The notes beneath the pieces were generated by a model. The model had not been told where the DNA came from and made no database searches. It was given only the letters and a program-made list of their open reading frames with translations. This document shows, piece by piece, positions 1-64,000 of a DNA stretch of 64,000 nt. How positions within the stretch are numbered: position 1 is the stretch's first letter; the number at the start of each line of letters is the position of its first letter. The DNA lies in assembly GCA_963743705.1 (NCBI GenBank), contig CAVUQS010000013.1, positions 5,415-69,414 on the forward strand, in the 5' to 3' direction. A program made the position numbers and the translations under genes. This DNA comes from Bryobacterales bacterium. GTDB lineage: Bacteria; Acidobacteriota; Terriglobia; Bryobacterales; Bryobacteraceae.

Positions 1-1404
1 GGCGCCACAGCCACCAACAGCGCGTGGGGCGAAGCCTACAGCTACGACGGCTTCGGCAACCTGACGGCGAAGACGCCTACCGTAGGCAGCGCGCCAACTT
101 TTTCCGGCAGTGCGGGCTCAAACGCCCAGAACGGTTCCCTGCCCGGACAATGGGACGTGGAGAACCGGCCGATGACGCAGGGCTCAACGTTCTACGTGTA
201 CGACCCGTGGGGGCGCCGGATCTTTAAGCAGTGGCCCGGTTCTAACGGAGTCAACGAATGCGAGGCATATTTCTACGGGGCGGCGGGGCAGAAGCTGGAA
301 AGCTACAGTTGCGAGTACCAACCTAATACGACGCTCAATTCAACGACGCTGCAGCGGATCAACACGTACTTGGGCGGGAAGATGCTGTCAGAGAAGGGCG
401 TGTTTGTAGCGACGGACCGGCTGGGGAGCGTGCGTGCGACTTCGAACGGTGAAAGCCTCTCGTATTTCCCGTGGGGCGAGGAGCGCGGGACGGGGACGGC
501 GGATGGGCGGACGAAGTTCGCGGGATATTATCGGGATCAGCCGGGCCAGGATTATGCGAATGCGCGGTATTACTCGGCGACGACGGGGAGTTTCTGGAGC
601 CCGGACCCAGGGTCGATTTCGACTGCAAGCGTCGGCAACCCGAGTAGTTGGAACCGATACATGTATGCAGTCGCGGACCCGGTCAATAGTGAGGACCCAA
701 CGGGGCGTATCGTCAGTGCAACGGACTGCATAAGCAATCCTGATTTGTGCTCGAACTGTTTGCCCGGGGCATCGTTCTGGGGGGCCGGTGCTGGCTGTTA
801 TGGCGACGGTGGTGGACCCGTTTGCGGCGGCGATGAGTTCAATCCGAGCCCGGATCCTTTATGTTATGCTCCAGTGCCGTCACCGCCGCCCCCGCCACCA
901 ATTATTTGCACCTTAACGGTCAAATACCGACCGATTGACGACTACCCGCCCGCCTATCACGCCTACCTGTACTTCACATCTAGCGATGGAACAGCAGACA
1001 TAATTGAGGGATACAGGAATCCATCGAACTACCTTAGCGTAAGTATCGGCACCTCAGGCCTCCCGTCCGACAACCCGTCCAAGGACCCGTCGGCCGGTAG
1101 TATCAGTGGTGCATATGTATGCGCTTGGTTCGCGACGCTTGAGTCTGACAGGTCGAACGTAAACGGCGCCGGAATAATCTATAACAAGTACGGTCCAAAC
1201 AGCAATAGCGTGCTCGCCTACATGCTGTCTAGCCTGCCTAGCACCGATTCCTCAGGATCTGCATGGTATTCCCTCCCGGGCACTGGAACGATTCCATTTC
1301 CCATAAGCATCTACATCCCCGGATGGCCGAGTATCAACCTTACGATAAATCTGCCATATGGGTTGGTCGGCGTCAATGTGCCATTGCCAGGAGTCAGTCA
1401 TTGA
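1..1404 (+). CDS. Rhs/YD-repeat polymorphic toxin, 3' end (5' part lies outside the window); conserved core end followed by a unique C-terminal domain CT1 of unknown function
   Basis: Frame 1 is open from nt 1 (GATATNSAWGEAYSYDGFGNLTAK...) and runs into the 157..1404 ORF. It has YD-type motifs (YSYDGFGN, YVYDPWGRR) and the core-end block YYRDQPGQDYANARYYSATTGSFWSPDP...NRYMYAVADPVNSEDPTGR. A Cys/Pro-rich linker and about 200 aa with no motif I recognise follow. The first ~700 nt recur three more times in the window. Confidence 0.9.
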   Translation, partial: GATATNSAWGEAYSYDGFGNLTAKTPTVGSAPTFSGSAGSNAQNGSLPGQWDVENRPMTQGSTFYVYDPWGRRIFKQWPGSNGVNECEAYFYGAAGQKLESYSCEYQPNTTLNSTTLQRINTYLGGKMLSEKGVFVATDRLGSVRATSNGESLSYFPWGEERGTGTADGRTKFAGYYRDQPGQDYANARYYSATTGSFWSPDPGSISTASVGNPSSWNRYMYAVADPVNSEDPTGRIVSATDCISNPDLCSNCLPGASFWGAGAGCYGDGGGPVCGGDEFNPSPDPLCYAPVPSPPPPPPIICTLTVKYRPIDDYPPAYHAYLYFTSSDGTADIIEGYRNPSNYLSVSIGTSGLPSDNPSKDPSAGSISGAYVCAWFATLESDRSNVNGAGIIYNKYGPNSNSVLAYMLSSLPSTDSSGSAWYSLPGTGTIPFPISIYIPGWPSINLTINLPYGLVGVNVPLPGVSH

Positions 1405-2342
1405 CCCGAAGAGACTTGTTCGCAAGGGCGGCGCTGGCCTCCGCATCGGGATATGTTTCGTGCGCGGCGTACCCGCAAAGTGTGCGCCGCTGGCTGGAAA
1501 ACGCCGAAGAACGGGACGGCATTATGATAGTCGGCTTCGGCCTTTGGGCACTTACCCTTCACGGCAAGCCGGCGGGCCGTCTCACCCTGCCGGATTGCTG
1601 CATCGCTCCGCCCTCTATTTCACCGGATGGAAACTGCGTCGTCTGGATACCAAATAGCTCACTTCCATATCCGGTCGGTAAGTCCGAACCGGTATTAAAG
1701 GTTCGAAGATGGGGCTCTGCCATCGAAACAATCCACTACCGAGCCCGCTTCGCGGACTGGGTAGCCGCATCGTCTGGAAGTTCAATAATCAGCGTCGTTG
1801 CAGCAGCCGTCGATCAACCCGGCCGAAAACTGCTGATATTACGGGGTGACACGGGCGAGATCCAGTGCGACCTCACCAGCCTCATTGCTGGATTCCCTAC
1901 GAACGAGATCGAGCAGCTAGACCTATCGGCGTCCGGGACACGCCTGACGCTGGGCACGAGGACAGAGTTCGTCGTCATCGACATACCTTCGCAGTCAGTT
2001 CTCCAGCGACGGGCAGGTAGATTTCCGACTGTTTCGCCCACTAATTCGCGGATCGCATTTGTCGACCGCAGGCAGCTTTTGCTACTCGATCTCGACGGTG
2101 GCGATTCGCATCCGCGAGAGTTGGCGGTGGGTCGCAGCGTATACGGAGTAGGTGCGTGGAGCCCGGACGGAAGAATGCTCTTGGCGGGTATCCAGCCTAC
2201 CGCGTCCCTAAGCGCGCCTCTTGAGTCGCAGCTTGTCGCTATCGACACACGGTCCGCTGAATGGGCAAGTATCGCAAAGCTGCAGGAGGGCGATTATGGA
2301 AACCGTTGCCGATGGATCGCGCGCCGCTTGTTGAACATCTGA
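1401..2342 (+). CDS. Candidate immunity protein for CT1; PD40/TolB-like beta-propeller repeats with a Tat-like signal
   Basis: A TTG at 1401 overlaps the rhs TGA (1402-1404). The resulting N-terminus xTRRDLFARAALASASG looks like a twin-arginine signal. Propeller-blade motifs are present: SPDGNCVVW, SPTNSRIAFVD, AWSPDGRMLLAG. The ORF track gives 1263..2342, but the upstream ATG would overlap rhs by 142 nt. Confidence 0.65.
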   Translation: MTRRDLFARAALASASGYVSCAAYPQSVRRWLENAEERDGIMIVGFGLWALTLHGKPAGRLTLPDCCIAPPSISPDGNCVVWIPNSSLPYPVGKSEPVLKVRRWGSAIETIHYRARFADWVAASSGSSIISVVAAAVDQPGRKLLILRGDTGEIQCDLTSLIAGFPTNEIEQLDLSASGTRLTLGTRTEFVVIDIPSQSVLQRRAGRFPTVSPTNSRIAFVDRRQLLLLDLDGGDSHPRELAVGRSVYGVGAWSPDGRMLLAGIQPTASLSAPLESQLVAIDTRSAEWASIAKLQEGDYGNRCRWIARRLLNI

Positions 2343-2384
2343 CCTTTGCTCAGTAGCTTTCAATAAGAGCAGGATGGCGATGGG

Positions 2385-2597
2385 ATGACCGTAGCGGGTG
2401 CTGCCACCAGTTCGAGTACCGGCGCGTCATTCCCTGCGACGATGACGCCCAATACCAACCTTAGTCTCTCGTCCAACATGACGTATTCGGCGACTTACGC
2501 CTTAACTTCGGTGACCGGAGCGAACGGCGCCACCCAGGGCGTCAGCTACGACGCCTATGCGTTCGCTACTCAGGTATGGCCCACTTCGCTACCGTAA
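2385..2597 (+). pseudogene. Possible short Rhs/YD-repeat fragment
   Basis: This 70-aa ORF lies between cassettes. It carries a YD-like segment (MTYSATYALTSVTGANGATQGVSYDAY), has no credible full-length context and is Ser/Thr-rich. Confidence 0.3.
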
Positions 2598-2667
2598 TTC
2601 GGCCCACCCCTGATGTTCTGAGTTTGCGCCGCCGCTGGAATAGCAACGTTCCGGATGTACAGGCGGA

Positions 2668-2802
2668 GTGGCTTGTGAGGTGATCGTTGAGCTTGGGCGC
2701 GAACTCAGTCTTGTGAAGCGGAACTGGTGAAGACGCGCCGGAACGGAGGATTGTTCAAATCATAGTCGCATTGCGGCGAGACGATGAGTTGACCAACAAC
2801 GC
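2668..2802 (+). repeat. Conserved leader/junction preceding orphan Rhs cassette 2 (paralog at 7552-7673)
   Basis: gtggcttgtgaggtgatcgttgagcttggg ... ggaactgg.gaag.cg.gccggaac.gaggattgttc...agtcgcattg.gg..agacgatga.ctgacc is shared with 7552-7673 apart from an ~11-nt indel. It is not present ahead of copy 3. Confidence 0.75.
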
Positions 2803-4237
2803 GGGGCATAATAATGGCAGGGTGACGCAGACCATCGACGGCGTTCTCGGGGAAACGGTGAACTACCAATACGACTACCTGCATCGGCTGACCGCCGCCA
2901 CAGCCACCAACAACGCCTGGGGGGAGGCCTACTCCTACGACGGCTTCGGAAATCTGACGGCGAAGACGCCTACGGTGGGCAGCGCGCCGACGTTTTCCGG
3001 CAGCGCGGGGTCGAACGCCCAGAACGGTTCGTTGCCCGGCCAATGGGACGTGGAGAACCGGCCGATGACGCAGGGCTCGACGTTTTACGTGTACGACCCC
3101 TGGGGGCGGAGGATCTGGAAACAGTGGACCGGCCAGACGGGCGCGAACGAGTGCGAAGCGTATTTCTACGGGGCGACGGGACAGAAACTGGAGAGCTACA
3201 GTTGCGAGTATACGCCCAACACAATCGATTGGTTTACGACGCTGGAAGGGATCAACACGTATTTCGGTGGGAAGATGCTATCGGAGAAGGGCGTGGCAGT
3301 ATTGACGGACCGGCTGGGGAGCGTACGGGCCAACTCGAACGGAGAGAGCTTCTCGTATTTCCCGTGGGGCGAGGAGCGCGGGACGGGGACGGCGGATGGC
3401 CGGACGAAGTTTGCGGGATATTATCGGGATCAGCCGGGGCAGGATTATGCGATGGCGCGGTATTATTCGGCGACGACGGGGAGTTTTTGGAGCCCGGATC
3501 CAGGCGGGATGAACAACGCGAATGCAGCGAATCCAACGACATGGAACCGCTACGATTATGTAATGGGTGATCCGATAAACCGGACCGATGTAAATGGGCT
3601 TTGTTCGGATCAGGACAACCCTCCCTGCTTCAGCACGAACAGCGCTCCGCCGCCACCGGGGCCCACGCCTGGCTCACCCGTTCAGGGGACAGGTAATGAC
3701 TCTCCGCCTGTGGATTTGGGGGGCGGCGATCCAGGTGGTAGCGGGTCGAGCACTCCCAGCAACGCCGATCTCCTAAGTGCATCGATTGGCCGTGTCACAG
3801 CAGATCTCCTAAAGCCCGAGTGCGCGAAGGACTTCAAAAATGTTTCTAAAACTGTTAATGAGCTTTCAAATATTAGCTTTCATGACTATGGGGAGGCGAC
3901 GGTTAGCACCAATAAGGCTGGGAAAAATCGTACAAAAGGCGGGCAGTGGGGTCAATACAACCCCTTCACACACAGCATTAACCTGAATTCTAATTCCTCA
4001 GTAAACTGGGCAGATCCAAGTCATAGCATGGATCTACTTAACGGAGTTCAGACCCCCTCTGACTTCATTGCTGGGGAGCTTAGCTTCTTGGGTTTGCCGG
4101 CAACCACACCAATGACGGCGAGCCAATTCATTGACTTAGTAGTCCTTCATGAACTCGCGCATTATGATGGCAGAGTTGGAAATCCCGATAAGGGCGCTAA
4201 TGAGATAAAGCTTTGGAACGACTGCGTAAAACAATGA
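2771..4237 (+). CDS. Orphan Rhs core-end + CT2: HExxH zinc-metallopeptidase-like toxin domain
   Basis: It starts at a TTG and has no N-terminal Rhs body. GHNNGRVTQTIDG...YYRDQPGQDYAMARYY...GDPINRTDVNGL is >90% aa-identical to cassette 4. The unique CT ends ...VVLHELAHYDGRVGNPDKGANEIKLWNDCVKQ, with HELAH at 4148-4162. Confidence 0.8.
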   Translation: MRRDDELTNNAGHNNGRVTQTIDGVLGETVNYQYDYLHRLTAATATNNAWGEAYSYDGFGNLTAKTPTVGSAPTFSGSAGSNAQNGSLPGQWDVENRPMTQGSTFYVYDPWGRRIWKQWTGQTGANECEAYFYGATGQKLESYSCEYTPNTIDWFTTLEGINTYFGGKMLSEKGVAVLTDRLGSVRANSNGESFSYFPWGEERGTGTADGRTKFAGYYRDQPGQDYAMARYYSATTGSFWSPDPGGMNNANAANPTTWNRYDYVMGDPINRTDVNGLCSDQDNPPCFSTNSAPPPPGPTPGSPVQGTGNDSPPVDLGGGDPGGSGSSTPSNADLLSASIGRVTADLLKPECAKDFKNVSKTVNELSNISFHDYGEATVSTNKAGKNRTKGGQWGQYNPFTHSINLNSNSSVNWADPSHSMDLLNGVQTPSDFIAGELSFLGLPATTPMTASQFIDLVVLHELAHYDGRVGNPDKGANEIKLWNDCVKQ

Positions 4238-4839
4238 CCATGACGAAAGCATTAGTCCTCATAATGTTCGTGACCGCTCCAGCTATCGCGTCAACTGATT
4301 ACTGCTCGCTTATCGTGCAGGTGATAAGCCCAAATGGTAAGAGACCGACGGCTGAAGTCAGCGTCGTGGATGAAAGCGGTCGAACAACCAGCCAAATCGA
4401 AGAGGGTAAGGACGCAAGGTTCTGTGATCTCGGCCTTCGGCCTGTTACTGTCGAAGTCGGCGGTCGTGACACGTGCAACCAGGTAACTGTGAGCGGGGTA
4501 CCTCTTGCCTGGAACGAGACATATCATCTTAAGGTTACCTATGATCCGATGCCGTGCCTGAAGGATTCTCCACACATTTTGCCGGCATATTGTACATATC
4601 TTTTTCGCGTCAAGAATGAGAATGGTACACCGATCGCTCGGGCCACGCTGCTGGTTTTGCCAAGCAACCTATCGCTTAAGACCGATAGCGCCGGTCGAGC
4701 AAGTTTCGACCCGAGCCTTGGGCCGTTCAGCGTAACCATTAATTTTCCAGGGTACAGTTCGCGCTCCTTCGAAGGAACATGCACACCGGCAAAGTCTCGG
4801 GAACCGCAGGAGGAAGTAATAAAACTCTTGACTAAGTGA
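4234..4839 (+). CDS. Candidate immunity protein for CT2; exported, with CarboxypepD_reg-like beta-sandwich motifs
   Basis: The ATG at 4234 overlaps the toxin stop (ATGA). The signal peptide is MTMTKALVLIMFVTAPAIAST. Segments such as VISPNGKRPTAEVSVVDESG and VKNENGTPIARATLLVLP...TDSAGRASF are present, and the region is AT-richer than the Rhs core. The ORF track start is 4213. Confidence 0.7.
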   Translation: MTMTKALVLIMFVTAPAIASTDYCSLIVQVISPNGKRPTAEVSVVDESGRTTSQIEEGKDARFCDLGLRPVTVEVGGRDTCNQVTVSGVPLAWNETYHLKVTYDPMPCLKDSPHILPAYCTYLFRVKNENGTPIARATLLVLPSNLSLKTDSAGRASFDPSLGPFSVTINFPGYSSRSFEGTCTPAKSREPQEEVIKLLTK

Positions 4840-4872
4840 TGCGGCCGGCTGTTCAGTCATGTCGCGCGGGGC

Positions 4873-6797
4873 GTGGACTGCGTTTGCGAAACGCCGGTGG
4901 CCAGCGACTATACTCCACACCTGGGGGCGGTTGAGGGCGTGTTATTTCAGGCCCAGACGCCGGTCGGCCTCGACGTCAATTTCGCTTACGAATACAGCTA
5001 TAACCAGGCAGGGCGCGTCACCGGAAACCGGATGTTGACGACTCCGTCGGGGGAGACGCTGTTCGATCTCCAGGCGCAGTATGGCTGGGACAACCAGGTG
5101 CGCATGACCTCGATGACCTACCCGAGCGGCACGGCGATGACGTATGCATTCGATCCCATGGGCCGGCCGAGCACCATGACGCAGAACCAATCGTTCACCG
5201 CCGCCGCGGCCACTTACGGCTCGGCCGGCCAACTCCTGACGCTGGGCGGCGAAACGTTCACCTACAACAGCATGCTGCAACTCACGCGCGTGACCGGTGG
5301 GATGCCGGGGTCCAGCATCGACATGCAATACATCTACAGTACGGGCCATAATAATGGCAGGGTGACGCAGACCATCGACGGCGTTCTCGGGGAAACGGTG
5401 AATTACCAATACGACTACCTGCATCGCCTGACCGCCGCCACAGCCACCAACAACGCCTGGGGGGAAGCGTACTCCTACGACGGCTTCGGAAATCTGACGG
5501 CGAAGACGCCTACGGTGGGCAGCGCGCCGACGTTTTCCGGCAGTGCGGGCTCGAATGCCCAGAACGGCGCCCTCGGCCGGACAATGGGACGTGGAGAACC
5601 GGCCGATGACGCAGGGCTCGACGTTTTACGTGTACGACCCGTGGGGCCGGAGGATCTGGAAGCAGTGGACCGGCTAGACGGGCGTGAACGAGTGCGAAGC
5701 ATATTTCTACGGGGCGGCGGGGCAGAAGCTGGAGAGCTACAGTTGCGAGTACACGCCGAACACAATCGATTGGTTTACGACGCTGCAAGGGATCAACACG
5801 TATTTCGGTGGGAAGATGCTGTCGGAGAAGGGCGTGGCAGTGTTGACGGACCGGCTGGGGAGCGTACGGGCGAACTCAAACGGAGAGAGCTTCTCGTATT
5901 TCCCGTGGGGCGAGGAGCGTGGGACGGGGACGGCGGATGGACGGACGAAGTTCGCGGGATATTACCGGGATGCAGCCGGGGCAGGATTATGCGAATGCGC
6001 GGTATTACAGCGCAACGACCGGGAGTTTTTGGAGTCCGGATCCTGGCGGGATGAGGACGGCGGATTCGACGAGCCCAACAACGTGGAACCGCTATGCGTA
6101 CGTCGCTAGCGATCCAGTGAACCTTATCGATCCGGGCGGCAGGTTTCAATGCAACCCGGAGGTCTGCGGTCAACAACAGCAAGAGGACCCATGTGGAGCC
6201 GATCCTACCTTGCTGGGCTGTGATCCGACCGCGTATGCGCCAGGTCGCACCAATTATTTTGGGTCAACGGATCCGGGGGGCGGCGGTGGCGGGACTATTC
6301 TCGATTCTTTCGCTGGTTTTTGGCCGGCCTTTAGCCTCGCTATGTCAGCGCTTGGAACCCCAGACTGCGCGAGTCAATTTGGACTTGCGGCGAACTCAAT
6401 GAATCCCTCAACGCTACTGGCGGATGCCGTAACGGGTATCCTTACCGGAACTACGACGGAGCTAACCTTCGGAACTGAAAATATCGCTGGTACGGGTGCA
6501 AACACGAGCGGGCTCGGAATTACGGTCGCGACCAATGACACTTGGGCGTATTCAAATGCTAACGGCCAGCAGGTTGAATCAACGCGGGCAAGTATCAATA
6601 TTAATATCGCTAGCTGGAACAGCGAAACGACCATTCAACGAGCACAAACTCTAATCCATGAGCTTGGACATGTCTTCGATATGCTGCTCGGTGCCGGAGG
6701 ATCGGTGTTTGTGTACGATGCAAAACCGGATTGGACGCCTGACATGGACGCGGAGGCTACTAATGCAAAATTCGTTCAGAACTGTATTCATAACTAG
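4873..6797 (+). pseudogene. Decayed orphan Rhs cassette 3 (two frameshifts plus one premature stop) with CT3, a second HExxH toxin domain
   Basis: It is split over three ORFs: 4873..6054, 5684..6109 and 5919..6797. There is a +1 nt change relative to intact copies near 5571-5585. TAG at 5675-5677 replaces CAG (WTGQTG). An extra g near 5972 disrupts YYRD-QPGQDY. This copy retains more upstream YD repeats than cassettes 2 and 4. CT3 carries LIHELGHVF (6657-6671). Confidence 0.85.
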
Positions 6798-7308
6798 CGG
6801 CGCCAAGATCCTTACGTGCCTGTTCGGGGTCTGGTCGATGACCGCGTTGTCGACTGAGGGTAATACCGCGACGGTTTTTCGCAAAGCGACGGTAGCAGAG
6901 ATTTTGGCAAGTCCGGGCAAGTTCGACCAGAAGCTGGTTGAGCTCCGCGGTCGAATAGTAGTCGGTCAGGAAATCAGCATGTTTCAGGATGGATCAACAT
7001 GCGCAAAGACTCGAATGTGTGCATTGTGGGTTGAACTCGACCGCTGCATGATCGCTGGGAGTGAGACGGAAAATAGCTGCGCCGTTTACATCGACAATCT
7101 TGTTCGCCTCAATGGAGGCCCACCCCTCTCCCAGCGAATTGAGCTTGACGATGTGGCGGTCCGCGGCGTAGTAATGACGTCGCGCAAGGACTTGCGCTAC
7201 GACAGCTCTGTGCCGAAACAATATAGGGTCGGACAATTCGGGCATCTATCGGCCTACCCAGGCCAAGTGAACGTTCAGCAGATCCAACTGCCACCTTCCG
7301 CAAAGTAA
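6763..7308 (+). CDS. Candidate immunity protein for CT3; signal/anchor-bearing
   Basis: The ORF 6658..7308 overlaps the CT3 end. The ATG at 6763 gives MQNSFRTVFITSGAKILTCLFGVWSMTALS, a hydrophobic N-terminus. An alternative ATG lies at 6838. I see no recognisable family. Confidence 0.55.
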   Translation: MQNSFRTVFITSGAKILTCLFGVWSMTALSTEGNTATVFRKATVAEILASPGKFDQKLVELRGRIVVGQEISMFQDGSTCAKTRMCALWVELDRCMIAGSETENSCAVYIDNLVRLNGGPPLSQRIELDDVAVRGVVMTSRKDLRYDSSVPKQYRVGQFGHLSAYPGQVNVQQIQLPPSAK

Positions 7309-7551
7309 CGACCCGGGTCTGCGAAGCGAAGCGCCGTCACTGCCCATTGGGCCCGCCCGAGGATATCTTGATCTGCGCCTTTTAGTGTTTGACTTTGATC
7401 TTTGCGCCATCCGGCAGGATATCCACCTGATAATGGACGGCAATGTACCCTTCAAAGCTTACGGAAACGGTGACCACATGAGCCGGCTCCTTGCCCGTAG
7501 GAGCTACAACGGTGTTGTCAAGAGGGAGAATTTCGGGATTGATTCCCTGCA

Positions 7552-7673
7552 GTGGCTTGTGAGGTGATCGTTGAGCTTGGGTCTTGTGGATCGCAACTGG
7601 CGAAGGCGTGCCGGAACTGAGGATTGTTCCGATCAGTCGCATTGTGGCAAGACGATGAACTGACCAGCAACAC
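7552..7673 (+). repeat. Conserved leader/junction preceding orphan Rhs cassette 4 (paralog of 2668-2802)
   Basis: See 2668-2802; the same 30-nt start, gtggcttgtgaggtgatcgttgagcttggg, and the same downstream blocks. Confidence 0.75.
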
Positions 7674-9120
7674 GGGGCATAATAATGGCGGGGTGACGCA
7701 GACGATCGATGGCGTGCTAGGGGAAACGGTGACCTATCAGTACGACCACCTCCATCGGTTGACCGCCGCTACGGCCACCAACAGCGCTTGGGGCGAGGCC
7801 TACAGCTACGACGGTTTCGGCAATCTGACGGCGAAGACGCCAACGGTAGGCAGCGCGCCAACTTTCGCCGGCAGCACGGGTTCGAATGTTCAGAACGGTT
7901 ATTTGCCGGGGCAGTGGGACGTGGAGAACCGGCCGATGACGCAGGGCTCAACGTTTTATGTGTACGACCCGTGGGGGCGGAGGATCTGGAAGCAGTGGAC
8001 GGGCCAGACGGGCGCGAACGAATGCGAGGCCTATTTCTACGGGGCGACGGGGCAGAAGCTGGAGAGCTACAGTTGCGAGTACACGCCGAACACGACCGAC
8101 CTGTTCACGACGCTCGAAGGGATCAACACTTACTTCGGGGGGAAGATGCTGTCGGAGAAGGGCGTGTTTGTGGCGACGGACCGATTGGGGAGCGTACGCG
8201 GGAATTCAAGCGGAGAGAGTTTCTCGTATTTTCCGTGGGGCGAGGAACGCGGAGCGGGGACGGCGGATGGGCGGACGAAGTTTGCGGGCTATTACCGGGA
8301 TCAGCCGGGGCAGGATTATGCGATGGCGCGGTATTACTCGGCGACTACGGGGAGTTTTTGGTCGCCGGATCCGGGTGGGATGAAAAACGCGAATCCACTG
8401 AGCCCGTTGACCTGGAACCGCTATGGGTATGTAATGGGTGATCCGATAAATCGGACCGATGTGCGTGGGTTGTGCTCCGATCAAGACGATCCGCCTTGCT
8501 ATAGTACAACGGCGACAGGCGAAGAGCCGCCTCCGCCGCCTCCGGTCGGCAATCCTTGGGATCCTAACGATCCGAATGCCGGACCTGGCGCGAACAATGC
8601 GAGTGATCCGTCATGCAGCAGCCTACTCAGTGCGGCAATGACGACGTTTCTCACCAATAGCAAATCGCCGTTGTTGACCCAGGATCCGAATTTCGTGTCG
8701 CAGATTGTGACCGAGGCGGCTGCGGTAGGGGTCGACCCGCGGCTATTCGTTGCGGAGACGGAGGAGTCGGGGCTCGGGACCTCGCATGTCGCTCAGACCA
8801 TGAATAACCCATTCGGCATCAAGCGTCACAATAAAAATGTAAGCTTTTCTAGCGTTGGTGACGCGATAGTTTCGGAGGGCAGCACGTTGAACCAATTTGT
8901 AAATATATGGAACGAAACCGTTTCGCAGATGTATAGCGGTCTCCCTGGCGTGACGGATGCCAAAGGGTGGAACTGGGTTCGCCCCCCCGCATACTGTCAG
9001 GGGAGCGGTTGCCAGGCGTTTGGGAGCGCCGTTGCTGGAGCGCTGAAGGCGATGGGTGGGGACCCCAATAGTCTAAAATACCCGTTGGGCCAGGTTAGCG
9101 GGGTTGCATGCAAAGACTAG
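7624..9120 (+). CDS. Orphan Rhs core-end + CT4: glucosaminidase/FlgJ-like peptidoglycan hydrolase toxin domain
   Basis: It has a TTG start and the core GHNNGGVTQTIDG...GDPINRTDVRGL. The CT contains AETEESGLGTSHVAQTMNNPFGIK (about 8750-8825). This matches the E-S-G-x-G ... NN-x-FGIK signature of the mannosyl-glycoprotein endo-beta-N-acetylglucosaminidase family. Confidence 0.8.
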   Translation: MFRSVALWQDDELTSNTGHNNGGVTQTIDGVLGETVTYQYDHLHRLTAATATNSAWGEAYSYDGFGNLTAKTPTVGSAPTFAGSTGSNVQNGYLPGQWDVENRPMTQGSTFYVYDPWGRRIWKQWTGQTGANECEAYFYGATGQKLESYSCEYTPNTTDLFTTLEGINTYFGGKMLSEKGVFVATDRLGSVRGNSSGESFSYFPWGEERGAGTADGRTKFAGYYRDQPGQDYAMARYYSATTGSFWSPDPGGMKNANPLSPLTWNRYGYVMGDPINRTDVRGLCSDQDDPPCYSTTATGEEPPPPPPVGNPWDPNDPNAGPGANNASDPSCSSLLSAAMTTFLTNSKSPLLTQDPNFVSQIVTEAAAVGVDPRLFVAETEESGLGTSHVAQTMNNPFGIKRHNKNVSFSSVGDAIVSEGSTLNQFVNIWNETVSQMYSGLPGVTDAKGWNWVRPPAYCQGSGCQAFGSAVAGALKAMGGDPNSLKYPLGQVSGVACKD

Positions 9121-9659
9121 TGATTGTGCTAGTGACTGCGATAGTCGGTCTGTATGGTCAGCACGCACCTCCTGATCGCGATAGGATCGTGAATCAGCGG
9201 TACGCGTTTTCTGTGATGCGCCCGCGTGGATGGTTCGTTTTCGAGGGCGGAGATCTCCCGTCGTTCTATAACTTTCGAGCGGAGGAGTCGCTTCCTCAAG
9301 GCGAACTTCCTCGCGGGGGTGCAGAGATCAGGATGATGGCCAAGTCCATTGCAGCCGATCAGCCCCAAGATAGCCTCAATGTTTGGGTGACATCGTTGGT
9401 TACCCGTGAGCGCGGGATCAACCTCGGCGAGCGCACCAACTCTACCTCTGCAAAGGGCCTGCCGCCCGGCGTTGTTACAGTTGAATTTGACCAACCTCCA
9501 CTCGGGCAGCCGGGTGACTTCCTCCACGGCGTTCTGGTGGCTTGGCATGGTCAGAGGGGTTTTTTATGTGCATTGCTGACATTTATTAAGGGCGATCCGA
9601 AGGCTGACGACCACCGGCGCAGCCTCGTCGATCTGATACGTAGTTTCCGGTCGCTTTGA
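9108..9659 (+). CDS. Candidate immunity protein for CT4; exported
   Basis: The ATG overlaps the toxin 3' end by 13 nt. The signal peptide is MQRLVIVLVTAIVGLYGQ. It is AT-richer than its surroundings, and I recognise no family. Confidence 0.65.
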   Translation: MQRLVIVLVTAIVGLYGQHAPPDRDRIVNQRYAFSVMRPRGWFVFEGGDLPSFYNFRAEESLPQGELPRGGAEIRMMAKSIAADQPQDSLNVWVTSLVTRERGINLGERTNSTSAKGLPPGVVTVEFDQPPLGQPGDFLHGVLVAWHGQRGFLCALLTFIKGDPKADDHRRSLVDLIRSFRSL

Positions 9660-9772
9660 TAGCGGGCAAAACTTTTCATGAAAACGCCCCTATACTCACT
9701 TGTCTCGGGACCCACGGGGTTGAACACCGCCCTCGCAGGCGCGGAAGCTGCATATTGCGCATACAAGACCAA

Positions 9773-10309
9773 ATGAGCGAGCAGCGACTCATTAGAAATC
9801 TTGTCGGAGCAACATTCCACGTTGCAAGCGCGCTCTGGTTAGGGCTCGCCTTGGCTGGATGGATACTAGTTTCTCGACCGGAGACCGGAAAGCACTCTCA
9901 TTTGATTGGGTGGGGTGTCCTATTGGCTGCGATCGTGATAATGCTAGCTACAATGAGCCTGTGGATTAGGCTTCTTAGCGCGCTATTCGGAGGCTGCATC
10001 CTGATGGGAGTTATCGCAGTTTTTACAGGGCGAGTACCCAATGGAGCACCATTTTCTCGTCCCATTGCTGCTATCCTCACGGCTCTACTTCTTTGCTGTG
10101 GCATGATCTCGCGGAGTATGGCTAAGCGCCCTCTAACGATTTTAGACCGCGTAATGCTTGTAGCGTTCTTGGCTGTATTTGCAGGGGGGCTTGTCGAGGG
10201 AACCCCGACATCAAGTGTGGTTGGGCTTAGTGTCGGACTCTGTTGTCTTCTTGTCACGCGGATTCACAGCCGGCGCAACAACTCGCGCCAGGATATTACT
10301 GATACGTGA
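9773..10309 (+). CDS. Multi-pass membrane protein, unknown function (possible extra immunity gene at the array end)
   Basis: Starting from ATG 9773 (MSEQRLIRNL...) there are 5-6 hydrophobic helices (ALWLGLALAGWILV, GWGVLLAAIVIMLA, LFGGCILMGVIAVF, IAAILTALLLCCGMI, VMLVAFLAVFAGGLV, VVGLSVGLCCLLV). The ORF track start is 9656. Confidence 0.55.
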   Translation: MSEQRLIRNLVGATFHVASALWLGLALAGWILVSRPETGKHSHLIGWGVLLAAIVIMLATMSLWIRLLSALFGGCILMGVIAVFTGRVPNGAPFSRPIAAILTALLLCCGMISRSMAKRPLTILDRVMLVAFLAVFAGGLVEGTPTSSVVGLSVGLCCLLVTRIHSRRNNSRQDITDT

Positions 10310-10979
10310 TGGGGCAGGATTACGCGAATGCACGGAAGCCTTTCCGCTCTCCGTATTAGAACCGGCCTTTTTCCGGAAGTGCGAGCTCGAACGCCCCGAG
10401 ACAGCACGTGATGAACGAAGCGAAGCTGAGAGAGTGGCTCGGCTCGCTTCTGGGTGGTGTCCAGGGTATGTCTCCTCCCTCCGTTCGGTCCAAGCGGCCT
10501 CATCTCAGCCACTCCCGTCGGTTATCGTCGACGGGGTACACTATCGTCTTTCGCTATTAGGTCTACAGACAAAGATCTCCGTCGAGGTCACCAGCCTCGG
10601 AACTCTCGATCAAGGCATGGAAGCTGACCCGGTCGCCCGTACGATGCGCCGGATACGTCAGGAGGCTATACGTGAGTTCGATACTCCGGCATGGCCCACT
10701 TCGATATTTACATTTGGCCCACCTGAGAATTGATATTTCGCCTCAGTTCGCCGACTTTCGGTAAGTCCTCTCGGTATTCCCCAACGCTGGGAATGCGTCG
10801 CCACACTGCAATTTTGCCACTGGACCTGGCGGCCATTCACCTGAGTTCCAGGGAAAAGCGATTTTTTTGTAACGGCTTTCCGTTCAATAGTTCAACTGTG
10901 GAAATCGCTCGGAGGCTGCGGCCAAATGCGCGGTGAAGGCTGGCGCACCTGCTATGAAGGGAATGGGCGGTGATGGGGG

Positions 10980-11753
10980 TTGGAGTTCTTCAAGGAATGG
11001 AAGAGGGTTCAGAGAAACCCGACGACGGAGGTTCTTCGAGTCAGCGAGTTTGCGCGGCGCAGATTGGGATTCGAGGCGGATGACCGGCAGGCGGCGGCGC
11101 TGAATTCGCAGGCGAAGCGCGGGATTCTGAATTGTACGCGGCAGTGGGGGAAATCGACCGTGCTGGCGGTGAAGGCGGTGCATCGGGCGTGGACGGTGGC
11201 GGGGAGCCTGGTGCTGGTGGCGAGTCCGTCGGAGCGGCAGAGCGCGGAGTTCTTGCGGAAGGCCGCGGGGTTCTTGATGAGGCTGGGCGTGCCTCGCCGG
11301 GGCGACGGCGATAATGCGAGCTCGTTGGCGCTGCCGAACGGGAGCCGGATCGTGGGGCTGCCGGGGACCGAGGGAACGGTGCGCGGGTTCTCGGCGGTCT
11401 CGATGCTGCTGATCGATGAAGCGGCGCGCGTGCAGGATGCGACTTATAAGTCGCTGCGTCCGATGCTGGCGGTGGGTAAGGGCGACTTATGGCTGATGAG
11501 TACGCCGAGGGGACAGCGCGGGTTTTTTTATGAGTCTTGGATTAATGGCGGGGAGACTTGGGAGCGGCATTCGGTTCCGGCGACGGAGTGTCCGCGGATT
11601 GAGGCGGGGTTTTTGGAGGAGGAGCGGGGCGAGTTGGGGAGTACGTGGTTTGCGCAGGAGTATTTGTGTGAGTTCGTGGATGGCGGCGGTGGGTGGTTCG
11701 GGCGGAGGTTGGTGGAAGGCGCGTTAAGCGGGGATGAGCCGCTGTGGTTGTGA
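10980..11753 (+). CDS. Phage terminase large subunit, N-terminal ATPase part (gene interrupted at its 3' end by a repeat element)
   Basis: Walker A-like CTRQWGKST and Walker B-like MLLIDEAA are present, along with the MSTPRGQRGFFY motif region. The last ~10 codons and the stop are encoded by the tandem repeat that starts at about 11722. Confidence 0.7.
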   Translation: MEFFKEWKRVQRNPTTEVLRVSEFARRRLGFEADDRQAAALNSQAKRGILNCTRQWGKSTVLAVKAVHRAWTVAGSLVLVASPSERQSAEFLRKAAGFLMRLGVPRRGDGDNASSLALPNGSRIVGLPGTEGTVRGFSAVSMLLIDEAARVQDATYKSLRPMLAVGKGDLWLMSTPRGQRGFFYESWINGGETWERHSVPATECPRIEAGFLEEERGELGSTWFAQEYLCEFVDGGGGWFGRRLVEGALSGDEPLWL

Positions 11754-11990
11754 GGGGGGAAGAACTTTGACGCAGAGGCGCGGAGGCGCAGAGATATGGA
11801 GAGCAACGCGAGGATGCGGGGATGAGGGGCGTGAGCGGAGATGAGCGGTTGTAGTTTGGGAGTGGTGAGGGTGAAAGGCTTTGACGCAGAGACGCGGAGG
11901 CGCAGAGATACGGAGAGCAACGCGAGGATGCGGGGATGAGGGGCGGGCGGAGGCTTGGAGGTTGTCAGGGGGTACGTGAATCATCGACGG
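11722..11990 (+). repeat. Tandem repeat, ~115-bp unit x about 2.3 (motif ctttgacgcagaggcgcggaggcgcagaga.a.ggagagcaacgcgaggatgcggggatgagggg)
   Basis: Units start near 11722 (partial), 11758 and 11873 and are near-identical by eye. A diverged copy of the same family lies at 38581-38650. Confidence 0.8.
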
Positions 11991-12002
11991 CGCGGGGGCG
12001 AG

Positions 12003-12040
12003 CTAAAGCTCGCTGCAGGCTGAAGGCCTGCCCTACAGCG
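12003..12040. repeat. REP-like hairpin element (gcaggc-tgaag-gcctgc core)
   Basis: gctaaagctcgctgcaggctgaaggcctgccctacagcg. A close paralog, gcgaaagcccgctgcaggctgaagcctgccccactgt, lies at 61521-61556. A variant, cgcaggccaggaggcctacgcc, lies at 38717-38740. Confidence 0.7.
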
Positions 12041-12050
12041 AAAGAGGATT

Positions 12051-12684
12051 ATGTTTTTTGTGGGGGTGGATTTGGGGCAACGGCGAGACCATACGGCGGT
12101 GGCGGTGGTGGAGCGAATAGCGGGAGAGTCGCGGACGTTCGATCCGGTGGCGTGGAGGACTCGCGCGGAGGCTTTGCCGGATGAGTGGGTGGTGCGGTAC
12201 CTGGAGAGGATGCCGTTGGGGACGCCTTATACGGAGGTGACGGCGCGGATTGTGGCGCTGGCGCGGCATGAGCAATTGCGGGGCAAATGCCAACTGGTGG
12301 TGGACGCGACGGGCGTCGGGCGCGCCGGTGGTGGACATGCTGCGGGCGGCGCGGCCGGGATGCGCGATCGCGCCGGTGTGGATTACGGGCGGGCAGAAGG
12401 AACGATTCGATGGCGCGCTGTGGCATGTGCCGAAGCTGGATCTGCTGGCGCGGCTGCAGGCGCTGCTGGAAACGAAACGGCTGCGGATCGCGCGGAGTCT
12501 GCGGGACGCGGGGACGCTGGTGCGGGAGCTGGTGAGCATGCGATCGGAACGCCAGCGGAGCGGACATTTGAAAATCGGGGCGGAAGGCGCGGGTGAGCAC
12601 GATGACCTGGCGCTGGCTGTGGCCCTCGCCGTATGGCCGGGACGGAAGGCGCGCGGGGGGGAACAGGGCGCGCGGCTACTCTAA
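12051..12684 (+). pseudogene. Phage terminase large subunit, C-terminal RNaseH-like nuclease part, frameshifted
   Basis: 12051..12596 starts FFVGVDLGQRRDHTAVAVVE ... LVVDATGVG. The sense frame then continues in 12250..12684 (PVVDMLRAARPG...ITGGQKERFDGALWHVPKLDLL...GEHDDLALAVALAVW). The frame switch is near 12318-12330. Confidence 0.7.
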
Positions 12685-12957
12685 CGTGAGGTTCATATAA
12701 AATGGAAAATGCGAACTGAGATTTGGGTGTGCGGTTGAGGAATTGGTCACCATAGGGACGAGGATCGCACCTATTCCGCAACCAATGTGCCATCCCCGGA
12801 ACCCAAGGCACGCTCTCAGGTAATAGGCCTTGGGCGGACGCGCTGTCGGCGTTTCCCGGAATAACGCGGTCAACCGGTTTGGCCGTTAACCGGAGCGTTA
12901 TGAGTCGAATCCTATCCGAGGAGCCAATCATTTCCACCTCGCATTTGTGCTGTTCTC

Positions 12958-13011
12958 GGTTGGCTCAGCATTCGCGTAATTTGCGCCAAAATGGCAAGAT
13001 TTGCGCGTTCT
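12958..13011. repeat. Intergenic repeat with an internal a(t/a)ttgcgc(c/g) direct repeat (paralog at 23010-23064)
   Basis: ggttggctcagcattcgcgtaatttgcgccaaaatggcaagatttgcgcgttct compared with ggttggccaagcattcgtgtaacttgcgccgaaatagccggaatttgcgccttct; about 80% identical by eye. Confidence 0.6.
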
Positions 13012-13269
13012 GGGTTTGGCTGGAGAGAAAGTCAAAACCTGCAGGAGGCGTCAAACTTGGTCGAGTACGGGGCAGTTTCTCATATTCTCCGAACTGGCCG
13101 GCTCTTTTGGTTAACGGGCGAGTTTGGCGCTTCTTTGCTTCATCGCCGGCGTGTTTGCGGCGAGAGCCGCCAAGACAATGGGGAAATCCTGATCTCCATT
13201 CCTCCTGCTGGTACTTGCCGTTAGTTGGCTGCTCTTGTCCAAGGCGCGTAAGGCGCTCAATCTGACGGG

Positions 13270-13701
13270 ATGAAGGCCTTCATTGTAGTATTCCTCGTTT
13301 GCTGCGCCGGCTGCGCTTGACGGCCGGCCGCGTGCAGGCCGCCCACGCCTGTGATCAGTACGGCATCCGGCCTAGCGATGCCGATGGCGAAGCTCATGAT
13401 CTTTGGCGGGGAAGATCACAAGGTGTATCTGCGCTGTTTAAACTGCTCCAGCATCGCGCCTGATTCGGTGCATAACAGCATCGGGCCGCACGGCAGCAAC
13501 ATCGCACATTCTGAACAGTATTAGCCCGTTCGGTTCTTCGATCAGCCCCTACAGCCCCTGCAACACCATCGGGATGTCGCCACCCTTGGTAGCGGATTCA
13601 GCAGGCCGCTTCTACGGGTACCTCACGCTCAACACGATCAAGACTCAACGCTACGAAAACGCTGCCGTGAATGGATGGCTGTGCGGCATTTGCGAGAAGT
13701 A
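13270..13701 (+). pseudogene. Small lipoprotein-type secreted protein, disrupted by an in-frame TGA and one frameshift
   Basis: ATG 13270 gives MKAFIVVFLVCCAGCA, followed by TGA at 13318. The same frame continues ...MAKLMIFGGEDHKVYLRCLNCSSIAPDSVHNSIGPHGSNIAHSEQY and stops at about 13522. A shifted frame continues SPFGSSISPYSPCNTIGMSPPLVADSAGRFYGYLTLNTIKTQRYENAAVNGWLCGICEK up to the stop at 13701. Confidence 0.45.
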
Positions 13702-14099
13702 GGCTGGACCTTCCGCGATGAAACGAGGATCATGGCGATGAGCGCATTCATCGTGGGTTTCTAGGTCGGCCGGAGCGCTCCCGTTCGTGAGCCATCGAAT
13801 CCGCGCATTCTCCGCGTTGGCGAAGATTTTGCCGCCGAATTTCGGACGACAAGGTTGTCTTCGCGGTGAGATCGGCGGCGGAAGCCGCCGGACCCCAGCT
13901 TTGCATGAATTTCAAAGACAACATGAACGTGCGCGCCTTCGACTCAGGCGGATCGCACGCTGGAATGTACGTTACACCACGCTAAGTGGAATAATTCCTG
14001 CCTCGACAGGATTGGAACGCCGTATCCAGAGTTCCAAACTGGAACCCTGATAGGGAAGTTACTCAGCCACTGCCTTCGGGCGAGTTGCGGGAGGTCAAT

Positions 14100-14924
14100 A
14101 TGGGGATTGGCGCTAGACGAACCGCCATCGTAGGTTTGTCTGTCATGTTTGTAGCCTTGCTTCCGGCGTGGGCCGATGCGGGCGCCGGCATGGCCGCGTT
14201 CAAGAGAGGCGATTACGCGATCGCTTATCGAGAGTGGAGAGCGGCTGCCGAAAAAGGTGAACCTGAAGCGGAGTACGACCTGGGCGTGCTTTATGCGAAA
14301 GGCTTGGGAGTGGGCCGCGACCTGGATGCCGCAAAACAGTGGTATGAGGCGGCAGCTTTAAAGGGGAATGCTCAAGCCGAGTTCAGCCTCGGTCAGATGT
14401 ACGCCCAGGGATGGGGCATTCCACCGGATGACGCCGCGGCCGTGCATTGGATGGAATTGGCTCGCAGTAGGAACTCCTCCAATGCCGACGATCAGGACTT
14501 GGCATGGTTTCCCCTGGACGACTACGGCATGCGGCCGGATTATTCGAAGGCGGTATATTGGTATCGCCTTTCCGCCGATCAGGGACACGCCGAAGCTCAA
14601 TACGAGTTGGCCAGTCTATACTCTCAAGGCAAGGGCGTGCCCCGTGACCAGACCGAGGCGTTCCAACTACTGAAAGCGGCCGCTAACCAGGGCTTCACCA
14701 AGGCTGAGACGTCCTTAGGGCGGCGCTATGAGTTGGGGCGCGGAGTCGAAAAAAATGAGTCGCAGGCTTTCTTTTGGTACACGGTAGCGGCACGGCGCGG
14801 CGATAAGATGGCGCAGAAATTGCGGATCGAGCTAGCCGGCCATATGCCCGCCGACCAATTGAACAAGGCGGAAGTTGCTGCCGTATCGTGGCATCCTATC
14901 ACTCCCGCTTCCGTAAGGCAATGA
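14100..14924 (+). CDS. Sel1-like (SLR) tetratricopeptide repeat protein, exported
   Basis: The signal is MGIGARRTAIVGLSVMFVALLPAWA. Sel1 repeats are present: AEYDLGVLYAKGLGVGRDLDAAKQWYEAAALKGNAQAEFSLGQMYAQGWG..., YELASLYSQGKGVPRDQTEAFQLLKAAANQG. The ORF track start is 14085 (TTG). Confidence 0.85.
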   Translation: MGIGARRTAIVGLSVMFVALLPAWADAGAGMAAFKRGDYAIAYREWRAAAEKGEPEAEYDLGVLYAKGLGVGRDLDAAKQWYEAAALKGNAQAEFSLGQMYAQGWGIPPDDAAAVHWMELARSRNSSNADDQDLAWFPLDDYGMRPDYSKAVYWYRLSADQGHAEAQYELASLYSQGKGVPRDQTEAFQLLKAAANQGFTKAETSLGRRYELGRGVEKNESQAFFWYTVAARRGDKMAQKLRIELAGHMPADQLNKAEVAAVSWHPITPASVRQ

Positions 14925-15342
14925 ATGAGAGGATCTCCCGAGGACGGCGAGAGTCCGGTGGATGTGTTGCGAAAGAGAATGCGGGCCATCGCCGAAGCGA
15001 AAGGACTGCCCTACGAAGATCCGCCCAGAGACAACTTACAGATCCTCGCGGCGGACCACTGACCCTTGTGGAGGTCCTTCGCGGACGATAACAGCGCCAA
15101 CCGGGAACGGCGCTTGCCATCGTGCAAAACATTGCCAGACGAATTCGGAAGCTGGAGACAGCGTTTAAGCCGCCGGCGGAAACGGAGCAGTCTCGGGCTC
15201 TGAGAGCCCGGCTCGATACGGCGTACCTTGCCGGCGGTAGAGATCGCTACCGATATTTACTCTTAACGCACCTTGTTTCGTTGTTCCGTAGCGCGCCATC
15301 TCGACGGAGCAAGGAGCCGCGAGCCGTCGGCCTTCAGGCAGT

Positions 15343-15447
15343 AGTTTCGTCGCGGGCCTACTGGTCGCCGTCTCGATGGCCGCGAGCGCGATTCCGGCTT
15401 GGCGCGCTGCGCGGGTGGACCCGGTACGGGCGCTGAGGGAAGAGTGA
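15343..15447 (+). pseudogene. 3' remnant of an FtsX/MacB-type (ADOP) ABC permease gene
   Basis: Frame 1 reads FVAGLLVAVSMAASAIPAWRAARVDPVRALREE followed by a stop. This is the canonical last TM helix plus tail of FtsX-family permeases, and no upstream body is present. Confidence 0.6.
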
Positions 15448-15461
15448 GAGCTGATCGGTAA

Positions 15462-16841
15462 TCAGCTTTTGGGCCGGCGCTCCGCGTCGGCGATTGAGGA
15501 AATGTGCTCCCGCGAAGCAGTCAAAACATCCGCCTTTAGAGTGCGAGCGCGGGCGCGAAAGGTCTCGAACGATGCAACTACGCCATATGTGGCGATTACG
15601 ATCATGAATGGGTCGGTCGGGAAACGGTAACGTTCGACGACGAAAAGGAAATAGTAGGGAATGGGATAAACTAGCAGGATTGTCACGAGGAGTCCGCTCG
15701 GGTAATCGGAGCGCCGGCTTCGAAGCGCGCCGATCAGTAGAAACGGAAGCGGTACGATGATAATTGCGCGCTTGAACAGATCCAGACGCTCCGGCAGGCC
15801 TTGCAAATGCCCAATCCACCGGGCATCTTGGCCGAACCACCAGGCGAGAACGCGTCGGCCAGTCATGGTTGCGAAGCGGGCGGGGTTGTCGCGTATGAAC
15901 CCGATGGCTACCTGCCCGGACCAGCGATTATACTCTATCTCGCCCATCTGCCTGTAGCGCGCGAATTCTTCACGCGAGTCGACCGGGTGGAGGGACGCAT
16001 CGTAACCGCCAGTGGCGTCTTTCCAAGCGCCTTCGCTGTTCCCCAAACGAAGGGCGATGCCAGCAACTGTCCGCGGCGCCAATTGGCCCATTGTGATCGC
16101 ATTGCGAGCTATCCACGGCAGCAGCACGATCGAGCAGCCGACAATTACTATCGCCAACTCGCGGAGTCGCAATCTCTTTACCCTCCATAACCAAACGACG
16201 ATTGGCGGATAGGTCATCCCAGGCGCGGCGTCGACAAGGAGCAAAGCGCCCATAAGCGCTCCGAGCAATGCGATTTCGTGGGGCTTAGGTTCGGCGGGCA
16301 GGGCATACACGCAAACGACGATTAATGTAAACCCGCAAGTCAGCAGGGATGTGTTCCAGATTGTGCTGACTGAGTGCCAAACTGCGGGAGGGTAGAGTGC
16401 GAACAGCAGCGCCGCAAGCGAGCCGATGCGAGCACTGTAGATTCGGCAGCCGAGATGCGAAATCAGAACGCAAGTGAGCGCGGAAAACAGGACTTGCAGC
16501 AGGTAAACCGAGCAAGCGGCAGCCGTTGTGTAGATGCCGAAAATCCGGAACAGGACCGAGATCAGAAACGGATAAATGGGCGGCATCGCTCCAGTCGGTC
16601 CGGTGGGTTCCGGAAGCGGTGAGCTGTATCCAAGGCCGAGAGCAAGCGATCGGGCGATTCGACCAGTTTCATAGCCGAACGCCCAGTGATCGCGATCTGG
16701 CGGAATGTCATAGCTATGAAAATAGACCATCACGCCAAGCCGCACGGTCACGGCCAGCAGGACGATCCAGAGCATCCGTGACCGTCCGCCGGGAGCATCG
16801 CGTCGTGGCGCATCGATCAGGCGCACTAAGGCTGCACTCAT
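15462..16841 (-). CDS. Polytopic membrane glycosyltransferase, GT39/ArnT-PMT_2-like
   Basis: The 459-aa protein has about 10 or more hydrophobic helices. Its N-terminal region (WIVLLAVTVRLGVMVYFHSY...DHWAFGYETGRIARSLALGLGYSSPL) is typical of the family. The family assignment is by resemblance only. Confidence 0.55.
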   Translation of the reverse strand: MSAALVRLIDAPRRDAPGGRSRMLWIVLLAVTVRLGVMVYFHSYDIPPDRDHWAFGYETGRIARSLALGLGYSSPLPEPTGPTGAMPPIYPFLISVLFRIFGIYTTAAACSVYLLQVLFSALTCVLISHLGCRIYSARIGSLAALLFALYPPAVWHSVSTIWNTSLLTCGFTLIVVCVYALPAEPKPHEIALLGALMGALLLVDAAPGMTYPPIVVWLWRVKRLRLRELAIVIVGCSIVLLPWIARNAITMGQLAPRTVAGIALRLGNSEGAWKDATGGYDASLHPVDSREEFARYRQMGEIEYNRWSGQVAIGFIRDNPARFATMTGRRVLAWWFGQDARWIGHLQGLPERLDLFKRAIIIVPLPFLLIGALRSRRSDYPSGLLVTILLVYPIPYYFLFVVERYRFPTDPFMIVIATYGVVASFETFRARARTLKADVLTASREHISSIADAERRPKS

Positions 16842-17461
16842 GGTTTGCGTATTATACTCGCTTGCACACGGCTATAGCTGGCTTTCAATGCGACGTAAAC
16901 TCGTTCTCGTATATTACTCGGTCAACGCGCCTATTGGTGTGCGATTTCTTGCGCGAGCAACTGGGGTTGCGCCTGGAACCAGCAAAGGTACCCGTTTCAA
17001 TTCCTGTGGTTGACTCGGCGCAAAGGCCGACCCCGAATTGAGAAGGAAGCTTTCTCCGAAAACGGCCGGGGCACGTCCCGATGAACAATGATCCCAGAGT
17101 ATGGCCCTTTTGGGGAGGTCCTGGACGGAAAACGGGATCATCGGAAAATGACTGTACTCTCGGGCTGGGCCTACATCCAGTAGCTCCGCCACTCTCGAGA
17201 AGCTGACGCGGCGCTCGAACGTACTTGAGGTCATCCACAGTGATAGGCTATCCGAGTTGTGCATGTTGGAAATGCCGAACTCGATTTCCCGCGACATGTA
17301 GGGCAGCGTTTACCGCCGACGAGCCGCCGCAGTGTGCTCCGGGCGGATTACGCACTCTCATACAAAGCCTGCCCGGCGACGCGACGATATCACGCCATAA
17401 CGCCGCGCGTTTCGGAATGCCGCTCTTCTCGGAATGCAAGTTAGATATACTTCCGTCTTCC

Positions 17462-18985
17462 ATGTATCGACGCTCATTTCTCAAAGGCGCGTCCCTCACC
17501 GGCTTGACCGCTATCGGCGACGTTGCACAAACCCCTGCGCGCGATCTGCGGATCGCCTACGGCGGCATCGGAATCGAATGCAGCACTTACAGCCGCCTGC
17601 GGACCCGCGTGAGTGAGTTCACCATCCTTCGCGACGTTGAACTGACCTCCAGCGACCGATTCCAGTTTCTGAAACGCTATCCGGTCACCTTCATGCCGAC
17701 GCTGGTCGCCAGTGCGGTCCCCGGTGGCCCGGTCGAACGGAAAACCTACGAAGCGATCAAAGCCGAGTTTTTGAAGCGCATTGAAGCGCTCTTACCTCTC
17801 CACGGCCTCTACCTTCCCATGCACGGCGCCATGTTTGTCGAGGGCATGCAGGACGCGGAGGCTGATTGGTATCATGCTGCCCGCAAGGCGGTTGGGCCGG
17901 ACTGTCTTCTTTCGGCGAGCTACGATCTCCATGGCAACATCAGCCAGCCGATTATCGACACGCTCGACATGCTGTCGGCGTTTCGCACCGCGCCCCACAT
18001 CGACCGCGAGGAGACCATGCTCCGCGCTACCGACATTCTGCTTCACTGCTTGCGCGAGAATATCCGTCCGGCCCTCATGTGGGCGCCGATCCCTGTCCTC
18101 ATGCCAGGCGAACGCAGCAGCACCGAATGGGAGCCAGGAAAGCGGCTGTGGGCGCAATTGCCGGCGCTCAATCGCGAGCCCGGCATCCTCGACGTCAGCA
18201 TGCTTGTCGGTTACGTCTGGGCTGACGAACCCCGATCCTCGGCGGCGGTGGTCATCACAGGCACGGCCCCCGACAATCAGCGCAGGGTCGCCACCAACCT
18301 CGCACAGCAATATTGGGACGCACGCGCCGAATTTAAATTCGGGACTGAAGCCTGCACGGTGGACGACTGCGTCCAGCGTGCGATCGACGCTAAGACGCAG
18401 CCCGCGATTCTGGCGGACTCGGGCGATAACCCAACCGGTGGCGGAAATGGCGATCAAGCCACGGTCTTGGAGTCTCTACTGCGCCACAAAGCGCAGAACG
18501 TCGTGTTCGCCGGCATCACCGATCGTCGCGCAACGGAGGCTTGCTACAAAGGAGGTGTGGGCGCGCGCATCCTCCTTTCCATTGGAGCGACGCTTGACCC
18601 CAAGGCCAGCCAGCCTGTCAAGACGGAAGCCGTGGTCAGGTTTCTGCTGGCGGAAACAGATCCAGCCCGCCGCGAAGCTGTGGTGCAGATCCAGGGCATC
18701 ACGCTGGTGCTGGCTGCCTACCGCCGCCCCTATCACGACATCCAAGACTTCACGCGTCTCGGATTGGACCCGAAGTCCTTCAAGATTATCGTCGTGAAGT
18801 CCGGCTATCTTTCGCCGGAACTGGCGCCCATCGCCAACCCGAGCCTCATGGCGCTTTCGGACGGCGCGATTAACCAGGACATCGTCCACCTACCCGCGAA
18901 CCGATACCGCAGGCCGAGTTACCCGTTCGTCGCGGACCTCAGTTTCACGCCAAAGGTTTACGGGTCGGCGCGGAATCGACCCTAA
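17462..18985 (+). CDS. M81 family metallopeptidase (MlrC/microcystinase C-like), Tat-type signal
   Basis: ATG 17462 gives MYRRSFLKGASLTGLTAIG. The protein body carries IAYGGIGIECSTY, LPLHGLYLPMHGAMFVEG, SYDLHGNIS and FRTAPHIDREET. The ORF track start is 17225. Confidence 0.75.
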   Translation: MYRRSFLKGASLTGLTAIGDVAQTPARDLRIAYGGIGIECSTYSRLRTRVSEFTILRDVELTSSDRFQFLKRYPVTFMPTLVASAVPGGPVERKTYEAIKAEFLKRIEALLPLHGLYLPMHGAMFVEGMQDAEADWYHAARKAVGPDCLLSASYDLHGNISQPIIDTLDMLSAFRTAPHIDREETMLRATDILLHCLRENIRPALMWAPIPVLMPGERSSTEWEPGKRLWAQLPALNREPGILDVSMLVGYVWADEPRSSAAVVITGTAPDNQRRVATNLAQQYWDARAEFKFGTEACTVDDCVQRAIDAKTQPAILADSGDNPTGGGNGDQATVLESLLRHKAQNVVFAGITDRRATEACYKGGVGARILLSIGATLDPKASQPVKTEAVVRFLLAETDPARREAVVQIQGITLVLAAYRRPYHDIQDFTRLGLDPKSFKIIVVKSGYLSPELAPIANPSLMALSDGAINQDIVHLPANRYRRPSYPFVADLSFTPKVYGSARNRP

Positions 18986-19056
18986 CGCTCTCCAAGCGCA
19001 TCGAGCCAGCGCAGGCTTGTCTTTGGGCCCGGCGAACGCGCCAGTCCTGACTTCCG

Positions 19057-20685
19057 ATGCATTACACTCATGCAATGAACTGGAAGAACGGCATCGCATT
19101 TTTTTCCCTTGCCGCCGGCCTGTGCGCCCAATCGGCCGGAGACGCGTGGTGGGCGCACGTGCAGACGCTCGCAGCGCCTGAGATGGAGGGGCGGCTCACC
19201 GGGTCGCAAGGGTATTTACGCGCGGCCAGGTACGTAGTCGCGCAGTTCGATTCAGCAGGACTCCAGCCGGCCGGAGCGAACGGCTACTACCAGCCCGTCA
19301 AATTCGAGATCACCCGTGTCTTGGCGGCGCAATCCTCGATGGCGTTGGTGAGCGGAGGAGGTAAGGAATCGCTGATTCTGGGACGCGACGCAACCCTCGG
19401 CTCGCGCGGCAGCCAGCCGAAGGCGGTGACTGCGCCGCTCGTCTTCGTAGGGTACGGTCTCCATTTGCCTGAAGCAAAGTACGACGACTTCGACTCGCCC
19501 GAGCTGCCGAACGCTTCGCTGAAAGGTAAGATCGTTGTGTTGATCAACGGCGGGCCTGCCGATCTGCCGGGTCCGCTGAAGTCCTTCGCCCGCACCTCGC
19601 CACTACAGAAGGCGCTTGTCGATGCGGGAGTGGTCGGGTCGATCACTATCCCCACTCCGAAGTCCATGGACTTCCCGTGGGACCGAGTCGCAGCGAACGC
19701 CTCGCAGCCGGGCATGCGGCTGGCGCCGGACTCGAAAGACGCGGCGGTGGCCACGCGCCATCCGGCACTCGCCGACCAGCGCCACACCATGTTCGCTGCG
19801 AACTTCAACCCCGCCGAGGCCGAGAAGTTGTTCGCCGGCAGCGGCCACACCTTCGCCGAGTTGCTGGCACTCGCTGATGCGCAGAAGCCATTGCCGCATT
19901 TCGACCTGAAGAAGACCCTGTCCGCCACTGTGGCCACCGAACAGAGCCAGGTGGAGTCGCCCAATGTCGTTGCGAGACTGGAAGGCTCGGATCCGCGCCT
20001 GAAGAACGAATACGTCCTGGTGTCGGCACATCTCGATCACCTCGGCCTAGACGCGTCGGGCGCACTGTTCGCTGGGGCCATGGATGACGCGTCCGGCGTC
20101 GCCTCGGTCTTGGAGATCGCCAAGGGCTTCGCACGGAGTCCGCAGCGTCCGAAGCGGTCGGTGCTCTTCGTGATTTTCACCGGCGAAGAGAAAGGGCTGC
20201 TTGGGTCGCGCTACTTCGCAGGCCGGCCCACGGTACCGGAGGCCGACATCGTCGCCGACCTGAATCTCGATATGTTCATGCCGATCTTCGCTTTGAAAAA
20301 ACTGCACGTGCAGGGACTTGACGAATCCACGCTCGGCGAGGAAGCACGAGCGGCAGGCGCAGAACATCATATCGAAATCGCCGCGGACCCGGAGCCTGAC
20401 CGGAATTCCTTCACCCGGACCGACCAATACAGCTTCGTGCAAGCCGGGGTCCCCGCGCTCGCAATGAAGTTTGGCTGGACGGCTAATTCGCCGGAGTACA
20501 AGGCGTGGCGCCAATGGCTGGCGCAACGCTATCACTCTAAGGAAGATAATCTGTCGCAACCGGTGGACAAAGAAGCGGCCGCGCAATTCGATTCCTTTTT
20601 GGCCGACCTCGCGCGCCGCGTGGCGAACAAATCGCAGAGACCGCATTATCTCGAGTCGAGCTTCTTCCGCCGCTTCGAGAGGTGA
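19057..20685 (+). CDS. M28 family aminopeptidase with PA domain, exported
   Basis: Family motifs SAHLDHLG, GAMDDASGVASVLEIAK and FTGEEKGLLGSRYF are present, with the signal NWKNGIAFFSLAAGLCAQS. An alternative ATG lies at 19075. Confidence 0.85.
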   Translation: MHYTHAMNWKNGIAFFSLAAGLCAQSAGDAWWAHVQTLAAPEMEGRLTGSQGYLRAARYVVAQFDSAGLQPAGANGYYQPVKFEITRVLAAQSSMALVSGGGKESLILGRDATLGSRGSQPKAVTAPLVFVGYGLHLPEAKYDDFDSPELPNASLKGKIVVLINGGPADLPGPLKSFARTSPLQKALVDAGVVGSITIPTPKSMDFPWDRVAANASQPGMRLAPDSKDAAVATRHPALADQRHTMFAANFNPAEAEKLFAGSGHTFAELLALADAQKPLPHFDLKKTLSATVATEQSQVESPNVVARLEGSDPRLKNEYVLVSAHLDHLGLDASGALFAGAMDDASGVASVLEIAKGFARSPQRPKRSVLFVIFTGEEKGLLGSRYFAGRPTVPEADIVADLNLDMFMPIFALKKLHVQGLDESTLGEEARAAGAEHHIEIAADPEPDRNSFTRTDQYSFVQAGVPALAMKFGWTANSPEYKAWRQWLAQRYHSKEDNLSQPVDKEAAAQFDSFLADLARRVANKSQRPHYLESSFFRRFER

Positions 20686-20879
20686 CCCCCTGCAGAACGT
20701 GCTTACTACCCCCCCCTAGATCAATTGACAAAGCAAAAGGGAATAGCCTTCCGATATTTGGTCTTAACGGGCCAGAATTGGCTGTTTTTATCGTGGCAGG
20801 TGGTTCCGAAAGGGGAAAGTCAGTTGCATCAGTACGTCGGAAGAAAAATGCCCCATAATAGAAGCCCAGGTACCGGCTC

Positions 20880-21224
20880 ATGGCCTACTTTCCGGACACC
20901 CCATACGATTTCTTTCTCGGCTATGCCCAAGCCGACGATCGGGCTTGGGTTGCGGTCTTCGAGAAAAGCCTGCGCGAAATGATGGGCCGCGAGGCCGGAC
21001 AGGCAATAAGTACCCCAGGCTCGCTCCGAAACATCGCGCGTGCAGCCGGCCGCCACATCGGCAACGATCCCGGCGACGTGGTGTTTGCGAATCGCCGCTT
21101 CGGAGCGATTTACGCGATCGACGCGTCACGGACCCGTTGGATGGGCACCAAGTCGCCGTACGGGGCGAGCGAGTTGCCATTACATATGGAAGCGAACAGT
21201 ACGGTGATCTTACGTTATGAATAA
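20880..21224 (+). CDS. Hypothetical protein; the N-terminus resembles the start of a TIR domain (possibly a decayed remnant)
   Basis: PYDFFLGYAQADDRAWVAVFEKSLRE resembles the TIR betaA-alphaA signature (YDVFLSY..D..WV..L...L). The remaining ~85 aa show no TIR features. The stop overlaps the next gene start by 8 nt. Confidence 0.3.
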   Translation: MAYFPDTPYDFFLGYAQADDRAWVAVFEKSLREMMGREAGQAISTPGSLRNIARAAGRHIGNDPGDVVFANRRFGAIYAIDASRTRWMGTKSPYGASELPLHMEANSTVILRYE

Positions 21225-21930
21225 ACTCGCATGGGTGCTGCTTTGCAGCGCCGCAATACTGCCCGCGCAGGAAAAGGCGGTGCTTGTCTCTTATGAAACA
21301 GCGCGGGACATCGAACCTTCGGCCGATCCCGAGTCGCCGTTCTGGAAGAACATCGACGGGGTCTTCATCGAGAAGAGCGTCCTGGGGCCGGAGATGCCGG
21401 CTTTCCGCGCAGAAGTGCGTTCACGCTGGACCAAAGATTACGTCTATTTTCTGTTCTCCGGCCCGTACGAGAAGCTGACGCTCAAGCCCGACCCGGACCT
21501 GGAGAAGGAAACGTACCGCCTGTGGGAGCGCGACTGTTTCGAAGTCTACCTGGGCGCGGATTTCGAGCACACCAACCGGTATCGCGAGCTTCAGATGTCG
21601 CCCGCGGGCGAGTTTCTGGACCTCGATATCGATTCCACGCGCCAGCGCCCTGGCTACAATGGCGAGAACCTATGGAACTCCGGCATGGTGGTGAAGGCTC
21701 GCGTGGACCAGGCGCGCAAGTTCTGGTACGGCGAGATGAAGATCCCGATCACGGCGGTCGATAAGCGGCCGGCGCAGATCGGCAACGAAATGAGGGTGAA
21801 CTTCTTCCGCCAGGATGGCGCACCGCCAAATCGCACGTTCATGGCATGGCAGCCGCCGATGGTGTGGAGTCCACACCACCCTGATAAGTTCGGGACACTC
21901 AAACTCGGCGGTCCACCGTCCACTCGATAA
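21217..21930 (+). CDS. Carbohydrate-binding family 9 (CBM9/DOMON-like) protein, exported
   Basis: The signal is MNKLAWVLLCSAAILPAQ. Characteristic segments are FWKNIDGVFI, FRAEVRSRWTKDYVYFLF, WERDCFEVYLGADF, YRELQMSPAGEFLD and WYGEMKIPI...RVNFFRQDG. Confidence 0.6.
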   Translation: MNKLAWVLLCSAAILPAQEKAVLVSYETARDIEPSADPESPFWKNIDGVFIEKSVLGPEMPAFRAEVRSRWTKDYVYFLFSGPYEKLTLKPDPDLEKETYRLWERDCFEVYLGADFEHTNRYRELQMSPAGEFLDLDIDSTRQRPGYNGENLWNSGMVVKARVDQARKFWYGEMKIPITAVDKRPAQIGNEMRVNFFRQDGAPPNRTFMAWQPPMVWSPHHPDKFGTLKLGGPPSTR

Positions 21931-22257
21931 TGCCGCCCTCGTACCACGTCACATCGTGGCCCATATAGTTTCATCCACCGATTGTGATTTTCGTTGCGCG
22001 GCTGCTGTACGCGTGTGGCGGCCCCTTCTCAGTTTGTGACGGTTACCGCTACCAGGGCGGTCGCGTCATTTACGCTCGGTGCGGCAGTGTTCAGGCGAAT
22101 CCCATTGTTGCGCGGCATACTCTGAGACGAATTCACAGGCGTGTTTCTGGATGTCTCCCAGGCCCGAGAGCCAAATCATGACGAGGCACACGTCGACAGC
22201 ATTTCTTGCAGCACAATTGATGAAGCAAAGCAGACGGCGGCTAGCTATCGATAATGC

Positions 22258-22770
22258 TTAGGACCGTATCGGAAGGACCGCGGCCACCCGAAGAGACCGG
22301 TTGGAGCAAAACGGCGACGTGGCCGCGGTGCTTTCGATACGGCGCGATGAAGGAAGCCTCTCGGGGTTTGGCACGAAACTGCTATGCGTTTTGAATCGGT
22401 GAGGGTTGAGTCCACGCCTTTTGGGATGGGTCTTTGAGGTCCTGCCGTTATAGTGGAGGCGGATTCCCACGAGCAGTTCGTGATCATGGGAAAGTAAATG
22501 TCGGGGCGGAGAATGGTTAGAAGGCGCGCGAACCTGAGAATTGCGGTAACTGATGCGCACGAGTAGTGGCCCCTTGCGGAAGCATTGCATGATCGGCTCG
22601 GTAAACAGATGGGCTTGGTACTGTCGGACATGCTCCAGCCCTAACCGGTGGGGAGGAGTCTTGAAGTATTGAGCGAACTCCTCAACCGAACGGCGGTAAA
22701 TACGAGTAGTAATTGCAGACAAATTCCGACGCTGGAGTTCCTCCAGCATCGCTTTTCGTAGATGGGTCAC
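22258..22770 (-). pseudogene. Tyrosine recombinase/integrase remnant (only the N-terminal SAM-like domain is intact)
   Basis: The first ~55 aa (MLEELQRRNLSAITTRIYRRSVEEFAQYFKTPPHRLGLEHVRQYQAHLF) match the phage-integrase N-terminal SAM-like domain. The rest is low-complexity nonsense. A second frame (22245..22631) carries a possible continuation (VTAILRFAR). No catalytic R..HxxR..Y region is present. Confidence 0.6.
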
Positions 22771-23009
22771 GGGGACTCTCCTCGTGACCTACGATAGTCC
22801 GCCGAGCCATCTACTGAATCGCCACGAAGCCGGCGCCCGTTCTCAGCAACGCGTTAGCATCTGCCGCGCCCACGCGGCTTCGTTCAATGCCCATTAACGC
22901 GGTCCGAAATGGCGCGGATTGAAGGGCGCCGCTACTATGGCGTCTGTCCCCGATCTTCCGCCTAACTAGCCATGCGAACTTGAGCGCCGGTTTTCGAGAG
23001 TGCCTGATG

Positions 23010-23064
23010 GGTTGGCCAAGCATTCGTGTAACTTGCGCCGAAATAGCCGGAATTTGCGCCTTCT
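23010..23064. repeat. Intergenic repeat (paralog of 12958-13011), about 240 nt upstream of the integrase remnant
   Basis: See 12958-13011. Confidence 0.6.
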
Positions 23065-23204
23065 CCGCTGTGCCAGAGAGCGATGCCATTGGTTTTTTCA
23101 GTTGCGCTTGCTTCGGGACGCAGGAAAGAAACCAGCGGCCTTGTTATGATCTGCCCGCGGCGGCCGAACAGCCGCGACCGCCACGGTCAGATCGATGGAC
23201 GTCC

Positions 23205-26200
23205 TCAGAAGCGGAAGCGAACCCCGAGTTGAAGGCTACGCATCGCCGCGGCGCCGGTTGCAGCGCCGAAGCCTGCGTTCTTCGGCAACTGCCGGCCCGA
23301 CGATATCGTGCCGTCGGCATTGTACTCGCTGTTCTGCAGCGCCATGCCCGTCGGGTTGTTGAAGGTGGCCGTCGTACTGATGGCGTTGATTTGCACCGCG
23401 TTCAGCGTATTGAAGATATCCGCGCGGAACTCGAAGCTGCGTGATTCCTGGAACTTCCAGAAGCGGAACCGCCGCACGACGGACGTGTCCACATTGTTGG
23501 TTGGACAGTAGCGCAGGGCGTTGCGGCCCGACTCCAGGCCAACGCTGCCGTAAGTCGGCCCTGTTATGGCCGAAGCCTTGAATTCTGATAACGAATTGCC
23601 GGAACATCCGCTACCGGCATTGGGGCCATAAACTACCGTGCCGCCATAATCCGGAGAACCGGTGATGTTCACGCTCGATCCGGCCGAATTGTAGCTATAG
23701 CCGGGGGTGAAGGTCGCTCCCGAAGCTAGCGTCCAAATGCCCGAAAGCTGCCAGTCCTTCGTAAGCTGATGAATCACGGCTCCTGCGCCTGTAAAGCCCG
23801 TGGGTTCCCACGTCGAATTGAACTTGAAGTAGCTTGGGAGGCGTCCAAGGTTCGAATTCAGGGCTTCATACTGCGCCTGGTCGGATCGTAGCGAAATGGA
23901 CCCATCTGAATTATGCACGTACCGCTGGGCCAGCCCGATGTTGCCCTTCAGCGAGATCTCGTATGTATAGTTCGCCCCGAAGGAAAAGCCATGAGCCCAT
24001 CGACGGCTCAAGCTCATCTGGATCGAGTGAAACGTGTCATGGTAGCCAAACGTATTTTGCCCGATCGTGCCGAGACCTACGTACGGACGGAGCAGGTTGG
24101 TCGTGTAAGCCGATGCCCCCGGATACGCCGGCGCGCCGAGCGTCGCATCCTGATATTTCGGGAGATACGCGCTGCCGATGTCAACGGCGTTCTGGTTCTG
24201 TAAGTCTCCTCCCTGTAAAGTACCGAGGCGATTGTACCCGTGGTTGCCGACATACGACACGTCCCCGACCATCTGGAAAGGTAGAGATTTCTGGACGCCG
24301 ATATTCCACTGAACTGACGACGGGACTGGGGCATTGTATTGGAATGTGACCAGTGCCGGTACCGGCAAGGGGCTTAGCCCCCCGCTCCCGAGAGTCGCCA
24401 GGTTACCGTTGAACAGGTCCGTATCCGTCGCGGCCGGTGGATTGCCGGGAGTCGAGAATACCGTATTCCCGTCGGGCCTGTCGTAGAACAGGCCGAGGCC
24501 GCCGCGGATTACCCACGTCGATCTCCCCGTCACGTCATAAGCCAAGCCGAACCGCGGTCCGACGACCAACTGGGGCCATGTGTAATTCGTCTTCGCGATT
24601 CCTTGACCGGCTGCTACGATCCCGTTCAGAGCACTTCCCGTGCCCGGAATGGGAGTCCCGATCAGCGCCTGGGTATTCGCCGCGCCCGCCGCGGTTACGA
24701 TCTGCCCGGTGAGGGGGTTCAATGCATTGCGGACGTTGCCCGAACACGCCGCCGCGCCGTTGCTGCAGCCGGCCACATAGAGAACGGGAGCCTGCGACGC
24801 CTGCCACCGATTGGGAAAGAAATTCGACGCCGTCTGGTTCTGGTCATATTGCGGCCCCTCATGCACAAAGCGCAGTCCGTAGTCCAAGGTCAGGCGATTG
24901 GTCACTTTCCAGTTGTCCTGGATGAAGCCTTCGATCTGGTTGTATATCATGTCGCCTTCGATAAACTTCGAGGCCTGCAGGTACTCCGTGAAGATTCCGA
25001 GCGCCGCGTTTGAATAACCGTACCCGCTGTCGAGGGCATTGGTCGCGCTGTTGCCGAAGTTCACGTAACCCTGGAAGCTCAGGTTCGCGATGCCGCCCGC
25101 GCCCGTGTTTTGCGCCTTGTAACTGTGGTTGAAGTAGGCCCCGGCTTTAAACGTATGCCGCCCCACGATCTTGGTCACGCTGCCTGCGACATCTTGCGTG
25201 TGGTTGATGTTCAGCCAGCCGGGGAACTGCAGGTTCGGAGGCGCCGCTCCAATCAAACTGCCCCAGCCGAAGAGCGGCGGCAGATTGATGGACTTGCCAT
25301 CCCAGAACGGCGGCTTTTCGGCCTGCAGGACTTGGTAATCGTAATAACTCGAACTCACCTGCCCTGCGTTTGGATACAGTTCGGGGAAAGAGCCGAGGGT
25401 ATTCAGCCGGTTCGCCGCCGGATCCGTATCAAGACCACCGTTATTGCCGCCCGCCAACTGGTTCTTGATGCTTCCGTAGGTCACTTCGACGACCGTCGTC
25501 GGCGTAATCGTCCAGTCGAACGTAGCCCCGTAGTTGGTGATAGTAGGATACGGGACGTAGCTATCGTTAAATCCTGGAATGCCGTTGGTACCCGTACCGC
25601 CAATCTGGCTCACTGGGCGTTGAATCTGGCTGGAGTATTTGCCCGAGATCCGTATACTGGGCGTGAACTGATAGTCGAGGCGAACAGCGGGCTGCTGCGT
25701 GAGTTGATTATAGCTAGCTGGTTGCAACTGATAGTTGTAATTCGTCCCCGGCGCCTGTGTGACATTCGGAAGCGGGTATTGGTTGAGCACCGCAATGCCC
25801 GGAGCATACAGGCGGTTTTGCGGGATCATATTCCCGGGGAAGGGGTTCCCCGTCGTGTTGTCAAGGATCGACGAGATCAGGTTGCCGTTTTGGTCACGGC
25901 TCTGCGAGAAATCGCCCGCCCGCTCAGAGGCCGTTGGCAAACGCAGCCGAATCACGTTGCTGCTGTTAGAGATGATCGACTGGGGACGGAATTCGTGCGC
26001 GTAGAAGAAGAAGAACTTGTTGCGCCCGTTGTATACTTTCGGGATCACCACGGGGCCTCCAATGGTGTATCCGTAAGTGTTCAGGTGGGAAAACACGGGT
26101 GTGTCGCCGTTCTTTTGCGTATTCCACGCCCGCGAATTCCATGCCGTATTGGTGAAAATTCCGTAGCCTGCCCCGTGGAGTTGATTCGAGCCGCTTTTGG

Positions 26201-26918
26201 TCACCGCCGTAATCTGCAGACCACTAGATCTGCCGTATTCCGCCTGGTAACCTTGCGTTAGGACCTTGACCTCGCCGATCGACTCGATGTTCATAGTCAA
26301 CATCTGGCCGTTGTTGCCTGTATCCATCGCCGAGATGCCGTCCATCATGATGTTGTCTTGGCTGCCGTTCGGGTCGCCTAGCCGCGCACTGCTGCCACCG
26401 CCGGTTAACGCACCGTTCACGCCGGGAGTAAAGGCCACGGCAGCGGCAAAGTTTCCGTGCGTGATCGGCAGGGCTTCGATCGCGTGGGTTTCGACAGCAT
26501 ATGATCGCTCGCCGCTTTGTGTCTGCACCAGCGCCGCTTCGGCGCTCACGGTGATCGTTTCGGTGGTGCCTCCCACTTCGAGCGCGAGCGCCGGCACGCC
26601 GACACGATCACCGCCGGCAACGACTATCCCCGGGCGCCGGATGGTCTTGAACGACGACGCCGTGACCTCGATTGTGTACCTGTCGCCGGTGATGTCGGGA
26701 AATACGTAGTCCCCCTCGTTGTTGGTGGCGACTGCGGCGCTTCTCGTGCCGCGCGTCTCGCTGATCAGTACCACGTGGGCACCGGCAACCACGGCTCCGG
26801 TGGAGTCGGTGACCCGCCCTGTAACTGTACCGGTTGTAATCTGTGCCGATGCAGAAGACGGCAGTAAGAAAGAAGCCACTATGATAGCGGCGAAAATGCG
26901 GCAAACGTTGCGCACCAT
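23205..26918 (-). CDS. TonB-dependent outer-membrane receptor with an N-terminal carboxypeptidase-regulatory-like domain
   Basis: This 1237-aa protein has the signal MVRNVCRIFAAIIVASFLLPSSASAQ. The CarboxypepD_reg motif is TGTVTGRVTDSTGAVVAGAHVVLISETRGT...NNEGDYVFPDITGDRYTIEV. A plug region, a long Gly/Asn/Tyr-rich barrel and a C-terminal ...LQLGVRFRF follow. Confidence 0.9.
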   Translation of the reverse strand: MVRNVCRIFAAIIVASFLLPSSASAQITTGTVTGRVTDSTGAVVAGAHVVLISETRGTRSAAVATNNEGDYVFPDITGDRYTIEVTASSFKTIRRPGIVVAGGDRVGVPALALEVGGTTETITVSAEAALVQTQSGERSYAVETHAIEALPITHGNFAAAVAFTPGVNGALTGGGSSARLGDPNGSQDNIMMDGISAMDTGNNGQMLTMNIESIGEVKVLTQGYQAEYGRSSGLQITAVTKSGSNQLHGAGYGIFTNTAWNSRAWNTQKNGDTPVFSHLNTYGYTIGGPVVIPKVYNGRNKFFFFYAHEFRPQSIISNSSNVIRLRLPTASERAGDFSQSRDQNGNLISSILDNTTGNPFPGNMIPQNRLYAPGIAVLNQYPLPNVTQAPGTNYNYQLQPASYNQLTQQPAVRLDYQFTPSIRISGKYSSQIQRPVSQIGGTGTNGIPGFNDSYVPYPTITNYGATFDWTITPTTVVEVTYGSIKNQLAGGNNGGLDTDPAANRLNTLGSFPELYPNAGQVSSSYYDYQVLQAEKPPFWDGKSINLPPLFGWGSLIGAAPPNLQFPGWLNINHTQDVAGSVTKIVGRHTFKAGAYFNHSYKAQNTGAGGIANLSFQGYVNFGNSATNALDSGYGYSNAALGIFTEYLQASKFIEGDMIYNQIEGFIQDNWKVTNRLTLDYGLRFVHEGPQYDQNQTASNFFPNRWQASQAPVLYVAGCSNGAAACSGNVRNALNPLTGQIVTAAGAANTQALIGTPIPGTGSALNGIVAAGQGIAKTNYTWPQLVVGPRFGLAYDVTGRSTWVIRGGLGLFYDRPDGNTVFSTPGNPPAATDTDLFNGNLATLGSGGLSPLPVPALVTFQYNAPVPSSVQWNIGVQKSLPFQMVGDVSYVGNHGYNRLGTLQGGDLQNQNAVDIGSAYLPKYQDATLGAPAYPGASAYTTNLLRPYVGLGTIGQNTFGYHDTFHSIQMSLSRRWAHGFSFGANYTYEISLKGNIGLAQRYVHNSDGSISLRSDQAQYEALNSNLGRLPSYFKFNSTWEPTGFTGAGAVIHQLTKDWQLSGIWTLASGATFTPGYSYNSAGSSVNITGSPDYGGTVVYGPNAGSGCSGNSLSEFKASAITGPTYGSVGLESGRNALRYCPTNNVDTSVVRRFRFWKFQESRSFEFRADIFNTLNAVQINAISTTATFNNPTGMALQNSEYNADGTISSGRQLPKNAGFGAATGAAAMRSLQLGVRFRF

Positions 26919-27308
26919 GCATCCCCCTCCCTAAATCAAACGCTGATGATCAAAACCCCAAAGCCCTGCGCAGGCGTTAGCGCACAATAGTGTCGCCTGC
27001 TTACGCCACCCACCCCGGTAGATCCCTTTTCGAAGATCCCAGTTATATGGAAGCGCTGGTCGAGTGCTAATAGGCTACGCGCGACTGCCCTAACGGTCAA
27101 TAGAAATCTGTGGCTGTAACGGTTAGCCAGCTCTTTCTTCAACCGTTACAAGAGCGGCTGGGCGCTGAGGACATTGCACTTTGCCTTAAGTTTCGATCTG
27201 ATGGCCCCCAGATCGAATTCGTGCCAATCGGAACAGCAGTACACCGAACGTAACCCCGAGTAACCGGCGCCGGACGGTGATATACTCCCTTCAATTGTCG
27301 GGGGGGAT

Positions 27309-28877
27309 ATGCAAAACCGAACGGAGTTCGAGCAGGAAAGGGCGGAACTGGAGGTGGTTCTGTCTTCGGACGTGTTTGCGCGCTCGCACAAGATAGCGCA
27401 GATTCTGAAATACGTTTGCGAAGCCCACTTTGCAGGCCGATCGCACGAGATCAAAGAGTACACCATCGCCATCGAAGTATTCGGGCGCCCGGCGGATTTC
27501 GATCAGGCTCACGACTCGATCGTACGCGTGGAAGCGCACCGGCTACGCAAAAGGCTGCAGGAGTTCTACACGGGCGAAGGCGCCGGGCACGAAATGCAGA
27601 TTGTGCTATCGCCGGGCAACTACGTTCCCCAGTTCGTGCGGCGGACAGGAGCGTCCTCGGTCTCGTGCCCGTCGTTGGAAAGCACCGCAGTCGTCGCCGG
27701 GTCTGGGGCGGCTTCTTCACCTGCGCCAGCGGCGCAATCGCACCCGGCTCGTGGTTTCCGTTTGCAGTGGCTTTGCGCTTTGGCGGCCGTGGTAATCCTG
27801 CTGATCGGCTCATTCGTTTACACGCGCCTTGCGCATCGGGCGACAGCGGCCGCTTCGTTCCCGGTAGATCCGTCACGCAAAGAAGTTCGGATTCTAGCGG
27901 GTGCAACCGGCACGAACATCGTGGATCATTACGGCAATACGTGGTATGGAGACCGGTACTTCAAGGGTGGAACTGTCCGTGCCGTGACGCCCAGGCCCAT
28001 AGCTTACACTCAGGATCCTGCGCTCTTTTATCACCTGCGTCAGGGCGACTTCTCCTACGATATTCCTCTGCAAAATGGATCATATGAACTGCGCCTGTAT
28101 TTTGCCGAAACGATCTTTGGCGAGAACAACGCAGCCGGCGGCGGCGAGACTTCGCGCGTCTTCCGTATCTCGGCGAACGCCAAGCCATTGGACTACGACC
28201 CTCTCGACGTGATCGCCGACGCGCCCGGAAGCAATACGGCGGATATCAAAGTCTTCAAGGATGTGCAGCCGGCCGCGGATGGCAAACTTCACCTCGCATT
28301 CGCACCCATCGGGAACGATATACCGTTCGTGAACGCGATCGAGATCGCGCCTTCCGAAGCAGGCGCCATCAGGCCGATCCGGATTCTGGCGAGGGAAATC
28401 GGCTATACGGATGAGAACCACCGCGTGTGGAGCTCCGACCGCTACTTCCACAATGGCGTGCTGGTGCCGCGGCCGGCGCCTGTGGCGGGCGCGGATGAAC
28501 AGGAGCTTTATCACAGCGAACGAGCAGGCAATTTCTCATATGTGATGCCCGTCGCCAAAAACGGGCGCTATACGGTCACGATGAAGTTTTGCGAAGCCTG
28601 GCATGGAGCAGACGCTCCTGGTGGCGCCGGCTACAGGATCTTCGACGTCTTGTTCAACGGCAGAACTTTGCTGGGCAACTTCGACATCTTCCAGGAAGCC
28701 GGCAATCTGCGAGCTCTGGACAAGACGTTCACGGGCCTGGAGCCGAATGCGCAGGGCAAGCTGATCTTCACGTTTACGCCGACCCGCAATTACGCGAAGA
28801 TAAATGCCATCGAAGTGATGGATGAAGCTTGGAGGAGACCGTCAGAGCCGCGCACTCACGGTCCGCTCCAGCGGTAA
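27309..28877 (+). CDS. Membrane-anchored regulator: N-terminal winged-helix (CadC/OmpR-type) domain, one TM, two extracytoplasmic malectin-like carbohydrate-binding domains
   Basis: The N-terminus is KIAQILKYVCEAHFAGRSHEIKEYTIAIEVFGRPADFDQAHDSIVRVEAHRLRKRLQEFY and the TM is LQWLCALAAVVILLIGSFVY. Two repeats of GDRYF.GG ... F.Y..P...G.Y.(L/V) ... F.E ... R.F.(I/V) ... NAIE(I/V) follow. The gene is divergent from the TonB receptor. Confidence 0.75.
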   Translation: MQNRTEFEQERAELEVVLSSDVFARSHKIAQILKYVCEAHFAGRSHEIKEYTIAIEVFGRPADFDQAHDSIVRVEAHRLRKRLQEFYTGEGAGHEMQIVLSPGNYVPQFVRRTGASSVSCPSLESTAVVAGSGAASSPAPAAQSHPARGFRLQWLCALAAVVILLIGSFVYTRLAHRATAAASFPVDPSRKEVRILAGATGTNIVDHYGNTWYGDRYFKGGTVRAVTPRPIAYTQDPALFYHLRQGDFSYDIPLQNGSYELRLYFAETIFGENNAAGGGETSRVFRISANAKPLDYDPLDVIADAPGSNTADIKVFKDVQPAADGKLHLAFAPIGNDIPFVNAIEIAPSEAGAIRPIRILAREIGYTDENHRVWSSDRYFHNGVLVPRPAPVAGADEQELYHSERAGNFSYVMPVAKNGRYTVTMKFCEAWHGADAPGGAGYRIFDVLFNGRTLLGNFDIFQEAGNLRALDKTFTGLEPNAQGKLIFTFTPTRNYAKINAIEVMDEAWRRPSEPRTHGPLQR

Positions 28878-28966
28878 AGCCGCGGAGCGCCGCCAATCAT
28901 AACGCCGCAGTATAGCGCCCGATGCCGCCAGGCGTGCGACCCTCTGCGCCCCCGTGATAGACTGCG

Positions 28967-30163
28967 TTGATCATGCGCAGACGTGCGTTCCTCCGGATGG
29001 CGGCGGCTGCCGCCGTGGCGCCGGTGCGCGGTCTCGCCCAGCGCCGCGACGCAACTGATGCCGTGACGCTCGACGCGGCGGCGCGTGCCTACCGCGTCCA
29101 GCCCGGAGGCAGCATCCAGGCGGCGCTCGAGGCGGCCGCGAAGGATCCGGCCAACAAGATCGTCTACGTCCACGCCGGGACCTATCGCCCGGCGGCGCAC
29201 GGGCAGGCGCTGATCTGGTTCAACGAGCGGCACGACGGCATCACGCTCGAAGCGGTCGGCGAGGTGGTGCTGACCGCCGCCAATCCGGCGATCGCCGACA
29301 AGACGGCGCCAAGTTTCCCGGCGGCCGTCAATCACGTCGTCTATTTCGGCGACCGCGTATCGACAAAGACCGTGCTGCGCGGTTTCCGCGTCACCGGCGC
29401 GAACAACTACACCACCGGCACCGGCAAGCGCTCGCCAATCGAATCGGATGACGTGCCCAAGACGCCGTTCTTCTATCTCGATGGCGGCGGCATCAAGATC
29501 TATGCGCGCGCCTATCCGACCATCGAGCGCGTCGAGGTGGCCGGCAATTACACCAGCCCCTGCGGCGCCGGTGTATCCGTCGAGCACCTCGGCCAGATGC
29601 TCGACGCCGCGGTGTTCCGCGACTGCATCTTCCGCGACAACCGCACGCAGGTCACCGGCGCGGCGTTCGACCTCCTGCACGGCAGCCGCGCCACGCTCGA
29701 CAACTGCCTGTTCGTCGGCAACATCGCGAATCTCGGTGTGGACTACGTCGGCCTGCTGACCGGCGGCGAGTATCACCCGGAGAACGGCTCGGGTGCGATG
29801 ACGGTGTTCGAGGGGTCCCGCGCGGAGGTCAGCCGCTGTACCTTCACCGGGAATTGGGCCGGCGTCGACGACAACGGCACAGGCAGCACGTACGTGAAGT
29901 CGATCTTCTGGAACAACACGTTGAAGGGCGGAATCTCGACCGGAGCGCGCTACGAGATCGATATTACCAGCGGGGGCGGCGTACGGGAGTCGTTCATCCA
30001 CGGCGAGACGAACGACCTGCGGGGAACGATCGATCGAGCGGTGAACACCTTTGATCCGCCGGATCCGCGCTTCGACGAGCAGTTCGTGCCGCAGGCGCCG
30101 GAGTATCGGGCGGTGGGCTACCGGCCGGCGGCCGCGGCATCGCGCGGCCGCACCAACCGGTAG
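28967..30163 (+). CDS. Right-handed parallel beta-helix (pectin-lyase fold) protein, Tat signal
   Basis: The signal is MIMRRRAFLRMAAAAAVAPVRGLAQ. Beta-helix coils are present: GGGIKIYARAYPTIERVEVAGNY, CIFRDNRTQVTGAAFDL, LDNCLFVGNIAN and VSRCTFTGNWAG. The longer antisense ORF 28856..30190 is treated as a GC shadow. Confidence 0.7.
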   Translation: MIMRRRAFLRMAAAAAVAPVRGLAQRRDATDAVTLDAAARAYRVQPGGSIQAALEAAAKDPANKIVYVHAGTYRPAAHGQALIWFNERHDGITLEAVGEVVLTAANPAIADKTAPSFPAAVNHVVYFGDRVSTKTVLRGFRVTGANNYTTGTGKRSPIESDDVPKTPFFYLDGGGIKIYARAYPTIERVEVAGNYTSPCGAGVSVEHLGQMLDAAVFRDCIFRDNRTQVTGAAFDLLHGSRATLDNCLFVGNIANLGVDYVGLLTGGEYHPENGSGAMTVFEGSRAEVSRCTFTGNWAGVDDNGTGSTYVKSIFWNNTLKGGISTGARYEIDITSGGGVRESFIHGETNDLRGTIDRAVNTFDPPDPRFDEQFVPQAPEYRAVGYRPAAAASRGRTNR

Positions 30164-30294
30164 CCGATCGTGACTACTGTTCCCGGACATCGATTCGCGA
30201 ATTGAGCGTGAACGGTCCGGCGTTGCCGGCGGATCCGTCGTTGTCCGATCGGGTTTGACAGGTTATGTAGCTTCTGTTATTATCCCTTGCCAAG

Positions 30295-32274
30295 GTGGTC
30301 CATGAAAGTACCCCTATGAGTGCTACGCTCCTCCAAAGGCTTCGTAGTAATCAGCCCCGTGTTCGATTGATCGTCGCCGCGCTGATGCTCACGTATCCCG
30401 CTGTGCGTGCCTTTCAGGCCCCATCGGGTACTGCATCACCGCCTGAAATCCGCTACCCTGCGAAGGACGTGGGAGTCGATTCGCTGGCACGCCGCGCCCA
30501 GGAACAGAAGCAGGCCGCAACCCAGTACTCCGTTGTTCACGATTTCCATTTCGAAGACAAACTTCCTGAAAGCGGCATCACGTTCCGGCAGCGAATTGTC
30601 GACGACTCCGGGCTGAATTACAAGCCGGTTCATTACGATCACGGCAACGGAATAGCCGTGGCGGATGTGGATGGCGACGGTCTTTATGACATCTACTTCG
30701 TGAATCAGGCGGGGCCGAGCGAGCTATGGAAAAACCTCGGCGGCGGCAAATTCCGCAAAATCGATAACCCTGCACTTGCCATCCCCGGGCGCATCGCAGT
30801 GGCCGCTTCGTTTGCCGATATCGATAACGATGGCGATGAAGACCTCTATGTCACCACAGTGCGGGGCGGCAACCTGTTATTCGAGAACGACGGTCACGGG
30901 AACTTCCGCGATATCACGCGCGAAGCCGGCCTTTTGCATTCAGCGCATTCCTCCGGCAGCGTGTTTTTCGACTACGACCATGATGGCAGGCTCGATCTTC
31001 TGGTATGCGACGTGGGGCAGTACACTTCGGAGAAGAAGGGCGCTCAGGGCCAGTTTGTAGGATTGCCGGACGCATTTTCCGGCCATATGTATCCGGAGCG
31101 ATTCGAACACCCCATCCTCTATCGCAATCTGGGCAACAATCGATTTAAGGATGTGACCGCGGCGGTGGGGCTCACGCCGCATGGATGGTGCGGAGATGCC
31201 GCCGTCGCGGATGTCAATGGCGATGGCTGGCCCGACGTCTATTTTTTGAATATGATGGGCGCGAATCATTACTACGAGAACCAGGGCGGGAAGGGTTTTG
31301 TCGAGAAGACTAAAACCTATTTTCCGAGAACCTCCTGGGGCGCCATGGGGGTTAAGTTCTTCGATTACGATAACGATGGCCGCCTGGATTTGTTTGTGAC
31401 CGATATGCATTCAGACATGGAGGAAAATGTAGGGCCGGAGCTGGAACAAAAAAAGGCTCCGTCGCATGCCCCCGAGAGCTTCCTCATGGGTCCGGCCTCG
31501 AGCTTCGTGTTTGGCAATTCGATGTATCACAACACGGGAAAGGGTCCGTTTGAAGAGGTTTCCGACGCCATGGGGGTCGAGAACTACTGGCCGTGGGGAC
31601 CGAGCGTCGGAGACATCAATGCGGATGGATGGGATGATATCTTCATTGCGTCGTCTATGAACTTCCCTTTTCGATATGGGATCAATTCCATGCTGCTCAA
31701 CGACCACGGGAAGAAGTTTCTGGACGCCGAGTTCCAGTTGGGCATTGAGCCGCGCCGCGGGGGGCGAACACACACGCCGTGGTTCCAGTTGAACTGCTCC
31801 GCCATGCCTCCGGATCCGCAGGAGATGATGCACCGGATTTGCGGGAACCGTAAGGGCATGGTCACGGTTATGGCCCCGCTCGGGAGCCGCTCTTCCGTTT
31901 TGTTCGATCTGGATAACGACGGGGATTTGGATCTCGTGACCAACGATTTCAATTCGGAGCCTCAGATTCTGGTGAGCGATCTTGCGGCGCGCAGACCGAT
32001 CCATTGGCTGAAAGTGCTGCTGACCGGAACCGCATCGAACCGCGACGGTTTGGGCGCCACGGTACGTGTGATCACCGCAGCCGGCGCAAAATATTTCAAG
32101 TACAACGATGGCAAGTCCGGATATCTTTCGCAAAGTTCTCTGCCGCTCTACTTCGGGCTTGGTGACGAAAATGTGATTTCACGCGTCGAGATTCATTGGC
32201 CTTCCGGCCGTGACCAGGTTATTACACAAGGTCTGCGCGCGAACGAGATCCTGCGCGTGACGGAACCAAAGTAG
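30295..32274 (+). CDS. CRTAC1-family protein (FG-GAP/VCBS repeats + ASPIC/UnbV C-terminal domain)
   Basis: FG-GAP motifs are present: GIAVADVDGDGLYDIYFVN, ASFADIDNDGDEDLYV, VFFDYDHDGRLDLLV, AAVADVNGDGWPDVYF and FDYDNDGRLDLFV. The UnbV end is NRDGLGATVRV...GYLSQSSLPLYFGLGD...VEIHWPSG. An alternative ATG lies at 30316. Confidence 0.85.
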   Translation: MVHESTPMSATLLQRLRSNQPRVRLIVAALMLTYPAVRAFQAPSGTASPPEIRYPAKDVGVDSLARRAQEQKQAATQYSVVHDFHFEDKLPESGITFRQRIVDDSGLNYKPVHYDHGNGIAVADVDGDGLYDIYFVNQAGPSELWKNLGGGKFRKIDNPALAIPGRIAVAASFADIDNDGDEDLYVTTVRGGNLLFENDGHGNFRDITREAGLLHSAHSSGSVFFDYDHDGRLDLLVCDVGQYTSEKKGAQGQFVGLPDAFSGHMYPERFEHPILYRNLGNNRFKDVTAAVGLTPHGWCGDAAVADVNGDGWPDVYFLNMMGANHYYENQGGKGFVEKTKTYFPRTSWGAMGVKFFDYDNDGRLDLFVTDMHSDMEENVGPELEQKKAPSHAPESFLMGPASSFVFGNSMYHNTGKGPFEEVSDAMGVENYWPWGPSVGDINADGWDDIFIASSMNFPFRYGINSMLLNDHGKKFLDAEFQLGIEPRRGGRTHTPWFQLNCSAMPPDPQEMMHRICGNRKGMVTVMAPLGSRSSVLFDLDNDGDLDLVTNDFNSEPQILVSDLAARRPIHWLKVLLTGTASNRDGLGATVRVITAAGAKYFKYNDGKSGYLSQSSLPLYFGLGDENVISRVEIHWPSGRDQVITQGLRANEILRVTEPK

Positions 32275-33212
32275 TGCGCGCGGCAGGTCTCAGATTCGCG
32301 ATCCTTGTCAGTCTGCCGGGTTTGCAGGCATTCGCCCAGCCTCCGTCCCCCTGGGACCGCGGCGCGCGCCTGGCTGAGGAAGGTAATTACGCTGCCGCTG
32401 TGCAGACGCTGACTTCGGCTTTGGCATCCTCCCCCGCGCCAACTGCTGCTCCCTATTTGTTGCTTTCCGATTGCTATGTGCAGATGAAGCGACCGGCGGA
32501 TGCCGAGCAGATTCTTCGCAAGGGACTTTCGGCCCATCCCGCCGATCCCGTCCTGGAGTTGTTCCTGGGTGAGTTACTGATGGATGTACAGTCCTACAGC
32601 CTGGAAGCGGGGCAGTTACTCGAACATTCGGTTCGTACCGCACCGCGCGATCCGGAAGCAAGGCATTCTTACGCACGGTGGGCCCATATGAATTGGCGCG
32701 AACGCACCTGCGTGGCGCAGGAAAAAGCCGCCTTACTCCTGCCCGGTCTCGACGACGTTACGCTGATGAAGATGAACACCTTGTTGGGGATCTGTTCCGG
32801 CCGGATCGAGGATGCCGCGGAAGCACGGGCTGCGTTTCGACGGGCCAACGCAATCAATTTACGCCAGAAGACCTACGATCCGGAGACGGCATGGCAATAC
32901 GTGCAATTCCTGGGGCGCTTCGGTGAGGATGCCGAGGTTCAGTCGATTGCCGGGGAGATTCTCGAACGCGTTCCCGAGTTTGGGCTGGCCCGCCTGGAGC
33001 GCGCCAAATACTTCGATCGGGAGGGCCCGCCGGAAAAGGCGGCTGAGGCAGCGCAGCTGGTGTTGCAAAGTGCGGGAAACGATTTGGATGTTGAGCGCGC
33101 AGCTCACGGGATTCTTGCGCGGTCATTTACTGCACTGGGTGAGACGGCTAACGCTGCCCGCGAACAGGCGTGGATCGCGGCCCATCCTGACCTTGAAACG
33201 CCGTTCAGGTGA
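32274..33212 (+). CDS. TPR repeat protein, exported
   Basis: A GTG at 32274 overlaps the upstream TAG by 1 nt. The signal-like N-terminus is LRFAILVSLPGLQAFAQ, and TPR-like helical repeats run throughout. Confidence 0.7.
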   Translation: MRAAGLRFAILVSLPGLQAFAQPPSPWDRGARLAEEGNYAAAVQTLTSALASSPAPTAAPYLLLSDCYVQMKRPADAEQILRKGLSAHPADPVLELFLGELLMDVQSYSLEAGQLLEHSVRTAPRDPEARHSYARWAHMNWRERTCVAQEKAALLLPGLDDVTLMKMNTLLGICSGRIEDAAEARAAFRRANAINLRQKTYDPETAWQYVQFLGRFGEDAEVQSIAGEILERVPEFGLARLERAKYFDREGPPEKAAEAAQLVLQSAGNDLDVERAAHGILARSFTALGETANAAREQAWIAAHPDLETPFR

Positions 33213-33242
33213 TATTCCCGAAACGATACAACGACGGATATA

Positions 33243-34940
33243 ATGGGACCCCCGGCCGTGCTGCTCCTGCGCAAAGCTTTTCTGATCTTCGGCGCCAATT
33301 TGCTGCTGCTTGCGGTCTACAGCGAGCAGGCTGCCAGACCGAAGCCCCTTGAAGCCAGCCGGGTGCAGTTCAACGAAATTGCGGCGGAGTCGGGCATTAC
33401 CTTTCGCCACGAAAACGGGGCTTCGGCCGAGAAGCACATGGTGGAGACCTTCGGCTCCGGGGTGGGCGTGATCGATTTCGACAACGACGGCCAGCCCGAC
33501 CTGTTTTTCGCCAACGGAGCCGACCTGGCTCACGGCAAGCCATCGCCTGGCAATGCGCTCTATCGCAATCTAGGCAACGGAAAATTCGAGGATGTAACTG
33601 CCAAAGCAGGCGTCGCAGGCAATGGGATGTTCGCTACCGGCGTGACGGTGGGCGACTATGATAACGACGGCTACCTGGATATCTACGTCACGGGCTATGG
33701 CGCTAACCAGCTCTTTCGCAACAATGGCGACGGGACCTTCAGTGAGGCGACGGCCAGGGCTGGAGTGGGCGCTAGCGGGTGGAGCAGCAGCGCCGCCTGG
33801 GTGGACTACGATCGCGACGGCTACCTCGATCTGTTTGTGGGACGCTACCTGGATTACGACATGCGCAAGGCGCCGTACTGCGGATATCAAAAGCCGGGCT
33901 ACCGCATGTATTGCGATCCGCAGGTGTTCGACGGGACGCCGGCATTGCTGTACCACAACAATCGGGATGGCACGTTCACGGAGGTCTCCCGCAAAGCCGG
34001 CGTGGCGAATCCGGCGGGAAAGACTTTGGGGGTGGCCATCGGCGATATCGATGGCGATGGGTGGCCCGATATCTTCGTGGCCAACGATGGCGTCCGCAAT
34101 TTTCTCTACCGCAATAAAGGCGATGGCTCCTTTGACGACATTACCTACGGCGCCGGCGTAGGTTTCGACATGAACGGCAAAGCTCTGGCCGGCATGGGCG
34201 CCGAGATCGTGGATCTCGATGGCGATGGCTTACCGGACATCTTCTTTACGGCCTTTTCGCGCCAATACAACCCGCTCTACCGCAACCTCGGAAAGCTGGT
34301 TTTTGAAGACGGCACGGTCAAAGCCGGATTACCATCCAGCGTGAAGACACTCGGCTTCGGCACCAAGGTCTTCGACTTCGACAACGACGGTTATCCGGAC
34401 ATCTATGTCACCAACGGACACGTCACCGATAATGTTGCACTCTACGACCCGCAGCTTTCTTACCGTCAGGCGGACCTGCTTTACCGGAACCTTGGCGGCG
34501 GCCATTTTCGCGAAGTCTCAGCGGAAAGCGGTCCGGCGTTTCGCATCCAGCACGTGGGCCGCGGTCTAGCGGTGGCGGATTTCGACAACGACGGCGACCT
34601 GGACATCGTGGTGAGCGATTCCGGCGGGCGCCCGCTGCTGCTGCGCAATGACGGGGGCAATCGCAATCATTGGATCGCGCTCCGCGCCCGCGGCCGCGAG
34701 AGCAATCATTTCGGGATCGGCGCAAAGGTGCGGGTGACCAGCGGCGGCCGGACCCAGTTGCGGGAAGTCAATCCCTACGGAAGTTACCTCAGCACCAGCG
34801 ACACGCGTTTGTATTTCGGGCTGGGCAGCGCAACCCTCGCTCGCATCGAGATCGAGTGGCCCAGCGGGAAGAAGCAGGCGATCGACAGCGTTCGCGCCGG
34901 CCAGACTTTGCTGCTGGATGAGGCCGATGCGAAGCGCTGA
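33243..34940 (+). CDS. CRTAC1-family protein (FG-GAP/VCBS repeats + ASPIC/UnbV), paralog of 30295..32274
   Basis: FG-GAP motifs include GVGVIDFDNDGQPDLFFAN, TVGDYDNDGYLDIYV, AWVDYDRDGYLDLFV and GDIDGDGWPDIFVAN. The end is ...GIGAKVRV...GSYLSTSDTRLYFGLG...IEIEWPSG. Confidence 0.85.
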   Translation: MGPPAVLLLRKAFLIFGANLLLLAVYSEQAARPKPLEASRVQFNEIAAESGITFRHENGASAEKHMVETFGSGVGVIDFDNDGQPDLFFANGADLAHGKPSPGNALYRNLGNGKFEDVTAKAGVAGNGMFATGVTVGDYDNDGYLDIYVTGYGANQLFRNNGDGTFSEATARAGVGASGWSSSAAWVDYDRDGYLDLFVGRYLDYDMRKAPYCGYQKPGYRMYCDPQVFDGTPALLYHNNRDGTFTEVSRKAGVANPAGKTLGVAIGDIDGDGWPDIFVANDGVRNFLYRNKGDGSFDDITYGAGVGFDMNGKALAGMGAEIVDLDGDGLPDIFFTAFSRQYNPLYRNLGKLVFEDGTVKAGLPSSVKTLGFGTKVFDFDNDGYPDIYVTNGHVTDNVALYDPQLSYRQADLLYRNLGGGHFREVSAESGPAFRIQHVGRGLAVADFDNDGDLDIVVSDSGGRPLLLRNDGGNRNHWIALRARGRESNHFGIGAKVRVTSGGRTQLREVNPYGSYLSTSDTRLYFGLGSATLARIEIEWPSGKKQAIDSVRAGQTLLLDEADAKR

Positions 34941-36000
34941 GAGCCTCAGATATAATCTGACCGTGCCGCGGCTCCCGATTGCTGTTGTCCTGCTCGCTTC
35001 GGTCGTGATTGGGGCACAGACTCCTCGCGCAGATCCACAGGGCGCGCAACTGGGCGCCGCCGCGGAGCACCTGCAACAGGGGAGAGCCGAACAGGCGATC
35101 CGCGAGTGCAAGGGCGTGCTGGCGAGCGATCCGCGCTCAGCGCCCGCACACATGCTTCTGGGACTGGCGTATCTCGCGCAGAGGTCGAGCGCCATGGTCG
35201 CCGAGGCCAAAGCCGAATTGCAGCAGGCGCTCGATCTCGATCCGGAGCTTTTGTGGGCACGCTTCTACCTGGCTCGGCTCTATCTCGACCAAGGCTTGAG
35301 CGAAAAGGCCCAGGAGCAACTGGAGCGCGGTCTGAAGCAACGCCCTGGTTTCCCTCCTTTTCTTTCACTGCTGGGTGAAGTCCGGCGCAAACTCGGAGAT
35401 CCCGGCGCTTCTCTGGAGTTGAACCGCAAGGCTCTCGAGGCAGACGCCACAATGACCCCGGCGCATTATTTCCTGGCGCTTGCTTATCTGGACCTGAAAC
35501 AGGAAGAGGCCGCAATGGCCGAGCTCGAAAAAGCCATCCACTCGCCCTCCGTCACGCCGGAGATGTACAACGCGCTGGCGTCGCTGTACATCAAGAAACA
35601 GCGATTGGCCGAAGCGGAAGATTTCTGCCGGAAAGCCATCGCGCTGGACCGCTCGCGGCCCGACGCATACCTGAACCTGGCGCGAGTCTATAACGCCCAG
35701 CACGCGAGTGACAAGGCGCTGGAGGCTCTGCGCGCCGCGCTGCCGGAGGGCAAGGAGTTCCCGGTGTCCGAATATTACCAGGAACTGCAGGCGGATCTCG
35801 CGGTGGAGCGCGGCGTCGCGTACACGGCCAAGAAAATGTCCGCTCAGGCGATCGACGAGTATGCTCGCGCGCTCGATTTCGATCCGCGCCGCGCCGTGAT
35901 CCACCGGCGCCTGGCGGAACTCTATCTACAGAAGGGAGACCCGGCCCGCGCCGCTGTGCATACGAAGGAAGCGGACAAGCTCGAGAAAGGGCAAAGGTAG
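34918..36000 (+). CDS. TPR repeat protein
   Basis: The start overlaps the upstream gene by 23 nt. There are multiple TPR units (AHMLLGLAYLAQ, ARFYLARLYLDQGLSEKA, AHYFLALAYLDLKQ, YNALASLYIKKQRLAEAEDFCRKAIALD, AYLNLARVY, HRRLAELYLQKGD). Confidence 0.8.
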   Translation: MRPMRSAESLRYNLTVPRLPIAVVLLASVVIGAQTPRADPQGAQLGAAAEHLQQGRAEQAIRECKGVLASDPRSAPAHMLLGLAYLAQRSSAMVAEAKAELQQALDLDPELLWARFYLARLYLDQGLSEKAQEQLERGLKQRPGFPPFLSLLGEVRRKLGDPGASLELNRKALEADATMTPAHYFLALAYLDLKQEEAAMAELEKAIHSPSVTPEMYNALASLYIKKQRLAEAEDFCRKAIALDRSRPDAYLNLARVYNAQHASDKALEALRAALPEGKEFPVSEYYQELQADLAVERGVAYTAKKMSAQAIDEYARALDFDPRRAVIHRRLAELYLQKGDPARAAVHTKEADKLEKGQR

Positions 36001-36132
36001 GACTGGCGTTCCTTTTTCATTACCCTCCGGACCTATCCGCGCCGATTTGGCCGACTGGAGTCACCATCGCAGGCGCGAGCTCCGGCTTCTAAGCCAGGGG
36101 TTGCGAGCATGAAAGCAATTTGATGTGTGCTC

Positions 36133-36339
36133 TTACTCAACGGCGCTTGAACCGTTCGATAGTTGCTTTCGGACTTCAGCTATTTCTGCGCCCGATGGAG
36201 GCCAAGTTGTATCGCATGTATTGCAGTGGAATTCTAACGCGCCCATCTTCAATGCTTCTTCGAATTCCGAAGAACTAAACGTAACTCTCTGATTGTGGTT
36301 GTTCGGGCAGGTAATATCGAGCTCTACGCGGTCGTTCAT
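36133..36339 (-). CDS. Small (68 aa) hypothetical protein with a zinc-ribbon-like Cys pattern
   Basis: The ATG at 36339 is preceded by aggaggg (SD). The sequence is MNDRVELDITCPNNHNQRVTF...EFHCNTCDTTW (C-x4-H ... C-x2-C). The longer ORF-track start is 36534. Confidence 0.5.
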   Translation of the reverse strand: MNDRVELDITCPNNHNQRVTFSSSEFEEALKMGALEFHCNTCDTTWPPSGAEIAEVRKQLSNGSSAVE

Positions 36340-36361
36340 GAACCCTCCTAGCCTGCGAAGT

Positions 36362-36577
36362 TCAGGCATTGACGTCTGTTGTTTCGGAATTGCAAGTGGC
36401 TCTCTGGCTTCCTGAACCCGCGACATTTGATCCCATGGCCGTAAAAGGCTGCCGAAACAGCTTTTCAAATTCCTCGCGCGACGTGCCTTTGATTGTCCTT
36501 TGCGGGGCCCTCCGCATGATGCGAAGTTGCTCATCTGTCAAGAGCGGGCGCTTTCTCGGGTCTTCATTTTGCTGCAT
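36362..36577 (-). CDS. Small (71 aa) hypothetical protein
   Basis: The ATG at 36577 is preceded by aaggaga, and the stop lies 22 nt upstream of the next small gene. The sequence starts MQQNEDPRKRPLLTDEQLRIMRRAPQRTIKGTSREEFEKLF. I recognise no family. Confidence 0.35.
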   Translation of the reverse strand: MQQNEDPRKRPLLTDEQLRIMRRAPQRTIKGTSREEFEKLFRQPFTAMGSNVAGSGSQRATCNSETTDVNA

Positions 36578-36783
36578 TCTCCTTAATGACCTCTCGGTAA
36601 ACGGATAGCACGGCTGATACCAAAACGCAGAACGCTGTGGCGCCTTAGCCGGACAGCGTTTTTCGGCAGCCACCTACAGGATTTTCGGGGCCGGCGATGC
36701 TTTTCGGGTCTGTGATGCGGATCGAGCCGGCCCGGGATCTGGCACCCATAAACGCGCACCGAGGCCGGACCGGCTCGGGCTCA

Positions 36784-37155
36784 CTACTTCTTGATCGAGA
36801 TCTGATCGGATACCTTGTCGGAACTGCCGGTAGCGGTCACGGCCTTTGCCACCACAGCCTCCTTCTCGGCATTGGACCAGACCGGGCCTTTTAATGTCAC
36901 TACTCCGTCCTGGGTGATGATCTTAATGTTGTGGGCGTAGGTGGAGAGGGACTTGTCCGCGATAATTGAGCGGCGGATTGTTCTCGTGAGGTTTTGGTCC
37001 GCCGCATTCATTTTTTGCTGATCGGCAGTTACCGCGCCGGCCTTCTGATCGCGTTTGTTGACTTGGGTATTATCGGCTTGCGGGGGCGTCTGTCCGTAGC
37101 TGAGAGCAGCGGCAGCGCAGAATACGAAGGGTAGAATCATGGTGGAGTGTTTCAT
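36784..37155 (-). CDS. BON domain protein, exported
   Basis: ATG 37155 gives MKHSTMILPFVFCAAAALSYGQ. The BON core is LTRTIRRSIIADKSLSTYAHNIKIITQDGVVTLKGPVWSNAEKEAVVAKA. Confidence 0.8.
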   Translation of the reverse strand: MKHSTMILPFVFCAAAALSYGQTPPQADNTQVNKRDQKAGAVTADQQKMNAADQNLTRTIRRSIIADKSLSTYAHNIKIITQDGVVTLKGPVWSNAEKEAVVAKAVTATGSSDKVSDQISIKK

Positions 37156-37177
37156 TGGATGAAGGTCTCGCGGACGC

Positions 37178-37513
37178 TTATGCGTCCTGGAGCCGCCTAC
37201 CCCCCATTTCCAAGGTTTTTCCTGCGCGATGGGCGACGTCTCTTGATTTGTCAACAATCTCCATGGCCGTCGCCTTAGCCACGCCTGCCGCTGCATCCAG
37301 GTTCTCGCTGGCTTGATCTTTCAAATCCTTCACAGCCTTGCTGTCGCCGATATCGCTGGCACGGTCCTTCACAGCAGCACCTGCGCGGTTAGCGATGTCG
37401 CGGAGCCGGCTCCGGTTTTTAATGCCTGAACCAGGCGCCAATAAAAGGGCGGCTGTGGCGCCGATCCCAAGGCCGGCTAGAAACAGCATAGTGGAGTCGT
37501 TTTTGTCCAACAT
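37178..37513 (-). CDS. YtxH-like general stress protein
   Basis: ATG 37513 gives MLDKNDSTMLFLAGLGIGATAALLLAPGSG.KNR..L, followed by a charged helical repeat region (AVKDRASDIGDSKAVKDLKDQASENLD). Confidence 0.7.
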   Translation of the reverse strand: MLDKNDSTMLFLAGLGIGATAALLLAPGSGIKNRSRLRDIANRAGAAVKDRASDIGDSKAVKDLKDQASENLDAAAGVAKATAMEIVDKSRDVAHRAGKTLEMGGRRLQDA

Positions 37514-37799
37514 GGAAGTCCTTTGTAGAGTGTTACCCCATGCGCTCGACGGGAGGGCGCCTGGGATCGCGGCAACGAATGCGCTCCCGCTTGTTATAGG
37601 GTGGTTTGCCGACGGCCGAATGCCGTCCACCGTTGGTGGCTCATCAACAACCCGGGGATTTTGGAAAGCGGCACTTTCGTGGCCGGAGAACCGGGTATGT
37701 GCCGCATTAAAGGCCCTTGGTGGGCAACCCGGCCAAGCAGATGGGTGCGCCGCACGAAGGTGTTCCGCGTCAGGCACCCACCAATTGACCAAAACTACC

Positions 37800-38354
37800 T
37801 TAGTGGGTAGAAGCGTGCGCGTCGGCGGCGCTAACAGCCATCTCGCCAGAGGAGGCAACATCATCAGCGCCAGTCTCCGAGAGCAAATGTTTGGCCCGTG
37901 AGATTTCCTCCGCAGTATCGCAATGGACCGACAACAGAACTCCGCCTTCTCTTAAACGGCCTTCATACCGTTTGGCTTCGTATTCTGGAATTCCCATGCC
38001 GACCAAAGCGCCGATAATGCCGCCCACCGCCCCTCCAACGCCTAACCCGGCGAGTGCGCCCATGATAGGACCTGCCGCGATGAAAGGACCAAGGCCTGGA
38101 ATCGCCAATGCGCCGATTCCCGCAAGCAGCCCCAGAGTTCCCCCAACGACGCCGCCCGTAGTGACGCCCGTTGCAGCGCCTTCGGGCGCTTTCGTGTTTT
38201 TCTCGTGCGCAAACTGCTTGGTGCTGTCGTTATCCGGAAGAAGCACCGATATGTCGTTCTGGGAAAATCCCTTTGCCGATAGGACATCTACGGCGCGCTC
38301 CGCTTGAGCGGCACTCTTATAGATGCCGAATACTGCTGTGTTTTTACTTGACAC
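37800..38354 (-). CDS. General stress protein (YflT/GSP17M-like ends flanking a glycine-zipper membrane segment)
   Basis: The N-terminus is TAVFGIYKSAAQAERAVDVLSAKGFSQNDISVL. The central segment is GGVVGGTLGLLAGIGALAIPGLGPFIAAGPIMGALAGLGVGGAVGGIIGALVGMG, followed by IPEYEAKRYEGRLREGGVLLSVHC. Confidence 0.6.
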   Translation of the reverse strand: MSSKNTAVFGIYKSAAQAERAVDVLSAKGFSQNDISVLLPDNDSTKQFAHEKNTKAPEGAATGVTTGGVVGGTLGLLAGIGALAIPGLGPFIAAGPIMGALAGLGVGGAVGGIIGALVGMGIPEYEAKRYEGRLREGGVLLSVHCDTAEEISRAKHLLSETGADDVASSGEMAVSAADAHASTH

Positions 38355-38580
38355 TATTAGCTCCTCTTGCGCTCCAAACCGGAGATTGCTAGCAAAAATC
38401 TATCGACGTTGCGATAAGGCCCGCTCTGTCTCCCAATCGGCGCTCTCAGTAATGGGAAGCAGATGGAAGGCCGTTTCCCGGGTGAAGACGCTACTACTTG
38501 CTTTTCCATGTTGGCGGCGCGTCCGCAAGCGAAATCGTGTAAATCTTACGGGGCGGGGCAACTTCGTCGGCTAACCGGGC

Positions 38581-38760
38581 GAAGAACTTTGACGCAGGGG
38601 CGCGGAGACGCAGAGAAAACGAGAGCAACACCAGGGTGGGGGATGATCGGCGGCACGTGAGGGGCAAGTGTCGTTGCGGCGTGAGGGAAGGGTGAGGTGA
38701 CACGTGAATGATCAACAGCGCAGGCCAGGAGGCCTACGCCACGTGAATGGTCGGCAGCGC
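38581..38760 (+). repeat. Diverged copy of the 11758-type repeat plus a hairpin variant flanked by the duplicated cacgtgaatg(a/g)tc
   Basis: gaagaactttgacgcaggggcgcggagacgcagagaaaacgagagcaac..., then cacgtgaatgatc (38701-38713), the hairpin cgcaggccaggaggcctacgcc, and cacgtgaatggtc (38740-38752). Confidence 0.65.
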
Positions 38761-38761
38761 C

Positions 38762-39154
38762 GGGCGTGGGCGCGCCGGTAGTGGATATGCTGCGGGCGGC
38801 GCGGCCGGGATGCGCGAATCGCGCCGGTGTGGATTACGGGCGGGCAGAAGGAGCGGTACAACGGCGCGCTGTGGCATGTGCCGAAGCTGGATCTGCTGGC
38901 GCGGCTGCAAGCGCTGCTGGAGACGAAGCGGCTCCGCATCGCGCAGAGCATGAGGGACGCGGGGACGCTGGGTGCGGGAGCTGGTGAGTATGCGATCGGA
39001 ACGCCAGCCTAGCGGCCATTTGAAAATTGGGGCGGAAGGCGCCGGCGAGCATGACGACCTGGCGCTGGCGGCAGCATTGGCGGTATGGCCGGGACGGAAG
39101 GCGCGCGCGGGGGAACAAGGCGCGCGGTTGATCTAGCGTGAGCCACATAAAATA
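38762..39154 (+). pseudogene. Second, 5'-truncated and frameshifted copy of the terminase nuclease-domain 3' end
   Basis: It aligns with 12311-12703 at roughly 88-90% identity by eye (gggcgt.gggcgcgccggt.gtgga.atgctgcgggcggcgcggccgggatgcgcg...). Extra bases (gcgcgaatcgcg, ctgggtgcggg) break the frame. Confidence 0.75.
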
Positions 39155-39214
39155 ACGCCCCAGTGGAACGGCTGCATCTTTTCCAGAGGACACTGAATTC
39201 CAAGGGAGAAAAGC

Positions 39215-39775
39215 TTGGCGCAAGACGAGAAGGACTGGGCCAAACCCCAGGCAATGGCTATCCCGAAAGAGGGATATTTCGAACGGCAGCAAGGCAAATA
39301 TGGACCGATCTATCCAAAGACGCCCGCCTGTTACGGCTTTACCATCATTGCCAAGATCAAGCCGGGCAAGGAAGATATCATTCGAGCGTACGGAAAAACC
39401 ATTGAAGGGGCGATCAAAGACTCCCCGGACATGCTCGCGCCTCTGCAGCTGCACTACCTGCGCTGGGTGCTGTTCCCCATCGGTAACGATACGTACTTCA
39501 TGTATCAGGGCATCTTCGACACCGATTTCGACAAATACACGGACGACGCTGTCGCTATCTTCACGAAATACGGCGTGGATACGATTTTCGAAAATCTGGA
39601 CGGGTTCCCGGCGGACTGGAAGACCAACATCCCGGCCTTCATCAAGTTCGTTCGCGAGCATCAGTGTCCCAGCTTCCTGGAATATGGGGAATACCCGTAC
39701 GCGAGCGCGGACGAGATTAAGAAAGCGCTCCGGCTGAAGCGGGCCTTCTCGGAAGCGCTCGACCAAATGCAGTAG
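39215..39775 (+). CDS. Conserved-looking hypothetical protein (186 aa), first gene of the DyP operon
   Basis: A TTG at 39215 follows gggaga; an alternative ATG lies at 39254. The composition is balanced and non-shadow: GFTIIAKIKPGKEDIIRAYGKTIEGAI...LHYLRWVLFPIGNDTYFMYQGIFDTDFDKYTDDAV. The antisense 361-aa ORF is judged a shadow. Confidence 0.65.
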   Translation: MAQDEKDWAKPQAMAIPKEGYFERQQGKYGPIYPKTPACYGFTIIAKIKPGKEDIIRAYGKTIEGAIKDSPDMLAPLQLHYLRWVLFPIGNDTYFMYQGIFDTDFDKYTDDAVAIFTKYGVDTIFENLDGFPADWKTNIPAFIKFVREHQCPSFLEYGEYPYASADEIKKALRLKRAFSEALDQMQ

Positions 39776-39789
39776 CGCAGGCCCTGCCA

Positions 39790-41202
39790 ATGACTGATAC
39801 GTACGACTTGATCGCGATCGGATCAGGTCCGGCCGGCGAAAGCGCCACCGAACTGGCATCTTTCTTCGGGCACCGCTGCGCGGTAATCGAGAAAGCCCGG
39901 CCTGGCGGAACCGTGACAACCACTGGCGGAGCGCCGACCAAGACGCTGCGCGAGGCCGCTCTTTATTTCTCTGGGTTGGTCGAAGGCGATATATACGGAG
40001 TAAGGATCGCCGCGCCTCCGGAAGTCGCCATCGATACGATTCGCAAACGAACGTGGGACGTCTGCGATCTGTTGCAAAAAGTGACTGCCGAGAACATCGC
40101 GAAGAATAACGTCGACTACATTCCGGGCGCGGCCCGGCTTGGACCGGCCGGAAGAGTTACTGTCACCGGCGACGGTGGACGAACGTGCGCACTCCGCGCG
40201 AAGGTGGTTCTGATTGCCACAGGATCGCGGCCGTGGCATCCCCCGAACATTCCGTTTGACTTGAAGGGCGTTTGCGATACAGATACCATCCTGCAGCGCG
40301 GCAGGGTTCCCAAGGACCTGCTGATTGCCGGCGGCGGCCCTGTCGGCATTGAATTCGCCACGATCGCTCACGCGTTGGGAGCGAGGGTCACGATTGCCGA
40401 GCGCGGCGATCGCCTGATGTCGATGATGGATCGCGAGATTGCCGCGTGCATGGAGGAGCTGTTCCAAGAGTGGGGCGTCCGTATCCTGTTCGGATCAACC
40501 TGCAATAGCATCGCCGCCAAGAACGGCGGGCTTGAGATCAAGATGTCCACCGGTGAAACGCTCGCGCAAGACACCGTCTTGTTCGCGGCGGGGCGGGTGG
40601 CGAACACCGAAGATTTGGGTCTGGACGCGGCGGGAGTCGCGCTCGACAGCCGTGGGCGGATCGTCGTAGACGGACACTTTCGGACCTCCGCGGAGGGCGT
40701 CTACGCGGCGGGCGATGTTCTTGGACCGACTCTTGCCTCGATCGCGATGGAGCATGGCCGCGCGGCGATTTGCCATGCCTTCGGCATTCCCTTTGAGGGG
40801 ATTGTGGACCCGGCTCCGGTATCGGCGATCTATGGCATGCCGGAGGTTTCGGGCGCCGGTCTCACGGAAGAGGAATGCCGCGAAAAGCGCCTTGACTACG
40901 AGGTTGGCCGGGCGGACCTTGCCCTAACTCCTCGCGGCGCCATCGCCGGACGCGGCGGGCGATTGAAGCTGATCTTTTCCAAGAGCGATCGCAAGCTGCT
41001 CGGCGTCCATTGTATTGGCGACATCGCTTCGGAAATCGTAGGGATCGGCCAGATGGCCATCCGATGCGGCGGCACGATGAATACCATCGCGAATATGTCG
41101 CTCAACACCCCGACTTATAGCTACGCGTACAAGTACGCGGCTTTTGACGGACTGCGCCGGTTAGCCGCGGCGCGTTTAGAAAAGACAGGAGTCGCCCAAT
41201 GA
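39790..41202 (+). CDS. FAD/NAD(P)-binding pyridine nucleotide-disulfide oxidoreductase family protein, SthA-like (no redox-active CxxxxC)
   Basis: It has GxGxxG FAD (LIAIGSGPAG) and NAD (LIAGGGPVGIEFA) motifs, AAGDVLG, and a dimerisation-domain end. The site where lipoamide dehydrogenases carry CxxxxC reads GGTVTTTGGAPTKTLRE. Confidence 0.8.
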   Translation: MTDTYDLIAIGSGPAGESATELASFFGHRCAVIEKARPGGTVTTTGGAPTKTLREAALYFSGLVEGDIYGVRIAAPPEVAIDTIRKRTWDVCDLLQKVTAENIAKNNVDYIPGAARLGPAGRVTVTGDGGRTCALRAKVVLIATGSRPWHPPNIPFDLKGVCDTDTILQRGRVPKDLLIAGGGPVGIEFATIAHALGARVTIAERGDRLMSMMDREIAACMEELFQEWGVRILFGSTCNSIAAKNGGLEIKMSTGETLAQDTVLFAAGRVANTEDLGLDAAGVALDSRGRIVVDGHFRTSAEGVYAAGDVLGPTLASIAMEHGRAAICHAFGIPFEGIVDPAPVSAIYGMPEVSGAGLTEEECREKRLDYEVGRADLALTPRGAIAGRGGRLKLIFSKSDRKLLGVHCIGDIASEIVGIGQMAIRCGGTMNTIANMSLNTPTYSYAYKYAAFDGLRRLAAARLEKTGVAQ

Positions 41203-42203
41203 GCCCTGCACGAGTTTACAACCACTATCACGCCCCGCGGAAGTACACGCCCGGCAAGCGGCGGTTTAGCGTTTATTGGACCTGGAGCTACCCATGGGAA
41301 GCCAATCGGGACCTGACAGAGATGGATAACCGCTTCTCCACCATGACAGAGGTGCGCCGCGTTGGGTGGCCTGTTTGGGAGAAAGAGGAATTCTCGGAGA
41401 AGATGTTCCTGCAAGGCATCGCTGGAACGCTGGAGTTGTTTCACTTGTCGATCGTGAGCTTTCAGAATGTTGTCGGCGAGGCCACGGGGCAGCCTGTATC
41501 CGTGTTCCAGCGGATCGATCAGGCCGGGCAGCGATTGCCTCTCGACGAGCGCGTGCTCGCCGACACGGACACCCTCATGGTATTCGGACTGGACCATATG
41601 GTCACAGAACAGGAAGCGTCCCCGGAAGAGATCGAGGCGATTCGCCACTTTCTTACCCGCGAGGGAACTTGCCTGGTCTTGGGTCCGCATCACGACGTGG
41701 GCTGCTCCGAGGACCTGAAAGTCCGTGCGATGGAATACGCGCACCACGGGGATCCTCTGGTCCCGCGGCAACAAAGGTTCGGTAAGTACACTCGATCTCT
41801 CATGAAAGGCCTCGGCGTTCCCATAGAGAATCGCTACGGTCTGCGCCCGGCGACGGCGCCAGGAACCAGTCAGCCTCTTCCTCTTACCGTGAACAGCGAC
41901 CTGGATACTCGCGGGTGGCTCAACGGCGTCCGCACATTCATTTTCCATATGCACTTGCCACACTATGCCTTAACCACCGACGACCCAAAGGCTATCCGGC
42001 TGTTGGCGCGGCAGCCCGTGGATATGTCGAAGCCGCATCCGTTTATCGAAGCGGGAAACCGGGAGTTCAACATGTTTCTGTGGATGCCGCCCGCGCCGAA
42101 TCGCGCCGGAGACATTCTGCTGGCGGATTCCACGATCTTCACCACACTGTTCGGAGGCGATGAAAGTCTCGAGACTTTCTGGAAGAATCTCGCGACCAAA
42201 TAA
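41199..42203 (+). CDS. Hypothetical protein (334 aa), translationally coupled within the operon
   Basis: The start overlaps upstream by ATGA and the stop overlaps downstream by TAATG. The sequence is plausibly globular (DTLMVFGLDHMVTEQEASPEEIEAIRHFLTREGTCLVLGPHHDVG). No family is assigned. Confidence 0.65.
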   Translation: MSPARVYNHYHAPRKYTPGKRRFSVYWTWSYPWEANRDLTEMDNRFSTMTEVRRVGWPVWEKEEFSEKMFLQGIAGTLELFHLSIVSFQNVVGEATGQPVSVFQRIDQAGQRLPLDERVLADTDTLMVFGLDHMVTEQEASPEEIEAIRHFLTREGTCLVLGPHHDVGCSEDLKVRAMEYAHHGDPLVPRQQRFGKYTRSLMKGLGVPIENRYGLRPATAPGTSQPLPLTVNSDLDTRGWLNGVRTFIFHMHLPHYALTTDDPKAIRLLARQPVDMSKPHPFIEAGNREFNMFLWMPPAPNRAGDILLADSTIFTTLFGGDESLETFWKNLATK

Positions 42204-43135
42204 TGCGCCGAACCCAGAGGCTGATAGCCAGGCCGCATTGGGTGTGGTTGTTCGCCACACTGATCGCCGCGAAACCGGCGCTAGCGCAGAATCGGGGCGT
42301 CTATCCACTGGGCATGAGCGCGATCAACTCGGGGGTCACGCCGGGACCCGGGTTCAGCTACACGAACCAACTACTCTTCTATGTGCGCGATCAGGCCAAG
42401 GACGATGACGGCAAGACGCTGTCCATAGCGGGCCTCAACACCGTGGTGATGGATATGAATTCGCTGACTTGGGTGAGTACCAAACGGATTTTCGGAGCGC
42501 GGTACGCCGCGGCAGCCACTCTGCCTTTCGCGAAAAACGATCTGACCTCCGATATTGAAGGCCAGATCAGCGGCGGCATCGGATTCGCGGATTCGTATTA
42601 CTTGCCCTTAATCCTCGGTTGGAGCACGGAGCGCGTGGAGGTCCGGGCAATGTATGGCTTCCTGGCCCCGACTGGGCGGTTCGTGCCGGGCGCGAACAAC
42701 AACGTGGGGTCGGGATATTGGACGCACGCCCTGTCGTCGGGACAGACGTATTATCTGACGCGCGACAGGCGCGTCACCCTCTCTACGTTCGAGATGTACG
42801 AATTTCATACGACTCAGGAGGGCACGCGTATTCATCCGGGCGAGACGCTTGACGCGGATTACTCATTGATGGGTTCGATTCACCGCACCGCAAGCCTGGA
42901 TTTCCAAATGGGTATCACCGGATACGAGGCGCGGCAAACGACGGCGAAAACCGGGCCCGATGTCACTCCGGCGGTATCGGCGGAACGCTACGCCATCAAT
43001 GCCGTCGGATTTGCGTTCGCCGCGGTGTTCCCGAAACGGAAGGCGAACCTCGGCTTTCGTTACTTTCGGGAATTCGCCGACCGGTCGACGTTTCAGGGCT
43101 ATTCGGCGCAGGTTTCGGGGGGAATCAGTTTCTGA
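42203..43135 (+). CDS. Outer-membrane beta-barrel channel, 'MetA-pathway of phenol degradation'-like transporter family
   Basis: The signal is WVWLFATLIAAKPALAQ. The N-terminal motif NRGVYPLGMSAINSGVTPGPGFSYTNQLLFY is present, with alternating beta-strand pattern to a C-terminal F. The family is assigned by resemblance. Confidence 0.6.
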   Translation: MRRTQRLIARPHWVWLFATLIAAKPALAQNRGVYPLGMSAINSGVTPGPGFSYTNQLLFYVRDQAKDDDGKTLSIAGLNTVVMDMNSLTWVSTKRIFGARYAAAATLPFAKNDLTSDIEGQISGGIGFADSYYLPLILGWSTERVEVRAMYGFLAPTGRFVPGANNNVGSGYWTHALSSGQTYYLTRDRRVTLSTFEMYEFHTTQEGTRIHPGETLDADYSLMGSIHRTASLDFQMGITGYEARQTTAKTGPDVTPAVSAERYAINAVGFAFAAVFPKRKANLGFRYFREFADRSTFQGYSAQVSGGISF

Positions 43136-43162
43136 AAGAAGTGCCTACGCGAGGAGGATACG

Positions 43163-44491
43163 TTGGCTGAAATTGCGCTGGAACTGGACGATATTCAAAG
43201 CGGCGCGCTGCGCCCGCGCCCGACTCCGTACGCGGCGACCTATTTGATCTTCCGGATCGACGATCGCAGCGCCGGGCGCCAGTTCATGAGCCGTCTGCGT
43301 TCCGTAGTGGCGTCGGCGGAGCAAGCCGCGCGCTCCCACCGCGACACGTGGGTAAGCGCCGCACTGAGTTATCAAGGCCTGAAGGCGCTGGGCGTGCCGC
43401 AAGCTTCGCTGGAGAGTTTCTCGCCGGAGTTCCAACAGGGCATGGTGTCCCGCGCCAAATCGCTGGGCGACACCGGCGAGAGCAGCCTGGAGCACTGGGA
43501 GAAACCGCTCGGATCGGCGGACGTCCACGTGGTGCTTACTGCCGTGGCGCCGAGCACCGAGCAGTTGCAAGCCGCATTGGAAAGAGCCCGGAAAAGCTAC
43601 GCGGAATTTGCGGGTATCACGGCGATCTGGCGTCAGGATTGTCATGTGCTGCCGGGCGAGAAGGAAGCGTTCGGGTTCAAGGACGGCATCAGTCATCCCG
43701 CAATAGAAGGATCTGGAATTCCAGGCAGCAATCCTCATGAGCGCCCGCTTAAGCCGGGCGAATTCGTGCTTGGCTACCCGGACGAGATGAGCGAAGCGCC
43801 GCAAGTACCGCAACCCGACGCGCTGGGGCGCAACGGAAGTTACGTTGTGTTCCGCAAACTGCACCAGCGCGTCGCCGAATTTCGCCGGTATCTAAAGACA
43901 AACGCCGCGGGCGCCGGGGAAGAGGAACTCCTTGCCGCCAAGATGATGGGGCGGTGGCGCAGCGGCGCGCCGCTGGCGCTCTGTCCCATGCACGACGACC
44001 CCGCGCTCGGTACCGATGCACAGCGAAACAACGCATTCCTCTTTCATCAGGACGATGCGATTGGCTACAAGACGCCCCGCGGATCGCACATCCGCCGCAT
44101 GAACCCCCGGGACTCGGATGTCGCGGGCGTGGTTCGCATCCACCGGATGATCCGCCGCGGCACTTCTTATGGCCCACTCCTTCCCGAAGGCGTTCTGGAG
44201 GACGATGGCGCGGACCGTGGACTGATGTTCGCCTTTATCGGCGCTCATTTGGGGCGTCAGTTTGAATTCGTCCAGTCAGAGTGGATGAACGATAGCGCAT
44301 TCTTCAGCGGGAGCGCCGGTAAGGATCCTATCAGTGGAGCAGCCGACGGCGCCGGGGCATTCGATATTCCCAAACGGCCGATTCGTCAGCGATTGCAGGG
44401 TCTACCTCGATTTGTGGTCACGCGCGGAGGCGAATATTGTTTCCTGCCAGGGCTGCGCGCGCTGGAATGGCTGGGGAACTTGACGACGTAA
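43163..44491 (+). CDS. DyP-type (dye-decolorizing) heme peroxidase
   Basis: The TTG start is preceded by aggagg. Family motifs are FGFKDGISHP, GSHIRRMNPRD (proximal His region), GLMFAFIGAHLGRQFEFVQSEWMN and FVVTRGGEYCFLP. Confidence 0.85.
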   Translation: MAEIALELDDIQSGALRPRPTPYAATYLIFRIDDRSAGRQFMSRLRSVVASAEQAARSHRDTWVSAALSYQGLKALGVPQASLESFSPEFQQGMVSRAKSLGDTGESSLEHWEKPLGSADVHVVLTAVAPSTEQLQAALERARKSYAEFAGITAIWRQDCHVLPGEKEAFGFKDGISHPAIEGSGIPGSNPHERPLKPGEFVLGYPDEMSEAPQVPQPDALGRNGSYVVFRKLHQRVAEFRRYLKTNAAGAGEEELLAAKMMGRWRSGAPLALCPMHDDPALGTDAQRNNAFLFHQDDAIGYKTPRGSHIRRMNPRDSDVAGVVRIHRMIRRGTSYGPLLPEGVLEDDGADRGLMFAFIGAHLGRQFEFVQSEWMNDSAFFSGSAGKDPISGAADGAGAFDIPKRPIRQRLQGLPRFVVTRGGEYCFLPGLRALEWLGNLTT

Positions 44492-44691
44492 GAGTCAAGG
44501 AATAGGTACAGGGTGGCAGTCACCACAAGATGGCGTTTTGTGCCCACGTGCACGCTCGCCACGGGGGCCAGCTTGTGCCCAGACTCCAAACCTCCAGACT
44601 TGCGGAAAACCATCCCGCGCCGACAGCCAGCATCCAGTTAATGGAATCTCAGGCATGCGCCAAGTCCTGAAACGATTTCCAAGGAGGCTTT

Positions 44692-45213
44692 ATGATGTCG
44701 TGCAGAACGCGTCGCTGGAACCTGGTAGCGCTGCTGGCGGTGGGCGGTCTCGCGGTAGGCGTCGCGGTAGCGCAAGTGATGCCGAAGGCGCAGGTAGCCA
44801 ACCTGATCACCAAAGTGGAAAACGGCGTGGACAATTTCCGCGACTACCTGAAGAAACGCGGAGAAAATGCGGCCACCGGAAGTTCGACGGCGCAGACGCA
44901 AACCGGACGTTCCAAGCGGGGCACAGCGACAGACGCCCAGAAGGCCACGGCCACGGGGCGAAAGGATGAGCTCGACGATGCACTGGACGGCTTGAATCAC
45001 TCGACCAACCGCCTGCGGCGAAAATTCGATGCCACCGACAGCTGGATGGAGACCAAGGTTCAGATGGAGCAGGTAATGGACGACGCGCGAAAAATTAATC
45101 AGGTGGTGGCGCGCGGCAACTACGGGGCCGAAGCCGCAAAACTCTGGGGAGTACTTCGGAGCGGCATCAATGACCTTGCTCGCGCGTACGGAATTCAGCC
45201 GCTCGCAGTGTGA
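44692..45213 (+). CDS. Hypothetical exported protein
   Basis: It has a signal/anchor (RRWNLVALLAVGGLAVGVAVAQ) and a helical charged body. Its stop overlaps the next gene start (GTGA at 45210). Confidence 0.5.
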   Translation: MMSCRTRRWNLVALLAVGGLAVGVAVAQVMPKAQVANLITKVENGVDNFRDYLKKRGENAATGSSTAQTQTGRSKRGTATDAQKATATGRKDELDDALDGLNHSTNRLRRKFDATDSWMETKVQMEQVMDDARKINQVVARGNYGAEAAKLWGVLRSGINDLARAYGIQPLAV

Positions 45214-45896
45214 AGCAATCCATATTTGATTTGACGCGGTGGCGGCGACGGCCGCCGCCCGTCATCCGGCCGGAAAGTGAGTCAGATGTGAAACCGTTCC
45301 GTCAATCTATCACGCAGACACTGGTTGCGGGCGTGCTCTTTGTGCTTCCCGTCTACCTGGCAATTCTATTGTTGGCAAAGGCCATGAAGTCGCTTGGCCG
45401 CCTGGTCGAGCCAGTCGCGGGCCTGCTGCCGGATTGGCTCCCGGCTGAAACGCTTGTCTCTTTTCTGCTCGTGCTGGCTCTTTGCTTCCTCGTCGGGGCG
45501 GCTCTTCGGACGCGATTGGGTCAGGCGACGCGGAGCAGAATGGAGAACTCGCTGTTCCGAAAAATCCCGGGCTACACGATGTTTCGAAGTATGACCCGGC
45601 AACTGGCCGGAGATAACCGTGAGAGCGCTTGGAAGCCCGCCCTGGCCGAGATCGAGGATGCTCTCGTTCCCGCTTTCATCGTTGAAGAATTCAACGACGG
45701 ACGCTTCACGGTTTTCGTTCCCTCCATTCCCACTCCGTTCGCGGGCGCCGTCTACATTCTCGACGCCGCACGCGTGCATCCGCTCAACATCCCGTTCACT
45801 CAAATGGTGAAGGTAGTCACGCGGTGGGGAACGGGCTCCAGGGAACTGGTCGCCGCCATGCAAGAAAGCCGAATGCTGTCACCAAGCCTGAAGTGA
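45210..45896 (+). CDS. DUF502 family membrane protein
   Basis: There are two N-terminal TMs (LVAGVLFVLPVYLAILLLA; LVSFLLVLALCFLVGAAL). Further motifs are IPGYTMFRSM and a beta-rich C-domain, FTVFVPSIPTPFAGAVYILD. Confidence 0.7.
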   Translation: MKQSIFDLTRWRRRPPPVIRPESESDVKPFRQSITQTLVAGVLFVLPVYLAILLLAKAMKSLGRLVEPVAGLLPDWLPAETLVSFLLVLALCFLVGAALRTRLGQATRSRMENSLFRKIPGYTMFRSMTRQLAGDNRESAWKPALAEIEDALVPAFIVEEFNDGRFTVFVPSIPTPFAGAVYILDAARVHPLNIPFTQMVKVVTRWGTGSRELVAAMQESRMLSPSLK

Positions 45897-45911
45897 GGTG
45901 ACTGGTTTGTT

Positions 45912-46586
45912 TCACAGATGGTCTGGCGGTGGCGCCGCGTCGAGCAGACTGACCTGCCCAGAATCCAGGGCGTAATCCGCCGCCACGACCTTGACCGCGT
46001 GCTTCTCCACCGAATCCTTTAGTACCGGTTCGGATCCGCGAACCTGCTGCGCCACGCGTCGCGCGTTTGCAATCACGCAGTTGTGGATTCTGTCCCCCGG
46101 CTCCTTAGCCGACGCTTCGACCGAGGGCCGAATGGCTGCCACCAGCGCGTTAATATGTCCCGCGGCGCTTCCGCCTTCCACAGCGGCGGAAACCGCGCCG
46201 CACTTCTCGTGGCCCAGAACCATGACAAGCTTGACGCCCAGGTGCTCCACCGCATACTCGATGCTGCCCAGAACCGCGTCGTCCACGATGTTCCCCGCCA
46301 CGCGGATCACAAATAGGTCGCCCAGTCCCTCATCGAACAATAGTTCCGGCGAAACCCGGGAGTCGGCGCAGCCGAGGATTACCGCGAAGGGATGCTGCCC
46401 CGCTCGCAGTTCCTGACGGCGAGCCAACGACTGATCCGGGTGCTGTTCCTTATGCCGGACGTAGCGCTGATTCCCCGCCATGAGCTTGGCTAGCGCTTCA
46501 TCCGCCGCCAGGCCCGCTGCGGGCTCCTGAGCCCAAGCGCCGACGCCCGCCAGCAGTAAGACCAAGTAAGACCAGGACCTTCTCAT
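45912..46586 (-). CDS. Beta-class carbonic anhydrase with signal peptide
   Basis: ATG 46586 gives MRRSWSYLVLLLAGVGAWAQ. The zinc-ligand motifs CADSRV and GHEKCGAV are present, plus LGDLFVIRVAGN. Confidence 0.85.
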   Translation of the reverse strand: MRRSWSYLVLLLAGVGAWAQEPAAGLAADEALAKLMAGNQRYVRHKEQHPDQSLARRQELRAGQHPFAVILGCADSRVSPELLFDEGLGDLFVIRVAGNIVDDAVLGSIEYAVEHLGVKLVMVLGHEKCGAVSAAVEGGSAAGHINALVAAIRPSVEASAKEPGDRIHNCVIANARRVAQQVRGSEPVLKDSVEKHAVKVVAADYALDSGQVSLLDAAPPPDHL

Positions 46587-46615
46587 AGATTTGCGGTTCC
46601 TCGCGGACCATGACG

Positions 46616-47935
46616 CTATTTCGAGATCGTCTTCATACCACTCAGCACCTGCAGTTGCTTTTGCACAGCCGCCCACTCGTTTGGCTTTTTCTTGGTTGAG
46701 ATAGGCGCCGCCGGATCGGCGTAGTACGCGATAATGTCCTGCTTCAGGCCGGCTGGAATGGCATCCGCGGGGACCTTTGTGACCCGGGCGAGCAGTCGGG
46801 CATATGTCTTGTCCGTGAGTGGATACCCGCCAGGAACCACCGGTTGTCCGGTATCGAGATCGCGGTCTACCAGCCCAATATCGATCTGCGTTCCCATCAA
46901 TCGTTGCAGGTCAACGGCCAGTGCGGCGGTGGAGAGATTTACGCTCGCGATGTACGCCCGCTCCGTCTCAACGGTTGGACCTTTGATGGCGAGCATCTTG
47001 AGCATCCCAATTTTCGGCAGAATCACGATGAGTCCGACCAGCAGGTGAATGCGGATGCCAGGGTTTCTACGGTAATGCGGCCACCCTTCTTCCTTCGAAA
47101 GTTGGCCAATCCGGCGCTCATATTGTTGGAATTCCGGGCCGGGCGTATCGGCAGGAAACTGTCCTTTGTGCAGCACCGCTTCGGCATACGTGAAATGGGG
47201 CAAAAAGCTCCGGGCGCCGAAGCGAAATGTTTTCATGGCAGGAAATGGCCCTTTTATGATCTCCTGAAGGGGAATTCCGTAGGTTTCATAAAACGCGGCG
47301 GCGAGTTGTTCGCGCGGCACGTCCAAGCCAATCTCACGCACATAGGCCGCCGGCGCCAGGCGTAACTTGGCCGCCTGGTTAGCGTCAAATGCCCACTCCA
47401 CCTGGGAGTGCTGGACCTTCCCCTCCGCATAGTTCACCGATGACCCGTATTTGGCGCGGAGTTTAGGGAACGTGATTGCGACCGATGGGTTGGTTGCCTG
47501 GGAATGTCCAATACTGTCGCCTACATAGTGCGACAACGCGCCGATCGCGAAGGCAAACTCGTCTGCTGTGTGGGCGTGCTGAAAGAGCTTCTGCACGAAA
47601 TCCCCGGTGCGGACATAATGCGTCAGATCCGAGAAGAACGCGTTTGCAAAGGGATAATACCCGAAGTCCTGAACGACGCAGCCGCCATACGCGTACGCAT
47701 GCGCCTCTCTCAGTTGCGCGGCCGTGAGCGAGGGAAAACGTTTTAGCAGAATCGGTACGATGACTGTGTCCCAGGCCTGATCGATCAACTGATGGTGCGT
47801 CAAAAGGCCATATGCTTTGCCGGAAGGAGGCGACGCCATCATGAGCGAAACGCACAGTGCAAGCGGGGCTACCCATCTGCGAATCTTTAGGGCGCGCTTG
47901 GCAGTCATTGAGGGTGTTTCCGCTCGTGTGTGCAC
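46616..47935 (-). CDS. Zinc-dependent phospholipase C-like family protein, exported
   Basis: The GTG at 47935 is preceded by aaggaga. The signal is ALKIRRWVAPLALCVSLMMA. Family-like segments are YGLLTHHQLIDQAW and HYVGDSIGHSQATNP. The family is assigned by resemblance. Confidence 0.55.
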   Translation of the reverse strand: MHTRAETPSMTAKRALKIRRWVAPLALCVSLMMASPPSGKAYGLLTHHQLIDQAWDTVIVPILLKRFPSLTAAQLREAHAYAYGGCVVQDFGYYPFANAFFSDLTHYVRTGDFVQKLFQHAHTADEFAFAIGALSHYVGDSIGHSQATNPSVAITFPKLRAKYGSSVNYAEGKVQHSQVEWAFDANQAAKLRLAPAAYVREIGLDVPREQLAAAFYETYGIPLQEIIKGPFPAMKTFRFGARSFLPHFTYAEAVLHKGQFPADTPGPEFQQYERRIGQLSKEEGWPHYRRNPGIRIHLLVGLIVILPKIGMLKMLAIKGPTVETERAYIASVNLSTAALAVDLQRLMGTQIDIGLVDRDLDTGQPVVPGGYPLTDKTYARLLARVTKVPADAIPAGLKQDIIAYYADPAAPISTKKKPNEWAAVQKQLQVLSGMKTISK

Positions 47936-47990
47936 TCCGTCTCCTTTTGACGCGTCGAATCGGGGCAGCCACGCCGTTTCCTATCCAGCT

Positions 47991-49628
47991 TCAATAGAGT
48001 GCCGTGAAACCGATGGAAAGAACCTGACCCGTGATCTGGCCGATGTAGAAGCCGAAGGTACTGCTCACTGGGGAGTGAGAGACATTAATCAACTGAAGGT
48101 TCATGCGCAAGTTCCTGGTATTCCAAGGGTAGTAGTTACCGCCTACGATGAATTCATGCGGGTGATGCCCGAATTCGCCAAGAACATAGGAAGTCGAAGC
48201 GTATAACTCGATCCGGTTCGGCATCACCATTTGCGACGCCTGAACATAGAAACCGGTATTACGGACGGCACCCACTGGCAGCGGGCCATCAGCAGTAAAA
48301 TGGTCCAGTTTCCGGTAGTAACCCTCGCCCTGGAGCCAAAATCCGTGGTACTTCATTCCAGCGGCCGCGGAGACCAATTGGTAACGCGTCCTTTCTACGG
48401 TTACTCCGCTGGCGAGTGAGCCTGTATCAAATACATTGAGGCTATCCGCCAGGCGAAGGGTGGTATTGGCCGCTGGGTCACCGATGGGCGATTGGCGTTC
48501 CTCGGGACTATAGGTGTAAGCCAGATTGAACCGCGTGGCGACTTTTTCATGGCGTTCGTAGTCGCCGAAAGCGCCGCGCGGCCCAAACTCTCCCGTGGTC
48601 GGCAGCCATGTTATTGCAAACCCACCGGAAAGATCCCGATCGAGCTTGGTGGCCGGCGAGTCCAGGTTGCTGTTGTTATTTCCAATCAACCACCTGTACT
48701 CCAGTCTGGGAACGATGATCCCTTGGGCGAATACGCCCTGCGAGAAATAGGGCCGGAAGAATTCATCCGCCATGACGCGGTCGAAAGATACCCAATATGG
48801 ATGGGAGCCCTGCAAAGACTGCGTGCCGGGATAGGCGTTCCAACCCAGTCCAAGGGTAATGTACTTACTGAAGTTGTAAGTTAGAGCACCGCCAACGGCG
48901 ACCTGATTCGTGTCCTGCACGGTCCAGACGAACGTTTGATATTGAAATTTGGGGCTAAAGAGCCACCCCTGGGCAAATAGCATGACCCTGTGGAATTGAA
49001 AATCCTGGCGGGGCTCTATCGGGATCGGACGCCCCAGATGATCGAGCGCCGATTGGCTTGGGGGCAACTGGTTGAGATACCGTGCGGCCATGTAGCCGCT
49101 GAGATTCAGTTCTCCGTACTCACCCGACCCAACGACGAATCCCCTGCCTGGGTTGAACTCTCCGAACATACTGGGATTGCCGTCGGAGGCTTTCGGGAGC
49201 AGGCTCTTGTCGTCGGCGTTGGCCGGCGTCGTTGCGGACGATTGGTCTGGCGGTTGGCTGACTGGCTTTTGTCCGCTTGCCGCAGCCGACGGGCTTTGTT
49301 GCGGAGCGGTTGGATCGCCTGCCGACGGCTGGCCCTGCGGCCGCTCTACCGGCTGCATTCGATTAGCTTCCGACTGCGCCGGGACCGCAGCGGGCGCCGG
49401 CTTCGAATCGAGCGCCTGGCGGAGCGCGGTAATTTGGTCGATGAGCTGCTGATTCTGCTTTTCCAGTTGGCGGTTCTGCTCCATCAGCCGATCGACGGTT
49501 TTCAGGATGTCCTCGGTCTTCTGTGGTTCGGCTGGAGGAGCAGCGGGTTGCTGAGCCGCCGCGACACGCGCGGCACCCACGACAGCGATCACGATCAAGC
49601 TCAAACGCAGAAACACCGTGTTACCCAT
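47991..49628 (-). CDS. Outer-membrane porin with an N-terminal coiled-coil and a Pro/Gln-rich linker (paralog of 59364..60827)
   Basis: It has a signal, the coiled-coil LKTVDRLMEQNRQLEKQNQQLIDQITALRQALD, a low-complexity PAAP/QP stretch, and a barrel with SPKFQYQTFVWTV ... a C-terminal aromatic residue (TALY). Confidence 0.75.
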   Translation of the reverse strand: MGNTVFLRLSLIVIAVVGAARVAAAQQPAAPPAEPQKTEDILKTVDRLMEQNRQLEKQNQQLIDQITALRQALDSKPAPAAVPAQSEANRMQPVERPQGQPSAGDPTAPQQSPSAAASGQKPVSQPPDQSSATTPANADDKSLLPKASDGNPSMFGEFNPGRGFVVGSGEYGELNLSGYMAARYLNQLPPSQSALDHLGRPIPIEPRQDFQFHRVMLFAQGWLFSPKFQYQTFVWTVQDTNQVAVGGALTYNFSKYITLGLGWNAYPGTQSLQGSHPYWVSFDRVMADEFFRPYFSQGVFAQGIIVPRLEYRWLIGNNNSNLDSPATKLDRDLSGGFAITWLPTTGEFGPRGAFGDYERHEKVATRFNLAYTYSPEERQSPIGDPAANTTLRLADSLNVFDTGSLASGVTVERTRYQLVSAAAGMKYHGFWLQGEGYYRKLDHFTADGPLPVGAVRNTGFYVQASQMVMPNRIELYASTSYVLGEFGHHPHEFIVGGNYYPWNTRNLRMNLQLINVSHSPVSSTFGFYIGQITGQVLSIGFTALY

Positions 49629-49646
49629 GGTTCGCCCCTGACCCGG

Positions 49647-50705
49647 TTATTTGAAGCCGACGGAAGACGGAGAAAAGATGTCGTAGTTCAGCTTGTGGGA
49701 AACGTACTCGATGACTTTTTGCGCTTTGACGCTGTTTCCGGCTTCGTCGAGAGGCGGCGCGAAGACAGCGATGGCCCCTTTGCCGGGAACGACGGCGACG
49801 ATTCCGCCTCCGACGCCGCTCTTGGCAGGCAAGCCGACGCGCCAGGCCCAGCCGCCGGAGCCGTCATAGAGCCCGGCCATGGCCATGGTGCTCAAGATGT
49901 GCGGAATGCTCTCAGCTTTGATGACGCGCTCACCGGTTGCGGGATTGACTCCGTTGTTGGCGAGGGTTGCGCCCATGCGCGCGAGTTGTTCGGCATTTAC
50001 GCCGACCGAGCATTGCTTGGTGTAGATATCGACGGACTCGAACGGGTCCGCGTAAATGCGTTCGTACTTGGCGAGCAGCATGGCAAGGGCTTTATTGCCG
50101 GTGTTAGTCGCCGCTTCCGACTTATACACCTCATCGATGAGCGTCAGCTTTTCGCCGGCGGCTTTGCTGTAGAAAGCGAGGATCTTGTTCCATTTATCGG
50201 CGGCGTTGGCCCCGGAGATGAGGCTTGTCGTGGCGATGGCGCCGGCGTTGACCAGCGGATTGCCGGTGTGAGTGGGCATATCCACGACCGCGTTTGGCGA
50301 GTTGAATGCGCGGCCAGTAGGCTCCGAGCCAATCTTTTCGAAAACCTTGTCAGCGCCCAGTTCTTCCATGGCGAGCGCCAGCGTGTAGACCTTGGAAATC
50401 GACTGAATGGAGAAAGAATATTTGACCTCACCCACGGTAAACGCCTGATTGTCCGTGGTAACAATCGCGATGCCGAATAACTTCGAATCGACATGGGCGA
50501 GATAGGGGATGTAATCGGCATTCTTGCCTTTGGTATCGTTCTGGAACTTGGCGTAGGCATCCTTCACGACGGCCTGGACCATCTCCCGCCGGGGCGCGAC
50601 CGGGCTGACCTTGGCAGTTTGTCCAGCCAAGAAAATGGGATACAGACTTACCGCGACGCATACCGCCGCAAGGAGCGGCAGGACCTGTCTTTGTTTGGCA
50701 ATCAT
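49647..50705 (-). CDS. glsA: Glutaminase A with N-terminal signal/anchor
   Basis: The ATG at 50705 is preceded by gaggag. The signal is MIAKQRQVLPLLAAVCVAVSLYPIFLAGQ. Family motifs are ADYIPYLA, FSIQSISKVYTLALA, LPAKSGVGGGIV. The ORF track start is 50816. Confidence 0.85.
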   Translation of the reverse strand: MIAKQRQVLPLLAAVCVAVSLYPIFLAGQTAKVSPVAPRREMVQAVVKDAYAKFQNDTKGKNADYIPYLAHVDSKLFGIAIVTTDNQAFTVGEVKYSFSIQSISKVYTLALAMEELGADKVFEKIGSEPTGRAFNSPNAVVDMPTHTGNPLVNAGAIATTSLISGANAADKWNKILAFYSKAAGEKLTLIDEVYKSEAATNTGNKALAMLLAKYERIYADPFESVDIYTKQCSVGVNAEQLARMGATLANNGVNPATGERVIKAESIPHILSTMAMAGLYDGSGGWAWRVGLPAKSGVGGGIVAVVPGKGAIAVFAPPLDEAGNSVKAQKVIEYVSHKLNYDIFSPSSVGFK

Positions 50706-50742
50706 ATTGAAACTCCTCGACCGTTGCTTCCGCATTGCGGTC

Positions 50743-52035
50743 TTAGTAGGGAAGTGTTTTGGAAAAATTGAATTTGGCCGAGAACTGCAGCTTATAGTCG
50801 TTGTAGTTGAAACCATCGCTGAAGTTCACGCGCCGCCCGAACTGTACCTCGCCGCCCACCATTACGTGCTTGATCGGGTAATAGAGCAGGTTGCCGAGCG
50901 CATAGTAGCCCTGATGGAAATCCGAAGGCGCTTCCGCGTTGGAGTTCCAGATATTCATGAAGGACATGCCGATACTGCTGCTGAACTTGGGGCTCCACGT
51001 GTGATCGAGGAACGCGACCGTGCCCAAGAGGGGCAAGGGAACGCCTTTGATGGGCGTTCTCGAGTTTGAAAAATTGTTCTGGACCCCGATGTCGATGGGC
51101 GCATCGTTCATGTAGTTCTGGATGCCGGTGCCATAAACCACTTCGAGCTTGCCGGTGTCATTCTTGGTGAATTTCAGATTGGAGCTAAGGCTGAAACCCC
51201 AGCCCCACGCTGCGCCGCTGAGATCGAGCAACGCGGTGCGATTGAGATCGACCCAGGCGATCCTTCTCAAAATGCCTGCAAGCTGTACGTAACCCCACTT
51301 GCGCGCCAGGCGGCCGTGGCCGGAGAAATCGGGCATGTAGAACCGCGGCTTGACGCCCTGGATTTCGATGCGGTCGGAATAGATGCCGCCATCGGAACTG
51401 GCGCCGGGCCGCTCGATAGCGAAGACAACGTTGCTTTCCCCTTTGATGGGCATCCATCGGAACTGGAGATTGCGGAAGAAGACCATGCCGTTGGGTCCCC
51501 AATATTCGAGCGAGTTGGGGAACACGTCGATGTCCATGAAGGGGCTCCAATATTGGCCGGCCCCGAAGTGCCCCAACTCGCCGTAGGCATGGCGCAAGCG
51601 GAAAGTAGTTTGCCCAGCGTCTACGCCGACACCGAAGAGTTCGAACTCGAAGATGGTCTTCAACTCGCCAAATCTTGTCTGGGTGGATGTTTTGACGCCG
51701 AACCTGGTTTGGCGGACGCCGAAGAAGACGTTGCCGCCGGGAGCGAACTCGTTCTTGAAGGCGGGCAACTTGGTGGGACGCATGACGTCGAACCAGAGAG
51801 GATCGATTTGGCCGAAGTCATAACCCGAATCGAGCATGGCATAGCCATAGATTTCCATGTTGTTTTCGGGCTTTGCGGTATCGGGAGGCGGCGTTTGGGG
51901 ATTGCCGGGAGGGGGCGAATCCGGCGGCGCCGTGTCGACGGATTGCGCTCGCGCCGGTTGGGAACCGGCGATCATGATTGCTAAAACGTTTGCACAGAGG
52001 ACTACCTTCCAAGCGATCTTGGAATTCAATCTCAT
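50743..52035 (-). CDS. Outer-membrane porin-like beta-barrel (DcaP-like)
   Basis: The ATG at 52035 is preceded by ggagga. The signal is MRLNSKIAWKVVLCANVLAIMIAGSQPARAQ. Barrel segments are EIYGYAMLDSGYDFG, FFGVRQTRFGVKT, FRLRHAYGELG and a C-terminal ...NFSKTLPY. Confidence 0.7.
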   Translation of the reverse strand: MRLNSKIAWKVVLCANVLAIMIAGSQPARAQSVDTAPPDSPPPGNPQTPPPDTAKPENNMEIYGYAMLDSGYDFGQIDPLWFDVMRPTKLPAFKNEFAPGGNVFFGVRQTRFGVKTSTQTRFGELKTIFEFELFGVGVDAGQTTFRLRHAYGELGHFGAGQYWSPFMDIDVFPNSLEYWGPNGMVFFRNLQFRWMPIKGESNVVFAIERPGASSDGGIYSDRIEIQGVKPRFYMPDFSGHGRLARKWGYVQLAGILRRIAWVDLNRTALLDLSGAAWGWGFSLSSNLKFTKNDTGKLEVVYGTGIQNYMNDAPIDIGVQNNFSNSRTPIKGVPLPLLGTVAFLDHTWSPKFSSSIGMSFMNIWNSNAEAPSDFHQGYYALGNLLYYPIKHVMVGGEVQFGRRVNFSDGFNYNDYKLQFSAKFNFSKTLPY

Positions 52036-52507
52036 GAATTTATCCTCCGGAGCCGTGGAAAGGGGCCCCGTCAATTGTGAACACCCGACGGAAAAGGGTC
52101 CGAGCAAGCCCTATAGGAATCGCCCGCACCTAATGGAAGACGGCAAAGGCCGAATCCATCGTCTGGTCGCTGAGCAAATCCAGCTCGCCAATGGTTACAG
52201 CATTCCAGTTTCACGGCCGGGCAAACCGTGCAATCCTTCGCACGGGGTGGAATGCCGTTATTCGTACTGCCTACGAGCTAGCGCCAATCGCCACATTCAT
52301 GGCAAACGAACGCCTCAGTTCGTACGACTCTAGTTATCGTAATGGGATTCTTTATTTGGGAAGCCAGTACGGCACCGGGGTATGAAGGCCCGTGAACTTA
52401 CAACCAAACACCTCCCGCAGTTGTACCTTTTCCACGGTTGTTCTGTTCACCCTAGGGGAGCCGCCGGCCGACGCGTGCAGTCAGTTTTAAAGCTTATCTA
52501 AATCGAC

Positions 52508-54364
52508 TCACATCGCGGCGCTTGCGCGTTGGCGATCCACTAACTCGATGGTGACGATCAGGGATGTCCCATTCCCCGCATGGCTCGTCAGCTTGATGTT
52601 GCCATGGACGAGCCGCGCACGTTCTTCCATGCTACGGATGCCGAGTCCGCCGCGGCTCAGCGCTTCCTGGAGATCAAACCCAATGCCATTGTCGGAGATC
52701 TTGAGCTGCAGGATTCCGCTTGATTTCGTCAGGGCGATCGACGCTCTGGTAGCGCGCGAGTGTTTGGCGATATTGCGCAGGGACTCCTGCGCAATGCGAT
52801 ACATACACAGGGCGACATCTGAAGCCACCGGCTCCGGGCACTCGGCTTCCACCTCAACCTGTATCGATGCAGCCGCGGCGAACTCCTTACAGTGCGATTT
52901 GAGCGCCGCCACCAGGCCGAAGAGTTCCAGCATGCCGGGGTGAAGCTCATGAGAGATATACCGAAGACCGTCGGACAAGGTCATCAACCGATCCTGAACA
53001 CTTGCCACATTGCCGCGCACGTCCTCCATTGAATTGGGAATGTCGCGCTTGATCTTGCTGAGCGAAATGCCAAGGTCCGCCACCTGTTGGTTCAGGTCGT
53101 CGTGAAGCTGGCGGGCGATCCGCGAGCGTTCCTCCTCTTGCGCGCCGATTAGCTGACCGCTCAGCAAGTGGAGGAAATGCTCCGACTCCTGCAAACGCTC
53201 GTTGCGATCCGCCAGAAGCACTTCGGCCCTCTTCCGGCGGGCGCGATGAATCAAGAGGACCGCGATGAGCACGCTTTCCAGGGCAATAAATGACGACACG
53301 CCCGATATCAAGCCCTTGTGAAGCTGCCAGAGCGACAACTCCCGGTTCAACAGAAAGCTGCCGGGCGGCACGCGATCGAGATCGATATTCCAACGGCGAA
53401 GCTGCCGCGCGTCGAAGACATACGGATACTGAGGCTTGGCTTGTTGAATCGGGATATCCGAGATCTTCTCGCCTTTATAAATCCGGCGAACGATTGCGAG
53501 CGCCATGGCGAAGTGCCGATCATCGTCGTCGGTCGTGGGCCCACCTACAAAACCTTGCCTAGCGGTTAGTCCGTAGACCGGCGCATTGGTATTCCTGGTG
53601 ATCAAATCCAACATTTCCGAGCCGCTCAGCTTTTGGTTGCTCACGTCGCTCGAGATGGCGTGAATGTAGACAATGGTATGGGGCGCCAGATGGTTTAGTT
53701 CCGGTATGAGTTCCAGTAACGGGAGATCGGTCAGATAGCGAAAGCGCAGCCTGTCGGCAAACTGGTCAAGAATTGGCCGATCGTGGCGAAGCCAGTAGCG
53801 GTCGTATTCCGAAGTTCCCGCGATCACGACGACGTCTGTGGTGTCAGGTTGCAATCGGAGGGCGACTTCCAGCGTGCCCCGCACATCGTCAAAATGGCTC
53901 ACCCCGGTAACTCCAGGCGGAAGGCTTAGTCCTTTCAGACGGCTCTGTTCCATCCCCACAAATACAATGGGAGTCTCGCCGAAGATTTGGCGCGCATGTT
54001 TTAGAGCGAAGTCCAATCCCGCAAATCCGGCGGTGAACACCAGGTCTACTTTCTGCGACGCGTATAGCGAACGAAGGTAGCGGACGACGGATTCTTCATG
54101 GTCGGAAGTGGGAAAACGCTGTATGTCCAGGTATTCGGGATAGAACACAAACTCCGGACCGAGCCCGGCGGACTTGATGGCGGTATCGAGAATACGGGCC
54201 CCTTCGATGTTGCTCCCAAAGGGAAAGAGAACCACCACGCGATATTTCTTGAGATTCTGCCCCGGAAGGGGCGACCCAAGCCCTAAAATCCCAATTAGAA
54301 CAGCGCAGACAATGACGAGGCGAGAGATGCGGAACTGTCCGGCCACTCGAAGTCCACGCGGCAC
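52508..54364 (-). CDS. Sensor histidine kinase (HisKA_3/NarL-partner type) with a periplasmic substrate-binding-like domain
   Basis: An N-terminal TM is followed by a ~300-aa extracytoplasmic domain and a second TM. The H-box is EEERSRIARQLHDDLNQQV, the N-box is LRNIAKHS and the G-box is ISDNGIGF. No response regulator is adjacent. Confidence 0.85.
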   Translation of the reverse strand: MPRGLRVAGQFRISRLVIVCAVLIGILGLGSPLPGQNLKKYRVVVLFPFGSNIEGARILDTAIKSAGLGPEFVFYPEYLDIQRFPTSDHEESVVRYLRSLYASQKVDLVFTAGFAGLDFALKHARQIFGETPIVFVGMEQSRLKGLSLPPGVTGVSHFDDVRGTLEVALRLQPDTTDVVVIAGTSEYDRYWLRHDRPILDQFADRLRFRYLTDLPLLELIPELNHLAPHTIVYIHAISSDVSNQKLSGSEMLDLITRNTNAPVYGLTARQGFVGGPTTDDDDRHFAMALAIVRRIYKGEKISDIPIQQAKPQYPYVFDARQLRRWNIDLDRVPPGSFLLNRELSLWQLHKGLISGVSSFIALESVLIAVLLIHRARRKRAEVLLADRNERLQESEHFLHLLSGQLIGAQEEERSRIARQLHDDLNQQVADLGISLSKIKRDIPNSMEDVRGNVASVQDRLMTLSDGLRYISHELHPGMLELFGLVAALKSHCKEFAAAASIQVEVEAECPEPVASDVALCMYRIAQESLRNIAKHSRATRASIALTKSSGILQLKISDNGIGFDLQEALSRGGLGIRSMEERARLVHGNIKLTSHAGNGTSLIVTIELVDRQRASAAM

Positions 54365-54544
54365 ATTGCAAGTTTAGCGCAGGTATCCCGATTCGCTTGC
54401 GCAGTGTTCGATCACGCACGTTACAGCGGTTCCGGTGCGGCCCGACACGCGCAACCGGAGGTATCCGGCTCGGGCGCCCATTGCGGCGTCAGCCTTCCTG
54501 CGCCTACCTGGTCGCTTCGCGCATCCGTGCCGGTACAGGGAATT

Positions 54545-55603
54545 ATGCTTCGCCGGTGCGCCTTCCTGAGCGCTGTAGCCTTGATCGCCGCGCCACTGCT
54601 GGCCCGAGAGAAGAACGACGTGGTCGTCATGGAAAATGGCGATCGCTTGACCGGCGAGATCAAGGGCCTGAGCGCTGGGGTTCTGACGGTCAGCCTGGGT
54701 TACGTGGATGGGAATCTTTCAGTGCAATGGTCGAAGGTGGCGCGCATTGAAAGCAACCAGCTTTTCATCTTGCAGATGCAGGACGGCACGATGCATACCG
54801 GCGCGCTGAGCACCGCGACGCCGCCCTCGGCCGGCAAGCCGGTGACGATTGAACTTGTGGAATCGCCCGACGTCAACGTGCCGATTGAGCGATCGCAAAT
54901 CGTCGTCTTGCGGGAAACAGACGAGAAAATTCTGGACCGGTTAACCGGCGACGTGAACTTCGGGCTGGTCTTTTCCAAGGGAAACGATACAACGCAATAC
55001 ACGCTCGGCTCCGACGTGGAGTATGTGCGGGAACGGTGGGGCGCGGAACTTACTTATAACTCCAACTTATCCGCCAGTACGGGCGCGAATACATCCACGA
55101 GAAATCAGTTGGACGCCGAGGTGTGGCGGCGCTTGCCTTGGAGGAAGTTTTATTACGCCGGGCTGGCCGGCTTTCTGCAAAGCTCTGTGCAGGGGATCAC
55201 TCGGCAAGTCACTCTAGGCGCGGGTCTCGGGTATTTCATTAAGAATACGGATCGCGCGCGCATTTCACTCCTGGGCGGCTTCGCGTGGCAAAACACGAAC
55301 TACCACCCAACCATCATCCCGATCGGCCAGGAAAAGATTTATGGGGCCTTGTTCGCCACGCGCGTGCAATTCTTTTTCTTCAAGAGAACGAACCTGGACA
55401 TTAACGCCTCGGCAGTGCCGGCAATTTCCGATCCAGGCCGCGTTTTCCTTCGTACGAACGCAGCTTACTATCTGAAGCTCTTTGGCCGCTTAACGTTCAA
55501 CCTCTCGTTTTACGGGAACTGGGACACGCGACCGCCCCTCAATTTTCCGGCATCCGACTATGGGTATAGCTCGGGCGTGCAATGGACCTTCGGGTATAAG
55601 TGA
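54545..55603 (+). CDS. DUF481 (YdiY-like) outer-membrane protein
   Basis: ATG 54545 gives MLRRCAFLSAVALIAAPLLA. Segments are DVVVMENGDRLTGEIK, GDVNFGLVFSKGNDTTQYTLGSDVEY and a C-terminal ...GVQWTFGYK. The ORF track start is 54404. Confidence 0.75.
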   Translation: MLRRCAFLSAVALIAAPLLAREKNDVVVMENGDRLTGEIKGLSAGVLTVSLGYVDGNLSVQWSKVARIESNQLFILQMQDGTMHTGALSTATPPSAGKPVTIELVESPDVNVPIERSQIVVLRETDEKILDRLTGDVNFGLVFSKGNDTTQYTLGSDVEYVRERWGAELTYNSNLSASTGANTSTRNQLDAEVWRRLPWRKFYYAGLAGFLQSSVQGITRQVTLGAGLGYFIKNTDRARISLLGGFAWQNTNYHPTIIPIGQEKIYGALFATRVQFFFFKRTNLDINASAVPAISDPGRVFLRTNAAYYLKLFGRLTFNLSFYGNWDTRPPLNFPASDYGYSSGVQWTFGYK

Positions 55604-56592
55604 GCGAGGGTTTCTCCGTCTAATTCGACGTGTCGAAATTCTTGCCGGCGTCCGTCGGTCGCGCACGTGCTGTCGGGGTTGAATCGCGTCATGTTCTGGA
55701 AGATGGCAAGCGTGTCAGGCCCCAAATCCTTCTGATAGACTACCCCGTCGTTACTCACGATGAACGTTTTCACGCCCGTCACCCGGTATTGCGCGGGCGC
55801 GGCGGCTAGCGCAAATCCGCCGATCATCACGCCTTTGATGACATAATCCATCTGGCCCATCGGCGCGGCCGGACCTTGGCCCTTCAGGACCTTGAAGTAA
55901 TAGCCGTGGTACGGCGGTTGGCTTGACGTATAGCCCTCCTCGATAGCTTTGGCAATGGTTTCTCCAACCGGGCCGCCCCAGGTGCCGTCGGCGTTCTTCC
56001 AAGCCAGGCCATCCTGCGCTCCGGGAGTGCTGATGATGCGTTGGGCGTATTGGTACACACCGTCATGCCTTTGGGTCGCGTATTCGTTCTGCGCGTCCAC
56101 GAAGCCGCGGCTGACTGCAATCGCGTCCAGCTCATTCTGGCCGATGCGCCGGAACAGGATCTGCTGCCGCCCGGCCACAGAGTCGAAATACCACAAGCCA
56201 TTCCGCTTCACCAGCGGGATCGGCAGCGGCCAGTTATCGTCGCCAACTACCAGCTCCGCACGCGCCGGGTTCTTGGAATTAATCTGCACGGTCTGCTTTT
56301 GGCGCGCCAGCTCCGCGAAGTCCTCCGCGCGGTTCTTGTCGCGCACGGGGTCTTCGGATTCGATCAGGTCCTTGCTATGAGGCCCCAGGATTCGGGTAAG
56401 TGCGGGCACGTCATAAGTTCCCGCCGCCGCGACCAACGCCTGCGCCGCTTGCTGCGGAGTCGCAAAGCCCTTCTGCGCCGGCGCGTTCGATTGCTGCGCA
56501 TTCGATTCGAGCGCCGCTGCCACGCAGAGCGCCGTCAACGAGACCGCCCAGAGCGTCTTGCGAAGAGGGGAATTTAGTGTTTTTGTTGCCAT
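55558..56592 (-). CDS. DUF2950 family exported protein
   Basis: The ATG at 56592 is preceded by aaggaga. It has a signal and the segments FATPQQAAQALVAA, DNWPLPIPLVKRNGLWYFD, NELDAI, YHGYYFKVL and GGFALAAAPAQY. The last ~35 codons overlap the convergent DUF481 gene. Confidence 0.75.
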   Translation of the reverse strand: MATKTLNSPLRKTLWAVSLTALCVAAALESNAQQSNAPAQKGFATPQQAAQALVAAAGTYDVPALTRILGPHSKDLIESEDPVRDKNRAEDFAELARQKQTVQINSKNPARAELVVGDDNWPLPIPLVKRNGLWYFDSVAGRQQILFRRIGQNELDAIAVSRGFVDAQNEYATQRHDGVYQYAQRIISTPGAQDGLAWKNADGTWGGPVGETIAKAIEEGYTSSQPPYHGYYFKVLKGQGPAAPMGQMDYVIKGVMIGGFALAAAPAQYRVTGVKTFIVSNDGVVYQKDLGPDTLAIFQNMTRFNPDSTCATDGRRQEFRHVELDGETLAHLYPKVHCTPELYP

Positions 56593-56627
56593 ACGATTTC
56601 TCCTTGATTCCACCTGGACTTCTGCGC

Positions 56628-58007
56628 TCATCTGCGCCGACCGCCGCCACCGCGGGCGCCGCCGCCTCGGGCACCGCCACCGCGAGAGCCACCGCCTCCG
56701 AAGCTCGAAGAGCCGCGCGAGCCGGACGATCGCGCCGCGCCGCCTCCCCGATTGGCGCCGGCAAACGCGCCGCCATTCCTCGAACCGCCGCCTCCGCCTA
56801 TCTGCCGATTGCCGATGCTGTCCCCGCCGCCCGCGCGATTCGCTCCGCCGAAGTTCCCGCCGCTACGGTTTGCCCCGCCAATGTTACCGCCGGCGCCGCC
56901 GCGGTTGCCGCCGCCAAGGTTACCGCTGCGATTGGCTGCGCCGACGCCTCCGCCGCCGGCCCCGCCGCGGTTACCCAATCCACCTTGTCCACCGCCTCGC
57001 TGGCCTAAATTCTGTTGCCGTTGACCGATGTTCTGGCGCGCGGTCTGTTGCCTTTTGCTCAAGGAGTCTCCGCGAGCATTGCCGCCGAACCGGTCGGCGG
57101 TCGCCCGATCTCCATACGGCGCGCCACCGCGATGCGACGGATTGTGCGACCATCGACCGCCGCCTCCGTTGACCCGGTTGCCGCCGCCCAGATTCCCTCG
57201 ATTGCCATTGCCGATATTGGTGTTCCGATTGAAGTTATTATTGATATTGATATTGTTATTGCCGCCCCAGCCGCAGTTGTAACCCCAACCGCCGCCGCCC
57301 CAGAATGCTCCCATGGCGACGCCAACTCCAAAAGAGAGGGCCATACCCGCCGCGTAATAACCGGCCGGCGGATAATACATCGGCGGATAAGGATAGTAAG
57401 GCGCCGCTCCCCAAACGACTGTTGGATTGTAACTAGGGACATAAATCACTTCGGGGTTTGCCTGTTCAATGACAACGATGTTCTTGGAATCTACGCTTTT
57501 GTTGTCGACCTTGATGTAGTCGTTTGATTTCAGTTGCCCTTTGCCTTCCGCGGTCTTGCGCATGCGTTGCACGGCGTCCATCACGTCAGATTGCTGCGCC
57601 AGCACCGCATCACCCAATTCCGTGGTCCACTTGATGTTGTCCCCCATCTGCTTCACCAAGTCAGGGAGGGCCGCTATGCCCTGAACGCTGGGGTCCCACG
57701 GCTCCTTTTTCACCGCCTCTGCCAGCGCCTGGTCTTTCAAATTAGAGTTTTTTGCCAGCCATTGCTGCAGTTGAATGATTTCCAAAGGATACGTAGAGGC
57801 CGCCAGCACCTGGGCTAGCAGAGGGTCCGGATACAACGCAATTGGCGCCACCAGGCTATCCAATTGATCCGGCGGCAACGTCTTCGCGTTTTGCGGCGCG
57901 CTTGTTTGTTGTTGCGCAATGAGCGGCGATATATCCCCTGGCATCAGCAGAAACGTGCACAGGACCGATGTCGCTTGAATCAGTTTCTTGTGGGCGTTCA
58001 ACCGCAT
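56628..58007 (-). CDS. DUF3300 family exported protein with a ~225-aa Gly/Asn/Arg-rich C-terminal tail
   Basis: The ATG at 58007 is preceded by ggaggg. The DUF3300 core is QLDSLVAPIALYPDPLLAQVLAASTYPLEIIQLQQWL...PWDPSVQ. The tail is made of GGxNR/GGANR-type repeats ending GGGARGGGARGGGGRRR. Its stop overlaps the DUF2950 region by 4 nt relative to the ORF-track start. Confidence 0.8.
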   Translation of the reverse strand: MRLNAHKKLIQATSVLCTFLLMPGDISPLIAQQQTSAPQNAKTLPPDQLDSLVAPIALYPDPLLAQVLAASTYPLEIIQLQQWLAKNSNLKDQALAEAVKKEPWDPSVQGIAALPDLVKQMGDNIKWTTELGDAVLAQQSDVMDAVQRMRKTAEGKGQLKSNDYIKVDNKSVDSKNIVVIEQANPEVIYVPSYNPTVVWGAAPYYPYPPMYYPPAGYYAAGMALSFGVGVAMGAFWGGGGWGYNCGWGGNNNININNNFNRNTNIGNGNRGNLGGGNRVNGGGGRWSHNPSHRGGAPYGDRATADRFGGNARGDSLSKRQQTARQNIGQRQQNLGQRGGGQGGLGNRGGAGGGGVGAANRSGNLGGGNRGGAGGNIGGANRSGGNFGGANRAGGGDSIGNRQIGGGGGSRNGGAFAGANRGGGAARSSGSRGSSSFGGGGSRGGGARGGGARGGGGRRR

Positions 58008-58267
58008 TTCACCCTCCTGCTCATCGCGTCCCGCCGTTCGTCCGACGGTCACGGCAAGTCGTGCACTCATGATTAGTGATTGCACGTGGCGGGCGCAGAC
58101 TCGCTTAGGGGTGAATGAAACACAAGCCGAAAAGGTAATTTGATACAACTTCAGCAGATCTTGGCCTGTAAGTTGTCCGCAATGTGGAGCATGAGCCGGT
58201 ACTGGTTGGAGGGGCGAGCTATGCCCGGATGTAAGGCTCGCGCGGGGTAACAGGACGCGAGATTGAT

Positions 58268-59353
58268 CTAGCGTGTCGGCTTGACGTGCTGCGCTTCCCA
58301 GGCGCGAACGTTGCGCCTCGCCTGGTCGAAGAGCCGCTCGTAATTTGTCAGGCGAACCTTCCTGCTCGCCTCCGGATCAAGCAACTTCCACAAAGGGCCG
58401 TATTGCTCATAGACTTGGAGGTACGCGGATTGATCGGCCGGGGCGACGGTGTCCGTGCCGAAGAGGAAGCGATCCGGGTAACGCGTAATCAGGTCTGCCG
58501 CGATCTTCGTTGTGGCGGGAGTGGCGACGATATACTTGGCCACTTCGTCCCAAGAAATGTCGAAATACACGTGGCTGAACGCCGGATCTTTGAGGATATC
58601 CGCGAGCGTGGCAGCGTGATCATGGACCGGACGAACCACCCGGCCCATGCCGGTATGAGCCCAAATGATGGTGGTCTTGGGATGCCGTTTGAGTAAGTCT
58701 CGCATTTGGCCCAAATAGGCGGGCGGCGTGCCCGGTTTCGCAAACGGCGTATCCATATCGTTGTGGATTATCACCACGAGCCCCACTTCGCCGGCGAAAT
58801 CGAGGAGTTTATCGAGAGCGGGGTCGGTGAGGCTCGCAACCTCGCCGGCGATTTTTGGAGATACGAATTCCTTGTGAATGCTGAACTCACCGATTCCCGA
58901 GAAGACCCCTGGGAAGGTCTGCAATACGCGCCGGATGTGGTCGGCGGCGTACATGTCGGTGGGGTTGAACCCCGTAATCATGGGGTCGAAGCGCTTCTGC
59001 TCGTCGGCCGAAAGGGACTTGTACGCCATCGCGATCCATGCGTCGGTGAAAGAGTAATAGTAGAGCGGGGCATCAGAGGACAGGTAATAGGTGGGCGCGC
59101 GCTTCCCATCCACGCGGTACGACCATTGCTGCTGCAGGGGAATGCCGAATAACGCGACTCTTCCTACTTTCGTTCCCATGATCTTCAGGAAGGCATGAAT
59201 GTCCGTACCTTCCTGGATGTAGTTCGTCAAGTGAAAATGGGAGTCATTTACTTCGTATGAATTCGATTGCGGATTAGCGGGCACCGCTCCGAACGCTACG
59301 GCCAATAGAAGACTGAATCCTGCGCGCTTCCAACGACTGCTCATGCTATCCAC
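58268..59353 (-). CDS. Amidohydrolase-2 (TIM-barrel metal-dependent hydrolase) family protein, exported
   Basis: It has a signal and the motifs NDSHFHLTNY, VVIIHNDMD, IIWAHTGMG and FLFGTD. Confidence 0.7.
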   Translation of the reverse strand: MDSMSSRWKRAGFSLLLAVAFGAVPANPQSNSYEVNDSHFHLTNYIQEGTDIHAFLKIMGTKVGRVALFGIPLQQQWSYRVDGKRAPTYYLSSDAPLYYYSFTDAWIAMAYKSLSADEQKRFDPMITGFNPTDMYAADHIRRVLQTFPGVFSGIGEFSIHKEFVSPKIAGEVASLTDPALDKLLDFAGEVGLVVIIHNDMDTPFAKPGTPPAYLGQMRDLLKRHPKTTIIWAHTGMGRVVRPVHDHAATLADILKDPAFSHVYFDISWDEVAKYIVATPATTKIAADLITRYPDRFLFGTDTVAPADQSAYLQVYEQYGPLWKLLDPEASRKVRLTNYERLFDQARRNVRAWEAQHVKPTR

Positions 59354-59363
59354 TCCCTCACGT

Positions 59364-60827
59364 TCAAAAGCTGACCACCAGGTTGAGGTTGACTGCCGGC
59401 CCGTTGCCTCCCACAGCGTAAGGAAGGCTCAAGGCGCCGACGGGCGACCGGTGAAGTTGAATGTACTCGGCGTTGGCGCGGACGCTCTGGGTTCTCCAGG
59501 GATACCAGTTGACGCCAAGACGGGCATCCCAAGGGTTGCCGTATTTCCCCAGGACTAACGAGCCGGAGGCGTAGAGCTGAACGCTTTTCGGCCGAGCCAT
59601 CATCGATGCCTGGAGTTGGAAGCCATCGTCAATGATTTTGGGTAATCCTGGCGTTCCTGGGCCTTTGAAGTGGTTGAGCCATCTGTAGTAGTATTCGCCT
59701 TCCAGAGCAAATCCGTGATATTTGACGCCGGCGTCCACGTCAGCCAGGTTGTAGAGAACATTCTTGATGATCACGCCGGGTCCGAACAAGCCGGGCATAA
59801 AGATGACGGTTCCATCCGAAAGCCGGATCTGAACATTGTCGAAATTGTCGGAGGCCGGCTGACTCTGCGACGTTTCGTCGCTCCGTGTGAAATGGCCTCC
59901 CAAGCGCGTGGCCACCTTCTGATGGTCCTCGAAATCGCCGAATGCGCCATGTTTTCCGTACTCCCCCGTGGTTGGCATCCATACAAGTTCGCCGGACAAG
60001 GTGTTCAAGCCGTTGTCGAGTTGTCCAGCATCTATGCCAAGCTGACTCAGGTTGTTGCCGAGCATGACGTTGTAGTCGAGACCGTGGACGATATTGCCTT
60101 TAGCGAAAATGCCCGTGGTATAAGAAGGCCGGAAAAATTCGTCGGCGATCAGCCGCTCATCGATGCCCAACAAATAAGGCCATACACCCTCGGTACTACG
60201 GACGCCGGGCAGCGAATTGACGCCCGCGCCCAAGGTGAAGTGGTCGTTAAATGTGTAAGTTAGGTTGCCGGCGGCGACTACCTGCGTCAGTTGCCCCTGG
60301 CTGACATTGGTAGACCAAACATAAGTCAGATAGCGAAATTTCGGGCTCAAGAACCAGCCGAGAAAATAAACGAGCAATTTGTTGACTTGTAAATCCTGCC
60401 GCTGCTGTACAGCGCTGGTTTGCCCGAATGCGTTGGTGTAGGTCCCGTCGAGCCCCTTTTCGTTCAGATACCGGACATAGGTGTATACCTTGACGTCCAG
60501 TTCGCCCTCTTCGGTATCCACTACCTTGAACCCGACATCCGGCGTATACGTTCCGAAGTGTTTTGACGCGGGGCGGCCCACGGAGAACTCACCGCTGCAC
60601 CCGTCGGACACCCAGATATCCGCGTCGTCATAACCCCAGGTCTTGCCCAATAGGCACGCGCCAGCGCCGTTAGACTTTACCAGCGTCGCGCCCTGCGATG
60701 CGTCGGCGGCGCAGGTCTGGCGCTCACCGGCCTTAGAGGCGCAAGCCACTACCGAGCCGGCGGCTTGCGACCTGGCGGCGCTTTGCCCAAGAAAAATGAG
60801 GGCTGCTGCGACGGCGATGCGGCCCAT
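59364..60827 (-). CDS. Outer-membrane porin with an N-terminal DUF3011-like Cys-rich domain (paralog of 47991..49628)
   Basis: The DUF3011-like domain is VACASKAGERQTCAAD...GACLLGKTWGYDDADIWVSDGCSGEF. The barrel carries SPKFRYLTYVWST, ADEFFRPSYTTGIFAKG and a C-terminal ...NLVVSF. Confidence 0.75.
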   Translation of the reverse strand: MGRIAVAAALIFLGQSAARSQAAGSVVACASKAGERQTCAADASQGATLVKSNGAGACLLGKTWGYDDADIWVSDGCSGEFSVGRPASKHFGTYTPDVGFKVVDTEEGELDVKVYTYVRYLNEKGLDGTYTNAFGQTSAVQQRQDLQVNKLLVYFLGWFLSPKFRYLTYVWSTNVSQGQLTQVVAAGNLTYTFNDHFTLGAGVNSLPGVRSTEGVWPYLLGIDERLIADEFFRPSYTTGIFAKGNIVHGLDYNVMLGNNLSQLGIDAGQLDNGLNTLSGELVWMPTTGEYGKHGAFGDFEDHQKVATRLGGHFTRSDETSQSQPASDNFDNVQIRLSDGTVIFMPGLFGPGVIIKNVLYNLADVDAGVKYHGFALEGEYYYRWLNHFKGPGTPGLPKIIDDGFQLQASMMARPKSVQLYASGSLVLGKYGNPWDARLGVNWYPWRTQSVRANAEYIQLHRSPVGALSLPYAVGGNGPAVNLNLVVSF

Positions 60828-61057
60828 TATTTCAATCCGACCAGAAGGACGTGGCGTTTCCTGACAGTGACCATTTGGGTTCCTCGTAACAAATCAGCCG
60901 AGATCGCTTTTAGACTTTAATCAACCGATTCCGAGCGGCTGGGGGCGGATTTAAAAAGCCTGATTGCCTTGTGTGATTCGGCGCGCAAACAGCCTGAGGT
61001 CAGGGAAACGATTCTTATCTGAAAGATAACGAGGCTGTTTCGGGGGTCGAGTTGCGG

Positions 61058-62362
61058 CTAAACCACGATCAAAGGGGCTGACTCGGCGTCCAACGACCTT
61101 ACGCTCTCGATTGCGTGGTTTATGGCACTTGGGCTGAGTCGCGATGCGGTCAAGCTTCTGAACTTAGCTTCTAATTCCAGAGTGGAGACGGGGTTTTCGG
61201 GATTGCCGCGAGGGTAGTCAGCGGTTGCGCGGAAGACTTCGCCATTCTCGGAGGTGATGGTCAGGCGAGATGGCCATGCTTGCGGATATTTGGCGGTGAG
61301 GTCATCGGCTACGGTGACTTGGACGCGGGTCAGGAGATCGCGGATTGCAGGGTCGGCGAGGCGTTGAGGAGCGAATTGGGAGAGGGTGACGCGGCCATCG
61401 AGGAACGCGGCGGCGACGCAGTAGGCGAGGCTGAATTTGGCTTGGAAGGGGGTTGTGGGATTGGGGTCTTTGACGATTTCGTAGCCGGGGGCGTAGGTTT
61501 CGACGAGGAGGGATTGCGGGCGAAAGCCCGCTGCAGGCTGAAGCCTGCCCCACTGTAACGCGAGGTCGATGGCGGTGTGGGTGTGGGCACAGCAGGGGTG
61601 GAGTTTGTAGCAGTTTTCGAGGATTTTCCAGTGTGCGCCTAAGCGATCGGTGATGCGGGTGGAGTCGTGAGTGGCGGACATGGCTTGGAAAAAGCCGCGA
61701 TCGCCTTCGAGGATGCGGGTGGCGCCGGTGAATCCGGCTTTGGCTAAATCGGCGGCGAGGATGCCATTCATGGCGGCTTTGCCGGGGTGGAGGTGCTTGC
61801 TCATGGCGCCATCGGCGTTGAATTCCCAGAGTCCGGCGGCCTGCGTGCCCGCGCTGCCGAGGGCGTGCAGCATCTGCTCGGGGGCCAGATGGAGCAAGGA
61901 GCCCGCGGCGGCGGCGGCTCCGAAGGTGGCTGCTGTGCCGGTGGGATGCCAGTATCGGTAGTGGCTGGGATTGACGGCTTCGCCGATACGGAACGCGGCT
62001 TCATAGCCGAGCACGACGGCTAAGAGGAACGCGCGGCCATCGGCCTGTTCACGCTCGGCCACGGAGAGCGCTGCGGAAATGATGGGCGCGGCGGCGTGGA
62101 CAGTGGAAGTTTTGTGAATGTCGTCGAGTTCGAGGATGTGGGAGGAGACTCCACGTAGGAAAGCGCGGGTGACGGCGGAATCGCCCATGGCGGCAACGGC
62201 CTCGCGGGCCATTCTGGCGGGCGGCTCGTGGGATCCGGCAATAACAGAGCCAAGCCAATCGAGCGTGGCGCGTTTGGCTTCGGCGATTACGGATGGGGGT
62301 AAATCGGAGTAAGTCGCGGCGGCCAGGAAGTTACCCAGCCGCCGCGTGAGGCCTTCGATCAC
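61058..62362 (-). CDS. MmgE/PrpD family protein (2-methylcitrate dehydratase-like)
   Basis: It starts at a GTG directly abutting the upstream gene's stop. Family motifs are LDWLGSVIAG, ELDDIH, HPTGTAATFGAAAAAG, HLHPGKAAMNG and CYKLHPCCAHTH. Confidence 0.85.
   Translation of the reverse strand: MIEGLTRRLGNFLAAATYSDLPPSVIAEAKRATLDWLGSVIAGSHEPPARMAREAVAAMGDSAVTRAFLRGVSSHILELDDIHKTSTVHAAAPIISAALSVAEREQADGRAFLLAVVLGYEAAFRIGEAVNPSHYRYWHPTGTAATFGAAAAAGSLLHLAPEQMLHALGSAGTQAAGLWEFNADGAMSKHLHPGKAAMNGILAADLAKAGFTGATRILEGDRGFFQAMSATHDSTRITDRLGAHWKILENCYKLHPCCAHTHTAIDLALQWGRLQPAAGFRPQSLLVETYAPGYEIVKDPNPTTPFQAKFSLAYCVAAAFLDGRVTLSQFAPQRLADPAIRDLLTRVQVTVADDLTAKYPQAWPSRLTITSENGEVFRATADYPRGNPENPVSTLELEAKFRSLTASRLSPSAINHAIESVRSLDAESAPLIVV
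61521..61556. repeat. REP-like hairpin element (gcaggc-tgaa-gcctgc) embedded in-frame in the PrpD-family CDS
   Basis: cgaaagcccgctgcaggctgaagcctgccccactgt. It is translated on the minus strand as ...QWGRLQPAAGFRPQS... and is a paralog of the intergenic copy at 12003-12040. Confidence 0.65.
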
Positions 62363-64000
62363 TTATTGTTTATCGTTGTGCTCGTTATTATTCGGGGTCG
62401 CGTTGTTGCGCAGGTTGGGCGGCGGCGGATCTTTGACCCACTTGTCGAACCAGCGCAGCTTTTCCCAGTTGACATGCTCGATGGTTTCCTTGGCGCGATA
62501 GCCGTGAGCTTCGCTGGGCAGGAAGACCAAACGAACGGTTCCGCCGTTGCCGCGCACCGCTTCATACATGCGCTGCGACTGAATGGGGAAGGTGCCGGTG
62601 TTGTCGTCGGCTTCGCCATGGATCAACAGCAGCGGGGCCTTGATCTTGTTGGCAAACATGAACGGCGACATCTTGATGTAGAGGTCGGGGTCGTCCCAAA
62701 TCGTGCGGCGCTCGTTCTGGAAGCCGAACGGGGTCAGGGTGCGATTGGGCGCGCCGCTCTCGGCGATTCCGGCCTTGAAGTAATCGGAATGCGCGAGCAG
62801 GTTGTCGGTCATGTAAGCGCCGTAACTGTGGCCACCTACGCCGACGCGGTCGCGGTCCGTATAGCCCATGTCGACGGCCTTGTCGATAGCGGCTTTGGCG
62901 TCCATCAACAACTGATCCAGGAAATGGTCGTTGACCGTAGCGCGCGGGCCAACGATCGGCATGGACGCATTATCGAGCACCGCGTAGCCATCGAGGGCGA
63001 AGAAGATTTCGGAGTAGCCGCCGATTTCGGTGAACCGCATGCGCGAGCCATTGGTCGAAGTTTCGCTGGCGGCGTCGGCGGTTTCATATTCATAGGGATA
63101 GGCCCACATGATCGTCGGCAGGCGCTTGCCGCTGCCCATGACGTAATCGGGCGGGAGATAAAGCGTGAACGACATCTCCACGCCGTCGGGGCGCTTGTAA
63201 GTCACCAACTCCTTGTGAACCTTGCGCATGATGGGCTGAGGATCGGGGAAGTTAGTCATGGCCGTCGACTGGCCTGACGCGGTGTGGACATAGTAATTCG
63301 GCGGCTCGGTGGGACTTTCGCGGCGGGTGAGGAACTTATCGCCGTGCGCATCGAGCAGAGCGTCGACGACTTCGTAGTGTTCGTCGTCGCATTTGAAGAT
63401 GGGCTTGGTTTCCTTGGTGGTCAGGTTATAGCTGGTCACGAACGGATGATCGCCGGTGAGCGAAGAGCCAGCGCCCTGCAGGAAGACGTTGTCGCCATCG
63501 AGGATCACGACGCGCTGGCCGCTGGGCAGCGTCTTTTCCATGGGGCTGCCGGGATTGTTATAGCGCGAAGGGCCGCTGGTCCAGAGCGGCTTCGGCGCTT
63601 CCGTGGGATTGGAGAAATCGATGAGGTACGCGGTCTGCGCGCGTCCCGCGCCACGGCCAGCGCCGCCCCCACCACCCCCGCGTCCTCCGCCACCGCCCCC
63701 GCCGACGATGGCGGTGTGCAGGTTCTCGGTAAAGGTGAAGCCTTCCAGGCGACGATCGGCCTCCAGGATTACCGACGCGTCACCGCTGAACGGCGGCTTG
63801 ATGCCCATGATTTTTTCGTGAACCGGCTGATCTTCGTTTCCGTTGCCGCCGCCGTTGCGTCCGCCGCCACGGCCTCCACGTCCGCCGCGACCGCCTCCGG
63901 GGGGGCCGTCAAACCACATCAGGGTCGAAGGCTGGATGGGGAACCACGCCAAACCACGCGGACCAGCAGTAACCGGATTGTCTTCATCCGCGGCAGCAGC
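62363..64000 (-). CDS. S9 family serine peptidase (prolyl oligopeptidase/acylaminoacyl-peptidase-like), N-terminus outside the window
   Basis: The catalytic triad context is GVGGHSYGAYMT (Ser), LLLIHGEADDN (Asp) and SEAHGY (His). The minus-strand frame stays open to nt 64000. Two Gly/Arg-rich inserts lie in the propeller part. Confidence 0.85.
   Translation of the reverse strand, partial: AAAADEDNPVTAGPRGLAWFPIQPSTLMWFDGPPGGGRGGRGGRGGGRNGGGNGNEDQPVHEKIMGIKPPFSGDASVILEADRRLEGFTFTENLHTAIVGGGGGGGRGGGGGGAGRGAGRAQTAYLIDFSNPTEAPKPLWTSGPSRYNNPGSPMEKTLPSGQRVVILDGDNVFLQGAGSSLTGDHPFVTSYNLTTKETKPIFKCDDEHYEVVDALLDAHGDKFLTRRESPTEPPNYYVHTASGQSTAMTNFPDPQPIMRKVHKELVTYKRPDGVEMSFTLYLPPDYVMGSGKRLPTIMWAYPYEYETADAASETSTNGSRMRFTEIGGYSEIFFALDGYAVLDNASMPIVGPRATVNDHFLDQLLMDAKAAIDKAVDMGYTDRDRVGVGGHSYGAYMTDNLLAHSDYFKAGIAESGAPNRTLTPFGFQNERRTIWDDPDLYIKMSPFMFANKIKAPLLLIHGEADDNTGTFPIQSQRMYEAVRGNGGTVRLVFLPSEAHGYRAKETIEHVNWEKLRWFDKWVKDPPPPNLRNNATPNNNEHNDKQ

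Follow-up and report, generated by a model that had tools for sequence, protein, structure and literature searches.

The first 10.3 kb of the window analysed here, i.e. a 64-kb stretch of metagenomic DNA, contains four copies of one block, each followed by a different coding segment, which raises the question of what kind of locus this is and how it was assembled. Our analysis indicates that it is an ordinary array of Rhs orphan modules, each combining a core, a C-terminal (CT) segment, and an immunity gene, in a metagenomic genome that is probably acidobacterial (Bryobacteraceae-like). Bacteria are well known to store spare weapons in such arrays, and the present example comes from an uncultured organism. 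All features described below lie on the + strand.

Organization of the Rhs array

Repeat searches and pairwise blastn identified four direct copies at positions 3–611, 2896–3504, 5436–6046, and 7767–8375, sharing 85–86% nucleotide identity (E=0). Over the block as a whole (0.6–0.8 kb), identity among the four copies is 85–92%, e.g. 92% between cassettes 2 and 3 (2802–3552/5342–6094) and 85% between cassettes 2 and 4 (2667–3644/7551–8514). An earlier sequence-only reading, which had proposed four similar core blocks belonging to displaced Rhs/CdiA-type modules, thus survives the nucleotide-level comparison. All four copies matched TIGR03696 (NCBIfam) above its cut-off and also contain the RHS_repeat/YD repeat, so that the Rhs part of the proposal stands; nothing CdiA-like is present. 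The cores end at the last codon of the motif WNRY.Y...DP(V/I)N..D(P/V).G(L/R), at positions 708, 3601, 6143, and 8472, exactly where that reading had placed the block ends.

Each module corresponds to the final ~230–420 codons of an rhs gene, namely the last YD repeats and the RHS-associated core ending in DPxN..D(P/V)xG(L/R), followed by a Cys/Pro/Gly-rich linker, a differing toxin domain, and an overlapping putative immunity gene. The four CT segments are unrelated to one another, as had been claimed. The overlaps between toxin and downstream genes were also verified in the sequence, i.e. TTGA at 1401 and ATGA at 4234 (start over stop) in cassettes 1 and 2, 35 nt (6763/6797) in cassette 3, and 13 nt (9108/9120) in cassette 4. 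The GC contents of the cores, CT segments, and downstream ORFs are 0.60–0.62, 0.52–0.57, and 0.52–0.59, respectively (0.594 in the remaining window), in agreement with the reported AT-richness of the CT and immunity segments. The ORFs of cassettes 1, 2, and 4 are intact, and that of cassette 3 is decayed. Because dN/dS among the cores is 0.10–0.18 and dS is 0.57–0.76, the cores are old, have diverged under purifying selection, and do not stem from recent duplication. The 64-kb window contains neither a full-length rhs nor a PAAR, VgrG, or other secretion gene, and none of the 120 best core homologues exceeds 854 aa.

Relics of earlier layers are present at two positions. Between cassettes 1 and 2, an Rhs repeat-body relic (2369–2557; translation NMTYSATYALTSVTGANGATQGVSYDAY) shares 73.5% nucleotide identity with the Rhs body at positions 1108–1293 of contig L001, which derives from a sister strain. 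Downstream of cassette 4, a 45-nt stretch of core (10291–10335, GYY..GQDYANAR; repeat family D6) is the relic of a fifth, lost cassette; 3' of the collinear region, L001 carries a fragment of the CT3 family and an ORF with a signal (L001 7929–8912). In addition, cassettes 2 and 4 share a non-core leader of ~120 nt (2667–2802 and 7551–7672, respectively; repeat family D8), at the start of which their blastn alignment begins (2667/7551), and the N-terminal peptide of protein P0003 resembles it.

Cassette 1 and a CT domain new at the sequence level

The cassette 1 core (1–708; TIGR03696, 5e-14; RHS/YD repeat; 85–86% nucleotide identity to the other cores; final 20 codons, WNRYMYAVADPVNSEDPTGR) extends past the window start. 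It had been taken for the 3' end of a main rhs gene, which is probably wrong: since the gene call on the source contig (P0009) is only 491 aa long, starting at the V of ..RVTQTID.., cassette 1 is probably a fourth orphan. CT1 (709–1404) consists of a Cys/Pro/Gly-rich linker and a toxin domain of ~135 aa (nt ~868–1404). CT1-like domains are C-terminal in every one of the 94 homologous clusters, and His34, Glu50, and Cys88 are invariant in the family alignment. The proposed catalytic residues are His (958–960), Glu (1006–1008), and Cys (1120–1122); a GPNS motif lies at 1192–1203, and the conserved C-terminal motif of the family is retained. Sequence searches against Pfam and PDB gave no matches, and the LRAT, DUF6695, DUF4105, and YiiX models gave no sequence-level match. 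The earlier statement that CT1 falls in no named family therefore holds at the sequence level (Pfam and PDB searches), and at this level the domain is new, representing a rare, Pfam-less family.

The AF2 model of CT1 (pLDDT 93.9) has its best, weak Foldseek matches in CLN5, TseH, and Aichivirus 2A (E 0.03–0.2, TM 0.37–0.43). Like permuted NlpC/P60 enzymes, CT1 has its His before its Cys, with Cys88 positioned at the N-terminal end of a helix. From this model, CT1 is predicted to be a Cys-His-Glu hydrolase with a circularly permuted NlpC/P60 (LRAT/TseH/Tox-Act1-like) fold, the most likely substrate being an envelope phospholipid or another acyl ester/amide. Tox-Act1 and TseH are permuted NlpC/P60 toxins that act as periplasmic phospholipases (PMC12994826). 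The early beta-strand His preceding the helix-N-terminal Cys is common to CT1, Tox-Act1/TseH (DUF6695; PMC12994826), and LRAT/CLN5 (PMC9012467, PMC3142127), and the predicted export of the partner, likewise shared with Tox-Act1/TseH, is consistent with periplasmic action. However, the His–Cys spacing of CT1 (54 residues) is far shorter than in these enzymes; CT1 is fused to Rhs, whereas Tox-Act1/TseH-type toxins are stand-alone T6SS cargo; and its putative immunity protein is a Tat-type beta-propeller rather than a membrane protein. A Logan contig from run ERR11561019 has a 1-nt indel relative to the window that would truncate CT1; a further contig from this run is identical to the window in a different part.

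Imm1 (1401–2342) is a 313-aa PD40-type beta-propeller (Pfam PD40, 9e-6) with a Tat-like MTRRDLF signal and an invariant Cys21. In L003 and L004, the CT1 homologues are directly followed by homologues of Imm1 with 33–38% identity, all of which begin with MTRR and have the 4-nt overlap. An identical protein is encoded in contig L011.

Cassettes 2 and 3: predicted zincin-like payloads

The truncated core of cassette 2 (2771–3601; TIGR03696, 2.5e-13) belongs to an ORF starting at TTG 2771; the gene call P0001, which is 100% identical, starts at 2789. Cassette 3 (4873–6143; RHS_repeat, 3e-15) has 467 nt of additional Rhs body upstream (4873–5339), and in L001 it runs on into a longer Rhs body. Three-frame translation and alignment revealed three lesions, namely +1 insertions at ~5577 and ~5972 and a CAG-to-TAG change at 5675–5677, and the first frameshift is also present in L001. 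Cassette 3 is a decayed pseudogene, its core and CT3 having no single translatable frame.

CT2 (3602–4237) carries HELAH (4148–4162) and a Cys pair (3821–3823 and 4223–4225) that is invariant in the family alignment, and CT3 (6144–6797) carries HELGH (6657–6671) and a Cys pair at 6366–6368 and 6783–6785. The N-terminal motif of CT3 is common to the CT2 family (hhalign, 96.8%). Reprolysin_5 was matched at 4e-5 by 2 of the 10 CT2-family members, profile matches to fragilysin/ADAM17 were weak for CT2, and Peptidase_M91 was weakly matched by all five CT3-family members (best E 0.0026). On the basis of these motifs and sub-threshold profile matches, both domains are predicted to be HExxH zincin-like, i.e. 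zinc metallopeptidase-like.

Imm2 (4234–4839; 201 aa) combines a signal peptide with a CarboxypepD_reg domain (PF13620, 1.7e-9). It shares 53% identity with the product of the ORF following the CT2 homologue P0018 in L005; an Imm2-type partner lies downstream of a CT2 homologue in L005–L008, and a CarboxypepD_reg ORF is likewise located 3' of an HExxH Rhs fragment in L009. The Imm3 candidate (6763–7308; 181 aa from ATG 6763) has a signal-like N-terminus and is 99% identical in L001, where the start corresponding to 6838 was called instead.

Cassette 4: a predicted N-acetylglucosaminidase

The truncated core of cassette 4 (7624–8472; TIGR03696, 7.6e-14; P0002) is followed by the GH73-like CT4 (8473–9120). 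It matched PF01832 at E 1.3e-5, with a score (26.3 bits) under the 30.2-bit cut-off, and P0002 carries a precomputed PF01832 annotation. With its motifs ETEESGLG (8755–8778) and NNPFGIK (8803–8823), CT4 is predicted to be a peptidoglycan N-acetylglucosaminidase. A CT in L010 is 73.5% identical to CT4 and is directly followed by an uncalled ORF (L010 11179–11736) whose product is 46% identical to Imm4.

Imm4 (9108–9659; 183 aa) has a strongly hydrophobic N-terminal signal and is 100% identical in L001 and L002. Its stop codon is overlapped by the start of another ORF (9656–10309), whose product, a membrane protein, has six hydrophobic segments. The ORF gave no matches in Pfam, NCBIfam, or PHROG and is kept in L001 and L002 but not in L010. 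This ORF may be an orphan immunity gene.

Conservation of the toxin partners and related arrays

The downstream ORFs are conserved partners of CT1, CT2, and CT4 in independent contigs (3 of 4 cassettes). The earlier proposal of conserved partners is thus borne out for Imm1, Imm2, and Imm4; for Imm3, no homologue was found beside other CT3-family toxins, which are followed by signal-bearing ORFs of 155–183 aa, and the match is confined to the near-identical L001. All four partner proteins have signal-like N-termini, and the CTs are Cys-rich. These signal-like peptides imply periplasm-acting toxins, and the payloads are therefore predicted to be enzymes working outside the cytoplasm. L001 is 96.75% identical to the window over positions 4871–10681, and arrays of similar or greater size are present in other relatives, i.e. 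L005 (at least seven cassettes), L009, and L010.

Origin of the array

The region very probably represents layers of displaced 'orphan' Rhs modules, arrayed on the chromosome of an uncultured bacterium that is probably acidobacterial. By analogy with enterobacterial rhs loci (the model of Poole et al. 2011, PMC3150448, and papers it cites), new core-CT-immunity units would arrive by horizontal transfer and recombine via the conserved core, displacing older units downstream. The displaced units may be kept as a reservoir of spare toxins, with translational coupling proposed from each toxin to its immunity gene; homologous recombination between the 85–92% identical direct repeats could rejoin them to an rhs body, and the retained putative immunity genes would continue to protect the cell. 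The toxicity of the payloads and their delivery route are presumed.

A less probable but serious alternative is that the toxin fragments are dead and that selection maintains the immunity genes against neighbours firing matching toxins, similar to the arrays of orphan immunity genes known from Vibrio cholerae and Bacteroidales; displacement-generated immunity arrays have been described (PMC5361080). The intact ORF downstream of the three disabling lesions of cassette 3 points in this direction, as do the L001 CT4, which aligns only as three frame-shifted pieces beside its unchanged Imm4, the Imm1-like fragment retained in L010, where CT1 is not detectable, and the lack of a delivery domain or main rhs in the window. 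However, the L001 frameshifts may be assembly errors, because 41 indels separate L001 from the window over 5.8 kb, and the long intact ORFs of cassettes 1, 2, and 4, the preserved C-terminal motif of CT1, and the low core dN/dS argue against dead toxins. This explanation is also compatible with the reservoir model, which it complements rather than replaces.

It is rather improbable that the fragments of ~480–500 aa, with their own starts, are autonomous toxin/antitoxin-like or secreted units with their partners, although a Salmonella orphan Rhs module is reported to act as a type II TA system (PMC7043789), cassettes 2 and 4 have a conserved common leader and candidate start codons, and many database relatives are 400–850 aa long. 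Most of the YD shell is missing from the fragments, as is any N-terminal plug or delivery domain, the cassette 2 leader has an in-frame TAG at a position read through in P0003, and a search for promoter-like enrichment found none. Intracellular TA pairing is unlikely since the partners carry export signals and the fragments carry none. A mis-assembled or chimeric join of rhs loci from several strains is very unlikely. In its favour, the sequence comes from an assembled metagenome, assemblers could be confused by copies this similar, and the Logan contig differs by 1 nt; however, the copies differ by 8–15% and have unique flanks, L001 independently reproduces the order CT3-Imm3-core4-CT4-Imm4-membrane ORF, the independent assemblies L011 and L002 match positions 576–2588 and 8355–10200 at 99.95–100% identity, and the same architecture occurs in unrelated contigs.

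Comparison with known systems

The displaced-module array resembles the rhs loci of Escherichia coli, Salmonella, and Dickeya (PMC3150448) in its 5'-truncated fragments keeping the core up to a DPxGL-type motif, an unrelated CT for each core, an immunity gene directly 3', a single orientation throughout, and CT/immunity GC below that of the core. It differs from them in its uncultured, probably acidobacterial host and in having at least four cassettes plus relics with no main rhs, PAAR, or VgrG in the window; moreover, enterobacterial payloads are usually nucleases or other cytoplasmic toxins, whereas here the partners look exported and the payloads are predicted to be envelope-directed. Long tandem core-CT/immunity series with pseudogenised members are also known from the bee-gut bacteria Snodgrassella and Gilliamella, where they adjoin T6SS/VgrG loci (PMC5727410, PMC8125069). 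CdiA-CT/CdiI orphan arrays follow the same logic of displaced toxin-immunity cassettes, but the present locus has no TPS domain, FHA repeat, or VENN motif.

Tox-Glucosaminidase, which is listed only for Firmicutes, Tox-HopH1/NleD (Peptidase_M91), and Tox-MPTase (Zhang et al. 2012, PMC3482391) are, like the CTs described here, located C-terminal to RHS repeats, and the GH73 motif of CT4 and the HExxH of CT2 and CT3 are as in these toxins. CT2 and CT3 differ from them in falling below every Pfam threshold and in sharing, in addition, a helix-Cys motif on the N-terminal side and a Cys on the C-terminal side.

Organization of the Rhs cassette array

The first ~10.3 kb of the window contains four cassettes on the + strand, each consisting of an Rhs core, a C-terminal domain (CT1–CT4, at 709–1404, 3602–4237, 6144–6797, and 8473–9120), and a downstream partner ORF (Imm1–Imm4, at 1401–2342, 4234–4839, 6763–7308, and 9108–9659). 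All are rhs fragments that are truncated at the 5' end, run in one orientation, and have common core homology, each with its own downstream partner gene; in cassettes 2 and 4, the ORF starts no more than 30 codons from the onset of homology. The four-copy repeat that had been read by eye was recovered by a repeat search as four in-register copies on the + strand, and the core blocks are also alike at the nucleotide level, with 85–86% identity over ~610 nt for most pairs (pairwise blastn, E 0). Cassettes 2 and 3 share 92% identity across 753 nt (2802–3552 versus 5342–6094) and cassettes 2 and 4 share 85% across 978 nt (2667–3644 versus 7551–8514), both with E 0. In every copy, the proposed block end (708, 3601, 6143, and 8472) proved to be the final codon of the motif WNRY.Y...DP(V/I)N..D(P/V).G(L/R), which terminates in the variants DPTGR, DVNGL, DPGGR, and DVRGL.

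The RHS-associated core domain (TIGR03696) was detected in all four copies at 43.6–52.5 bits (curated cut-off, 32.5 bits), and the YD repeats of TIGR01643 exceeded their cut-off in all four cassettes. RHS_repeat (PF05593; cut-off, 22) scored 30.4–56.6 bits in cassettes 2, 3, and 4 and 21.1 bits, slightly under the cut-off, in cassette 1. The sequence-only reading had labelled the array 'Rhs/CdiA-type'. The Rhs part of this label stands but the CdiA part does not: scanning every cassette against Pfam and NCBIfam revealed only Rhs features, with no TPS domain, FHA repeats, or VENN pre-toxin motif, and a CdiA/CdiB reading was rejected. A Tc-toxin reading was likewise rejected, as neither its defining domains nor neighbouring TcA/TcB genes are present.

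The remaining features of the cassette layout held up on inspection. The GC content steps down from 0.60–0.62 in the cores to 0.52–0.57 in the CTs and 0.52–0.59 in the downstream ORFs (0.594 in the other parts of the window), the start/stop overlaps at 1401, 4234, 6763, and 9108 are present in the sequence, and the four CTs are mutually unrelated. Each CT opens with a low-complexity linker, rich in Cys, Pro, and Gly, that separates the Rhs cleavage motif from the catalytic domain (709–870, 3602–3720, 6144–6260, and 8473–8560; e.g. CSDQDNPPCFST and PPPPPP runs); cassettes 2 and 4 have their linker in common. The differences between core copies are mostly synonymous (dS, 0.57–0.76; dN/dS, 0.10–0.18), indicating that the cores are old and have diverged as working proteins. 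Such divergence would fit serial acquisition and displacement rather than recent local duplication.

Decay and relics within the array

Two elements of the initial description had to be revised. Cassette 3 is not a single ORF; compared with its sister copies, it carries a +1 insertion at ~5577, a CAG to TAG change at 5675–5677, and another +1 insertion at ~5972, and consequently three frames are needed to cover the Rhs body (read in the frame of 4873), the core, and CT3 (read in that of 5919–6797). The first of these frameshifts is also present in the independently assembled contig of a sister strain (L001), which is 96.75% identical to the window over 4871–10681, and is therefore not a local sequencing error. 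Cassette 3 also carries 467 nt of extra Rhs body (4873–5339), which the sister strain continues with 570 aa or more of Rhs repeats. Cassette 1, described initially as the 3' end of one rhs gene, is probably an orphan too. Its gene call on the 183.5-kb source contig (P0009) is 491 aa long, against the ~1,400 aa of a full-length shell with its N-terminal delivery or plug domain (PAAR, VgrG link, or signal), and starts only ~24 codons before the window, at a Met replacing the Val of ..RVTQTID..; a contiguous full-length rhs would not have given such a call.

Several further short elements accompany the cassettes. An Rhs-body relic at 2369–2557 shows 73.5% identity to positions 1108–1293 of the sister-strain contig, a non-core leader of ~120 nt is common to cassettes 2 and 4 (2667–2802 and 7551–7672; repeat search and blastn), and a 45-nt core scrap was located at 10291–10335 by the repeat search. 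In the sister strain, this scrap precedes a fifth fragment, of the CT3 family, plus a signal-bearing ORF. A 51-nt sequence occurs in exactly two copies (78% identical; 2558–2608 and 10673–10723) and includes a 19-nt core for which 0.06 chance occurrences are expected. The first copy lies directly after the Rhs-body relic and the second lies where collinearity between the window and the sister strain ends (10681); the sequence may be a recombination or junction scar. No tRNA or Rfam elements were found anywhere in the window, which thus offers no obvious integration-site marker, and a promoter/terminator scan was uninformative, its results falling below shuffle expectation. Mis-assembly of the array was considered and rejected, being excluded by independent contigs.

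Partner ORFs and their linkage to the CTs

The proposal that the downstream ORFs are conserved partners of the CTs was borne out for CT1, CT2, and CT4 by synteny in independent contigs, but not for Imm3, whose linkage was seen in the sister strain only. Imm1, a PD40 propeller protein starting with MTRRDLF, has homologues of 33–38% identity located after CT1 homologues on two unrelated short contigs; both overlap the CT1 homologue by 4 nt and have the MTRR start and an invariant Cys21. Imm2, a CarboxypepD_reg protein, shares 53% identity with the product of the ORF that comes next to P0018, a CT2 homologue, on its downstream side. On a relative's contig (L009), an HExxH-containing Rhs fragment is also followed by a CarboxypepD_reg protein; BLAST detected no similarity between this ORF and Imm2, and the shared Pfam domain is their only link. 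A contig of an NCBI MAG (L010) encodes a CT4 domain with 73.5% identity, and the uncalled ORF after it shows 46% identity to Imm4. No similarity was detected between Imm3 and the ORFs after other CT3-family toxins, which are signal-bearing and of a size similar to Imm3.

All four partner proteins have signal-like N-termini, that of Imm1 being Tat-like and weakly hydrophobic, and the CTs contain 4–8 cysteines each. From the signal-like starts of all four partners and the Cys-rich nature of the CTs, we infer that the putative toxins act outside the cytoplasm.

An ORF at 9656–10309 starts at a TTG that overlaps the stop of Imm4 and codes for a protein with six hydrophobic 19-residue segments, for which no family match was found. 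It is kept in the sister strain and in a near-identical independent contig (L002), is missing beside the CT4/Imm4 pair of the MAG contig, and may represent an orphan membrane immunity gene. The MAG contig, in which IS elements flank the Rhs array, contains within that array an Imm1-like fragment (14879–15645; 39% identity across 170 aa), but no CT1 domain could be detected there; this fragment is an orphan immunity remnant.

Candidate activities of CT2, CT3, and CT4

An HExxH motif is invariant in both the CT2 and CT3 families, together with an N-terminal helix-Cys motif and a C-terminal Cys, and the two families align significantly over the N-terminal motif only (hhalign, 96.8%). CT2 itself has no significant match to a peptidase-family profile. 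Two of its 10 relatives, which carry HExxHxxGxxH, match Reprolysin_5 at 4e-5, and the CT2 profile gave weak matches to fragilysin and ADAM17. The CT3 relatives all match Peptidase_M91 (NleD/HopH1-type) weakly, below its cut-off. CT4 matches the GH73 glucosaminidase family PF01832 at 26.3 bits (E 1.3e-5), under the 30.2-bit cut-off; the same family is precomputed for P0002, CT4's own protein on the source contig, and CT4 contains ETEESGLG...NNPFGIK, which we take to be the GH73 signature. PDB sequence searches with CT2, CT3, and CT4 yielded no significant match.

CT1, a family absent from Pfam

Pfam, NCBIfam, and PDB sequence searches with CT1 gave no match, nor did a word-index homology search, and its relatives were found only by an exhaustive phmmer search of 1.84 billion representatives, which delimited a family of 94 clusters; re-searching with a CT1 profile returned just four short-contig proteins. 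The domain comprises ~135 residues and usually follows Rhs repeats; in nearly all cases it stops no more than a few tens of residues short of the C-terminus, typically ~15. It also occurs after other N-termini, e.g. behind a signal peptide and an FG-GAP-like propeller in P0177, a database homologue. A C-terminal position behind varied N-termini is characteristic of shuffled toxin domains.

In a 34-sequence alignment, C17, H34, E50-G51, C88, G112, N114-S115, and Y121 are invariant. The AlphaFold model built with this alignment (pLDDT, 93.9; pTM, 0.85; single-sequence AF2 pLDDT, 37) shows five strands followed by a long helix that starts at C88 (helix 85–104). The top Foldseek matches were human CLN5, the Vibrio T6SS effector TseH, and Aichivirus 2A, and a viral library returned Ac81-like proteins and kobuvirus 2A, all with weak scores (E 0.03–0.2; TM 0.37–0.43). 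These proteins either fall within the circularly permuted NlpC/P60 group or are similar to its members, a placement that published work supports for CLN5, LRAT-like enzymes, and TseH (PMC9012467, PMC3142127, PMC12994826). A PDB profile search found nothing, and the sole match in a Pfam scan of 34 family members was DUF3750 (E 0.036). CT1 matches the sequence model of no described permuted NlpC/P60 clade (LRAT/YiiX/TseH/Tox-Act1/DUF4105). Members of this group have a papain-like fold in which a His on a beta-strand comes ahead of the nucleophile Cys at a helix N-terminus; in CT1, the invariant H34 precedes the invariant C88, which lies at the start of a helix. Since the scores are weak, we treat the permuted NlpC/P60 fold as a reasoned lead only, one that the order of His before Cys favours. 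The permuted NlpC/P60 toxins Tox-Act1 and TseH are periplasmic phospholipases (PMC12994826), and by analogy our preferred guess is that CT1 would be a periplasm-acting phospholipase.

A Logan contig (L011, run ERR11561019) differs from window positions 576–2588 by one base, in a C-run (CCC versus CC; window ~1277, L011 701) where the change would frameshift the final ~40 codons of CT1. The conserved C-terminal motif of the family is preserved in the window's frame, and the difference reflects either strain heterogeneity or an assembly error.

Origin and significance of the array

As a whole, the array is of a well-known and unsurprising type. According to the established model of displaced core-CT-immunity units (Poole et al. 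2011, PMC3150448), such units would accumulate 3' of an rhs locus, payloads would be swapped by homologous recombination via the common core, and the immunity genes of displaced units would remain useful. Displacement into an orphan array is the best-supported reading of the four cassettes. The array could also be regarded as an immunity island, a reading compatible with displacement and supported in part by the dead toxin of cassette 3, whose partner is intact, and by the Imm1-like remnant found without CT1. Less likely, the cassettes might be autonomous mini-Rhs or TA modules (PMC7043789); their partner proteins appear to be exported and the fragments are without most of the shell, both of which argue against such autonomy.

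Read as displaced units, the cassettes bring the orphan-cassette mechanism to an uncultured lineage of soil or sediment type (probably Acidobacteriota) in which interbacterial weaponry has been little studied. The cassettes also provide three testable candidate toxin-immunity pairs. They are of note to those cataloguing polymorphic toxins and leave the general picture of these systems unchanged. The most interesting pair is CT1/Imm1: the CT1 family is absent from Pfam, is modelled with confidence, and has a probable active site of the permuted papain-like kind, and its partner is a new one of propeller type. Rhs proteins usually bear toxins acting in the cytoplasm, according to published surveys (PMC12994826); the export signals on all four partners and the Cys-rich payloads hint at Rhs delivery of periplasm-acting enzymes, which is less usual. 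That this lineage reserves its Rhs scaffolds for disulfide-rich enzymes acting on the envelope, each of them neutralised by a periplasmic immunity protein, is a speculative and rather unlikely extension. If it were true, delivery would end in the target periplasm or use a route other than T6SS, CT1/Imm1 would represent a sixth, undescribed clade of permuted NlpC/P60 toxins targeting lipids or the envelope, and Imm1 would found a new family of Tat-exported beta-propeller immunity proteins.

Related arrays and genomic surroundings

Arrays of the same kind are present in three relatives (L005, L009, and L010), and the core homologue P0118 carries the name Bryobacteraceae. The window contains no full-length main rhs gene, no protein longer than 854 aa was present among the best 120 core homologues, and the cassette 2 core protein (P0001) had no relative in a genome-contig scan. 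On one 91.5-kb contig (L005; JGI 3300056587 Ga0562382_00769), the region 1–21968 contains a far larger array, in which a 1,546-aa Rhs gene and a HEAT-repeat ORF come first and six or more Rhs fragments (474–1,140 aa) come after them; most of these fragments precede an ORF of 119–280 aa with a 4-nt overlap. A mini-cassette on L009 (12333–13521) has lost all of the Rhs core but its final ~60 codons (QRYYDRGTGRF...DPSGL), after which come an HExxH domain of the CT3 family and a signal-bearing ORF of 155 aa; it shows how far truncation can proceed.

On the downstream side, Pfam scans of 30 large ORFs (10.9–64 kb) found no T6SS, PAAR, VgrG, or EagR genes. The other 54 kb encodes ordinary chromosomal functions, including a CarboxypepD_reg-TonB-type outer-membrane barrel, ASPIC/UnbV FG-GAP proteins, peptidases, and a glutaminase. 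Neighbours of this sort are typical of Acidobacteria and, with the Bryobacteraceae-named P0118, indicate Acidobacteriota as the probable source. A lone, decayed phage terminase large subunit was identified at 10980–12700; its N-terminal domain (10980–11753; phrog_7579, 8e-52) is separated by two 77-nt direct repeats (11755–11945) from the rest of the gene, which lies in two frames (12051–12684; phrog_27743), and the G-over-C skew is very strong here (+0.3 to +0.56). At 14085–14924, 4 kb 3' of the array, lies a gene for a Sel1-repeat protein (five repeats, 3e-42).

Follow-up and report, generated by a model that had tools for sequence, protein, structure and literature searches.

A five-gene operon around a DyP peroxidase

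The window, the stretch of 64,000 nucleotides from a Bryobacterales bacterium that we analysed (GCA_963743705.1 CAVUQS010000013.1:5415-69414), carries five consecutive open reading frames (ORFs; Table 1). As read from ORF order and from the short or overlapping junctions, these genes form one co-directional, tightly packed and translationally coupled operon around a DyP-type peroxidase. The stop codon of A186 (TAG, 39773-39775) is followed by a 14-nt gap; the flavoprotein and C334 genes meet in an ATGA overlap (41199-41202), C334 and the channel gene in a TAATG overlap (42201-42205), and 27 nt separate the channel gene from that of the DyP, where a ribosome-binding site, gaggagg, precedes the TTG at 43163. 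Another such site, aagggag, lies 8-14 nt 5' of the A186 TTG. The first-pass annotation had described this coupled operon, and it proved real: every ORF coordinate and all four junctions were confirmed exactly, and the family assignments made for the flavoprotein, the channel and the DyP hold in profile searches.

Table 1. Positions of the five genes, counted from the first nucleotide of the window.
Gene	Coordinates	Strand	Description
A186	39215..39775	+	ORF, 186 aa, TTG start, cytoplasmic
B (flavoprotein)	39790..41202	+	ORF, 470 aa
C334	41199..42203	+	ORF, 334 aa, cytoplasmic
D (outer-membrane channel)	42203..43135	+	ORF, 310 aa
E (DyP)	43163..44491	+	ORF, 442 aa, TTG start, cytoplasmic

Against their orthologues, all five genes show dN/dS values of 0.05-0.19 (at a near-saturated dS of 0.6-2.1), which indicates strong purifying selection. 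Because of these values, and because the arrangement recurs in other genomes, the five-gene set goes beyond chance. An Rfam search returned no RNA element or riboswitch at E < 0.09, promoter and terminator scans gave nothing above shuffled expectation, and an upstream operator motif common to seven Bryobacterales loci is absent from this window. A PADLOC search for anti-phage defence gave no match. At other loci a small membrane-protein family accompanies the core genes described below; the 143-aa ORF 3' of the DyP was considered as a member and rejected, as it has no similarity to that family.

The conserved core is a triad

Conservation was assessed in 61 complete loci, each flanked by 3.5 kb or more on either side, and gene context in a set of 80 neighbourhoods. 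Genes for A186, C334 and the DyP are all present in 61 of the 61 complete loci. The MetA/COG4313 channel occurs in 38 and is missing from 23, the Cys-less SthA-like flavoprotein occurs in 19 and is missing from 42, and the exact five-gene order is found in only 14. Gene order itself varies (A-B-C-D-E, A-E-C-D, A-C-E and C-A-E). What is conserved is thus a three-gene module, A186-C334-class-V DyP, and not the five-gene set that the first-pass annotation had taken as the unit; the neighbourhood check that it suggested bears out the triad and fails for the channel and the flavoprotein. In the window the three core genes are adjacent on one strand, and in this Bryobacterales-type genome the core is joined by two accessories, the Cys-less SthA-like flavoprotein and the COG4313/MetA outer-membrane channel. 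It is extremely improbable that the core genes are chance neighbours or products of local synteny with no functional link, given that the trio is adjacent at every complete locus, in many phyla, in at least four gene orders and on plasmids too, with junctions that overlap or are short.

The triad is rare and very strongly conserved; soil bacteria from nine or more phyla carry it, in some cases on plasmids. Carriers were found in Acidobacteriota (4 of 401 sampled genomes), Eremiobacterota, Bacteroidota, Myxococcota, Alphaproteobacteria, Gemmatimonadota, Cyanobacteria and Actinomycetota, and cultured ones include Minicystis rosea DSM 24000, Nostoc sp. ATCC 53789 and Streptomyces NBC strains. Plasmids of Nostoc and Streptomyces carry it beside IS and toxin-antitoxin genes, and in the C334 tree clades of other phyla are nested among the Acidobacteriota rows. 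Soil metagenomes are rich in the module, with thousands of clusters at 90% identity.

A long DyP and its A186 partner

The peroxidase passes the cut-offs of three models (TIGR01413, 122.6 bits against 100.5; PF21105, 40.1 against 27.5; PF20628, 22.2 against 20). Its catalytic residues, the distal Asp D174 (FGFKDG), the proximal His H309 (SHIRRMNPRD) and the distal Arg R331/R332, do not vary among 38 orthologues and align with those of DrDyP from Deinococcus radiodurans. The 61 loci encode two sub-types (~70-85% and 41-46% identity), and these residues are kept in both. DrDyP (DR_A0145; PDB 8RE2/8RE3) is also the closest solved relative, matching over the full length at E 2.5e-127; further best PDB matches are an ancestral D-type DyP, fungal DyPs, DyP2 and AnaPX. 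By sequence, the enzyme is a long cytoplasmic class-V (C-type) haem peroxidase, not a class A or class B enzyme. DyPs encoded together with dedicated partners are known from EfeUOB iron uptake, Sco-ECuC-DtpA copper trafficking and encapsulin-DyP nanocompartments (PMC9719856). The DyPs of those systems, however, belong to class A (Tat-exported) or class B (encapsulin cargo), whereas the enzyme described here has no visible signal-like or cargo tail: no hydrophobic or twin-Arg stretch was seen at its N-terminus, no encapsulin gene lies nearby, and none of the 80 neighbourhoods has an EfeU/EfeO, Sco or encapsulin gene near the triad.

The first-pass annotation could name no family for the 186-aa and 334-aa proteins, and searches of Pfam, NCBIfam, PADLOC and PDB sequences likewise came back empty for both. 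Single-sequence and profile searches of A186 against solved structures gave nothing below E 0.1, and its homologues fall into 7438 clusters. In an AF2 model (pLDDT 78) a beta-alpha-beta-beta-alpha-beta order is visible, and A186 is predicted to consist of a single ferredoxin-like domain of the dimeric alpha+beta barrel type followed by C-terminal helices. The Foldseek check proposed earlier gave only weak matches for this model, to Dabb/ABM/IsdI-type folds (probability up to 0.98, E 2e-3 to 3e-2, TM 0.25-0.5), so that it suggested a fold and supplied no named sequence family; the same holds for C334 below. The closest structural matches are ABM monooxygenases, IsdG/IsdI haem oxygenases, stress-related Dabb proteins and PeHNL. 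A186 differs from these proteins in that it exceeds them by ~80 residues, with extensions at both termini, has no Pfam ABM/Dabb match and conserves other residues (H80, F101, Y108 and D111), which are invariant even in distant paralogues. We rejected the idea that A186 is a split-off half of the DyP, as hhalign of the two profiles gave a probability of 0.6%.

Gene neighbourhoods mark the A186 family as a general partner of long (class V) DyPs. In D. radiodurans the gene directly upstream of DrDyP, DR_A0144, belongs to this family (hhalign probability 98.3%), although its product is only ~24% identical to A186 and is longer (243 aa). Family members also adjoin long DyPs in Brucella anthropi and on Sphingomonas plasmids, and the second long DyP of the present genome is preceded by two tandem A186 paralogues. 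Beyond these two places no A186-like gene was found in the genome, and the short DyP therefore has no A186 partner. DrDyP, the only close relative with a solved structure, shows no activity at physiological pH when purified by itself, and no physiological substrate of it is known (PMC10820274).

C334 and its putative metal site

C334 resembles no solved structure at E below 0.1 in single-sequence or profile searches, and its profile, run against 1.84 billion representatives, retrieved only its own small family (923 matches, mostly fragments); none of ten matches tested, longer ones included, contained a Pfam domain. It has the lowest dN/dS of the five genes (0.05-0.08), and its identity across phyla is 73-89%. 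The model (pLDDT 78, pTM 0.84) predicts a flavodoxin- or class-I glutamine-amidotransferase-like fold, with weak Foldseek matches (E from 9.5e-5 to 1e-2, TM 0.3-0.5, rmsd 6-9 Å), the best being the PabA domain 8hx8, the CTP synthase glutaminase domain, lin1909 and the IFT52 GIFT domain. The conserved residues of C334 fall at the amidotransferase active-site location, where the nucleophile-elbow position, past strand 158-163, reads GPHHDVG. In contrast to the amidotransferases, C334 has no conserved Cys at this elbow in 49 orthologues or 13 distant relatives, and hence no Cys-His-Glu triad, and it shows no sequence-level kinship to any Pfam or PDB entry. Instead, D132, H164, H165, H182, H183, D185, H250, H252, H280 and D310 form an invariant cluster, which is probably a metal site.

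Distant relatives of C334 occur without any DyP, beside tyrosine-decarboxylase-like genes or within MNIO peptide-modification operons, which argues that C334 has chemistry of its own. In two Rhizobium strains C334-like genes sit in MbnB/DUF692-DUF2063-DoxX-ECF sigma-NrsF operons. Operons of this type make copper-binding peptides (bufferins).

By analogy with EfeB and Fe(II), or with DtpA acting for the copper enzyme GlxA, the triad could serve metal redox chemistry or homeostasis, with the DyP oxidising either a metal ion or the C334 metal centre, C334 then being a cytoplasmic metal-binding protein. The invariant cluster of seven His plus Asp, kept in distant relatives, and the Rhizobium operons would suit such a role, as would the established physiological roles of DyPs, which concern Fe and Cu (PMC9719856). 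We nonetheless consider it unlikely: genes for a metal transporter, a chaperone or a metal-sensing regulator are not recurrent neighbours of the triad in the 80 loci, the transporters that do accompany it (COG4313 channel, DcaP-like porin and SBF) belong to organic-solute families, and metal binding by C334 is itself putative.

The Deinococcus-type loci bring in the processing of lipid or fatty-acid hydroperoxides (oxylipins). There, too, the DyP has a third partner gene, of ~330-360 aa, which follows it, but this gene belongs to the catalase family and not to that of C334, and the locus lies in a context of fatty-acid metabolism, with neither an SthA-like flavoprotein nor an outer-membrane channel. 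Since these paralogous modules of A186-like protein and DyP carry a catalase-family protein of similar length and adjoin genes for a 3-hydroxyacyl-CoA dehydrogenase, oleate hydratase, thioesterase, patatin and TetR, C334 might replace the catalase-like third enzyme in a system where A186 and the DyP handle lipid peroxides. DR_A0146 is reportedly without catalase activity (PMC6300522), and the COG4313, DcaP and SBF transporters would suit amphipathic carboxylates. Yet the lipid link would be carried over from the paralogues, and in the 80 loci the C334-type triad has no recurrent lipid-metabolism neighbour. Nor is C334 catalase-like: we tried it as a divergent counterpart of the catalase-family partners of D. 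radiodurans, Brucella and Sphingomonas and rejected this, as its model is alpha/beta and amidotransferase-like, not of the catalase fold. We regard an oxylipin role as rather improbable.

Accessory genes and the question of aromatic catabolism

The flavoprotein contains Pyr_redox_2 (186 bits) and Pyr_redox_dim domains and retains the class-I architecture, and the first-pass annotation was right that it lacks the redox disulfide. Its segment GGTVTTTGGAPTKTLRE is free of Cys, and the redox motif, which reads GGTVTTTGGAPTK and contains no Cys, lacks the CxxxxC disulfide. The same fold (FAD, NAD and dimerisation domains) without a redox disulfide is found in SthA (NF003585; 9n4y) and in Cys-less LpdA-type NAD(P)H-quinone reductases (NF005883), but SthA keeps one Cys of the motif, as seen in the aligned structure 9n4y, and the flavoprotein none. 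Among NCBIfam models the flavoprotein scores highest with the SthA equivalog NF003585, at 406.1 bits against a cut-off of 465, and a true SthA (646 bits) is encoded elsewhere in the genome. By these scores, the flavoprotein is a second, divergent SthA-like paralogue and a lineage-specific accessory, distinct from the true SthA of the genome. Because of the sub-cut-off score and the separate true SthA, transhydrogenase-type NAD(P)H balancing, which had been suggested for it, is unlikely to be its job. Its orthologues (at least 60% identity) in 19 of the 61 loci always lie between A186 and C334, and in the loci examined this paralogue occurs only inside the DyP operon. Eremiobacterota loci have a second, unrelated Cys-less flavoprotein of the same fold, divergent beside the triad.

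The channel matches PF13557 (Phenol_MetA_deg, a family name that is a putative annotation) at 128.5 bits against 22, over residues 63-303 and profile positions 2-239 of 242, and begins with a signal-like segment; phmmer detected no sequence match among solved chains. It shares PF13557 with COG4313 outer-membrane channels such as Pput2725, a family implicated in the uptake of hydrophobic molecules (PMC4493636). In Bacteroidota a DcaP-like porin takes the place of the channel, and SBF transporters and MarC are extra neighbours in other lineages. An outer-membrane uptake channel as part of the set, as first annotated, is thus upheld, and the presence of this channel, or of another porin or transporter in other lineages, fits an imported substrate. 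That this substrate is aromatic or phenolic is a guess.

The first-pass annotation had gone further, to an uncharacterised oxidative pathway for an imported substrate of aromatic or phenolic nature, with NAD(P)H-linked redox balancing. On this reading the compound would be catabolised as a carbon source, and the flavoprotein would be a soluble transhydrogenase that balances NAD(P)H. The name of the channel family and its link to hydrophobic-molecule uptake (PMC4493636) are in keeping with such catabolism, and so are the oxidation of phenolics by DyPs in vitro, the coupling of distant C334 relatives to tyrosine-decarboxylase-like enzymes, which would imply a phenolic amine, and SnoaL-like genes beside the triad in some of the 80 loci. 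Ring-cleavage, CoA-ligase or other downstream catabolic genes, however, recur in none of the 80 loci, and an aromatic-degradation pathway is therefore not indicated. The patchy presence of channel and flavoprotein and the sub-cut-off SthA score weigh against it as well, and a rare, patchy and plasmid-borne spread is more in line with an accessory trait for detoxification or transformation than with core carbon catabolism. We judge this reading, too, to have little chance of being correct.

Proposed mechanism

We slightly favour the proposal that A186, C334 and the DyP act jointly in the cytoplasm, as one multi-protein system that uses peroxide to oxidise an imported small molecule. Against it stand the weak fold assignments, the missing profile relationship between A186 and the DyP, and the distant C334 relatives that occur away from any DyP. 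A small amphipathic or phenolic compound would enter through the channel, for which other lineages would use a porin or transporter. For long DyPs in general, A186 would be a subunit or activator. C334 would be a metalloprotein, with its His/Asp cluster at the old amidotransferase active site, and may either prepare or oxidise the substrate or be itself the redox partner of the DyP. The flavoprotein would then re-reduce a quinone or radical product with NAD(P)H, in the manner of the Cys-less LpdA-type quinone reductases and not as a transhydrogenase.

A bolder form of this proposal, which we put forward only tentatively and consider doubtful, is that a new multi-protein haem-plus-metal peroxidase or oxidase has A186 and C334 as obligatory subunits. 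The class-V DyP would be inactive alone at neutral pH and active only in the complex, and the enzyme would carry out an undescribed oxidation of a soil-derived small molecule and would have reached soil bacteria of many phyla through horizontal transfer.

In full-text literature searches no account of the A186-C334-class-V DyP triad or of its partner proteins turned up. What bacterial DyPs do in the cell, and the long class C/V enzymes especially, is an acknowledged open question, and the triad offers a testable lead on the natural role of the latter. Two unnamed and very strongly conserved proteins that always accompany this DyP, one of them from a family found beside long DyPs generally, give an experimental handle. 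The module would also add two protein families to the characterised folds, one of which may have a re-purposed amidotransferase-like active site.

A coupled operon with a conserved three-gene core

The five genes form a coupled operon in which a conserved triad, consisting of A186, C334 and the DyP, is accompanied by lineage-specific accessories. The five open reading frames and four junctions described in the first-pass annotation are borne out by direct reading of the sequence. A186 ends in TAG at 39773-39775 and is followed by a 14-nt gap; the flavoprotein and C334 genes share an ATGA overlap (41199-41202), C334 and the channel share a TAATG overlap (42201-42205), and a 27-nt gap, with gaggagg preceding the TTG at 43163, separates the channel from the DyP. 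Because dN/dS among orthologues from three related genomes is 0.05-0.19 for all five, these are functional coding genes, and since synonymous sites are near saturation, the high protein identity among the orthologues is due to constraint and not to recent copying.

Conservation was examined in a scan for C334 relatives that used one genome per species and returned at least 583 encoding stretches. Neighborhoods were compared for the best 80 of these, in which C334 is 73-89% and A186 58-89% identical to the window protein, and which come from Acidobacteriota, Eremiobacterota, Bacteroidota (Chitinophagaceae), Myxococcota (Minicystis rosea), Alphaproteobacteria, Gemmatimonadota and one Eiseniibacteriota bin; plasmid records add the triad in Nostoc (Cyanobacteria) and Streptomyces (Actinomycetota). 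Minicystis rosea DSM 24000, Nostoc sp. ATCC 53789 and Streptomyces sp. NBC_01579 are carriers available in culture. Of the loci flanked by 3.5 kb or more on both sides, 61 in all, every one has A186, C334 and DyP genes (61/61). A lack of co-conservation of the five genes had been named as a refuting condition; co-conservation holds for the triad but not for the whole, as the MetA channel is found at 38 of the 61 loci, an orthologous flavoprotein at 19 and the exact five-gene order at 14. Clustering of all ORFs from the 80 loci revealed no further universal neighbor. The conserved unit is therefore the triad, and the five-gene form is its Bryobacterales-type variant. Observed orders, with A to E denoting the genes as they follow one another in the window, are A-B-C-D-E, A-E-C-D, A-C-E and C-A-E, and the DyP falls into two sub-types that share about 70-85% and 41-46% identity with that of the window.

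Lineage-specific extras include SBF-family transporters (Eremiobacterota, Vicinamibacteria, Streptomyces), a DcaP-like porin (Bacteroidota), MarC (Nostoc) and SnoaL-like proteins. In 16/80 loci the triad adjoins an unnamed membrane protein, about 140 aa long, that is absent from the window. Seven Bryobacterales loci (L007, L009, L011 and L014-L017) share the motif GGACTCC..GAAACATC..TGGAGGA.TTCC about 40 nt before the A186 start; it is absent from the window and may be an operator. Just upstream of the window operon, positions 38860-39100 hold, by eye, two out-of-frame pieces resembling the C-terminus of a large terminase subunit from a phage, and look like a degraded gene remnant. On the other side, after a 200-nt gap without a terminator-like site, positions 44692-45896 hold a 173-aa ORF with a strong ribosome-binding site (aaggagg) and a 228-aa ORF, the two overlapping by 4 nt; the second gives weak DUF502/DUF6338 matches. 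These two ORFs are not conserved beside the operon elsewhere, even in the closest relative, L004.

Coordinates of the operon genes and of related features at other loci (L-numbers, loci outside the window)
Feature	Location	Strand	Basis or source
A186 ORF, 186 aa	window 39215-39775	same as other four	ORF reading
Flavoprotein ORF	window 39790-41202	same as other four	ORF reading
C334 ORF, 334 aa	window 41199-42203	same as other four	ORF reading
MetA channel ORF	window 42203-43135	same as other four	ORF reading
DyP ORF	window 43163-44491	same as other four	ORF reading
C334-like branch after PLP enzyme	L086:4847-7978; L093:2650-5833; L094:3-1775; L095:1-1459		
C334-like in MbnB/DUF692-DUF2063-DoxX-ECF sigma-NrsF operon	L090:4676-9721; L092:4599-9548		Rhizobium plasmids
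Eremiobacterota Cys-less flavoprotein	L021:4106-5479; same position in L027, L047, L048	minus	
Membrane protein, about 140 aa (example)	L035:4607-5011		
Membrane protein, about 140 aa (example)	L007:4351-4785	minus	

The DyP and its A186 partner

Assignment of the DyP rests on TIGR01413 (122.6 bits against a cut-off of 100.5). The enzyme is long and cytoplasmic, its distal Asp (D174), proximal His (H309) and distal Arg (R331/R332) are all invariant, and no encapsulin or EfeU/EfeO gene lies near it. The relative closest to it among solved structures is DrDyP from Deinococcus radiodurans (DR_A0145; PDB 8RE2/8RE3; E 2.5e-127), a class C/V enzyme that is reported to adopt a six-coordinate low-spin state and to lack activity at physiological pH, and for which no physiological substrate is known (PMC10820274).

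The first-pass annotation could name no family for A186 or C334, and neither protein matches anything in Pfam, NCBIfam or PADLOC or among PDB sequences. Public annotations call both 'hypothetical protein', and full-text literature searches found no description of these partner proteins or of the module. In the AlphaFold2 model of A186 (pLDDT 78), additional helices accompany a beta-alpha-beta-beta-alpha-beta core, and the Foldseek matches of this model, all of them dimeric alpha+beta barrel proteins (PeHNL, SP1, IsdI, ABM-type), are weak (best E 2e-3, TM 0.25-0.5). That A186 is a detached half of a DyP is ruled out by an hhalign probability of 0.6%. Residues H80, F101, Y108 and D111 are invariant, paralogues included.

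A186-family members occur upstream of DR_A0145 itself (hhalign probability 98.3%) and, in Brucella anthropi and Sphingomonas naphthae, directly beside plasmid-borne long DyPs. Distant members thus adjoin other long DyPs, and A186 belongs to a general partner family of these enzymes. A second long-DyP module in the window's own genome (G000:C12:735690-738300; loci L003, L098 and L100) runs from a PQQ-dependent dehydrogenase through a tandem pair of A186-like paralogues, 198 and 210 aa long, to a long DyP, and has no C334 gene. Searched with the A186 profile, this genome yields two A186-like loci, one at each long DyP, and no others, so its short DyP has no such neighbor. Paralogous modules with a catalase-family protein lie in fatty-acid contexts, which suggests lipid-hydroperoxide chemistry as another possible function; no lipid genes, however, lie beside the C334-type triad.

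C334 as a putative metalloprotein

The C334 model has an alpha/beta fold (pLDDT 78, pTM 0.84) whose best structural matches are class-I glutamine-amidotransferase-like domains, although these are weak (E 1e-4 and worse, TM 0.3-0.5): the PabA part of ADC synthase, the CTP synthase glutaminase domain, lin1909 and the IFT52 GIFT domain. C334 lacks the catalytic Cys, and GPHHDVG stands at the elbow that follows strand 158-163. Searched against 1.84 billion representatives, the C334 profile returned its own small family alone (923 matches, mostly fragments), and no Pfam domain was found in the members tested. Residues that do not vary in 13 distant relatives (35-67% identity) include D132, H164, H165, H182, H183, D185, H250, H252, H280 and D310. 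From this pattern we infer that the His/Asp cluster forms a putative metal site where the amidotransferase active site once was. Residues 32-61 are almost invariant, yet fall below pLDDT 50 in the model, which would fit a segment that becomes ordered upon binding a partner or ligand.

Several distant relatives occur without a DyP. Four lie directly downstream (0-4 nt) of the gene for a tyrosine-decarboxylase-like PLP enzyme of roughly 730 aa; at two of these loci, peptidase genes (M28 and M4) and emfourin lie upstream. Two others (37-38% identity) are inserted between MbnB/DUF692 and DUF2063 genes, which are followed in the same operon by DoxX, ECF sigma factor and NrsF genes; operons of this type make copper-binding bufferin peptides. 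These DyP-free contexts argue that C334 has its own chemistry and was recruited by the DyP module. The His cluster and this MNIO-operon context, together with the EfeB/DtpA precedents (PMC9719856), suggest that the triad could alternatively be a metal-redox module.

Accessory flavoprotein and channel

The flavoprotein has a class-I pyridine-nucleotide-disulfide-oxidoreductase fold and, as proposed earlier, is Cys-less at the expected motif (GGTVTTTGGAPTK). Its best model in Pfam and NCBIfam is the equivalog for SthA, the soluble transhydrogenase, at 406 bits against a cut-off of 465, and a true SthA (646 bits) is encoded elsewhere in the genome; it is therefore not the housekeeping transhydrogenase. 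Wherever an orthologue of it occurs in the loci examined, that gene lies between A186 and C334. In Eremiobacterota loci without one, a gene divergently transcribed beside the triad encodes another flavoprotein of this fold, about 30% identical and likewise devoid of the Cys pair (FGGMAANEGPIP). That two unrelated Cys-less flavoproteins occupy the same place argues for an NAD(P)H-linked reductase as a genuine functional accessory. The window's flavoprotein scores 219 bits with NF005883 (Cys-less LpdA-type NAD(P)H-quinone reductases), and by analogy its role is more likely to be re-reduction of quinones or radicals than transhydrogenation.

The channel belongs to the Phenol_MetA_deg (COG4313) outer-membrane family (128.5 bits), which is implicated in uptake of hydrophobic molecules (PMC4493636). 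Bacteroidota loci have a different porin in its place, and other lineages have SBF transporters, which supports an imported small molecule that is not necessarily aromatic. An oxidative pathway for an imported aromatic or phenolic substrate had been suggested; import is retained, but downstream catabolic genes do not recur at the 80 loci, which speaks against a catabolic route for aromatics.

Distribution and proposed mechanism

The distribution of the triad is rare and patchy, with C334 present in 4 of 401 sampled Acidobacteriota genomes, the window's among them. A maximum-likelihood tree of C334 places Bacteroidota, Alphaproteobacteria and Gemmatimonadota in one clade each, all nested among Acidobacteriota; because this tree is unrooted and its sample biased towards the query, we claim no donor lineage. 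The nested clades and the plasmid copies, which are flanked by IS and toxin-antitoxin genes, fit horizontal spread of the triad.

We propose that the triad would constitute one cytoplasmic, peroxide-dependent oxidation system. A186 would serve as a subunit or activator of the DyP, and C334, a putative metalloprotein, could act on the substrate or exchange electrons with the DyP. Where the accessories are present, the channel would bring the compound in and the flavoprotein may recycle the oxidized product using NAD(P)H.
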